From assembly GCF_000018785.1 (NCBI RefSeq), contig NC_010163.1, positions 120,001 through 152,000 on the forward strand: a DNA stretch of 32,000 nucleotides, given 5' to 3'. The notes below the pieces were generated by a model. The model saw only the letters and a program-made list of their open reading frames with translations, made no database searches and was not told the DNA's origin. The position numbers and the translations under genes were made by a program. This stretch comes from Acholeplasma laidlawii PG-8A. Lineage in GTDB: Bacteria > Bacillota_I > Bacilli_A > Acholeplasmatales > Acholeplasmataceae. Shown piece after piece: positions 1 to 32,000 of the stretch; position 1 is the stretch's first letter, and the number at the start of each line of letters is the position of its first letter.

Positions 1-1
1 G

Positions 2-118
2 AGGTTTAGTTATGGTTTTACTAAGATTGAAATACCCGTAGATTTCAGCAAAGTTTATGAAAATTCGGATAAAAATCTATATGAACATAAAGCCACTAAA
101 AATAACTTAAGAAGATAA
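2..118 (+). CDS. 3' end of an upstream CDS cut by the window edge; product not identifiable
   Basis: Frame 2 is open from the window edge to TAA at 116-118 (...EHKATKNNLRR*). Too short to assign a family. Confidence 0.3.
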   Translation, partial: RFSYGFTKIEIPVDFSKVYENSDKNLYEHKATKNNLRR

Positions 119-172
119 GTAGAGATAACTTCATTCCAATGATTAATTAATCACATATTTAGCATGATATAC

Positions 173-201
173 TTGACAAATCAAAGGGAATATTATATTA
201 T
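173..201 (+). promoter_or_regulatory. sigma-70-type promoter candidate for rplM-rpsI
   Basis: TTGACA 173-178, 17-nt spacer, TATTAT 196-201. Leaves a ~75-nt leader before rplM. Confidence 0.45.
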
Positions 202-280
202 ATTTCACGGTACGTTTTAAAGCTTATATTCCACAGCCCTTATAGCAGTGTAAAATTATAAGGAGAAAGTCTAAAAAAAT

Positions 281-709
281 ATGAAAACATTTATGGCAAA
301 TGAATCAACAATCCAACGCAAGTGGTATGTTGTCGATGCTGAAGGTAAAACTTTAGGTCGTTTAGCAACTGTAGTTGCTAGCGTTTTAAAAGGAAAACAT
401 AAACCAACCTACACTCCACATGTAGACTCAGGTGACTATGTGATCGTTATTAACGCAGAAAAAATTAAATTAACTGGTAACAAATGGAATGATAAGATCT
501 ATTATAAGCATTCAGGTTATGAATCAGGTCTAACTGAAACACCAGCTAAAGAATTAGTAGTTAAAAAACCTACAGCTTTAGTTGAAAAAGCAGTTAAAGG
601 TATGATTCCACATACATCTCTTGGTAGAGATATGTTTAGAAAACTGTTCGTATATGCAGGACCTGAACATAAACATCAAGCACAACAACCAGAAAGTTTG
701 GAGGTATAA
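281..709 (+). CDS. rplM: 50S ribosomal protein L13 (uL13)
   Basis: 142-aa ORF. N-terminus [25 protein letters not shown] is the canonical L13 signature. Followed directly by rpsI as in the conserved operon. Confidence 0.97.
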
Positions 710-713
710 TTAC

Positions 714-1112
714 ATGGCAAAAGATTTAGTTCAATACTTAGGTACAGGACGCAGAAAGTCATCTGTTGCTCGTGTTATCCTAACTCCTGGTACAGGAAAG
801 TTTATTGTTAATGGTAGAGAGTTTGAAGAATATATTCCTTCAGCTGCAACACGCCTAGACGTTCTACAACCATTAGAATTAACTGAAAATGTAGGTAAGT
901 TCGATGTTAGAGCTAACGTTAACGGTGGCGGTTTAACTGGACAAGCAGGTGCAATCCGTTTAGGTATTACACGTGCACTTATGGAAGTTGATGAAGACTT
1001 ACGTAAAGTGTTAAAACCAGCTGGTTTAGTAACTCGTGATCCAAGAGCTAAAGAACGTTATAAATACGGTCTAAGAAAAGCACGTCGTGCAACTCAATTC
1101 TCAAAACGTTAA
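714..1112 (+). CDS. rpsI: 30S ribosomal protein S9 (uS9)
   Basis: Same frame as ORF-track 621..1112. GGAGG at 699-703 and ATG at 714 give a 132-aa protein ending ...RRATQFSKR (typical S9 C-terminus). The upstream extension overlaps rplM and is not credible. Confidence 0.96.
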
Positions 1113-1132
1113 TATTTATATACATTCAAAAG

Positions 1133-1160
1133 AAAACTTCCATGATGTGGGAGTTTTTTC
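1133..1160 (+). terminator. rho-independent terminator after rpsI
   Basis: 10-bp stem AAAACTTCCA / TGGGAGTTTT (one G-U pair), 5-nt loop, then a T run. Confidence 0.8.
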
Positions 1161-1282
1161 TTATTAACCGATTTTATGTGTCTGTAGCTACATTAAGTGG
1201 TGCAATAGAAAGTTAAAATTTGTATGTTTAGTTAATTAGGAATAAGAAGTTAGATAAATAACAAGCATAATACATAATAAAC

Positions 1283-1311
1283 TTGTTTATTCAGTCGAAA
1301 TAATTTATAAT
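1283..1311 (+). promoter_or_regulatory. promoter candidate for gltX
   Basis: TTGTTT 1283-1288, 17-nt spacer, TATAAT 1306-1311. Confidence 0.45.
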
Positions 1312-1323
1312 AAAGGTTGCGAA

Positions 1324-2685
1324 ATGAGGGTGAACATGAAAAAGTTTAGAGCGCGTTATGCACCATCACCTACAGGACATTTACATATTGGTAATGCAAG
1401 AACAGCATTATTCAATTACTTATTTGCTCGTCACCATGGTGGCGACTTCATTATAAGAATTGAAGATACCGATGTTGCAAGAAATGTTGAAGGTGGTATT
1501 ACATCTCAATTAAATAATTTAAAATGGTTAGGTATGGACTGGGATGAAGGCGTTGATGTTGGAGGTTCTTTTGGTCCTTATAATCAATTAAGCCGTCTAG
1601 AACTGTACAAAAAGTACGCATTTGAGCTACTTGAAAAAGGTTATGCTTATAAAGATTTTAAAGAAGGATCAGAAGATTTTGCGATCCGTTTTAAGGTTCC
1701 AGAAAATGTATTATATGAATTTGATGACGTTATTCGTGGTACACTGAAATTTGAATCAAAAGATGTTGAAGACTGGATTATCTTAAAAGATAATGGTATT
1801 CCTACTTATAACTTTGCTGTTGTTATTGATGATCACTATATGGAAATTACCCACGTGTTTAGAGGTGAAGAACATATTACAAATACACCTAAACAACTCA
1901 TGGTATATGATGCTTTAGGTTGGGAGTATCCAACATTTGGCCACATGACAATTATTGTCAATGAAGACCGTAAAAAGTTAAGTAAAAGAGATACTAATAC
2001 AATTCAATTTATTGAAGATTATAAGAACTTAGGTTTCTTACCAGAAGCGATGTTAAACTTCTTATCATTACTGGGATGGAGTCCTAAAGATGATGAAGAA
2101 ATTTTATCAAAAGAAGAACTTATCTCATTATTTGATGAACATAGACTAAGTGCTGCACCAAGTTACTTTGATAAGCAAAAGTTAGCTTACATCAACTCTA
2201 GATACTTAAAAGCTTTATCTATGGACGAACTAAAGGATCTAACCAGACCATTTTTAATCAATCACGGCATTGAAATTAAAAATGAAGCATGGTTAGAAAG
2301 TTTATTATCCATCTTAAAAGATAGATTATCCTATGGTGCTGAAATCACTAAGTACTATGATCAATTCTTCCATCATGATTTTGTTTTAGAACCAGCTGTT
2401 TTAGAAGAAATTAAAGAATTTGATAATGAAGTTGTTATTAAAGGCTTTATGGGTGCAATATCGTCTGTTGACTTTACAGATGACGTGGCAATTAACCAAG
2501 CACTTAAAGATACCGGTAAAGCCCTAAATATTAAAGGTAAACCACTATTCATGCCGATTAGAATAGCAACTACTGGCGAAGCACATGGACCAAGCCTACC
2601 GGTATCATTAAGTTTACTAGGTAAAGAATTAGTAATTAAACGCATGAACAAAACTTTAGAAGTACTAAAAGGAGAAACTAAATGA
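1324..2685 (+). CDS. gltX: glutamate--tRNA ligase
   Basis: RYAPSPTGHLHIGNARTALFNYLFA (HIGH region) and KLSKR (KMSKS) class I motifs. An alternative in-frame ATG at 1336 is also plausible. Confidence 0.95.
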   Translation: MRVNMKKFRARYAPSPTGHLHIGNARTALFNYLFARHHGGDFIIRIEDTDVARNVEGGITSQLNNLKWLGMDWDEGVDVGGSFGPYNQLSRLELYKKYAFELLEKGYAYKDFKEGSEDFAIRFKVPENVLYEFDDVIRGTLKFESKDVEDWIILKDNGIPTYNFAVVIDDHYMEITHVFRGEEHITNTPKQLMVYDALGWEYPTFGHMTIIVNEDRKKLSKRDTNTIQFIEDYKNLGFLPEAMLNFLSLLGWSPKDDEEILSKEELISLFDEHRLSAAPSYFDKQKLAYINSRYLKALSMDELKDLTRPFLINHGIEIKNEAWLESLLSILKDRLSYGAEITKYYDQFFHHDFVLEPAVLEEIKEFDNEVVIKGFMGAISSVDFTDDVAINQALKDTGKALNIKGKPLFMPIRIATTGEAHGPSLPVSLSLLGKELVIKRMNKTLEVLKGETK

Positions 2686-4259
2686 AAAAAGTTTTAACAA
2701 TTGTTGCTTTTGCATTATTGCTTGTACTAGCAGGTTGTACATCACAAGCAAGATCTAATGCAAGAGCATATGTAACATCTATCTCTGCAACATCTACAGA
2801 AGTTCAATTTAAAGTAGAATTAAGAGACCCTGATACAGAATTAGATAGTAAAACACTCGTAGTTAGAGTGAAAACAAGCGGGGAAGCAGATGTTGACCAA
2901 ACATTAGAGTTATCTACTGCAACACCAAGTAAAACAATTAAATTTACTGATTTAAAAATGGGTAGTAGTTATGATGTATATGTCTTTGGTCAAAAGAATA
3001 ATAAACAAGTCCAACTATATTATTTAAGTGCTACATTTAAAACATTAAGTCCTGGTGATGAAGAAGCAAATCCAATTGTAATTACAACAACAGAAGAATT
3101 TAAATCAATGGATTCTAAAAAACACTATGCTTTAGGTAATGACCTAGACTTCGGTAATGTATCTATGATGCCTTTATTTACATCAGGCACACCATTTAGT
3201 GGTAGTTTTGACGGTAAAGATTTTACCTTAAAAAATATCAATATTACAGCTGAAGATGATGTATATAAATCATATCTATCCATCTTTGGTTATGCATCTA
3301 AATCAACGATTAAAAACGTTAAATTAGATAATGTACATATTGATAACGAAGCTAAACCATACATTGGTATCCACTATGTAGGATTAATCGTAAGTAAAGT
3401 ATCAAACAATGCATTCTTATTAGAAAACATTGAAATAACAAATTCAAGTGTAACCATTAGCCACAATAGAAATCAATCCGTAACAAACCGTAACTTGTAT
3501 GTTGGTTTAGTGGGTGGTTCTATGCAAGGTACATTAAGAAATATCGTAGTTAAAGACTCTATCTTAAATGTTGAACAAAATGCCTTAAATGGTGTATATG
3601 CTGGAGCACAAGCTGCAACTGCAGGTACATACGTAGGTGGTGCATTTGGTTTAATTGAACAAGATAAAGGTACAGGTATTGAACAAATAGCTGTAGTGGA
3701 TACAGATGTTAATGTAAATATCAACCAAGATAAAGCAAGCTTAGGCACAGGTGTATTATTTGTTGGCGGTGTATTTGGAGCATATAGAAGTGATCGTAAT
3801 ACAGCTGAGATTTATTCAAATGCAGCAATTTCTGTATCACACACAAAACATGCAAATACAGCAAGCGATAAATTAGATACAATCTATGCTGGTGGTATTG
3901 TTGGTTCGATTATTAAATCAAGATTAAATGAAGTATTATTTAATGGTGAACTTACTATTAGTGCATCTGATGTATTAAACAGAGTACACACAAGTTTAGT
4001 TGCAGGACAAGCTACAACATCATCTACTAAGTTATTAGCAGGTGGTATTATAGAAGTTACAACTACAAATGGTAACCAAGTTGCAACAGCAAGCGAACTA
4101 TACCCATATGCTTGGGCAAACAAAGTAAATGAAGTAAAAATTCTGAACAGTGCAGCAATTAATTTTGATGGTACTGCAGTTGATTTATCAGCATTTAATG
4201 TAGTTACATCAGCAGCTGATTTCTTAACATCTGAGTTTGTTTTAAGTCATTTAAACTAA
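2682..4259 (+). CDS. surface lipoprotein with N-terminal Fn3-like domain and GLUG-motif repeats
   Basis: Signal peptide plus lipobox LLVLAGC. Repeated YVGGAFG / FVGGVFG / YAGGIVG / LVGG elements resemble the GLUG motif. ATG overlaps the gltX stop (ATGA). Confidence 0.8.
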   Translation: MKKVLTIVAFALLLVLAGCTSQARSNARAYVTSISATSTEVQFKVELRDPDTELDSKTLVVRVKTSGEADVDQTLELSTATPSKTIKFTDLKMGSSYDVYVFGQKNNKQVQLYYLSATFKTLSPGDEEANPIVITTTEEFKSMDSKKHYALGNDLDFGNVSMMPLFTSGTPFSGSFDGKDFTLKNINITAEDDVYKSYLSIFGYASKSTIKNVKLDNVHIDNEAKPYIGIHYVGLIVSKVSNNAFLLENIEITNSSVTISHNRNQSVTNRNLYVGLVGGSMQGTLRNIVVKDSILNVEQNALNGVYAGAQAATAGTYVGGAFGLIEQDKGTGIEQIAVVDTDVNVNINQDKASLGTGVLFVGGVFGAYRSDRNTAEIYSNAAISVSHTKHANTASDKLDTIYAGGIVGSIIKSRLNEVLFNGELTISASDVLNRVHTSLVAGQATTSSTKLLAGGIIEVTTTNGNQVATASELYPYAWANKVNEVKILNSAAINFDGTAVDLSAFNVVTSAADFLTSEFVLSHLN

Positions 4260-4307
4260 ACATAATTTAGTCAGATATCAATTCAATAAATATATAGTAT
4301 AATTAAG

Positions 4308-4334
4308 GCTGGCAAATATCATTTGCCAGCTTTT
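4308..4334 (+). terminator. rho-independent terminator
   Basis: Perfect 10-bp stem GCTGGCAAAT / ATTTGCCAGC, 3-nt loop, then TTTT. Confidence 0.85.
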
Positions 4335-4355
4335 ATTGTTAAAAAAGGACACTTT

Positions 4356-5672
4356 ATGGCACTTACACTTATTATATTTTCACTTACAGTAGTTATACTT
4401 ATCTTGATGGTTATGTTTAAACCAAAACTTTATTTTGGTAATTTTTCTATAGAATCATTTTGGCTTGTTGCAGTTATTGGTGCACTTTTATTAGTGATAT
4501 TTCAACTGGTATCTCCAAGTGAGATCTATCAAAGTTTAACAAAAAGTACTGGGATGAATCCAATTAAACTACTTATCATTTTTATTTCAATGAGTGGTTT
4601 ATCTGTGATGCTTGATGAATTGGGATTTTTTAAGAAAGTATCTATTCTGGTTTTAAAAGCTGCGGGTACAAGTCAACTAAAGATTTTTATCTATTTATAT
4701 ATGACGGTATCCTTTTTAACGATATTTACTTCTAATGACATCATTATTTTAACCTTTACACCGATTATCATCTATTTTTCTAAACACGCTAAAATCAACC
4801 CAATACCGTATCTATTATCAGAGTTTGTAGCAGCCAATACATGGAGCTTAATGTTTATGATTGGTAATCCAACCAATATCTATTTAGCTTCAGCATTTAA
4901 TATTACGTTCTTTGAATACTTTAAAGTTATGATGATTCCAACGATTGCTGCAGGTACATTTACATTTATTATCTTATGGGTGTTATTCAATAAAGATTTA
5001 AGAAAACCAATGGATAAAACCATACTAGATAATGTAGTACTAGATAGACCGGTACTTGTATGGGTTACTTTAATTAACCTAGTACTCGCAACCACGTTTC
5101 TTACCCTATCATCTTATATAGCTATAGAGATGTATTTGATTGCATTATGCTTCTTACTATTTAATGCATCCTTCATGGTCTTTTATCAAGTGTTTGTTTA
5201 TAAAGAACATCCGGCATACTTTTTAAATACTGTTAAAAGAATGCCGTGGAATTTAATGCCTTTTGTTATCTCTATGTTTATTATGGTCATTAGTCTTAAT
5301 AAATATGGGGTTACAGAAAATATAGAAGCTATGTTATCTAATTTAGATAGTTTATATGGATATGGCTTAACGTCCTTTATATCAGCAAACTTTTTAAATA
5401 ATATACCAATGTCCGTGTTATATGCAGACATTATCCATCATATGCCTTTATTACCACAACAAGCACTTAACCGTGCGATATATAGCTCAATTATTGGATC
5501 TAATATTGGAGCTTATCTAACACCCATTGGAGCACTAGCTGGTATGATGTGGATGCGTATCTTAAAGAAAGAAGACATAGATTTATCCTTTGGTAAATTT
5601 ATTTCATATGGTGCATTATTATCTATTCCAACCATGTTGATTGCATTAGTTGTATTACAGTTATTTATATAA
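4356..5672 (+). CDS. ArsB/NhaD (citrate/arsenite transporter-like) family permease
   Basis: Polytopic membrane protein with GNPTNIY-type motif. The ORF-track TTG start at 4323 lies inside the upstream terminator. ATG 4356 has AAGGA 6 nt upstream. Confidence 0.7.
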   Translation: MALTLIIFSLTVVILILMVMFKPKLYFGNFSIESFWLVAVIGALLLVIFQLVSPSEIYQSLTKSTGMNPIKLLIIFISMSGLSVMLDELGFFKKVSILVLKAAGTSQLKIFIYLYMTVSFLTIFTSNDIIILTFTPIIIYFSKHAKINPIPYLLSEFVAANTWSLMFMIGNPTNIYLASAFNITFFEYFKVMMIPTIAAGTFTFIILWVLFNKDLRKPMDKTILDNVVLDRPVLVWVTLINLVLATTFLTLSSYIAIEMYLIALCFLLFNASFMVFYQVFVYKEHPAYFLNTVKRMPWNLMPFVISMFIMVISLNKYGVTENIEAMLSNLDSLYGYGLTSFISANFLNNIPMSVLYADIIHHMPLLPQQALNRAIYSSIIGSNIGAYLTPIGALAGMMWMRILKKEDIDLSFGKFISYGALLSIPTMLIALVVLQLFI

Positions 5673-5681
5673 AATAAATCT

Positions 5682-5711
5682 AAGGTTATATAGAGATTAC
5701 TATATGACCTT
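5682..5711 (+). terminator. terminator candidate after the permease gene
   Basis: 12-bp stem AAGGTTATATAG / CTATATGACCTT (one G-U pair), 6-nt loop, T-rich tail. Confidence 0.65.
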
Positions 5712-5809
5712 TATTTATTATAAGAACTTTAAATCAAGGAAATTCTAACAATCTATAGTGATGAATCATGTATAATAAGAGTAATAGACGTTTAGGAGGA
5801 AAGTCAAAA

Positions 5810-7690
5810 ATGAAACATACTTTAAATAAAATATCTAAAACGAGATTTATAAGAGGTATTAACTGTCCAAGGTTCTTTCCTTTATTTGAAATCTATAAAA
5901 GGGGAAGTAAGGATGCAACGGTATCCTTTACAGATGATTTATCAGATTTAATGACCGAAGAAAATGAGGCAAAAAAACAAGCCTTATTTGAACAAATGAT
6001 TGAATATGAAACAGATGAAGAAACTGATGAAACAGAAGAAGTAGATTTAATTAATGTTGAAAATAAAAAATTAGAAGTGATGTTGCCATACTTTAATAAG
6101 ATGGAAGAAATATCCGCTAAGTATGTACAACATAAATTTAATGCACCAGTGGTTGCAAGTACTGAAACGCGTGATCAAAAAAGATTTGAAGCAACCATAG
6201 GTGATTATAGTTTCTATAGTTTCTTGGATATCTACCAAGAAACTGATGACATCATTAGAGTTATAGAAGCTAAAGCAACCACATCTTCTAAATTTATGGA
6301 TTTAACATTTACAGAAGATAAAGAAAAGTTTAACTTTTTTGAACTTACACCTGAAGGTATATTAATGTCAAGAGAAGCTCTAGGCTTACCGGTTGGAGAA
6401 AAGTACTTCAAGAAAAAACAAGCAATTTTAAAAAGAACCAATCCAATTGGTGGTTATCTTTATGATATTACCTATCAAAGATATGTGATAGAGCATTTCT
6501 TTAAGAGTAACAATATAGAAACGAAACCAATGAAATATTATCTAGCAATACTAAACCACAAATACATTTTTGATGGTGTTTATAAAGATGGACAACCTGA
6601 TTATTATAAAGATATGGATAAGGAAAACTTCCTTATTCGCTTAGTGGATGTTACAGATTTGACTGGGAACTTCTTAGAAAGCTTTGAAGCAGATGTTGAA
6701 GAAGTAATTCATAGACTAGATCACATGACATTAGTACCTTTTCCACTATGTCCTAGAAAAGGTAAGAATAAATGTATGTTCCATGATATATGTTATAAAG
6801 ACATACCTAAAAAGGATTCTATTTTTACCTATATTGGAAATCATAATGGATTTACCGATGAAAAAGGGGAAAAATATAAACCTGAAGATCTCATTAAGAT
6901 GAACATGAAAATGGCACTAGACGTGCCATACTCATGGTTAACAAGAGAAAATAATCAAATTCAATATGAGGTCTTGAGTTCCGGTAAACCTTACATGGAT
7001 AAACCACGTATTAAAGCCATTTTAGGAAAACTAGAGTATCCACTCTATCACTTGGATTTTGAAACCTTTGGTTCACCATTACCGCGTTTTAAAGGTGAGA
7101 AGGCTTATGACCAATCAGTCTTCCAGTTTAACTTACATATTGAACATGCTCCAGGTGTGAGTGATAAGGATTTAGATTCATATGTATATCTTGCAACAGA
7201 CCACTTAGATCAGCGCTATCAGTTAACTAAGTACTTATGTGATCTAATAGGTCCTAAAGGTACGGTGGTTGCATGGAATGATTCATTTGAAAAAACTAGA
7301 ATGAAAGAACTTGCTAAACTATTCCCTGAATTTAGTGATAAGCTAAATGATATTATTAGTAGAACATTTGATTTATGGTATGTCTTTAAAGGCAGTCACC
7401 ATAAGTTATATGACAAGTGGGGTATTCCGGAGAAGAAAGGCTTTAATTATTACCATGAAGCACTCCAAGGATCTTTTTCAATTAAAAAGGTATTACCTAT
7501 TTTTGTTCCTGACTTAAGTTATTCTAATTTGGATGTTAAAAATGGGGATGAAGCAGTCGTTGTTTATGGTAATTTTCCAAAGATGAACAAACAAGAATTC
7601 GAGTTTAATAAACGTGGATTAATAGAATATTGTAAACAAGATACTTGGGCGATGGTCGAGTTATTAAAGTCATTGCGTGAAATCATCTAA
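5810..7690 (+). CDS. DUF2779-like protein: Cas4/RecB-like PD-(D/E)XK nuclease fused to a DEDD-type exonuclease-like domain
   Basis: AGGAGGA 9 nt before ATG 5810 (the ORF-track start at 5768 lacks an SD). N half has D...IEAK and the Cys pattern C-x8-C-x5-C plus an N-terminal Cys. C half has HLDFETF, WNDSFEKTRM and YCKQDTWAM motifs. Confidence 0.7.
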   Translation: MKHTLNKISKTRFIRGINCPRFFPLFEIYKRGSKDATVSFTDDLSDLMTEENEAKKQALFEQMIEYETDEETDETEEVDLINVENKKLEVMLPYFNKMEEISAKYVQHKFNAPVVASTETRDQKRFEATIGDYSFYSFLDIYQETDDIIRVIEAKATTSSKFMDLTFTEDKEKFNFFELTPEGILMSREALGLPVGEKYFKKKQAILKRTNPIGGYLYDITYQRYVIEHFFKSNNIETKPMKYYLAILNHKYIFDGVYKDGQPDYYKDMDKENFLIRLVDVTDLTGNFLESFEADVEEVIHRLDHMTLVPFPLCPRKGKNKCMFHDICYKDIPKKDSIFTYIGNHNGFTDEKGEKYKPEDLIKMNMKMALDVPYSWLTRENNQIQYEVLSSGKPYMDKPRIKAILGKLEYPLYHLDFETFGSPLPRFKGEKAYDQSVFQFNLHIEHAPGVSDKDLDSYVYLATDHLDQRYQLTKYLCDLIGPKGTVVAWNDSFEKTRMKELAKLFPEFSDKLNDIISRTFDLWYVFKGSHHKLYDKWGIPEKKGFNYYHEALQGSFSIKKVLPIFVPDLSYSNLDVKNGDEAVVVYGNFPKMNKQEFEFNKRGLIEYCKQDTWAMVELLKSLREII

Positions 7691-7695
7691 ATGCT

Positions 7696-7725
7696 TTGCA
7701 TAAAGGGGCTATTTTTTAGTATAAT
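7696..7725 (+). promoter_or_regulatory. promoter candidate for cysS operon
   Basis: TTGCAT 7696-7701, 18-nt spacer, TATAAT 7720-7725. Confidence 0.45.
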
Positions 7726-7749
7726 ACTATGTAAAGGAATGTTTACTAC

Positions 7750-9054
7750 ATGTTAAAAATATATAACTCACTGTCAAACAAAATTGAAGAATTTAAGCCA
7801 ATTCATGAAAAAAAAGTAAATATGTATGTGTGTGGACCTACAGTCTATGATGATATACATATTGGTAATGGTAGACCCGTTGTCTTTTTTGATGTTGTTA
7901 AGCGTTACTTACAATATCTAGATTATGGCGTTAAATACGCATCTAACATCACTGATGTGGATGATAAGATCATTGACAGAGCCCAAAAACTACATATAAC
8001 TGAAAAAGAACTAGCTACTACTTATACCAACAATTTTTTTGAAATAGCTAAAAAAATTGGTGGATATAATTTTGATGTCACACCACATGCAACCAACTAT
8101 ATTGAAGAAATGATTAAGTTTATTGGTGAACTAATTTCTGATGGGTTTGCATATAAGACCCAAAGTGGTGTCTATTTTAGAGTGGATAAAATCAAAGACT
8201 ATGGGATATTGTCGAACCAACAGGTTAAAGACTTAAAAACTGGAGTCCGTATTGATTTAGAAACTGATAAAGAAAAAGACTATGATTTTGCTTTATGGAA
8301 GAACACAGAAGAAGGTATTAAATATCATGCACCTTGGGGTGATGGTCGTCCTGGGTGGCATACAGAGTGTGTTGTCATGACAAACGAAATCTTTGGTGGT
8401 GAAATTGATATTCACGGTGGTGGGTTTGATTTAAAATTTCCACACCATGAAAATGAAATTGCACAGTCTGTTGCAAAACATGATCACCATCTAGCGAAGT
8501 ACTGGATGCATGTTGGTAGACTGGATTTAGCTAATGAAAAGATGAGTAAATCATTAGGTAATGATATCAAACTTAAAGACCTTGTTCAAGTCTATAATCC
8601 AAATGCATATCGCTTAATGTTGTTAGCACATCATTACCGAGCGCCAATTCAGTTTAGTGATGACTTAATTGAACAATATCAAAAGGCTTATGATAAAATA
8701 TCATATACACTGAATAAGTGGCATTTTCATATGATATTAAACAATATCAATGAAAATGGATTAGATCATGAAAGTATGGAATACTTTGAAGGATTTATGA
8801 ACGATGATTTTGCTACACCTAGAGTTATTTCCTTAATTGATAAACTCATTAAAGACTTAAATAAAGCATTTAAAGTAGAAAACTACAACACGATCATACA
8901 AATACTATCCACATTAGGTATAAACCCTAATATCCTTGAAGTTTTAGAAGATGATATTCAAAACTATAATAACTGGCAACAAGCAAGGTTAGAGAAAAAT
9001 TATGAGAAGGCTGATATCTATAGAAAACCATTATTAGATAAAGGTTTTATCTAA
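7750..9054 (+). CDS. cysS: cysteine--tRNA ligase
   Basis: CGPTVYDDIHIGNGR (HIGH) and KMSKSLGN motifs; GWHTEC zinc-site region. Confidence 0.96.
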   Translation: MLKIYNSLSNKIEEFKPIHEKKVNMYVCGPTVYDDIHIGNGRPVVFFDVVKRYLQYLDYGVKYASNITDVDDKIIDRAQKLHITEKELATTYTNNFFEIAKKIGGYNFDVTPHATNYIEEMIKFIGELISDGFAYKTQSGVYFRVDKIKDYGILSNQQVKDLKTGVRIDLETDKEKDYDFALWKNTEEGIKYHAPWGDGRPGWHTECVVMTNEIFGGEIDIHGGGFDLKFPHHENEIAQSVAKHDHHLAKYWMHVGRLDLANEKMSKSLGNDIKLKDLVQVYNPNAYRLMLLAHHYRAPIQFSDDLIEQYQKAYDKISYTLNKWHFHMILNNINENGLDHESMEYFEGFMNDDFATPRVISLIDKLIKDLNKAFKVENYNTIIQILSTLGINPNILEVLEDDIQNYNNWQQARLEKNYEKADIYRKPLLDKGFI

Positions 9055-9431
9055 TGAATGGGTTAGCACTTGCATATTTAGGTGATGCTTATTATGAACT
9101 TGAAATCAGAAAATATTTGATTACTCAAGGTATTAGAAATGTAGGTAAACTACATACTGAAAAGGTTAGATTAGCATCGAATGAAGCACAAGCTTCGATT
9201 ATGAATTATTTTCTTAGTTTAGAGATTTTATCTGAAGAAGAAATTGATGCCTATAAAAAGGGTAGAAATAAATCTCACAACTCAAGAAAACAAATGGATA
9301 TGGTGACATATCAACAAGCAACCGGATTTGAAAGTTTAATAGGCTATTTATCGATAATTGATGAGCAACGCGCTAAAGATTTAATTAATCTAGGTATTAC
9401 ATTTATAAAACAGGGTGGTTACAATGGCTAA
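9054..9431 (+). CDS. mrnC: mini-ribonuclease III
   Basis: LALAYLGDAYYELEIRKYL signature. 125 aa. ATG overlaps the cysS stop (TAATG). Sits in the canonical position after cysS. Confidence 0.9.
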   Translation: MNGLALAYLGDAYYELEIRKYLITQGIRNVGKLHTEKVRLASNEAQASIMNYFLSLEILSEEEIDAYKKGRNKSHNSRKQMDMVTYQQATGFESLIGYLSIIDEQRAKDLINLGITFIKQGGYNG

Positions 9432-12075
9432 AGATGTACAAAATGAACTGTTGGCGCTCTTAGATGAGCAAGACAAAGAACCAAAAACTAAAAAGAAATC
9501 AAAAACTCCTCAAACAGTCATTGTCGAAGAACCTTTCGAAATGAAGGGGGATCCTTTAGGCTTGATTGAAAATAAAAAAGTTAAAAGTGCACACACTCCA
9601 ACTAGAATTAAGTCAAAAGGTGATATTGTTATTGAAAGATATAATCCGGATGTAGAACATGGGTTAACTACAGATGACGTTGAAAAAAGACAGCTTGCCG
9701 GGTTAGTGAACCTTTCTGATAAAGGTTCTACTAAAACATTAAGCAGTATCATTTTTTCAAACGTATTCACGTTCTTTAATATGCTTATTTTAGCGATTGT
9801 TATTATTTTACTTATAACAGGTGCTAAATTTACACAAACAGTATCGATTGTTATTGTTGCAATGAATACAACCATTGGTATTATTCAAGAAATTAACGCT
9901 AAAAAGATGATTGATAAATTATCTTTATTATCTGCACCAACAGCGATGGTTATAAGAGATGGCCTAGAACAAGAAATTGGTGTTGCAGATGTAGTGATTG
10001 ATGAAATCTTAAAATTATCTGCAGGTAAACAAATTATTGTGGATGCTGTTGTAAGACAAGGTTCAGTTGAAGTCAATGAATCCTTGCTTACTGGTGAGTC
10101 TGATCCGATTGTTAAAAAAGCAGGGGACACTTTATATAGTGGTTCATTTGTTATTTCAGGTTCTGTTTATGCACAAGCAACAGCAATCGGAAATGATATT
10201 TATATAGAAAAATTAACTTCTCAAGCTAAAAAGTATAAAAAACCTAAATCAGATATCTTCAGATCTTTAAAATTAATTGTTAGAATTATCGGATTTTTAA
10301 TTATCCCAATTGGTGCTGGTTTATACATGCTTGGATTAAATGGTAATTATGATCAAATCATTCAACCGATATTAGTAGAACGTACTGCGGGTGCAATTAT
10401 TGGTTTAATCCCATCAGGACTGTTCTTATTAACATCTGTAGCGCTTGCTGTTGGGGTTGTTAGATTAGGTCAAAATAATACTTTAGTTCAAGAATTATAT
10501 TGTATAGAAATGTTAGCACGCATTGATACATTATGTTTAGATAAAACAGGAACGATTACTGATGGTTCAATGACAGTCAAATCTGTTATTGAATTTGAAA
10601 CAGTTCCAGGGTTAACTTTAAAACAACTAGTCTCTGCCATGCTTAATGCTCAAAATGATTCAAACTTAACATCTGATGCTTTATATGAACGTTTTGGTAA
10701 TCAAAAGCGTATTCGTCATAAAGCGATTATTCCATTTTCATCTGCTAGAAAGTATTCAGCAGTTGAATTTGAAAAATATGGAACGTTTGCACTTGGTGCA
10801 CCAGAGTTTGTATTAAAACAAGATTACAATAAAATTGCTAGTGAAGTTGAAAAACAAGCCAATGAAGGTTACCGTGTATTAGCAGTTGTTCATACAGATG
10901 ATCCAATTGAAGGTAAAGAAGTAACGGGTAAATTAAAACCGATTGCTTTAATTATGATTGAAGATACGATCCGTGCAGATGCACCGGATACCATTCAATA
11001 TTTTAAAGACAATGGTGTGAATGTCGTTGTAATTTCTGGGGATAACCCACTTACAGTATCTCGTATTAGCCAAAGAGCTGGTATTAAAAATGCTGAAAGT
11101 TATGTGTCACTAGAAAACATGTCGGATAAAGAAGTTGTTAGAATTGCTAATAAATATACTGTCTTTGGACGTGTAAGTCCTCATCAAAAGAAACTATTGG
11201 TAGAAGCAATGAAAAACAATGGTCACGTTGTTGCGATGACTGGTGATGGTGTAAATGATATTCTTGCTTTAAGAGAAGCAGATACATCCATTGCGATGGC
11301 ATCTGGTTCTGAGGCAGCAAGAAACGTGAGCCACTTGGTCTTAATGGATTCTAACTTTGCAAACATGCCTAAGGTTGTTAGCGAAGGTCGACGTGTTATT
11401 AATAATATTCAAAAGGTGTCTAAACTTTATTTAACTAAGACATTCTTTACATTGTTCTTAAGCTTACTTATTATTATTAGAGGTTTAATGGGGTATGAAG
11501 CACTATATCCTTTAAAACCAAGTCATTTATTGATTATGGAAATATTAGTCATTGGTGTACCATCATTCTTTATTGCGTTAGAATATAACAATAACCGTAT
11601 TGAAGGTAACTTCTTGGCTAAGATCGTTAAAGATGCACTACCTGGAGCTATTGTAGTCTTATTAAATGCACTCATTATCTTTAGTGTTGCACATACATTA
11701 GGTCTTGATGTAGGTATGGGTTCCAATCAACACAGTGGTATTTCAACCCTGATTGGCCTAACTGCAACTGCATTATCATTTATGGTGTTATATAGTGTGT
11801 CTAGACCACTAAATCCAAGACGTAGTATCTTATTCTTTACGATGCTATCCTTAGCAGTGTTTGGTGTGTTCTTACTACCAGAACTACTAGAGATTCAACC
11901 AATTATTACGATTAATAATGTCACACATTCTACACCGATGACATTACCTCAAAATTTATTACTTATTGTATTAATTTATACAAGTTATCCACTAATGTAT
12001 ATACTAACCAATTTAGGCAAATGGCTAAAGACAGCTGTTAGACGCATTATACATGTCATTTCGGAAATGAAGTAA
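9424..12075 (+). CDS. cation-transporting P-type ATPase (HAD-IC family, Ca/Mg-type)
   Basis: LTGESDP, DKTGTIT phosphorylation site and TGDGVNDILAL hinge; multiple TM helices. ATG 9424 is preceded by AGGGTGG (the ORF track begins at GTG 9415). Overlaps the mrnC end. Confidence 0.9.
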   Translation: MAKDVQNELLALLDEQDKEPKTKKKSKTPQTVIVEEPFEMKGDPLGLIENKKVKSAHTPTRIKSKGDIVIERYNPDVEHGLTTDDVEKRQLAGLVNLSDKGSTKTLSSIIFSNVFTFFNMLILAIVIILLITGAKFTQTVSIVIVAMNTTIGIIQEINAKKMIDKLSLLSAPTAMVIRDGLEQEIGVADVVIDEILKLSAGKQIIVDAVVRQGSVEVNESLLTGESDPIVKKAGDTLYSGSFVISGSVYAQATAIGNDIYIEKLTSQAKKYKKPKSDIFRSLKLIVRIIGFLIIPIGAGLYMLGLNGNYDQIIQPILVERTAGAIIGLIPSGLFLLTSVALAVGVVRLGQNNTLVQELYCIEMLARIDTLCLDKTGTITDGSMTVKSVIEFETVPGLTLKQLVSAMLNAQNDSNLTSDALYERFGNQKRIRHKAIIPFSSARKYSAVEFEKYGTFALGAPEFVLKQDYNKIASEVEKQANEGYRVLAVVHTDDPIEGKEVTGKLKPIALIMIEDTIRADAPDTIQYFKDNGVNVVVISGDNPLTVSRISQRAGIKNAESYVSLENMSDKEVVRIANKYTVFGRVSPHQKKLLVEAMKNNGHVVAMTGDGVNDILALREADTSIAMASGSEAARNVSHLVLMDSNFANMPKVVSEGRRVINNIQKVSKLYLTKTFFTLFLSLLIIIRGLMGYEALYPLKPSHLLIMEILVIGVPSFFIALEYNNNRIEGNFLAKIVKDALPGAIVVLLNALIIFSVAHTLGLDVGMGSNQHSGISTLIGLTATALSFMVLYSVSRPLNPRRSILFFTMLSLAVFGVFLLPELLEIQPIITINNVTHSTPMTLPQNLLLIVLIYTSYPLMYILTNLGKWLKTAVRRIIHVISEMK

Positions 12076-12098
12076 AGGTGCATTAGATGCACCTTTTT
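12075..12098 (+). terminator. rho-independent terminator after the ATPase gene
   Basis: AAGGTGCAT / ATGCACCTT stem, 3-nt loop, TTT tail. Confidence 0.85.
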
Positions 12099-12120
12099 CT
12101 TAAAAGTAAGGAGAAAAAAT

Positions 12121-12813
12121 ATGATTATTTACGGAAAGAACGTTATTAAAGAAGCAGTTTTGAATAAAAGACCAATCTATAAACTTTATTTAGATGAAAA
12201 ATCTAGCGATAGTAAGTTCATTAATTTTTTAGAAAACAATAATATTAGTTATGAACTAACAAATAAGGGACAATTAAATAATTTAACCGACAATGCCGTA
12301 CACAATGGTGTAGTAGCTGATGTTAAAGATTATCAATACCTAGAATTAGATGTTGTATTGGATAAAACACGCAGGCAACGCTTTTTAATGCTAGATGAGG
12401 TTCAAGATCCACATAACCTAGGAGCTATTTTAAGAAGTGTTGAAGCAACCAACTATGACGGTGTGATCATTTCCAAGAAACATCAAGTACCACTTACAGG
12501 TGTGGTTGCAAAAACATCTTCTGGAGCGATAGAACACGTTAAGCTGATCTTAGTATCCAACTTGTACCAAACGATTCTTAAACTGCAAAAAGAAGACTTT
12601 TTGGTTGTTGGTACAGCAGGCGAAGCAACTGCAAGCTATAAAGAGATACCAAAGAATCAAAACTTACTGATTATTATGGGTAATGAAGGCTTTGGGTTAA
12701 GACCTTTGATAAAAAAGGGTTGTGACTTATTAGTATCGATTCCAATGCTTGGTAAAGTAAACAGTTTAAATGTGAGTGTAGCAACCGCGCTACTCTTATA
12801 TGAAACAATTTAG
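12121..12813 (+). CDS. rlmB: TrmH/SpoU-family 23S rRNA 2'-O-methyltransferase
   Basis: LDEVQDPHNLGAILRS, IMGNEGFGLR and IPMLGKVNSLNVSVA SpoU motifs. AAGGAG SD. Canonical position before sigH. Confidence 0.88.
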   Translation: MIIYGKNVIKEAVLNKRPIYKLYLDEKSSDSKFINFLENNNISYELTNKGQLNNLTDNAVHNGVVADVKDYQYLELDVVLDKTRRQRFLMLDEVQDPHNLGAILRSVEATNYDGVIISKKHQVPLTGVVAKTSSGAIEHVKLILVSNLYQTILKLQKEDFLVVGTAGEATASYKEIPKNQNLLIIMGNEGFGLRPLIKKGCDLLVSIPMLGKVNSLNVSVATALLLYETI

Positions 12814-12822
12814 GTAAGTGCT

Positions 12823-13320
12823 ATGTATAAGAATGATTATGAACTCATCTACTTATATCGAACGACAAAATCCGAAGAAGTGATTTCCATAATCTTTCAA
12901 AAATACAAACCACTTATTTTGAAAAACATCTATAAATTTTATATACCAAGTAAAGATCATGATGATTTTTTTCAAGAATCATTAATGACCTTATTGGATT
13001 GTATCCACACCTTTGATGAATCAAAAAACAAAACTTTTACAAAGTATTTTGAACTTGTCTTATACCGTAAGTTTATTACCTTAAAAGACAAGTCTTCAAA
13101 ATATGTTTTAATTGAAAAACCAGAGCTCATCAAAGAAAGTTACACGCCAAATTATGAAGTGACTAATATAGATAATCTTTATTTATCACCACTAGAAAAA
13201 CACATATATACAATGTACTTTGAAGATAAACTTACGATTGATACGATTGCCTTAAACTTAAATAAAACTCAAAAAAGTATAAAAAATGCGGTTTACCGTA
13301 TAAAAGTCAAACTAAAGTAG
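12823..13320 (+). CDS. short sigma-70 family factor in the sigH position
   Basis: 165 aa. Region-2-like DHDDFFQESLMTLLDCIHTFDESKNKTFTKYF and a C-terminal HTH LTIDTIALNLNKTQKSIKNAVYRIKVKL. Synteny matches Bacillus sigH. Confidence 0.7.
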   Translation: MYKNDYELIYLYRTTKSEEVISIIFQKYKPLILKNIYKFYIPSKDHDDFFQESLMTLLDCIHTFDESKNKTFTKYFELVLYRKFITLKDKSSKYVLIEKPELIKESYTPNYEVTNIDNLYLSPLEKHIYTMYFEDKLTIDTIALNLNKTQKSIKNAVYRIKVKLK

Positions 13321-13367
13321 TTAATAGTTGTTATAATAGAGTTGAAATAAGCTTTTAGGGGGACTAA

Positions 13368-13895
13368 ATGAATAATCAAAGAAAACTCAAATACGGTACA
13401 ATTGTATTTGTACTAAGTATTATCAATGTTGTATTACTCGCTATTATTGGTATTGGTTTTATATTTTTAAATGGATTTATTCAAATGATTCTTAATGTAG
13501 AGTTTGAATCTACATCAGATATTTTAAATATAGTATTTAATATGTTGGGACTTATAGTTGCATTAATGGCTGTATTTGTTTTGTTTGCAGGTTATAAGGC
13601 ACAATACAGTAAGGGCTGGAATATAGCGATTGTAGTTGTATGCGGATTTATCTTATTAAGTTATAGTATTTCAAGTTTTGATTTATTTACAATAGCACTC
13701 TATGGATCTTTGTTAGTATTTGCTATATTAAATATAGTTGATGCAAATAACCAAGAAAGTTCCACTTATAAAGCAAAATCTGCAACAGATTTAGAGTCGA
13801 AATTAAAAGCGTTAAATGATCTATTTGATAAAGGATTAATTAGTCATGAAGAGTATCAAGCATCTAGACAGGAAGCAATCCGCAAAATTGATTAA
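13368..13895 (+). CDS. membrane protein with C-terminal SHOCT-like domain
   Basis: Four predicted TM segments, then LKALNDLFDKGLISHEEYQASRQEAI. GGGGGA SD. Confidence 0.65.
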   Translation: MNNQRKLKYGTIVFVLSIINVVLLAIIGIGFIFLNGFIQMILNVEFESTSDILNIVFNMLGLIVALMAVFVLFAGYKAQYSKGWNIAIVVVCGFILLSYSISSFDLFTIALYGSLLVFAILNIVDANNQESSTYKAKSATDLESKLKALNDLFDKGLISHEEYQASRQEAIRKID

Positions 13896-13984
13896 GTTAA
13901 AATTCTAAAATGAATTAAATAAACTATGTAAAACTATAATTTTATAATATTATTGTTTATATAATGTGATATAATAGTTTAGCA

Positions 13985-14014
13985 TTGACTTAAGTGAGTT
14001 ACTTGTTGTAAAAT
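13985..14014 (+). promoter_or_regulatory. promoter candidate for rpmG-secE-nusG
   Basis: TTGACT 13985-13990, 18-nt spacer, TAAAAT 14009-14014 preceded by TG. Confidence 0.5.
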
Positions 14015-14054
14015 AATATTACCAACAATTAACCACTACAAAAGGTGGTTTTTT

Positions 14055-14205
14055 AATGAGAGAAAAAATAATATTAGTATGTAGTGAATGTTTAAGTAGA
14101 AACTTCACAACAACTAAAAACAAACAAACATCAAAAGAGAGACTTGAAATGAACAAGTTCTGTCCAAGATGTAACAAACATACACTTCATAAAGAAAGTA
14201 AATAG
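14055..14205 (+). pseudogene. rpmG: 50S ribosomal protein L33 gene with an apparent 1-nt insertion in an A run
   Basis: ATG 14055 gives [15 protein letters not shown], then stops at 14115-14117. The +1 frame from 14101 gives [34 protein letters not shown] (stop 14203-14205). Joined, they form a canonical 49-aa L33 (CxxC...RN[FY]TT.KNK...CxxC). The break is at AAAA 14099-14102. Confidence 0.75.
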
Positions 14206-14217
14206 GAGTTGATTTTT

Positions 14218-14637
14218 ATGGCAATCAAGAAAAAAGAACAACAACCACAAAACAAACTACTTGAAATACTATCCACAGAATATAAAGGTGAATCTTTAAT
14301 TCTTGGTATATTAGCAACCATTACAGCAGGTTTAGCTATCATGATTATTGGTAACGTTCAAGGATTTCATATCCCTGAGAGTTTCCCGGTATTAGGTGGT
14401 TCACCAAATGACATGATCTTTGCGTGGACAGTACTTGTTATTGCATTACTTGGTCTAGCACTTGTTATTTATCCATTTTTCTTACCAGCATTCCCGGAAT
14501 TAAGAAAAGTGAGTTGGGCAGGATGGCTAGAGTTCTTAGATAATGCTGCACGTGTTATTATCTTCGTACTTATCGTTACAGGATTTGTATCAGGTGTAGA
14601 TATTATTATCTTAAGATTACTAGAAGGATTAATATAA
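14218..14637 (+). CDS. secE: preprotein translocase subunit SecE
   Basis: Lies between rpmG and nusG. ELRKVSW motif followed by a C-terminal TM helix. AGGAG 14204-14208 sits 9 nt before ATG 14218 (the ORF track starts at TTG 14209). Confidence 0.85.
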   Translation: MAIKKKEQQPQNKLLEILSTEYKGESLILGILATITAGLAIMIIGNVQGFHIPESFPVLGGSPNDMIFAWTVLVIALLGLALVIYPFFLPAFPELRKVSWAGWLEFLDNAARVIIFVLIVTGFVSGVDIIILRLLEGLI

Positions 14638-15185
14638 TGGCAATTAGAACGCCTAAAAGACGTTGGTATGTCATTCAAACTTATTCCGGATATGAAAAAG
14701 CTGTAAAAGAAGACTTAGCCAGACGTGTAGATTCTATGGGTATGCAAGATTATATTTACCAAATTATCGTACCTGAAGAAACATATATTGAAAAGAATAA
14801 AGACGGAAAAGATAAAGAAAAGGTTCGCCAAATTTATCCAGGTTACGTTTTTGTTGAAATGTTAGTTACAGATGATTCATGGTTCGTTGTTAGAAATACG
14901 CCAAGAGTTACAGGTTTCTTAGGTTCATCTGGTGGTGGTACAAAACCAGTTCCACTATTAGAAGAAGAAATTAGACCAATTCTCTTAAAAGCAAACGTTA
15001 TTTCTAAACCTAACTATGAATACTTACTTGGTAAAGAAGTTCAAATCATTTCAGGTGCATTTGAAGGCCAAATTGGTAGAGTATCTTATGTAGATGCTGA
15101 CCAAGAGAAGATGATGGTAGATATCGATGTATTTGGTAGAGCTACTCCAACGGAAATCGACTTTACTCAATTTAAAGAAATCTAA
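14637..15185 (+). CDS. nusG: transcription termination/antitermination factor NusG
   Basis: NGN domain RWYVIQTYSGYEKAVKEDL and KOW motif GKEVQIISGAFEGQIGRV. TAATG overlap with secE. Confidence 0.96.
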   Translation: MAIRTPKRRWYVIQTYSGYEKAVKEDLARRVDSMGMQDYIYQIIVPEETYIEKNKDGKDKEKVRQIYPGYVFVEMLVTDDSWFVVRNTPRVTGFLGSSGGGTKPVPLLEEEIRPILLKANVISKPNYEYLLGKEVQIISGAFEGQIGRVSYVDADQEKMMVDIDVFGRATPTEIDFTQFKEI

Positions 15186-15191
15186 AATATG

Positions 15192-15217
15192 AGACATCCA
15201 TTTGGATGTCTTTTTTT
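15192..15217 (+). terminator. rho-independent terminator after nusG
   Basis: GACATCCA / TGGATGTC stem followed by TTTTTTT. Confidence 0.88.
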
Positions 15218-15264
15218 AGTGTTTATAGACTTATATTTAGATGAAACAAATTTTACAAATATGG

Positions 15265-15311
15265 ATAATCATATGATTATACTTAATTTATACTTAGTTA
15301 TTTGATATAAT
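15265..15311 (+). promoter_or_regulatory. 16-bp perfect palindrome plus extended -10 promoter upstream of the kinase-like gene
   Basis: ATAATCATATGATTAT at 15265-15280. TGaTATAAT at 15303-15311. Confidence 0.45.
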
Positions 15312-15328
15312 CAAAGCGTAGGAAAGAA

Positions 15329-16147
15329 ATGGTGGTAATACATATGAAGAAATACTTAATTGCAGGCCTGGTCATAGAATTTGATTATCGTTATGATCAA
15401 TATTTCAAAAATAACATCGAAAACTATATATATGAAGGTAGTAGAGAAGTCGATCATACAATCACTGTGAAATATGCTCTAGAACTTCAAAAACCAACAT
15501 CTAAGCTTCACAGAATCTTTTCAAAAAGTGTTTCTGGTTTAAAAGCATATATGAACTATGATGAAAACTATAGAAACATTGAAATTTGGATTGATGAAGA
15601 TACATTTACAGATGCTGCGACAGCAGAATACGTTTATACTGGTATGATCTTTTTAGAATTAGCTCAACGCCATGGTCTACTACCACTACACGGTTCAGCA
15701 ATTAACTATAAAGGGGATGTGATCTTATTTGCTGCGCCAAGTGGCACAGGTAAATCAACACATGCCAGAATGTGGAAGCACCTGTTTAAAGATGATGTAT
15801 CATGGGTAAATGATGATAAGCCGTTACTTGATGTTACAAGTGAAGGTATCTTTGTTTATGGTGCACCATTTAGTGGACAGTACTCTTCTAATACTAATGA
15901 TAAAAAACCACTTAAAGCTATTGTATTTTTACAACAAGGTATTACAGATAATGTTCAAAAATTAAATGAAAAAGAAGCATTAAAACACCTAATGACCAAT
16001 ACATTAAGACCAACTGAAGAAGCACTTTGGGATCAAGCTTTAAATCATTTTGAACAAATTATTAAGGAAATTCCAATTTACTTACTGGATGCTAGTTTAT
16101 CTACATCCGCAGTGAAGTCTATTAAAAAGGCGATTTATAATGAATAA
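15329..16147 (+). CDS. HPr kinase/phosphorylase-like P-loop protein (RiPP/lasso-type Ser kinase-like)
   Basis: LHGSAINYKGDVILFAAPSGTGKST matches the HprK core pattern HG..v...G.gvl..G.SG.GKS. 272 aa. Alternative ATG at 15344. The 3' end overlaps the next gene by 8 nt. Confidence 0.6.
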   Translation: MVVIHMKKYLIAGLVIEFDYRYDQYFKNNIENYIYEGSREVDHTITVKYALELQKPTSKLHRIFSKSVSGLKAYMNYDENYRNIEIWIDEDTFTDAATAEYVYTGMIFLELAQRHGLLPLHGSAINYKGDVILFAAPSGTGKSTHARMWKHLFKDDVSWVNDDKPLLDVTSEGIFVYGAPFSGQYSSNTNDKKPLKAIVFLQQGITDNVQKLNEKEALKHLMTNTLRPTEEALWDQALNHFEQIIKEIPIYLLDASLSTSAVKSIKKAIYNE

Positions 16148-17117
16148 ATATTATTCACAACAAAACCAAATCATTAAAAAGACAATGTTACTGTTTGTAA
16201 CATTGTTTTTAACTGTTATAATGGTATCTTGTAAACCTAAACAAGATACTGGGGCTATTGAACTGATTAATCAAGCATATGAGGTCTTAGCACTAGAGTT
16301 TCAAGAAGGGGATACGATAGACAGTGTAACTGGTGACTTTAGATTACCGTTATTTGTTAAAGAATTCCCTGATGTAGCCCTTTTGTGGTCCTCAGGTACT
16401 GAAACTATCATTAAGCCACAAGGACTGTTTGCAGTGATTAATAGACCTCAAGAAGATACTAGTGTTGACCTAACTGCTACCTTAAGTTACAAAAAAGAAG
16501 CAAGAGATAAAATATTTAGCATCAATGTATCAGGCTACACAGACTATGAGTTTACTGGTTACTACGAAAGTTTAAGTGGACTACTCATGGATGAGTTCAC
16601 AGTCGAACTCTCATCTATGATTAAAACAAAGGGTCGTGCCACAGGTACTACTGCACAAGTTAGACAAATTGATAACTATGAAGGTCAAAACTATAATATC
16701 TATACTGGATTTGAAGCATATGGTAATAGAGAACACGTTTGGCCACAGTCTCACTTAGGTGTTATAAAAGATGATCTGCACAATCTACGTGCTGCAAATT
16801 CACAAGTAAATTCTACCAGAGGTAATAAGTTCTTTGTAGATAATCCATTGGGTGGGTCTTGGAAAGTTATTGGTAACGGATTTTATCCGGGTGAAGATCA
16901 TATTGGTGATGTAGCTAGGATTATCTTATACATCTATATTAGGTATGAGCTTAATATTCAACTGGTTGGACAACTTGATTTATTCTTGATGTGGCATGAG
17001 ATGGACCCAGTAAGTCCATTTGAAATATCTAGAAATAATAAGATCTATGCAATACAAAACAATAGAAACCCATTTATTGATTATCCAGATCTTGTAGATA
17101 TCATGTTTAATAATTGA
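16140..17117 (+). CDS. lipoprotein with Ig-like module and C-terminal Endonuclease I (Bsn/EndA-like) nuclease domain
   Basis: Lipobox IMVSC. C-terminal motifs NREHVWPQS, DLHNLRAANSQVNSTRGN, GDVARIILYI and WHEMDPVSPFEISRNNKIYAIQNNRNPFIDYP. Confidence 0.85.
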   Translation: MNKYYSQQNQIIKKTMLLFVTLFLTVIMVSCKPKQDTGAIELINQAYEVLALEFQEGDTIDSVTGDFRLPLFVKEFPDVALLWSSGTETIIKPQGLFAVINRPQEDTSVDLTATLSYKKEARDKIFSINVSGYTDYEFTGYYESLSGLLMDEFTVELSSMIKTKGRATGTTAQVRQIDNYEGQNYNIYTGFEAYGNREHVWPQSHLGVIKDDLHNLRAANSQVNSTRGNKFFVDNPLGGSWKVIGNGFYPGEDHIGDVARIILYIYIRYELNIQLVGQLDLFLMWHEMDPVSPFEISRNNKIYAIQNNRNPFIDYPDLVDIMFNN

Positions 17118-17148
17118 AAAATATGACCGTTTATAGGTCATATTTTTA
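17117..17148 (+). terminator. rho-independent terminator
   Basis: AAAATATGACC / GGTCATATTTT stem, 7-nt loop, T tail. Confidence 0.85.
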
Positions 17149-17292
17149 TATATATGTAACCGTTATTATAAAATTAGTATAAAGATGCATATATTACTTG
17201 TAATTTGAGTTTAAATTATGTATATTGATATGTTACGCGAAAATTAAAGGAGAACATTCACACTATGAAAAACTTGTAACAATATTACAATC

Positions 17293-20200
17293 ATGCTTAT
17301 TTCAATATTTATAGTTTCATGTGAATCCATTGATACACTGCCGACTGAATTGCTTGAAAAAGTAGAAATTAATTTATCAGAAGGGGATAGACTAGATCAT
17401 ATTACTTCTGATTTCTCATTACCTTCTGGCTTAGAAGATAATAAAGAAATTACAATTACTTGGACATCAAGTGATCCTGTTGTTATCTTAATAGAAAATA
17501 ACATGGGAAAAGTTACTAGACAAAGTGCTGATAAATCAGTTACTTTAACTGCTAAAGTAACTTTAGGTAGTAATTCAAAAGATATTACCTTTGATTTAAT
17601 CGTTATTAAATTAGAAGATGTTATTACACCAGATACAACTAAACCAGTTATTACGGGTGCTAAAGACATCAACTATACAATTGGTGATGCTGAACCATCT
17701 TACTTAGATGGTGTGTCAGCAACCGATGATGTAGATGGAGAAGTTGATGTTACTGTAGATACTACTAATGTTAACTTAAGCGTTAAAGGCGTTTATAACA
17801 TTATTTATACTGCAATGGATAATGCAGGTAATAAAGAAGAAGTTACTGTAATAGTAATTGTAACAAGTAATGAAGTACCTGTAGTTGGTGAAACTGTTAC
17901 ATTTAAATACACTGGTACTACTACTGGTAATATGACAACTGGAAATAATGCAGTCTCAGTTGGACTAGTAGAGTCAGTATTTAATGTCACAACAGACTCT
18001 GTAGGAGAGTTTAATAATATTATTGGTTTAAATAAAGATGGATCTGTAAGATTATATGCAGATAGAACAACTGGTAATGGTAATACATTAACAGTTGCAA
18101 CATTAGGTGAACAAAAAATCAATGCAATTACAATTGTATTTGGTGTAGGTTCAAACACTGTTGAAGGTGAGACAAGTGGTTTATTAAAACTTGGTTCACA
18201 AGAAATCACATTAGGCTTAGCTGATTTATCAAGTACTACTAAAACATATACAGATTTAGATATTAAAGAATTTAGCTTAAAGAATACAACAACAGGTACT
18301 AAATCAGGTCAAATCTGGATTGTATCTATTGATATTACTTATGGTGGCTCAGGTTCAGTTACACCAGGTGAAGATGCTGTTGCACCTGTAATTAGCGGTG
18401 CTAAAGACATTACTTATGTAATTGGTCAAGATGCTCCAAACTACTTAGCTGGTGTATCTGCACTAGATGCAGTTGACGGTGTTGTTCAAGTATCAGTGGA
18501 TGCTAGTGCTGTAAACTTAGAAGTTTCTGGTACATATGATGTTATCTACACAGCTACTGACTTAAAAGGTAATGTTGCTGAAGTTGTTGTACAAATTACT
18601 GTGACTGATGGTGAAGAAGTAGTTGATCAAGAAACATTAGTTCATCACTTCCAATTTACAGGTGATTTACAACATGGTTATTCTGATAGTGCTGAAGCAT
18701 CTGTATTAAAGGATACTGTTACAAATAAAAATGTAGATATTTTAAAGAAACGTGCAAATACAACTGGTAATGAATTAATCTTATCTGGTGCATCCACATC
18801 ACAAACAACTGCTTGGATTGTGTTTAACTTCCAAACAAAGATTAATAAAATCACATTTAACTTAAAAACTTGGAGTGATCTAGATTTAGCGGCAACAACT
18901 GTTGCTAAGCTACAAACTAAAGTTGGTAGTAATTGGGTTGACATCTTAGATTTATTACCACACTTAACAGTGGATGGTAAATTAATTGAAGTCACTGATG
19001 TTGAACTAGATAACTTACGTATCTTTGTAGATGCATCTGTAGGTACTCAAAATACAGCAAGAATTAAAATCTCTGATTTAAAAATGTTTAATCTAAAACC
19101 TGCTAAACCAGCAGAACAATTAAATGTAGAATTAGACCGTAATCAATTATCAATTCCAACAACATTTATTGAAAATGGAGTAGCAACACTTTCAAAAGTT
19201 GGTGCTAAAGGAAGTACAATTGTTTGGTCATATACAAGTGCAACAAACACAAACAACAATTTAATTAATCTTTCAACTGGTGCAGTAACTGTACCAAGTG
19301 AAGGTCAAGTAGAGGTAAGCTTAACAGCAACACTTACAAATGGTGAATTTTCTTTAACAAAACAATTTATTGTTAAATTAGGTGAGGGTAACCCAACAAC
19401 TATTTTATCTGTTAGAGGTGAAACAAACCAAAGTTTTGTTAAAACAGTTGGTGTTGTTACATCTGTTTATACTAAAGGAAATGAACTGTTTGTCTTCATG
19501 GAAGACCAAACAGCAGCGATTTTAGTTAGAATACCAACTTCACTTAATGCAACACTAAAAGCTGGTGATGAAATTGAAGTTAGAGGTACAAAACTAACTG
19601 AAAACTCAAATATTTATATTGGAAATATTCGTGGTGTTAAAAAGTTAGCCACTAAAGAAGCATCTCCACTAATTATTACTGCTGACAAGATAGCAAACAA
19701 TCCATCCAAATTAGTATCTATCTTTGGTCTAATGTCAACTAAATATACAAATACTCAAACAAACTATGTGTTACATACAAATCAAGGTAGTTTTACAATC
19801 TATGTACCACAAGATTTAAACCAAACTGAAAAATTAGCAATTCAAAACAAATTAGCAAACCTAGACCCAGGTCTAAGAGTAAGTGTCATTGCACCAGTTT
19901 ACAAAGAAGGATCAAATAACTATATATTTGTAACAAGTGCTAGTGAGTTAATAGTAGATAACACAGTTGACTTTAACAACGTCTCTGCAATTATTTTAGA
20001 TAACATTGTACTACCTACAATTGGTACATCAACATCAAGTAATCTAGACTTAACAGTAGCAGGAGAATTATTATTTGGTGCTACTATTAACTGGGTATCT
20101 TCAAACCCTGCTGTATTATCAAATACTGGTGTAATTAACCAAGGAGATAATGATGTTGTAGTTACATTAACATATACTATCTTATTTGATAGTGAAGTTG

Positions 20201-20817
20201 TTGAAACTAAATCATTTAATATTACAGTTAATTCAATTTCAAGTTTTACAGGTTACTATTCAGTATTAAATGGTTTATCTGGTAATGCTTTTAAATCAGC
20301 TTTAACAAATATGATTAAGACTATGGGTTCACAATCAGGTTCTACAAGCCAAGTACAAGCAATTGATAATTACAATGGAAAAAACTATAATATCTATACT
20401 GGTTTTGGTGCATATGGTAACCGTGAACACGTTGTACCAGCATCTAAACTAAGAGCAGTTGGTGCTAAAGAAGATGACTTACATAACTTAAGAGCTGCAG
20501 TAGTATCAGTCAACTCAACACGTTCTAATTATCCATTTACAAATGCTGCAACAGGTGCTAATTGGAAGTTGATTAATGGTGCATTCTACCCAGGTGAAGA
20601 ACACGTAGGGGATGTAGCGCGTATTGTATTATATATCACATTACGTAACAACATTAAGATTACTGAAGTTGGTTCATACCAAATGTTTTTAACATGGCAT
20701 GAACAAGATCCAGTAAGTGATTTTGAGATATCTAGAAACGAAAAAATATTTGGAATTCAAAAGAGCCGTAATCCATTTATTGATCATCCAGAATTAGTAA
20801 ATGTTTTATTTAGCTAA
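17293..20817 (+). CDS. large multidomain surface nuclease: Ig-like modules, two DUF5011/HYR-like modules, OB-fold-like region, C-terminal Endonuclease I domain
   Basis: 1174-aa ORF. Paralogous modules at 17629-17865 and 18367-18612. C-terminal NREHVVPAS, DLHNLRAAVVSVNSTRSN, GDVARIVLYI and RNPFIDHPE. The SD-preceded start appears to be ATG 17265, which is in another frame (see findings). Confidence 0.85.
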   Translation: MLISIFIVSCESIDTLPTELLEKVEINLSEGDRLDHITSDFSLPSGLEDNKEITITWTSSDPVVILIENNMGKVTRQSADKSVTLTAKVTLGSNSKDITFDLIVIKLEDVITPDTTKPVITGAKDINYTIGDAEPSYLDGVSATDDVDGEVDVTVDTTNVNLSVKGVYNIIYTAMDNAGNKEEVTVIVIVTSNEVPVVGETVTFKYTGTTTGNMTTGNNAVSVGLVESVFNVTTDSVGEFNNIIGLNKDGSVRLYADRTTGNGNTLTVATLGEQKINAITIVFGVGSNTVEGETSGLLKLGSQEITLGLADLSSTTKTYTDLDIKEFSLKNTTTGTKSGQIWIVSIDITYGGSGSVTPGEDAVAPVISGAKDITYVIGQDAPNYLAGVSALDAVDGVVQVSVDASAVNLEVSGTYDVIYTATDLKGNVAEVVVQITVTDGEEVVDQETLVHHFQFTGDLQHGYSDSAEASVLKDTVTNKNVDILKKRANTTGNELILSGASTSQTTAWIVFNFQTKINKITFNLKTWSDLDLAATTVAKLQTKVGSNWVDILDLLPHLTVDGKLIEVTDVELDNLRIFVDASVGTQNTARIKISDLKMFNLKPAKPAEQLNVELDRNQLSIPTTFIENGVATLSKVGAKGSTIVWSYTSATNTNNNLINLSTGAVTVPSEGQVEVSLTATLTNGEFSLTKQFIVKLGEGNPTTILSVRGETNQSFVKTVGVVTSVYTKGNELFVFMEDQTAAILVRIPTSLNATLKAGDEIEVRGTKLTENSNIYIGNIRGVKKLATKEASPLIITADKIANNPSKLVSIFGLMSTKYTNTQTNYVLHTNQGSFTIYVPQDLNQTEKLAIQNKLANLDPGLRVSVIAPVYKEGSNNYIFVTSASELIVDNTVDFNNVSAIILDNIVLPTIGTSTSSNLDLTVAGELLFGATINWVSSNPAVLSNTGVINQGDNDVVVTLTYTILFDSEVVETKSFNITVNSISSFTGYYSVLNGLSGNAFKSALTNMIKTMGSQSGSTSQVQAIDNYNGKNYNIYTGFGAYGNREHVVPASKLRAVGAKEDDLHNLRAAVVSVNSTRSNYPFTNAATGANWKLINGAFYPGEEHVGDVARIVLYITLRNNIKITEVGSYQMFLTWHEQDPVSDFEISRNEKIFGIQKSRNPFIDHPELVNVLFS

Positions 20818-20885
20818 TCACTTTGACTAATAAGTCTTAGAAAGTAAGCTTAGACTCATCAATTATAAAAGGCAATAAACTTAAT

Positions 20886-20939
20886 AAGATGTTAGTAGTG
20901 ATTTATATAATCTATAAAAATACTACTAACATCTTTTTT
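20886..20939 (+). terminator. rho-independent terminator (long-loop hairpin)
   Basis: Perfect 14-bp stem AAGATGTTAGTAGT / ACTACTAACATCTT followed by TTTT. Confidence 0.75.
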
Positions 20940-21078
20940 CATAAAGGGTTAGTATTTCAAATTTAGGATATAATATATAATAACTTAATCACAAGGATGT
21001 AGATTTAATAAAAATTATGTCTTAGAAAAGTCTAAAAGAAAAATTAATGGTAAAATAGGGTAAACTAGGGAGAAGTTT

Positions 21079-22227
21079 ATGAGAAAAATAAGTATTGGAT
21101 TCATGATTCTATTTTTTACCTTTATATTGGTATCTTGTAGTGCTAGTCCAAGCGATATGGAGTTTAGACTACAGCAACCTACGAATATAAAAGTAGAAAA
21201 AAATATTTTAACATTTAGTGAGGTAGAGGGAGCAAGTTCATATATTTTAAGTATTAATGGAGAAAATATTAATATATATGAAACAACATATACCTTTACA
21301 GAAGATGGGTCATACAAGGTGCGTATACAAGCGCTTAGCGGTGTAGAAGACTTTGTAGATTCTTTGTTTACGGATGCTTATGAGTTTAAGGTTAGATTCT
21401 TACAATATCCAGATGATATTGGAGTTTTAAATAACCAAGTATTCTTTACACGCGATGAAGATGCTGACAGCTATGATGTAGAAATTAATGGCACAGTATA
21501 CAATTCAAAAGAAGATTTACCACCATACTTAGAACCGGGCACCTATGAAATACGCGTTAAGGCAAGAAGTGATATGTATAATGAATCTGAATTTTCTCCA
21601 ATAACGAAAGTTATTGTAGATAAATCAGATAGAGTAGTTACAAAGCATAACTACCAGTATAGTATTAACTCTAAATTTGAGTTACCACTATACACCTATA
21701 AAACAATAGGTTTAAACTATATTGAACTATTTGAAGCAAAAAAAGAAGATGATCATTTAGTAGAAGAAAATGCATTAAGTGAACGTATAGACTATTACGC
21801 GTTTAATCAAACTATCTACTTTAGCACAAGTTACATGAATTTTTTAACTAAGAATCTAAAAGATAATCAGCAATTAAAACAAGAAGTTTTAACATTTGTG
21901 ATTCACACGAATTTAGGAGATCATGAAATTACACTTGAGATTAATAGATTAGATACACCTTATGCTTATAACGGTCAAATTCAAAGTACTAACTTTAAAG
22001 ATGACGTAGAATTCTTATTTGAAACATTTGATTATGTATTTATCAGTGTAGAAGGTTATGATATTAAGGATATGCATTTTAAATTTGAAAATGGTGAATT
22101 AATCCTTTATGCAGACTACATACTTGATACTTATGGATTTAAAAGAAGTGCTGAAAAATTAGAATTTACTGTGATCTTTCAAAAAGATGGTATCAACTAT
22201 AAATACCCAATATATATATTAAAATAG
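21079..22227 (+). CDS. lipoprotein with tandem Fn3-like modules (paralog of 27443..28033)
   Basis: Lipobox ILVSC. AGGGAGAAG SD. N- and C-terminal regions align with the 196-aa lipoprotein (PTNIKVEKNILTFSEVEGASSY vs PTNLKFEIATLTFDEVEHATSY; TNFKDDVEF vs TNFKDDIKL). Confidence 0.8.
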   Translation: MRKISIGFMILFFTFILVSCSASPSDMEFRLQQPTNIKVEKNILTFSEVEGASSYILSINGENINIYETTYTFTEDGSYKVRIQALSGVEDFVDSLFTDAYEFKVRFLQYPDDIGVLNNQVFFTRDEDADSYDVEINGTVYNSKEDLPPYLEPGTYEIRVKARSDMYNESEFSPITKVIVDKSDRVVTKHNYQYSINSKFELPLYTYKTIGLNYIELFEAKKEDDHLVEENALSERIDYYAFNQTIYFSTSYMNFLTKNLKDNQQLKQEVLTFVIHTNLGDHEITLEINRLDTPYAYNGQIQSTNFKDDVEFLFETFDYVFISVEGYDIKDMHFKFENGELILYADYILDTYGFKRSAEKLEFTVIFQKDGINYKYPIYILK

Positions 22228-22236
22228 GTGGATAAA

Positions 22237-22503
22237 ATGAAATTAAAAAAAGATTATATTTTAAAAACTGTTGCTGGTGAACATATTGTAGTACCTATAG
22301 GTGTTGAGGCAACTAAATTTCATGGCATGATTACATTAAATGAAACAGGTAAGTTTTTATTTGAAAACTTAAAAGAAGAAACAACAGAAGAAATACTTAT
22401 CATGAAACTACTTGAAAGTTATGATGTGACACCTTCTCGTGCTAAAACAGATGTTGATAAGTTTCTTGGGTTACTAAAGAAACACAATTTATTTGATAAT
22501 TAA
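22237..22503 (+). CDS. PqqD-family protein (RiPP recognition element-like peptide chaperone)
   Basis: ILKTVAGEHIVVPIG....FHGMITLNETGKFLFENL...EEILIMKLLESYDV..SRAKTDVDKFLGLLKKHNLF fits the PqqD/RRE pattern. AGGTGG SD before ATG 22237 (the ORF track starts at GTG 22228, directly after the upstream stop). Confidence 0.75.
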   Translation: MKLKKDYILKTVAGEHIVVPIGVEATKFHGMITLNETGKFLFENLKEETTEEILIMKLLESYDVTPSRAKTDVDKFLGLLKKHNLFDN

Positions 22504-22522
22504 ACATAGTATTTTATTATTT

Positions 22523-22552
22523 ACAGGTGACATTTTAAATGTCACCTGTTTT
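22523..22552 (+). terminator. rho-independent terminator after the PqqD-like gene
   Basis: Perfect 11-bp stem ACAGGTGACAT / ATGTCACCTGT, 5-nt loop, T-rich tail. Confidence 0.85.
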
Positions 22553-22755
22553 ATTAAGTAATAAGAAAATATAAGTAATAAACGCTATTATATTGGAAAC
22601 TGGGAGCGTTTTACTAAATTAGTTGATTTATTTTAATATATATAATACAATGTAGTGTTACTTGTAAATATTGATTCATGCAAAGGGGCACTTACTTTAA
22701 AATGTACAATAAAGTTATTAGTCTAATGGGTAGCATTTTATCAAATTTAAATATA

Positions 22756-22788
22756 AGAGACTGACCATTTTTTTGGTCGGTCTCTTTT
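22756..22788 (+). terminator. second, orphan rho-independent terminator
   Basis: AGAGACTGACC / GGTCGGTCTCT stem (one G-U pair), then TTT. No annotated gene lies upstream of it. Confidence 0.75.
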
Positions 22789-22852
22789 AATGATTTAAGT
22801 GAGATTATGGTATCTAAATGATTAGTAAATTGAATGTAAACATTAAGTAAAG

Positions 22853-22876
22853 TCTTAGGATCTAAGGTCTTAGATC
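22853..22876. promoter_or_regulatory. operator-like nested palindrome upstream of the 47-aa ORF
   Basis: CTTAG-GAT-CTAAG-GT-CTTAG-ATC. GATCTAAG / CTTAGATC is a perfect 8-bp inverted repeat with a 2-nt spacer. -10-like TATAGT/TATACT lie at 22886-22896. Confidence 0.4.
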
Positions 22877-22947
22877 ATGAATTTGTATAGTATACTAATG
22901 AAGGTATCTTATAAGTAAATAAAAATAAATAAAGGGAGAGAAAAGAC

Positions 22948-23091
22948 ATGAAGAAAGAAACACTTAAAAAGAAGACTTATGATAGTCCAACTATAGAGGT
23001 TACTGAGTTTTCAATGAAGGATTCGATTGCTACAAGCGGTGTTGGAGCTGCGTTTTTTGAGCAAGTATGGGGCGGCGGAGGAAGTGTATAA
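22948..23091 (+). CDS. 47-aa RiPP precursor-like peptide (lasso-type leader and core features)
   Basis: Not in the ORF track (too short). GGGAGAG SD 7 nt upstream. Encodes MKKETLKKKTYDSPTIEVTEFSMKDSIATSGVGAAFFEQVWGGGGSV. The stop overlaps the next ATG (TAATG). Confidence 0.6.
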   Translation: MKKETLKKKTYDSPTIEVTEFSMKDSIATSGVGAAFFEQVWGGGGSV

Positions 23092-25586
23092 TGAAAAAAA
23101 TTAGTATTTTCTTTTTAGCATTAGTTGGATTAGTACTTATTGGTATGCACGCTGCACCTAAAGCTGCAGCTGCGGGGTTTGGCAATACTTATTCGTTTGA
23201 TGTTACTATTGTACATGGTGAGAGTAATCTTGATGTACATAAACCAGATCTAGGTAGTTTTAATCATGGTAATAAAGTATCTATTGATATTACCTCTTTA
23301 AATGGTTTAGAGGCAGTTAATTCTAAACAATTTGCGTTCTTTGTTGTTAATGGACAAATAATAGAAAATAATTTAGAACAATTTATGGTTACATCAAATA
23401 GTAAAATTACGGCTGTCTTCACAAATGGTGAAGAAAAGGCTGCAGTTTTTATTGATTCTAACGGTGAGTTTTTATCAGTTGATTATGTTGATGGGGAAAC
23501 AGCTCCAGTCGCACCTAGTGTCGCTAACTTATCAAAACCAGGGTTAACACCTGTTGCGTTTGGGGTTCTAGATCCAATCTCGGAACATACAGTATATGTC
23601 GTGGATTATGTACTTACTAATCCAGAAGCAACAGTCATGATTAACGGCGAAGCTCATCCATATAACTCAGTTGTTACATTAACTGCTGAAGGTCCATTTA
23701 CACACTGGGAAGAAGATGGGGTTGTTGTATCGTATAATCCTAATTATAAATTCTCAGCGTTACGAGATAGAATAATTACTCAAAAGTCAGATGGTGGAAC
23801 ACCTTCAACAATTATTACACTGTCAGATGATTTGGGTTTAAGAAGTAGTGAAGGTAAATCTAGTTTCTTAGGACAGTTTGAATTAACCGCTGGTCAAGAG
23901 TTTGTCGAATCTGGTATCTTGGCAAGTGATGTATTTGTTAATAACTTAACAATTGACACACCAAATGTACAAGTTATCTCATCAGACGCTATTCAACCAA
24001 ACACTAATGAGTTTTTAAGAACTGTTGATACAGATGCATTCGCACTTATTAGAGGATATGTTAAAACTAATACGGGTGTTTACTACTCTGATAATTTTAC
24101 ACCAAAAACAAATACAGGCTTGATGATATATGAAGTTTATGGTGGCGGTGGTAATAGTGGAGCACTTTATACGAATGATTATGCTGTTCTTTATAATGGA
24201 ACTTCAGTTGACATTGATTTATCAAATTATACGCTACAATATGCAAGTGCTACTGGCCAGTTTACCAATAAAGATGAACTAAGTGGTACGATTTTAGCAG
24301 GTAAATACTTTGTAGTAAAATTAGGCGGTGGATCTACAGAATCTGATCTTCCAAGAGTTGACTTTACTGGTACTTTAAACCTATCTGGAACAAGTGGTAA
24401 GATTGCACTTGTTCTAGGTACGACTGAAGTGTCAACTAATGATTTATATAATGTAGTAGACCTTGTAGGTTTTGGTTCAGCAAATAAATATGAAGGTAAT
24501 GCAGCGGTCGGTGTTTTAAGCAACTCAACATCGGCTAAAAGAAGTAGTTTTATTGACTCGAATAATAACGGTGAAGATTTTACTGTTGGAACACCAGACC
24601 TGACGTATACATTAGATGGAGAATTTTATACGGTAGCATTTAATACAAATGGTGGAAATACTATATATGATGTAGAAGTTTATGAAAATAATAAAGTATC
24701 ACAACCTACAAATCCGACTAAACCAGGATATGTATTTGAAAATTGGTACACTTCAGCCGACTTTACCACTGTGTTTGATTTCAATACCTTAATAAATATG
24801 GATACCACTATTTATGCTAACTGGTTGGTTGAACGAACAGTGACATTTGTTGATGGAGAAACAACATTGAGTACATTAAAAGTAGCTAATGGGTTAAAAG
24901 CAACAAGGCCATCAAATCCTATTAAGTCAGGATATGCATTTGTTGATTGGTATGAGGATTCTGAATTTACTATTTTATTTGATTTTAATACAGAAATCAC
25001 AGCCGATAAAACGGTTTATGCTAGATTTGATTTAGATGATACTCCTGTAGTCGATACTATTGTGTCGGTGTTAAAACCCACAGATTCAGGATATCCGACA
25101 TCATATGGTAATATGACCTGGACTAGAGATACAGTTACATTCAGTGGTCAACAATTGACTAGGAATGGGAATGGAAGTTCAACGCCTTATGTAATACAAG
25201 GTAACAGTAATAGAAATCCTAGGTCAAATATAACTTCAAGTCAATTGCCAGGAAACTTACAGTTTGTAAGAATAACATTGGCTAGTTCAGGTACATTTGC
25301 CGGGGCATCAGCAAAAATGTATGTTGAAGTTTCTAGTACATCTGATTTTTTAGTAAGTACGAAATATGGTATAGGATCAGGCTATACATCAAACGCTAAT
25401 ATCACATTAACAGGCCACGCGAATGGAACTACCATAACAAATGCACTCACTTTAGCTGACCCCACACCAACAACTCCAAGTATTGTCTTTAATATTTCAT
25501 CTGATAATGCACGTTTTGTAAGGATTGTTTGGGAAAGTGGAGCATCTTATTACAGTTCAATTGAATTTGAATATAATTCAAAGTAA
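23091..25586 (+). CDS. secreted multidomain protein: signal peptide, lamin-tail domain (LTD), two Listeria-Bacteroides (Flg_new) repeats; probable N-terminal part of a frameshifted nuclease gene
   Basis: MKKISIFFLALVGLVLIG signal peptide with GGAGGAAG SD 6 nt upstream (the ORF-track start at 23067 is unlikely). LTD pattern LMIYEVYGGGGNSGALYTNDYAVLYNGTSVDIDLSNYTLQYASATG. Two PGYVFENWY / SGYAFVDWY repeats. Confidence 0.8.
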   Translation: MKKISIFFLALVGLVLIGMHAAPKAAAAGFGNTYSFDVTIVHGESNLDVHKPDLGSFNHGNKVSIDITSLNGLEAVNSKQFAFFVVNGQIIENNLEQFMVTSNSKITAVFTNGEEKAAVFIDSNGEFLSVDYVDGETAPVAPSVANLSKPGLTPVAFGVLDPISEHTVYVVDYVLTNPEATVMINGEAHPYNSVVTLTAEGPFTHWEEDGVVVSYNPNYKFSALRDRIITQKSDGGTPSTIITLSDDLGLRSSEGKSSFLGQFELTAGQEFVESGILASDVFVNNLTIDTPNVQVISSDAIQPNTNEFLRTVDTDAFALIRGYVKTNTGVYYSDNFTPKTNTGLMIYEVYGGGGNSGALYTNDYAVLYNGTSVDIDLSNYTLQYASATGQFTNKDELSGTILAGKYFVVKLGGGSTESDLPRVDFTGTLNLSGTSGKIALVLGTTEVSTNDLYNVVDLVGFGSANKYEGNAAVGVLSNSTSAKRSSFIDSNNNGEDFTVGTPDLTYTLDGEFYTVAFNTNGGNTIYDVEVYENNKVSQPTNPTKPGYVFENWYTSADFTTVFDFNTLINMDTTIYANWLVERTVTFVDGETTLSTLKVANGLKATRPSNPIKSGYAFVDWYEDSEFTILFDFNTEITADKTVYARFDLDDTPVVDTIVSVLKPTDSGYPTSYGNMTWTRDTVTFSGQQLTRNGNGSSTPYVIQGNSNRNPRSNITSSQLPGNLQFVRITLASSGTFAGASAKMYVEVSSTSDFLVSTKYGIGSGYTSNANITLTGHANGTTITNALTLADPTPTTPSIVFNISSDNARFVRIVWESGASYYSSIEFEYNSK

Positions 25587-26584
25587 ATAACCCTACTGAA
25601 GACAACGAATCGCCAATAATTACATTAGAACCGGGCGTAAGTCCGGTTCGACTCTCAGTAGGGGATTCATGGACATTACCTACTGCAACTGCAGTAGATA
25701 ATGTTGAAGGTGAAATTTCATTTATAGATGTAGATACTACACTTATCAATCAATTCTATAATAGTTCTACAAGTCAATATATATTCACAACAACAGGTAC
25801 CTATGAAGTGGAATTCACTGCAGCAGATGAATCCGGAAATATAGCTACCAAAGTTATAATAATTATTGTGAGTGATGGTGTAGATAGTTATACAGGCTAT
25901 TATGAGTCTATTAATGGACTTAGTGGCCAAGCACTAGTAGATGAATTGTATACTGTCCTAAATAATACAGGACAATATACTACAACAACATATGGCGCAG
26001 CTAGATATCATCTAGAACAAACCGATGCATGGATAGGATTTAATACAAACTACTTGTATTTAATTTATACAGATACATTAAAGGGATCTGTAAGTAGTGG
26101 ATATCCTGATGAAGGATATGCACTAGCAAAATGGGATGAAGGTGCTACTTGGAATAGAGAACACGTTTGGGCTAAATCTTTATTTGGTACAGGTAACTAC
26201 GAACCGGGAGCTTCAACAAGAGGTATTGATGCAGACTTACATAACTTAAGAGCTGCCGACACAACTGTAAACTCCACAAGAAGCAACAACCTATTTATTA
26301 ACCAAGTATACAATGCAGGTGGTTTTGGTAACTACAATTCAAAATGGTATCCAGGAGATCACCATAGAGGGGATGTTGCTAGAATCTTATTCTACATGGA
26401 TATTAGATGGGGTGGTTTAACCAACTTATCTAACATAGGTGATTTAGCAACACTGCTCCAGTGGCATGAACTAGATCCAGTGGATGATTTTGAAATCAAT
26501 AGAAATAATCTAATATATGGATTCCAAAACAATAGAAATCCATTTATTGATCATCCAGAACTTGTCGATAAAATTTGGGCATAA
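25577..26584 (+). CDS. DUF5011/HYR-like module plus Endonuclease I (Bsn-like) domain; continuation of 23091..25586 in the -1 frame
   Basis: This frame is open from 25577, well upstream of the ORF-track GTG at 25808, and encodes NNPTEDNESPIITLEPGVSPV...TYEVEFTAADESGN. It then has WNREHVWAKS, DLHNLRAADTTVNSTRSN, GDVARILFYM and NRNPFIDHPE. Confidence 0.8.
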   Translation, partial: FKVNNPTEDNESPIITLEPGVSPVRLSVGDSWTLPTATAVDNVEGEISFIDVDTTLINQFYNSSTSQYIFTTTGTYEVEFTAADESGNIATKVIIIIVSDGVDSYTGYYESINGLSGQALVDELYTVLNNTGQYTTTTYGAARYHLEQTDAWIGFNTNYLYLIYTDTLKGSVSSGYPDEGYALAKWDEGATWNREHVWAKSLFGTGNYEPGASTRGIDADLHNLRAADTTVNSTRSNNLFINQVYNAGGFGNYNSKWYPGDHHRGDVARILFYMDIRWGGLTNLSNIGDLATLLQWHELDPVDDFEINRNNLIYGFQNNRNPFIDHPELVDKIWA

Positions 26585-26606
26585 TAAATCAATAATCAAT
26601 CATAAT

Positions 26607-26645
26607 AAGCAGCAATCACATATATGAATGTGTATTGCTGCTTTT
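26607..26645 (+). terminator. rho-independent terminator
   Basis: AAGCAGCAAT...ATTGCTGCTT stem with an inner CACA/TGTG extension, then TTT. Confidence 0.8.
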
Positions 26646-26842
26646 AATGAGATTATGTAATCAAAATAGAATCAGATATAAATTCATAACGTTTTTATTA
26701 AACATAACTAGATTTATGTAGAGCTCAATACAGATAAGCATTATATGAATTAGCTTAAATATGTTACAATATGATGTTAGGTTTATAAAAATATATAGAG
26801 ATAGATTAAATCTTTGTATAATAAAAATAGGGGATTTGTAAA

Positions 26843-27415
26843 ATGAAAAAAATAATGATAGTCATAGGTTTGTGCTTTCTATTCATATTAGTAGGTTGTA
26901 CTACAAATAATAATCGTGACATAAGTTATAGTTATGTGTTCATTGGTGAAGATGAAAGAACTTTCCAAACAACACTTACAACAAAGAATGAATTAGATTC
27001 AATCAAACAAAAAATCAATGTGATAGAGAATAATTTAAAAGAGATCACACTTGATGAACCAGATTATAATCAATCAACAGTAAGTACATTTGGTTTTAGT
27101 TATAATGAGTATCGTGGTGGAAGATACTATTATTACACATTTGCCTTATACTATAAGATTGTTGATTCAAAACTAGAGTACACTATTCATAAAAATAAAC
27201 AAGAGATGAGAGTTCGTGTACATAGTAAAGTACTCATGGAATATATATACTCAAGTAAAGAAGAAGGTACTTTAGTTAACTATACATTTGGCTTGTATTA
27301 TAATGAAACTCCAAATGGTTTACAAACTCAAAAATATATACTAAAAATAAGTGAATCTGATGATAACTTGGTATATAAATTTGGTGGTTTTACTTTAACA
27401 AATAGTAATTATTAA
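26843..27415 (+). CDS. lipoprotein of unknown function
   Basis: Signal peptide plus lipobox ILVGC. AGGGGA SD. No recognisable domain. Confidence 0.75.
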   Translation: MKKIMIVIGLCFLFILVGCTTNNNRDISYSYVFIGEDERTFQTTLTTKNELDSIKQKINVIENNLKEITLDEPDYNQSTVSTFGFSYNEYRGGRYYYYTFALYYKIVDSKLEYTIHKNKQEMRVRVHSKVLMEYIYSSKEEGTLVNYTFGLYYNETPNGLQTQKYILKISESDDNLVYKFGGFTLTNSNY

Positions 27416-27442
27416 TAAGATTAAAAACAAGGATGGAATAAT

Positions 27443-28033
27443 ATGATGAAAAAGCTTAGCTTAGTCTTAAGTGTTGTAATGATTCTTATATTAATTGGGT
27501 GTGTAGATGATAAACCAACTACAAGATTGGAAACACCAACAAACCTAAAATTTGAAATTGCAACGCTTACGTTTGATGAAGTAGAGCATGCTACAAGCTA
27601 CATTATTATTGCAGAAGGACTTAATGCAATCGTAAATACGAATAGCTACACCTTCCCACATGAAGGTGTATATAAGGTTCGTGTTGTTGCAAGAGCTAAA
27701 GGCTACCTTGATTCACTGTACTCCACGGAACTTGAGGTGGTTGTAAGTTTCACAGATCAAAAACCATACATGATATCAAGTAAAGATATAACAACTAACT
27801 TTAAGGATGACATAAAACTTTCCTTTGCTAGCTTAGGTTATACGTTTAAAAGTCTTAATGGATATGCTATTACTTCAAGTGACTATACATATGTAAATGA
27901 TGTACTCACAATCAAGGCTAGTTTTCTAAAAACAGCATTTGAAAAAGAAAGTGAAAGAACATCTTTAATATTTTCATATACATTTGAAAAAGACGATCAA
28001 ACACACTTAGGTTTTATTACAATTAAAAAATAA
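27443..28033 (+). CDS. Fn3-like lipoprotein, short paralog of 21079..22227
   Basis: Lipobox ILIGC. Both ends are similar to the 382-aa lipoprotein. Confidence 0.8.
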   Translation: MMKKLSLVLSVVMILILIGCVDDKPTTRLETPTNLKFEIATLTFDEVEHATSYIIIAEGLNAIVNTNSYTFPHEGVYKVRVVARAKGYLDSLYSTELEVVVSFTDQKPYMISSKDITTNFKDDIKLSFASLGYTFKSLNGYAITSSDYTYVNDVLTIKASFLKTAFEKESERTSLIFSYTFEKDDQTHLGFITIKK

Positions 28034-28041
28034 AATACATT

Positions 28042-28074
28042 AAAATTCCTATCAAATTTGATAGGAATTTTATT
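28042..28074 (+). terminator. rho-independent terminator
   Basis: AAAATTCCTATCAA / TTGATAGGAATTTT palindrome followed by T-rich sequence. Confidence 0.85.
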
Positions 28075-28091
28075 ATATGGATGTTAATAGA

Positions 28092-28100
28092 TGTTATAAT
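28092..28100 (+). promoter_or_regulatory. extended -10 promoter element for the SPFH gene
   Basis: TGtTATAAT at 28092-28100. The -35 region is weak. Confidence 0.4.
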
Positions 28101-28202
28101 ATTAAGTGAACAGTTATCCAAAAACATATGAAATGTGGACCACCACATTTAAATAGAGCTATAGATAAATGTATCTTAAAAAATAGAGGGAGATTTTTTA
28201 AC

Positions 28203-29225
28203 ATGGCATATGTTATAAGTAGTTTTATCTTATTTGTAGTATTTCTTGCAGGAGCAATTGGTATCATTGCAAACTACAAACATAAATATGGAAGTAAAGT
28301 TTATTTTTCCATACTGGCTGCACCGTTAGCATTTTTAATACTCTTATTTGGTTCATTTACAACCGTAGGTGCAAATGAAGTAGGTATTATATTTGATGAA
28401 TTAAATGGTGGAGTTTTAGAAGAGACCTATGGTCAAGGGTTACATGCTAAATCACCATTTAGACATGTAACAACTATATCTACTACAAATAGAACATCTT
28501 ATATAGAAGTGTATTCTCAAACTGAAGATAGTATTTTTGCAAAGTTTGAGATTACTGTAATTTATAATATAGAAACAAATAATGCAGGGCTATTTTATAG
28601 AACAACAGGTAGTGTAGATATTTCTTCACAACAGTTGAACTCTATTGTTAAAAAGAACTTACAAAGTATAACTACACAACATAATATATTTGATATTATG
28701 GGTGTGTCATTAGAAGAGGTACGTGCTGCATTTAGAGATGTCTTATCAAATGATCTAATGAATATCTATCATATAACATTAGTATCAGTTTCTATTGATG
28801 ATGTAGATGCAGGTACTGAAATTGAACAAATCATTCAAGATAAAGCAAAAGCAATTCAACAAATTGAAATCGCACAACAAGAAAAAGCAAGACAAGACGT
28901 TATCAATGAAACAAATCGTATTAAAGCTGAAATTGATGCAGAGATTGCTTTAATTAAAGCACAATCTGATTTTGTAGTAGCTGAAAAACAAGCAGAAGCT
29001 CAAGCTGTATTAAATGCAGCAGCAGTAAATGCAATTCAAACAATGTATGACCTACAGTTTGAAACGCCTGCAGAAAAACTAGAGTTTGAGACAAATGGTA
29101 CAGGAGGATATCTAACAATTCAAGAGGTTTCTACAATTGTTATTAAACAACTTTACTATGATGTATGGGATGGCAAATTACCTACTGTTATTACAGACGG
29201 ATCAGGCATTATTATTCAACCATAA
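28203..29225 (+). CDS. SPFH/band-7 (prohibitin/HflK-like) membrane protein
   Basis: N-terminal TM helix, SPFH core (VGANEVGIIFDELNGGV...), and an Ala/Gln/Glu-rich coiled-coil tail. GAGGGAG SD before ATG 28203. The ORF-track start at 28128 has no SD. Confidence 0.8.
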   Translation: MAYVISSFILFVVFLAGAIGIIANYKHKYGSKVYFSILAAPLAFLILLFGSFTTVGANEVGIIFDELNGGVLEETYGQGLHAKSPFRHVTTISTTNRTSYIEVYSQTEDSIFAKFEITVIYNIETNNAGLFYRTTGSVDISSQQLNSIVKKNLQSITTQHNIFDIMGVSLEEVRAAFRDVLSNDLMNIYHITLVSVSIDDVDAGTEIEQIIQDKAKAIQQIEIAQQEKARQDVINETNRIKAEIDAEIALIKAQSDFVVAEKQAEAQAVLNAAAVNAIQTMYDLQFETPAEKLEFETNGTGGYLTIQEVSTIVIKQLYYDVWDGKLPTVITDGSGIIIQP

Positions 29226-29246
29226 TTAAATATATATATAAATCAT

Positions 29247-29283
29247 AATAACCCAATCACTTTCATGTGATTGGGTTATTTCT
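29247..29283 (+). terminator. rho-independent terminator after the SPFH gene
   Basis: Perfect 14-bp stem AATAACCCAATCAC / GTGATTGGGTTATT, 6-nt loop. Confidence 0.75.
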
Positions 29284-29323
29284 ATATGGATAACTACCCA
29301 TCACCACATAATTTATAAATTAT

Positions 29324-29344
29324 ATCGGGAAATTTTTTTCCGAT
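29324..29344. repeat. 21-bp palindromic repeat copy 1
   Basis: ATCGGGAAATTTTTTTCCGAT. Confidence 0.9.
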
Positions 29345-29441
29345 ATAAAAGAAGTTAAATATGATATAGAATTAAAATAATGGATTATTTGACACGTTAT
29401 TAGGCATTTTTAAGTGTTTATGTACTGCAAGGGTTATCTAA

Positions 29442-29462
29442 ATCGGGAATATTATTTCCGAC
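29442..29462. repeat. 21-bp palindromic repeat copy 2
   Basis: ATCGGGAATATTATTTCCGAC. Confidence 0.9.
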
Positions 29463-29473
29463 TAGTCTTAATA

Positions 29474-29494
29474 ATCGGGAAATTATTACCCGAT
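29474..29494. repeat. 21-bp palindromic repeat copy 3
   Basis: ATCGGGAAATTATTACCCGAT. Confidence 0.9.
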
Positions 29495-29587
29495 TAAGGG
29501 GAACCATTAAATTAATATTGGCGTAACTCTTACATATTACCACGATCTATAAAATTGATGCACCTTACCACAAATCTTAATAATCGC

Positions 29588-29608
29588 ATCGGGAATTAAT
29601 TTCCCGAT
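29588..29608. repeat. 21-bp palindromic repeat copy 4
   Basis: ATCGGGAATTAATTTCCCGAT. Confidence 0.9.
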
Positions 29609-29614
29609 ATTGCA

Positions 29615-29650
29615 TTAAAAAAGTGATCTACTCTAAACTTTGTAGACCAC
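29615..29650 (-). terminator. rho-independent terminator of the minus-strand VOC gene
   Basis: On the minus strand, GTGGTCTAC / GTAGATCAC stem (one mismatch) followed by TTTTTT. Confidence 0.7.
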
Positions 29651-29660
29651 TTCAATAACT

Positions 29661-30509
29661 TTATCTAAAATCAGTTGTTAAATATACTTTAACGTTGTTT
29701 ACATCTTTAATATACACCTTATCACTGTCTTGGGTTAATGTGATATGAGCTTTGTCTATACGTTCTAGTAAAGTATTATATCTATCCTTTGGAATATATA
29801 AGGTATAAGATTTTAGACCGACTGCATTATCTGGATTATTTGGTATATTTTGACCATTCCATATATTAAAACCAATATGGTGGTGATAACCTAAATCACT
29901 TACGAATGCTGCTTGTGGGCCATATTCCATAGTGTTTTGAAATCCTAATATATCAATGAAGAAAGTTCTTGCTGCTTTCATGTTAGCTACATGTAAATGG
30001 ATATGTCCCATGATGGTTTCATCAGGAATTTTAGTAAATTGTGTTTTTAGTGCTTTATTAACTAAGTCTTGATAGTCCATTGGACTGTTTACAACTTCAT
30101 CAAATCTTGGCCATTCATTTTCTGGTTTATCTGCATAAACCTCAATACCATTACCATCTGGATCATCTAAGTAAAGTGCTTCACTAATACCATGATCAGC
30201 ACCTCCAGATACTGGTGTTTTAGTATCGATCATATGCTTAATGAATTGTCCTAAGTGTGCTCTTGAAGGAAGTAGTATTGCGAAGTGATATAGACCGGTT
30301 GTAAGTTGTTTTGGCATAGATAGTGTATTATATACTAATGTTATTAAATGTGTATTGGTGTGTGTACCTAATTTATAGGTGTTATCAATTTTTTCTAGTA
30401 GTTTAAAACCAAATACTTCTTGGTAAAACTTTAGTGATGTTTCAATGTTTGAAACCATTAAAGTAACATCTGTTACTTGCATAAATTGATTAGAGTGAAA
30501 ATTGTTCAT
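29661..30509 (-). CDS. two-domain VOC-family protein (glyoxalase / extradiol ring-cleaving dioxygenase-like)
   Basis: 282 aa with two tandem VOC-like halves (VTLMVSNIETSLKFYQEVFGFKL and HIHLHVANMKAARTFFIDILGF). AGGAGG SD. Confidence 0.75.
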   Translation of the reverse strand: MNNFHSNQFMQVTDVTLMVSNIETSLKFYQEVFGFKLLEKIDNTYKLGTHTNTHLITLVYNTLSMPKQLTTGLYHFAILLPSRAHLGQFIKHMIDTKTPVSGGADHGISEALYLDDPDGNGIEVYADKPENEWPRFDEVVNSPMDYQDLVNKALKTQFTKIPDETIMGHIHLHVANMKAARTFFIDILGFQNTMEYGPQAAFVSDLGYHHHIGFNIWNGQNIPNNPDNAVGLKSYTLYIPKDRYNTLLERIDKAHITLTQDSDKVYIKDVNNVKVYLTTDFR

Positions 30510-30610
30510 GTGTAACCTCCTAAAGTATTTATGTTACGAGTTTATTATAACAGTGATAGTATCTTTTGGGAAGTAGGCACTTCTTGGTAACTATGTTACT
30601 TTACAACAAA

Positions 30611-30652
30611 ATCCCAAAATAAAATCCATTCAAGCAAATGACTTGAATGGAT
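30611..30652 (-). terminator. rho-independent terminator of the minus-strand DUF3267-like gene
   Basis: On the minus strand, perfect 11-bp stem ATCCATTCAAG / CTTGAATGGAT followed by TTTTATTTT. Confidence 0.8.
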
Positions 30653-30662
30653 GGGTTTATTG

Positions 30663-31235
30663 TTATTTCTTGTAAATGGTCATCCCAATACCGTAATCAT
30701 GGATAAGTGTATCTGGTTTACATCTTATGAGTTTTAATATGACGTAGAAATCTCCTACACAGCCAGCGGTATGAATTGCTAGTATGATATATAAACCAAG
30801 AGAGTGCATCGGGAATAAATAGATGGATGCGACAAGTAGTGGTGTAATGATCATAAATGGTGCAATACCTGTTAGGATATAGTGATTTTTATAAAAGTAA
30901 ATACCCTCCACGGATGCAGATGCTGCCCATCCGTGGAATTTATAACTAACCTTTTCTTTAGTACCTAGCTTAAAGAATATGCCATGAATGAGTTCATGAA
31001 TGATGATTGAAAAGAATGCGAATACTAAATATAGAAGTATGTCTAATGGATTCATCGTAATGGGATCATTATAGGGATTTAAATCTAAATATATAACATA
31101 ACCTAAAATGAAAGGTAGTATCAATAAAATAGAACCAATATTTAAGAATACAAGTATTTTCTTATCTTTTAAATTGATACTTAATTTTTCTTTGTAGCCA
31201 GTTGGTAGAGTATGATAACTTCTAATACGTTTCAT
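30663..31235 (-). CDS. DUF3267-like membrane protein with HExxH (putative zincin peptidase)
   Basis: 190 aa, several TM helices, HELIHG motif inside a hydrophobic segment. Confidence 0.65.
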   Translation of the reverse strand: MKRIRSYHTLPTGYKEKLSINLKDKKILVFLNIGSILLILPFILGYVIYLDLNPYNDPITMNPLDILLYLVFAFFSIIIHELIHGIFFKLGTKEKVSYKFHGWAASASVEGIYFYKNHYILTGIAPFMIITPLLVASIYLFPMHSLGLYIILAIHTAGCVGDFYVILKLIRCKPDTLIHDYGIGMTIYKK

Positions 31236-31384
31236 GATAGTAACCTCATTATTAAGACTTATAATCGACTACATTATAGCAGTAATTAAATAAAAAGTGT
31301 TGAAAGATTGTAAGATGAAATGTCACAAAATTTTCATATCTTTTTTAGTGTGTGTGAAAATGCGGAGAGGTGACACTTTTCTTG

Positions 31385-31413
31385 TTGACATACACCCTCA
31401 ATAATGATAGAAT
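31385..31413 (+). promoter_or_regulatory. promoter for rplK-rplA
   Basis: TTGACA 31385-31390, 17-nt spacer, TAGAAT 31408-31413 with upstream TG (TGaTAGAAT). ~75-nt leader. Confidence 0.6.
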
Positions 31414-31489
31414 ATTCACGCGTGTAAACACACCATAGTGGGAGAAATATTCGTACCACATACTTATTACAAAAGAAGGAGGTCGTGTT

Positions 31490-31921
31490 ATGGCAGAAAA
31501 GAAAAAAGTAGTCAAACAAGTTAAGTTGCAAATTCCTGGCGGTAAAGCAACTCCAGCTCCACCCGTTGGTCCAGCACTCGGGCAAGCTCAAGTTAACATT
31601 CCGCAATTTGTTAAACAATTTAACGATATGACTCAAAATATGGTTGGTTATATTGTACCAGTTGTAATCTCTGTTTATGATGACAGAACATTCTCAATTG
31701 AAACAAAAACTCCACCTGCTTCTGACTTACTAAAGAAAGCAGCAAATATCAAAGCTGGAGCAAGTAATCCAAAGAAAGATAAAGTTGCTACAATCACTAG
31801 AGCACAGTTAGAAGAAGTTGCAAAAATGAAAATGCCGGATTTAAACGCATACGATGTGAAAGCAGCATCTAAGATCATCGAAGGTACTGCAAAACAAATG
31901 GGCATTATAGTTTCAGAATAA
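31490..31921 (+). CDS. rplK: 50S ribosomal protein L11 (uL11)
   Basis: [27 protein letters not shown] is the canonical L11 N-terminal signature. GGAGG SD. Confidence 0.97.
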
Positions 31922-31987
31922 TTTAGAACTTTAAAGTTTCTAAATTGTGGGAGGATATCCCGTTATACCACATTTAGGAGGAATTTC

Positions 31988-32000
31988 ATGAAAAGAGGAA
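31988..32000 (+). CDS. rplA: start of 50S ribosomal protein L1 gene (truncated by the window end)
   Basis: AGGAGG SD, then ATG AAA AGA GGA (MKRG...), directly after rplK as in the conserved operon. Only 4 codons are visible. Confidence 0.5.

Follow-up and report, generated by a model that had tools for sequence, protein, structure and literature searches.

The genome of Acholeplasma laidlawii PG-8A holds a kinase-like gene, a PqqD-like gene and a small precursor-like open reading frame, and the question arises of what kind of peptide pathway such a set represents when its members are interspersed with genes for nucleases and lipoproteins. The window analyzed here comprises 32,000 nt of the forward strand (NC_010163.1, positions 120,001-152,000, assembly GCF_000018785.1), and all features described below are encoded on its plus strand with coordinates counted within it. 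A sequence-only reading had offered three explanations: a decayed lasso peptide cluster, a split cluster with further enzymes encoded elsewhere, or some other role of peptide, kinase and RRE, linked to nucleases. Its account of the gene layout was borne out. The kinase-like gene (15329-16147), the PqqD-like gene (22237-22503) and the gene for the 47-aa precursor (22948-23091) are scattered over 7.7 kb within the locus, and each adjoins a nuclease or lipoprotein gene. The kinase gene overlaps the gene for nuclease 1 by 8 nt (16140-16147), the PqqD ATG is located 9 nt past the stop of an Fn3-lipoprotein gene, and the stop of the peptide gene and the ATG of the LTD gene share the letters TAATG. 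The window is also devoid of a cyclase, as judged by the absence of such an ORF and of the SGGxDS motif in all six frames, and of a leader protease, B2 protease or other peptidase. The LTD-nuclease gene is present too, albeit not as the single gene that had been assumed: it is made up of two ORFs, 23091-25586 and 25577-26584, which are read in different frames. Rfam gave no match anywhere in the window, and a promoter scan found sites to be rarer than in shuffled sequence.

Profile searches assigned the 272-aa protein to the ScmC family and the 88-aa protein to PqqD. The former (15329..16147) appears as an LppK-like kinase with HprK/PEPCK fold. It matches TIGR04249 (ScmC) with an E-value of 4.8e-11 and a score of 42.5 bits, which is under the 125-bit cut-off, is annotated as PF27840 (ScmC) and exhibits weak matches to HprK-related A/B and PEPCK P-loops. 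Its AlphaFold model (pLDDT 94.7) is structurally matched by ATP-PEPCK (E 1e-7 to 1e-8) and also by HPr kinase/phosphatase (E 1e-5 to 1e-6). The Walker-A residues G141, K142 and T144 as well as D162 and K164 are invariant in 13 of 13 kinase sequences; among 90 kinase homologues, G141, K142, T144 and K164 are invariant and D162 is nearly so. Proteins in which a kinase and an RRE are fused also occur. At E<=0.001, we found 15,742 kinase cluster representatives, most of them uninspected, so the family goes far beyond the 126 published loci, and it is common in gut Clostridia. The literature on ScmC, SynChlorMet and RRE-Finder combined with HPr kinase yielded nothing useful.

The PqqD-family protein encoded at 22237..22503 is a discrete, LppB-like RRE (PF05402, E 4.7e-14) and also matches the lasso-PqqD NCBIfam models (2.5e-7). 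A profile built from 38 orthologues recognizes the lasso B1 proteins TfuB1 (5.5e-9), TbiB1 (1e-8) and PbaB1 (1.6e-7) and, ranking below these, LppB (9X8Z, 4.4e-6). The RRE profile thus does not place LppB nearer than the lasso B1 proteins, and because the latter score higher, the set may constitute a sister clade rather than part of the published LPP clade. Single-sequence PDB searches with the RRE or the peptide were uninformative. A terminator-like hairpin with a 12-bp stem followed by a T-run (22523..22549) would divide the transcription unit of the RRE from the operon headed by the precursor, and a second hairpin is present at about 22757-22789 in the same 445-nt spacer. Neither tblastn nor blastn detected a remnant of a peptidase gene in this spacer; a search for RNA elements produced a sub-threshold match to the greA leader (21.6 versus a 60-bit cut-off), and the fold is unremarkable (z -1.9).

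The third part, an LppA-like precursor of 47 aa (22948..23091; leader HMM E 1.7e-9), is preceded by a strong ribosome-binding site (AAGGGAGAG). The leader, M1-S26, contains the motif Y11-x-x-P14-x-I16, and the variable core terminates in GVGAAFFEQVWGGGGSV. Ten intact allelic relatives of the A. laidlawii type share an invariant leader and differ in a hypervariable core, and with the leader HMM the family is recovered from 24 related loci in addition to the window; it follows that the ORF did not arise by chance. An invariant leader combined with a mature region strongly diversified among strains of one species is also known from the ComC/CSP and AgrD pherotypes. The A. laidlawii-type precursor follows the same pattern, although the modification chemistry differs and neither a cognate receptor nor a regulator was identified. 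Cleavage is predicted at KDS|IATS. In the window allele, Tyr occupies -16 and Pro -13 relative to this junction, a spacing identical to that of LppA, and residues -2 (acidic) and -1 (hydroxyl) match FET|AQS of LppA. In contrast, the distal leader motif reads xxxDSIAxS as opposed to HQxIxFETxxS in LPPs, the HQxIxF segment being absent, and the invariant Ser (Ser30) is placed at +4 of the spacing-predicted junction instead of +3. Allele P0138 is free of Ser, Thr and Tyr past Ser30, such that cleavage after Ser30, if real, would leave its core without any phospho-acceptor. The window allele reads T29, G31...E38, i.e. the lasso-like pattern T(-2)-S|G1...E8. This pattern is not kept in other alleles, in which the distance from the junction to Glu varies between 6 and 12 residues, and in sister species the position of Thr29 is taken by E, V or A. 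Kinase-driven head-to-Glu cyclisation was rejected on account of this variable distance, and a paeninodin-style phosphorylation of a C-terminal Ser was rejected because Ser46 of the window allele is missing from most others.

Some 90 related loci have in common a set without cyclase, consisting of kinase, RRE and a protease resembling archaeal-type signal peptidase I, and the three genes are adjacent in most of them. Genes for ABC exporters occur in about 40% of these loci and PF14907 NTP-transferases (E about 1e-42) in 16. The protease family finds its best matches in archaeal-type signal peptidase I (TIGR02228) and SipW and has invariant Ser33, His70 and Asp85, while the second-best NCBIfam match of the exporter is MsbA (TIGR02203, E 2e-70). 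Izemoplasmatales relatives add one radical-SAM enzyme with ScmE as second-best match (E about 1e-19). No Asn-synthetase-type cyclase or B2 protease was seen in the ca. 90 loci by BLAST against our own seed families and by Pfam analysis of selected neighbors; 550-aa clostridial neighbors were considered as cyclases and rejected, as they are SLH proteins. In the window, tblastn (E<=10) revealed no trace of the signal-peptidase-like protease, the PF14907 transferase, the radical-SAM enzyme or the ABC exporter.

This combination resembles the linear polyphosphorylated peptides (LPPs), first described in 2026 (Popov et al., Nat Commun, PMC13381572). Their core set comprises a kinase, an RRE, a signal-peptidase-I-like protease, an MsbA-like pump and an NTP-transferase and no cyclase; LppK polyphosphorylates Ser3 of the core, leader cleavage by LppS requires LppB, and in 67 of the 126 published loci the kinase carries the TIGR04249 label (PMC13381572). 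Tyr in the leader is the determinant of the LPP type and Trp that of paeninodins; LPP genes reside in capsule loci of Bacilli, the biological role is stated to be unknown and the final structure to be unsolved (PMC13381572). Like LPP loci, the window encodes a discrete PqqD-type RRE and a TIGR04249-labelled HprK-like kinase without a cyclase, and its precursor exhibits Tyr-x-x-Pro-x-Φ, a conserved leader, a variable C-terminus and a Ser by the cleavage site. Clostridial and some Izemoplasma relatives are situated in polysaccharide loci (Wzz, Wzy_C), which is again reminiscent of LPPs. Unlike the published loci, those studied here belong to Acholeplasmatales, Izemoplasmatales, Peloplasma and gut Clostridia, names that, together with "nuclease", a term search did not find in PMC13381572 and its supplements. 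Further differences are that an LTD/Endonuclease I operon begins with the precursor, that some relatives add an ScmE-like radical-SAM gene and that the window version has no peptidase, pump or transferase, i.e. lacks three of the five LPP enzymes. In paeninodin/pseudomycoidin-type clusters, the precursor receives its phosphate from an HprK-family kinase prior to processing, and the PF14907-type transferase PsmN is needed for addition of a hexose to the phosphate (PMC6993621). The window shares the B1-type RRE, the leader motif class and the HprK-family kinase with these clusters but has neither the Asn-synthetase-like cyclase nor the transglutaminase-like B2 protease, and the phospho-acceptor would not be a C-terminal Ser as in paeninodin. 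The SynChlorMet cassette (TIGR04249-04251, NCBIfam) likewise joins a ScmC-type protein with a PqqD gene; here, in contrast, radical-SAM/SPASM genes are missing and a precursor has been identified.

We consider it likely that the kinase and PqqD genes together with the 47-aa ORF make up a reduced LPP-type gene cluster. Of the three explanations put forward earlier, a function tied to nucleases came closest, and the gene set matches the cyclase-less LPP family. By homology to the Paenibacillus system, the RRE would bind the Y-x-x-P-x-I strand of the leader and present the precursor to the kinase, which would use ATP to phosphorylate Ser30, probably repeatedly, just past the predicted leader/core junction; no macrolactam ring would be formed. 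In sister species, a soluble protease of the archaeal signal-peptidase-I type would then cut off the leader, the PF14907 NTP-transferase may decorate the phosphate and the MsbA-like ABC pump would export the product. The genes for these three proteins appear to have been lost from the A. laidlawii locus, and any cleavage and export would have to rely on unlinked functions. In the model system, nothing but uncleaved precursor remains once lppS is deleted (PMC13381572), so the A. laidlawii product may never mature. Still, the selection acting on kinase, RRE and precursor suggests that recognition and phosphorylation, at least, are still in use. The A. laidlawii-type locus, without peptidase, exporter and transferase in several strains, would be a natural minimal version of the LPP family, maintained under selection in a cultivable organism.

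Which function could such a peptide serve? The neighboring genes may contribute to an answer. The kinase gene is followed by that for lipoprotein nuclease 1 (16140..17117; aBig_2, PF20578, E 2.3e-12; Endonuclease I, PF04231, E 2.2e-26; lipobox MVSC) and by a gene for a large lipoprotein nuclease with three aBig_2 domains, an Ig-like domain and Endonuclease I (17265..20817; PF04231, E 6.8e-29), the 5' end of which is disrupted in the assembly by 1-nt homopolymer deletions at 17256, 17267 and 17284 relative to GCA_900476025.1. The Fn3-like lipoprotein encoded upstream of the RRE (21079..22227; weak fn3, Y_Y_Y and PKD matches) belongs to the nuclease module, and its homologues come after the nuclease gene in related loci L007, L009 and L013-L015. 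Coupled to the precursor stop is the start of the gene for a secreted LTD protein with Listeria-Bacteroides repeats (Flg_new; 23091..25586; PF09479, E 1.1e-29; PF00932, E 2.5e-10), the body of which is a strain-variable cassette, with homology between strains ending at 23171 and returning at 25558. It is followed in the -1 frame by the Ig-like plus Endonuclease I ORF (25577..26584; PF04231, E 1.7e-30) and by a gene for a second Fn3-like lipoprotein (27443..28033), which is recognized by BLAST against the seed family, by gene order and by a weak CBM_X2 match and occupies the post-nuclease position conserved in related loci. The order precursor, LTD/Flg_new, Ig-Endonuclease I, Fn3-like lipoprotein is found in Acholeplasmatales, Izemoplasmatales and Peloplasma; in the six loci for which genes were called, precursor and LTD genes are spaced by -1 to 14 nt, and in L013-L015 the order of the precursor-nuclease module alone is kept. 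This precursor-headed nuclease unit is new relative to the LPP paper (PMC13381572). Its arrangement implies that the peptide is made along with the extracellular DNA-degrading machinery.

One tentative explanation is that in Acholeplasmatales and Izemoplasmatales the peptide was recruited to the LTD-nuclease operon as a strain-specific signal or as a polyanionic partner or inhibitor of a secreted, DNA-binding nuclease complex. The precursor-first order turns up across orders and in no fewer than five genomic contexts that are unrelated, the pherotype-like polymorphism of the core adjoins the strain-variable LTD cassette, capsule loci of LPP-bearing Bacilli provide another extracellular-matrix theme, and a polyphosphate chain would resemble a nucleic-acid backbone. 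Clostridial members of the family, on the other hand, adjoin SLH, Flg_new or capsule genes without a nuclease. Moreover, one and the same peptide allele is combined with distinct LTD cassettes, of 930 and 972 aa, no receptor or regulator has been identified, and the conserved neighborhood may reflect co-regulation only. Somewhat more doubtful still is the wider idea that in these wall-less Bacilli, Peloplasma included, a phosphopeptide is a working part of an extracellular DNA-degrading apparatus and coupled to a frameshift-made nuclease; on this idea, A. laidlawii would show kinase, RRE and precursor to be enough for such a role, with neither leader peptidase nor exporter. We infer that wall-less bacteria use LTD/Endonuclease I proteins to scavenge nucleotides and to remodel extracellular DNA. 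In any case, the conserved physical tie to secreted LTD/Endonuclease I proteins offers a lead on the role of LPPs, and the precursor cores are short, pherotype-like and easily synthesized.

It is unlikely that genes at other sites of the A. laidlawii genome complete the pathway by supplying a peptidase, exporter, NTP-transferase or further modifying enzymes. Purifying or diversifying selection acts on kinase, RRE and precursor although their partners are absent, and scattering is already apparent within the locus, both of which would fit such a split; an unlinked exporter or transferase is possible. A dedicated peptidase, on the other hand, found no support: with the A. equirhinis peptidase as query we obtained orthologues from A. 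granularum and A. oculi and none labelled A. laidlawii, all other species have the peptidase gene immediately behind that of the RRE, as seen for A. equirhinis, A. oculi, A. granularum, L005, L007 and many Clostridia, and three A. laidlawii-type strains share the same peptidase-less layout.

Slightly less probable again is a reading of the set as the remains of an LPP cluster that no longer works and is heading for loss. Peptidase, transferase and exporter are gone, the precursor of A. granularum is truncated, A. hippikon retains the kinase gene only, and the PqqD-precursor spacer tolerates insertions, as exemplified by Pycsar and NOV_C genes in L095. Nevertheless, a comparison of two strains that both lack the peptidase shows strong purifying selection on the kinase (dN/dS 0.03) and on the RRE (dN/dS 0.00-0.03) at dS 0.10-0.26, the precursor alleles are intact with their leader unchanged, and the precursor gene combines its strong ribosome-binding site with translational coupling to the next gene. 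A decayed paeninodin-type lasso cluster that has lost cyclase and B2 protease, finally, is highly improbable: the [Y/W]xxPxΦ leader motif common to Firmicute lasso precursors, the lasso-PqqD model matches and the T(-2)-S|G1...E8 pattern of the window allele speak for it, but in the related loci, BLAST against the seed families and Pfam analysis of selected neighbors showed a serine signal-peptidase-like protease in place of cyclase and B2, the Gly-to-Glu distance is not constant among alleles, the leader uses the LPP-type Tyr, and a cyclase-less family with the same gene set has already been characterized (PMC13381572).

The junction between the LTD and nuclease ORFs makes up a further interesting case. 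The nuclease ORF has neither a start codon of its own nor a signal peptide and overlaps the LTD stop, where a putative programmed -1 frameshift cassette (25577..25672) combines A_AAG UAA with a 7-nt spacer and a 3' stem, CCCUACUGA...UCAGUAGGG, that encloses a 9-bp hairpin. The downstream nuclease ORF is always in the -1 frame in the set compared, seven species plus three further strains (L092 was left out owing to its frameshift-ridden assembly), which points to a putative conserved -1 frameshift at the LTD stop codon as the only way to reach the nuclease ORF. Shifty sites among the homologues are A_AAG, U_UUA_AAA, C_CCG and G_GAG, with L002 lacking a clear site. In dnaX-type bacterial -1 frameshifting, a shifty site is followed by a spacer and a stable 3' stem-loop. 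The LTD-nuclease cassette likewise features a shifty site, a 6-7 nt spacer and a 3' stem; unlike in dnaX, the shift would occur at a stop codon and add a whole Ig plus nuclease module, and several species would use G_GAG UAA or C_CCG UAA. If true, this would add a new example to bacterial recoding, by which one surface-protein gene gives rise to a strain-variable head alone or to a head-nuclease fusion. The outer stem is 87% paired versus 34-54% in slid controls but contains only a single compensatory pair, and shuffled sequences reach the observed values. MFE z-scores between -4.1 and -4.7 were obtained for four of the seven sequences, and a rare GGG codon for Gly is kept in all seven.

The 272-aa kinase (15329-16147), the 88-aa PqqD-like RRE protein (22237-22503) and the 47-aa precursor (22948-23091) had been viewed in the sequence-only reading as possible remnants of a decayed or split lasso peptide cluster. 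We reject a lasso interpretation because no cyclase was seen in the window or in the neighbourhoods of the inspected kinase-homologue loci, and because another gene set fits, namely that of the linear polyphosphorylated peptides (LPPs), a family described in 2026 (PMC13381572). The earlier claim that an Asn-synthetase-type signature is lacking was borne out, as the window is free of the SGGxDS motif. LPP clusters do not contain a cyclase, are located in capsule loci of Bacilli, and the biological role of their products was stated as unknown (PMC13381572). The LppA precursors feature a YxxPxVLxHQxIxFET|xxS motif followed by variable C-termini; LppS, a signal-peptidase-I-like protease, cuts after Thr-1, the RRE protein LppB is required, and Ser3 of the core receives several phosphates from the kinase LppK (PMC13381572). 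Tyr11 and Pro14 of the window precursor occupy positions -16 and -13 relative to Ser26, which is also the spacing of LppA, and the predicted junction K-D-S|I-A-T-S compares with F-E-T|A-Q-S. However, the invariant Ser30 resides at +4 and not at +3 as in LppA, and the middle of the leader motif is not alike. A profile built from 38 RREs of related loci finds LppB (9X8Z) with an E value of 4.4e-6, while TfuB1, TbiB1 and PbaB1 score better. Since the match is thus imperfect, we assign the kinase/RRE/precursor set to an LPP-type system that possibly forms a sister clade. By sequence comparison, the window genes appear to represent the LPP family, or a group adjoining it, in reduced form and in a setting new for these peptides; a term search of PMC13381572 and its supplements for Acholeplasma, Clostridia and nuclease returned nothing.

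All three genes are real, as judged from domain matches for the kinase and RRE proteins and from a ribosome-binding site (AAGGGAGAG) and membership in a leader family for the precursor. The kinase matches TIGR04249 (ScmC, E 4.8e-11), the label borne by the kinase in 67 of the 126 published LPP loci (PMC13381572), and its P-loop region gives weak matches to HprK-related kinases A/B and PEPCK; one source annotates it as PF27840. An AlphaFold model derived from 90 homologues (pLDDT 94.7) retrieves ATP-dependent PEPCK (E 1e-7 to 1e-8) and HPr kinase/phosphatase (E 1e-5 to 1e-6). Residues G141, K142, T144 and K164 do not vary in the 90 sequences, and D162 is nearly invariant in these and invariant in a 13-sequence alignment. 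The RRE protein matches PqqD (E 4.7e-14). That the 272-aa and 88-aa proteins belong to unrelated families is contradicted by these ScmC/HprK-PEPCK and PqqD matches. The junctions described earlier are also correct, i.e. the 8-nt overlap of kinase and nuclease 1 genes, the 9 nt between the Fn3 lipoprotein and PqqD genes, and the overlap of the precursor stop with the following ATG as TAATG. Small ORFs of related loci share the leader Y-x-x-P-x-Φ-[ED]-Φ-Φ-E-[FL]-x-x-x-[DNE]-[SVI]-[IL]-[AT]-x-S, and the leader HMM recovers 24 related loci in addition to the window. In ten A. laidlawii-type alleles, the leader is almost invariant through SMKDSIATS, after which the cores diverge strongly (GVGAAFFEQVWGGGGSV, GTQGTSLWEQMWGGQ, GLVGASLFEEVWPL and others). 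Precursor alleles of close relatives carry the NCBI label A. laidlawii.

The kinase family comprises 15,742 representatives at 50% identity (E<=0.001). A genome scan with the kinase alignment yielded >590 matches, and the best 80 loci, mostly from gut Clostridia, were inspected. In most of these 80, genes for kinase, PqqD and a small S24-like peptidase are adjacent; about 40% of loci also have ABC exporter genes, and 16 have the NTP-transferase PF14907. The S24-like proteins match TIGR02228 (archaeal-type signal peptidase I, E 1e-8 to 1e-11) and SipW, with Ser33, His70 and Asp85 invariant, and MsbA is the second-best NCBIfam match of the relatives' ABC pump. Kinase-PqqD fusion proteins were also found. 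Proteins of 362-366 aa (P0099, P0107, P0111, P0113, P0195, P0266) and 614-623 aa (P0155, P0216) carry the kinase domain in larger or fused architectures; in the ~620-aa proteins it makes up the C-terminal half and is preceded by 330 residues that may constitute a radical-SAM domain. Further neighbours encode Wzz, Flg_new, FIVAR, GH64 glucanase, Rce1-like and M3 peptidase proteins, and neighbours of 550 aa suspected as cyclases turned out to be SLH proteins. A Clostridial sub-type (L033, L041, L057, L059, L063, L071, L077) is arranged as PqqD, peptidase, ABC pump, ~360-aa secreted protein, precursor, kinase, SLH protein and Wzz; its precursors exhibit ENIAA(L/V)xPxTxY after the leader, with Thr and Tyr conserved in place of Ser.

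A tie between these genes and nucleases, considered earlier for the window, was recovered in other genomes, where kinase and PqqD homologues do co-occur with Endonuclease I genes. In A. equirhinis the order is kinase, PqqD, 138-aa S24-like protein, aBig_2 protein, membrane protein, 40-aa peptide, Flg_new protein and Endonuclease I. An Izemoplasmatales MAG contains radical-SAM, kinase, PqqD, 133-aa S24-like protein, PF14907, 53-aa peptide, LTD protein and LTD/Lactamase_B/Endonuclease I, and related locus L007 an ABC exporter (opposite strand), kinase, PqqD, S24-like protein, 43-aa peptide, LTD protein, Ig-Endonuclease I, Fn3-like lipoprotein and PF14907. In A. oculi and A. granularum, nuclease genes separate kinase from PqqD as in the window, and the S24-like gene is retained immediately 3' of PqqD. 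The order precursor, secreted LTD/Flg_new protein (23091-25586 in the window), Ig-Endonuclease I and Fn3-like lipoprotein is found in the window and in L002, L007, L011, L013, L014 and L015, with a variant form in L005 and L009. In the six loci that have called genes (window, L002, L005, L007, L011, L095/L096), the distance from precursor to LTD gene ranges from -1 to 14 nt. The flanks of this unit differ: Acholeplasma has nusG-rplK, L005 has oxaloacetate-decarboxylase genes, and further loci have other genes. The precursor-nuclease linkage is therefore no accident of one island. The nuclease link is specific to wall-less lineages; Clostridial members adjoin SLH, Flg_new or capsule genes instead, and closeness to secreted or surface/matrix functions is the family-wide constant. 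Conceivably, the nuclease link reflects co-regulation, or a role of the peptide as signal, partner or inhibitor. This context offers a testable lead on what LPP peptides do.

Peptidase, ABC pump and PF14907 transferase are all missing from the window, and tblastn gave no sign there of these three or of a radical-SAM enzyme. Two further complete A. laidlawii-type loci of the same layout, L096 and L097, likewise lack the peptidase. With the A. equirhinis peptidase as query, the A. granularum and A. oculi orthologues were returned and none from A. laidlawii. Deletion of lppS in the model system leaves phosphorylated full-length precursor (PMC13381572). A comparison of two peptidase-less strains gives the kinase a dN/dS of 0.03 (dS 0.10) and the RRE protein one of 0.00-0.03 (dS 0.25), and all A. 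laidlawii-type precursor alleles are intact, on account of which we conclude that recognition and phosphorylation are probably still used in A. laidlawii. Relatives show different courses of decay. In A. granularum (L010), the precursor (10489-10566) is truncated after the RRE-binding motif (MEKKYYEEPQLEVIEFK*), the LTD gene is lost and a nuclease fragment replaces the LTD operon. A. hippikon (L003) retains the kinase gene alone, beside an ABC-F gene. The 445-nt PqqD-precursor spacer of the window (22504-22947), which is the position of the peptidase gene in relatives, contains two terminator-like hairpins; in L095 (3335-10000) it harbours an inserted Pycsar-like pair (Guanylate_cyc and PycTM) and a 1460-aa NOV_C protein.

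A candidate programmed -1 frameshift at the LTD stop is a second reason, beside the nuclease context, why this locus matters. The nuclease ORF (25577-26584), called from GTG 25808, is open from 25577 and overlaps the LTD stop; it has neither start codon nor signal peptide, and its N-terminus consists of a linker and an Ig-like domain. Ribosomes could enter it only through a -1 shift where the LTD gene ends. Seven species share such a start-less ORF, in these always in the -1 frame and behind a TAA stop. The putative element is located at 25577-25672 in the window and at L002 17046-17150, L007 14083-14196, L011 13524-13658, L013 6080-6172, L014 15306-15446, L015 16222-16311, L095 12909-13029 and L096 13035-13155. 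The last sense codons permit -1 re-pairing at the LTD stop: the shifty site reads A_AAG UAA in the window and L095, the canonical heptamer U_UUA_AAA UAG in L096 and L098, and C_CCG or G_GAG UAA elsewhere, the L002 site being ambiguous. After a spacer of 6-7 nt comes CCC(C)UAC, which pairs with a GUAGGG(G) located ~60 nt further on; the stem formed by the two surrounds a strong inner hairpin. Four of the seven sequences have MFE z-scores between -4.1 and -4.7, and the outer stem is 87% paired versus 34-54% in slid controls. With a single compensatory pair, and with shuffles attaining the observed values, covariation support is weak. All seven sequences use GGG for the Gly codon within the 3' arm, although GGG has a share of just 5-9% among the Gly codons of these loci, and a covariance model found the element only at LTD-nuclease junctions (1.36 Mb searched). 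Seven species, together with three further strains, retain the shifty site, the spacer and the CCCCUAC...GUAGGGG stem. Our literature search found no published account of an LTD/nuclease recoding site. A. laidlawii strains lose homology to one another past the LTD signal peptide (23171) and regain it at 25558, exactly the shift site. The LTD/Flg_new bodies of the window, L095 and L096 (831, 930 and 972 aa) have no detectable nucleotide similarity, with flanks ~90-95% identical between A. laidlawii-type strains. As the homology break spans signal peptide to shift site, the body appears to behave as a variable, swappable surface cassette attached to a nuclease module that stays constant.

The whole kinase/RRE/precursor/nuclease region is contained in an insertion of 16 kb that separates nusG (14637-15185) from rplK (31490-) in a low-GC (about 31%), A. 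laidlawii-type chromosome. GCA_900476025.1 (LS483439.1, 1.50 Mb) encodes an identical kinase and differs from the window by three 1-nt indels and one SNP across 20.8 kb. Relative to that assembly, three single-base homopolymer deletions (17256, 17267 and 17284) crowd into 30 nt where the gene for the 1174-aa nuclease lipoprotein begins, and they destroy the signal peptide present in other strains (MKKLVTIFTIMLISIFIVSC); they could be an assembly error, or genuine inactivation or phase variation. The nusG-rplK interval (15186-31489 in the window) is an insertion hot spot in Acholeplasma, with content ranging from two genes in A. hippikon up to ~16 kb in the window, and the kinase gene is first or near the start in every version seen. 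An HTH_3/XRE-type gene of 95-99 aa sits between nusG and the kinase gene in L093 (9559-9846), L094 (3462-3749) and L092 (9467-9766) and is missing from the corresponding gap of the window (15186-15328); the A. oculi locus contains an internal HTH_26 gene. The small HTH genes near the kinase are possible regulator candidates.

Follow-up and report, generated by a model that had tools for sequence, protein, structure and literature searches.

What is the product of a 47-codon open reading frame (ORF) that lies between a gene for a PqqD-like protein and a gene for a large surface protein in Acholeplasma laidlawii PG-8A? A first-pass annotation of the 32,000-nucleotide stretch of DNA analyzed here (the window) proposed that the ORF encodes the precursor of a lasso peptide. 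A second class of product that comes into consideration is the linear polyphosphorylated peptides (LPPs), which were found by way of an archaeal-type signal peptidase and for which the reference system is lppA-K-B-S-D-N of Paenibacillus alginolyticus DSM5050 (Popov et al., Nat Commun 2026;17:6633; PMC13381572). LPPs are related to lasso peptides, are made without a ring-forming enzyme, and have their clusters embedded in capsule loci (PMC13381572). The features of the window that bear on the question are as follows.

15329 to 16147, plus strand: ScmC-family, HprK-like P-loop kinase, the putative counterpart of LppK (TIGR04249, E = 4.8e-11; also TIGR04355 and TIGR04352)
22237 to 22503, plus strand: discrete RRE of the PqqD family, like LppB and lasso B1 proteins (PF05402, E = 4.7e-14)
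22523 to 22549, plus strand: intrinsic terminator after the PqqD gene (12-bp stem, then a T run)
22755 to 22790, plus strand: second strong hairpin with a T run, inside the spacer (from sequence; fold of 22655–22800, z = −4.1)
22886 to 22896, plus strand: TATAGTATACT, the likely −10 region, which three Acholeplasma species conserve ahead of the peptide gene
22934 to 22940, plus strand: Shine-Dalgarno sequence GGGAGAG, 7 nt before the ATG
22948 to 23091, plus strand: predicted lppA-like precursor peptide gene, 47 aa (evidence from its family, purifying selection and co-variation with the RRE)
Within it: leader, approximately codons 1 to 25 or 30; predicted RRE-docking motif Y-D-S-P-T-I, 22978 to 22995; conserved D-S-I-A-T-S, 23020 to 23037; hypervariable core, approximately 23038 to 23088
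23091 to 25586, plus strand: surface protein of 831 aa with LTD and Listeria-Bacteroides-repeat (Flg_new) domains, Sec-secreted (Pfam; TAATG overlap with the preceding gene)

A small gene with a conserved leader

The translation of the ORF, MKKETLKKKTYDSPTIEVTEFSMKDSIATSGVGAAFFEQVWGGGGSV, is identical to that given by the first-pass annotation, which had also placed the Shine-Dalgarno sequence and the distance of 444 nt from the end of the PqqD gene (at 22503) as we find them. A 47-codon ORF alone is within chance in DNA as AT-rich as this, in which 55 ORFs of at least 30 aa overlap a 12-kb stretch; we take the ORF to be a real gene because it is conserved and not because of its length. Of the 10 close clusters returned by a word-seeded search, two are entered in NCBI as hypothetical proteins of A. 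laidlawii (close homologues bear the name "hypothetical protein [Acholeplasma laidlawii]"), and a profile search of 1.84 billion representative proteins returned 84 at E ≤ 1e-3, nearly all of 35–47 aa. The family thus comprises at least 84 small-peptide clusters, and the motif statistics given below are for 87 parsed members. No lasso-precursor model or other curated peptide model in Pfam or NCBIfam matched the peptide.

Throughout the family the leader is near-invariant, with the pattern K-x-Y-[DE]-x-P-x-I-E-V-x-E-F-x-x-[EK]-D-S-I-A-x-S, and the C-terminus is hypervariable. The family consensus reads K-x-Y-E-x-P-x-I-E-V-V-E-F-x-x-E-D-S-I-A-x-S-G, followed by 3–10 variable residues and then [LF]-[FW]-E-E-[IL]-W-G. 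Coding-type substitution in relatives, which the first-pass annotation had proposed as a check, is what the alignments reveal: over 23 leader codons compared between Acholeplasma species, pN/pS is 0.17–0.35 at a near-saturated pS of 0.65–0.94, and the leader is under purifying selection. A GGGAG or GGAG Shine-Dalgarno sequence is kept in all aligned species. The reading frame is uninterrupted in every strain, as it is in four species-level lineages of Acholeplasma without the peptidase described below. The small ORF is a genuine gene.

The leader and its predicted RRE partner

The first-pass annotation had interpreted the Y-x-x-P-x-I sequence of the leader as an RRE-docking motif and the PqqD protein encoded upstream as its partner, and both predictions gain support from homology and from co-variation. 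The PqqD protein of the window, which is 98% identical to that of A. laidlawii strain 8195, gave profile matches to PbaB1 (9x90_B, 6.5e-7) and LppB (9x8z_B, 6e-4) as well as to TbiB1 and TfuB1. Its AF2 model (pLDDT 91.4) has TbiB1 and TfuB1 as its best folds (TM approximately 0.75–0.8) and superposes on the leader-bound forms of both. Because the RRE scores nearer to the paeninodin-type lasso B1 (38.9 bits) than to the canonical LppB-type RRE (23.5 bits), the branch to which it belongs may be a lineage parallel to the LPPs.

In the crystal structure of LppB with LppA, Asp70 of LppB holds Tyr(−16) of the leader (PMC13381572). The counterpart of Asp70 in the alignment is Asp72 of the window RRE. 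We compared this position with the corresponding leader residue for the RREs of all loci with a recognizable precursor, together with two published LppB/LppA pairs. The Asp70 equivalent is Asp (21 cases) or His (3 cases) in all 24 RREs whose leader has Tyr, and Ser, Gly or Ala in all 6 whose leader has Phe, for a pooled co-variation of 30 out of 30. The state with Phe and a small residue occurs in six different loci (L012, L041, L049, L051, L081 and L083), which leaves less room for shared ancestry as the cause. The co-variation supports the view that the small ORFs are the cognate precursors of these RREs and that binding is LppB-like. By homology to the LppB–LppA structure, then, Y11-x-x-P14-x-I16 would dock as a β-strand on the RRE, with Tyr11 hydrogen-bonded to Asp72. 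The pairing of Tyr with Asp or His, and of Phe with Ser, Gly or Ala, extends a theme of Popov et al., the discrimination among leaders by RREs.

Kinase, cassette and class of product

The presence in the window of a B1 RRE of the PqqD fold and of a YxxPxL-type leader motif (Y11-D-S-P14-T-I16) is common ground for lasso peptides and LPPs and does not discriminate between them. We gathered 80 species-level loci with the PqqD alignment, 41 of them with full flanks, and annotated them with purpose-built HMMs. Distant homologues of the PqqD protein, at 45–50% identity and from Oscillospiraceae among other groups, are encoded in a compact cassette composed of peptide, ScmC, PqqD, a SipW-type signal peptidase, an MsbA-like ABC exporter and NTP_transf_5. 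An ScmC-family P-loop protein is present in 51 of the 80 loci (29 of the 41 with full flanks), an S24/S26 peptidase of about 150 aa in 53 (28 of 41) and the ABC exporter in 32 (17 of 41), and NTP_transf_5 (PF14907) is operonic in 16. The gene order is peptide-ScmC-PqqD-peptidase-ABC-NTP5 in L079 and L042 and ScmC-PqqD-peptidase-NTP5-peptide-LTD/Flg_new protein in L061, L019 and L096. Capsule genes (Wzz/CpsD, CpsB and Polysacc_synt_2) recur in the related loci, and in Clostridia the cassette sits in capsule loci. The families seen in 5 or more of the 80 loci include no cyclase, radical SAM enzyme or other enzyme family.

The kinase of the window lies 6 kb from the RRE, whereas in most relatives the two genes are adjacent; its true start is probably Met6 (15344). 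The best models for it are SynChlorMet ScmC (TIGR04249/PF27840) and the HprK-related kinases A and B (TIGR04352/04355), which are typically paired with a PqqD-family protein. Yet its score against the SynChlorMet model is 42.5 bits, as compared with an equivalog cut-off of 125, and radical SAM/SPASM partners are missing; the PF27840 ScmC matches are on orthologues of the window kinase. Among 66 ScmC sequences the Walker A motif S-G-T-G-K-S-T-H, N-D-D and G-x-P-x-x-G are invariant, and the window kinase keeps all three (S138-GTGKSTH-145, N161-D-D163 and G178-x-P-x-x-G183). Between Acholeplasma species ScmC is 89% and 81% identical, as against 61% and 58% for PqqD. Against solved structures the ScmC profile gave a weak PEPCK P-loop match only, and a single-sequence AlphaFold model was unusable (pLDDT 33). 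A search of the literature on ScmC/SynChlorMet and on Acholeplasma with PqqD returned nothing relevant, and two papers on RREs make no mention of a kinase or of a signal peptidase.

In the relatives the protein encoded after PqqD is an S24/S26 serine peptidase, whose gene immediately follows that of PqqD in A. granularum, A. equifetale, Liberiplasma, Izemoplasmatales and most Clostridia loci. It has invariant G-x-S-M-x-P, H-R and G-D boxes, which it shares with enzymes of the SipW/Sec11 type (S26B), and it matches TIGR02228/SipW and solved SPase I and SEC11 structures. It differs from SipW and Sec11 in its small size (approximately 130–160 aa) and in its absence from the window: we found no SpI-like peptidase, the enzyme by which the LPP family is defined, in any of the six frames and no remnant of one in the 444-nt spacer. 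Neither the MsbA-like ABC exporter nor NTP_transf_5 is encoded in the window. The A. granularum peptidase, used as a query, retrieved nothing from A. laidlawii, which is negative evidence only. Elsewhere in the window, at 30663–31235 on the minus strand, is a gene for a DUF3267 HExxH membrane peptidase, a possible substitute leader peptidase; it was seen in the A. laidlawii loci only, the others ending short of that position.

How does the lasso proposal fare against these observations? As a specific model, it holds that a B2 protease cuts after Ser30 and that Gly31 is cyclized onto Glu38 by a cyclase encoded elsewhere in the genome. It draws on the Y-x-x-P-x-I leader, on the Thr at −2 and the Gly1/Glu8 spacing of the window sequence, on the structural closeness of the RRE to lasso B1 proteins, and on the report of lasso clusters in more than half of the LPP hosts (PMC13381572). 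However, neither an Asn-synthase-like macrolactam cyclase nor a Transglut_core3 B2 protease is present among the scanned window ORFs (at least 80 aa), neither recurs in at least 5 of the 80 loci, and the conserved cassette has a serine signal peptidase instead. Nor is the geometry on which the first-pass annotation relied a property of the family. The Thr at −2, offered as a hallmark, is kept in just 31 of the 87 members, the conserved Glu lies anywhere from 6 to 11 residues after Ser30, an Asp or Glu of any kind occupies core positions 7–9 in 51 members, and the Ser near the C-terminus (Ser46) is not conserved. At the cleavage site of that annotation, position −3 is Ala in 78 of the 87 and position −1 is Ser in 79. 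The window sequence itself does have Thr(−2) together with an acidic acceptor at core positions 7–9, but since the position of the conserved Glu and Thr(−2) both vary in the family, we regard the Gly1/Glu8 spacing as a coincidence of this one sequence. Gene content and family-level geometry thus largely refute a lasso product, which we judge extremely unlikely. The general idea of a RiPP precursor that docks on the PqqD protein holds up, and phosphate modification, which the first-pass annotation had allowed for, is a reasonable expectation.

We favor instead, as the probable explanation, that the ORF encodes an LppA-like precursor of a divergent branch of the LPP family of RiPPs. The domain tables of Popov et al. 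list PqqD, NTP_transf_5, TIGR02228, TIGR02203/4 and TIGR04249/04352/04355, the last three of which constitute their "HprK kinase" group (PMC13381572), and the loci of the relatives share these gene families, with a discrete PqqD RRE, HprK-like kinase, archaeal/SipW-type peptidase (TIGR02228), MsbA-like exporter and NTP_transf_5 and with no cyclase. The precursors are alike in having an N-terminal YxxPx[V/I], a conserved block that ends in Ser and a variable C-terminus. The branch is nonetheless divergent. The LPP leader Y-x-x-P-x-V-L-x-H-Q-x-I-x-F-E-T-x-x-S is replaced by Y-E-x-P-x-I-E-V-V-E-F-x-x-E-D-S-I-A-x-S, and the spacing of the window leader (P-x6-F...E-D-S-I-A-x-S) does not match the published search motif P-x9-F-x-[T/A]. 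The cores are of 9–33 aa (median 14) and acidic and aromatic ([FW]-E-E-I-W-G), whereas published LPP cores are long, basic and rich in Gly and Pro. The hosts include Mollicutes (NCBI Mycoplasmatota) and many gut Clostridia, whereas the LPP paper analyzed Bacilli. The A. laidlawii window further departs from the LPP pattern in lacking peptidase, exporter and NTP-transferase, in coupling the precursor to an LTD/Flg_new gene and in having an RRE closer to paeninodin-type B1 than to canonical LppB. Popov et al. and its supplements contain neither an Acholeplasma sequence nor a DSIA-type precursor nor a MITLNETG-type RRE; one RRE of Supplementary Data 1, apparently from a minor SSN cluster, is homologous to this branch (hhalign 99.8%).

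The phosphorylated lasso peptides of Firmicutes typified by paeninodin and pseudomycoidin offer a second comparison. They too have a B1-type RRE that binds a [Y/W]xxPx[L/V/I] leader, an ABC exporter, an HPr-kinase homologue that phosphorylates a Ser of the linear precursor and an NTP_transf_5 enzyme that adds a hexose to the phosphate. The present systems differ from them in having neither a macrolactam synthetase nor a B2 cysteine protease, and the product is predicted to be linear. In contrast to paeninodin and pseudomycoidin, moreover, a C-terminal Ser cannot be the acceptor, because the C-termini vary in the family.

Which residue, then, would be phosphorylated? LppK has been shown experimentally to place up to four phosphates on Ser3 of the LppA core; LppS cuts after Thr(−1), at F-E-T|A-Q-S, in a reaction that requires LppB, and an unphosphorylated precursor is cut poorly (PMC13381572). 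By analogy, the ScmC/HprK-like kinase would phosphorylate the RRE-bound peptide, perhaps more than once, at a conserved Ser, for which Ser30 is the best candidate: it is the only hydroxyl residue common to the Mollicutes-type (D-S-I-A-x-S) and Clostridia-type (E-D-V-I-A-T-S and similar) precursors. Some cores contain no Ser or Thr after Ser30, so the assignment of the acceptor hangs on the cleavage site, which is uncertain. In the register of LppA the cut would fall after Asp25 or Ser26: an ungapped register counted from the Tyr places it after Ser26 (D-S|I-A-T-S), and matching a hydrophobic residue at −3 and an acidic one at −2 to F-E-T places it after Asp25. Alternatively, a cut at A-x-S|G, after Ser30, would fit the −3/−1 rule and the boundary drawn by the first-pass annotation, and the phosphate would then stay on the leader. 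A product that is itself phosphorylated, as with LppA, would require Ser30 as the acceptor and a cut on the N-terminal side of that residue. We lean toward a cut upstream of Ser30 as the more probable of the two; a cut after Ser30 is possible, at a distinctly lower probability.

In complete systems a SipW-type Ser/His signal peptidase would remove the leader, an MsbA-like ABC pump would then export the product, and the NTP_transf_5 enzyme may decorate the phosphate. The LPP peptidase acts on a cytoplasmic leader presented by the RRE and not on a Sec signal peptide, and LppN was inactive in a heterologous host (PMC13381572).

A coupled surface protein and a reduced gene set

The stop codon of the small gene overlaps the start of the next gene (TAATG, 23089–23093), and the sequence indicates that the precursor gene is translationally coupled to the gene for the LTD/Flg_new surface protein. 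The terminator at 22523–22549 separates the transcription unit of PqqD from that of the peptide and the surface protein, as judged from its sequence, and the hairpin at 22755–22790 may mark the end of a short spacer transcript; an Rfam scan of the spacer gave nothing above threshold. TATAGTATACT stands out in a spacer that is otherwise not alignable across the three Acholeplasma species and is likely to be the −10 region of the promoter of the operon, from which the precursor and surface-protein genes would be co-transcribed. The region as a whole sits in an island of approximately 16 kb between nusG and rplK.

The pair of peptide and surface-protein genes recurs in Acholeplasma spp., Liberiplasma, Izemoplasmatales and L096. 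In most Mollicutes-type loci the precursor is directly upstream of a Sec-secreted protein with LTD/Flg_new domains, and in several Clostridia it is directly downstream of an Flg_new protein. A same-strand ORF of at least 500 aa adjoins 16 of 26 non-redundant precursors, as compared with about 36% expected (p approximately 0.007, with phylogeny ignored). We also considered whether the leader motif is fused to large neighboring proteins and rejected the idea, as the sequences there are ordinary Sec signal peptides.

Such coupling raises the possibility that the ORF is a regulatory upstream ORF that controls translation of the surface-protein gene, the peptide itself being without function. The TAATG overlap with the surface-protein gene (831 aa) and the conservation of the pair in Mollicutes-type loci would be in keeping with this. 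But it is the amino acid sequence of the leader, and not just the presence of an ORF, that is conserved across orders; the leader co-varies with the RRE; and the Clostridia homologue lies upstream of the kinase gene or after the large gene, from which position it cannot act as an upstream ORF. We consider such a role very unlikely.

Comparison of A. laidlawii strains revealed where the locus varies. At the DNA level, identity is 92–100% over the PqqD gene, the spacer and the leader; across the core, from codon 31 onward, homology disappears, and it resumes over the signal peptide of the next gene. The whole mature part of the surface protein is strain-specific, with no DNA homology between strains from 23171 to 25560. 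That the core of the peptide and the mature part of the surface protein are both hypervariable between strains points to a role for the peptide at the cell surface.

These patterns also bear on whether the A. laidlawii genes are a decaying remnant, that is, whether peptide, PqqD and ScmC yield no product after loss of the peptidase, exporter and NTP-transferase. Counterparts of lppS, lppD and lppN are absent from the window, and no homologue of the peptidase was found in A. laidlawii. A. granularum and L094 show the complementary loss, having kept the peptidase with no precursor detected nearby, which suggests erosion within the genus; both are kept in A. equifetale, Liberiplasma, Izemoplasmatales and L096. 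Against decay stand the reading frame, intact even in the Acholeplasma lineages without a peptidase, the low leader pN/pS described above, the full set of kinase catalytic motifs and the 81–89% identity of ScmC across species, and the conservation of the Shine-Dalgarno sequence, of the −10 box and of the translational coupling with the gene that follows. A core that is hypervariable between conserved flanks is likewise unlike neutral decay. A remnant is therefore unlikely in our estimation. The LPP-type interpretation accommodates the same losses: in A. laidlawii the locus would have been stripped of the genes for peptidase, pump and NTP-transferase, with precursor, RRE and kinase kept under selection. 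From the retention of this trio, the peptide is probably still bound and phosphorylated, with any processing or export carried out by other proteins.

The LPP family has been on record since 2026, so the novelty lies not in the class but in the branch, its host range, its reduced gene set and its pairing with a surface protein. The locus extends LPPs to Mollicutes and to hundreds of uncultured gut Clostridia, in a branch whose leader and core are of a different type, one that the published motif search would miss. A. laidlawii can be cultured and its genome is small; with precursor, RRE and kinase only, it would provide a minimal natural system for the study of peptide phosphorylation.

A broader picture, which we put forward tentatively and hold to be doubtful as a whole, is that of a distinct kinase/RRE/signal-peptidase lineage of RiPPs, not analyzed before and widespread in gut Clostridia and Mollicutes, in which a short acidic and aromatic phosphopeptide works with the adjacent LTD/Flg_new protein, whether as ligand, anchor or maturation factor, the two diversifying in step between strains, and in which the trio of precursor, RRE and kinase suffices in the wall-less Acholeplasma. 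If the broader picture were true, the minimal Acholeplasma trio would reveal the biological role of LPPs, for which a part in capsule or biofilm has been suggested speculatively (PMC13381572). The conserved coupling to a surface protein, together with hypervariability between strains, leads us to the hypothesis of a cell-surface function under diversifying selection, which complements the speculation of Popov et al. about capsule and biofilm.

The nusG-rplK island

The genes nusG and rplK, which are ordinarily adjacent, are separated in the A. laidlawii PG-8A window by approximately 16 kb (positions 15186-31489). The intervening DNA holds lipoproteins, a Band_7 protein, a glyoxalase and LPP-like genes (LPP, linear polyphosphorylated peptide), together with three secreted proteins:

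16140-17117, secreted Endonuclease_1/aBig_2 protein 1
17293-20817, secreted Endonuclease_1/aBig_2 protein 2
25808-26584, secreted Endonuclease_1/aBig_2 protein 3

Across Acholeplasma species the island is syntenic yet variable. The gene for ScmC, an HprK-like kinase (15329-16147), is always found immediately 3' of nusG and overlaps the start of a nuclease gene. Between Acholeplasma species ScmC exhibits 89% and 81% amino acid identity, as compared to 61% and 58% for the PqqD RRE protein (22237-22503), and the kinase may have a second role besides the peptide.

The spacer upstream of the peptide gene

The spacer between the PqqD gene and the peptide gene contains a further strong hairpin:

~22755-22790, second strong hairpin followed by a T-run

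Upstream of it lies a match to a sigma-70-like promoter (22623-22651). The stretch from 22655 to 22800, whose predicted RNA fold has a z score of -4.1, is 92-99% conserved within A. laidlawii and does not align to other species; a search of Rfam returned no family for it. The stretch possibly encodes a small RNA.

In one A. laidlawii-like strain (locus L003) the spacer is interrupted directly 3' of the PqqD terminator by an insertion (3784-9561 of that locus), at the equivalent of window positions ~22538-22560. The insert encodes a Pycsar-like cyclase (Guanylate_cyc) and a PycTM effector, along with a NOV_C protein of 1460 aa, and ~23 nt of the spacer is found at both flanks. The peptide gene is still joined to the surface-protein gene.

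Closer to the peptide gene, the stretch 22848-22896 comprises a direct repeat, TAAAGTCTTAG and TAAGGTCTTAG, with a spacing of 15 nt, and, immediately 3' of the repeat, TATAGTATACT, an element that is kept in three Acholeplasma species. The repeat may be an operator, and TATAGTATACT the -10 box, for the peptide/surface-protein operon.

Variation in the surface protein and in the gene set

Among the A. laidlawii strains compared, the LTD/Flg_new surface protein ranges from 797 to 1023 aa. The signal-peptide region and the final ~25 nt of its gene are conserved between strains, and the region for the mature part (23171-25560) is without DNA homology over its whole length. The pattern resembles the exchange of a surface antigen as a cassette.

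The A. laidlawii loci, which lack the LPP signal peptidase, carry the following gene:

30663-31235, minus strand, putative zincin peptidase, a DUF3267 membrane protein bearing the motif HELIH (HExxH)

It was seen only in A. laidlawii loci, the remaining loci ending before the corresponding position, and it may either stand in for the missing protease or have no connection with it. The loss in two A. granularum loci (L007 and L017) and in L094 is the complement of that in A. laidlawii: ScmC, PqqD and the signal peptidase are all retained, and neither a precursor nor a coupled surface-protein gene was detected nearby.

Finally, in three Clostridia cassettes (L026, L082 and L085) the precursors are atypical and longer, MKKYTKPTVQVVELSVKESLSAIPFEFKGM... 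being one example, and SLH-domain proteins come after them, which suggests that more precursor subtypes exist.
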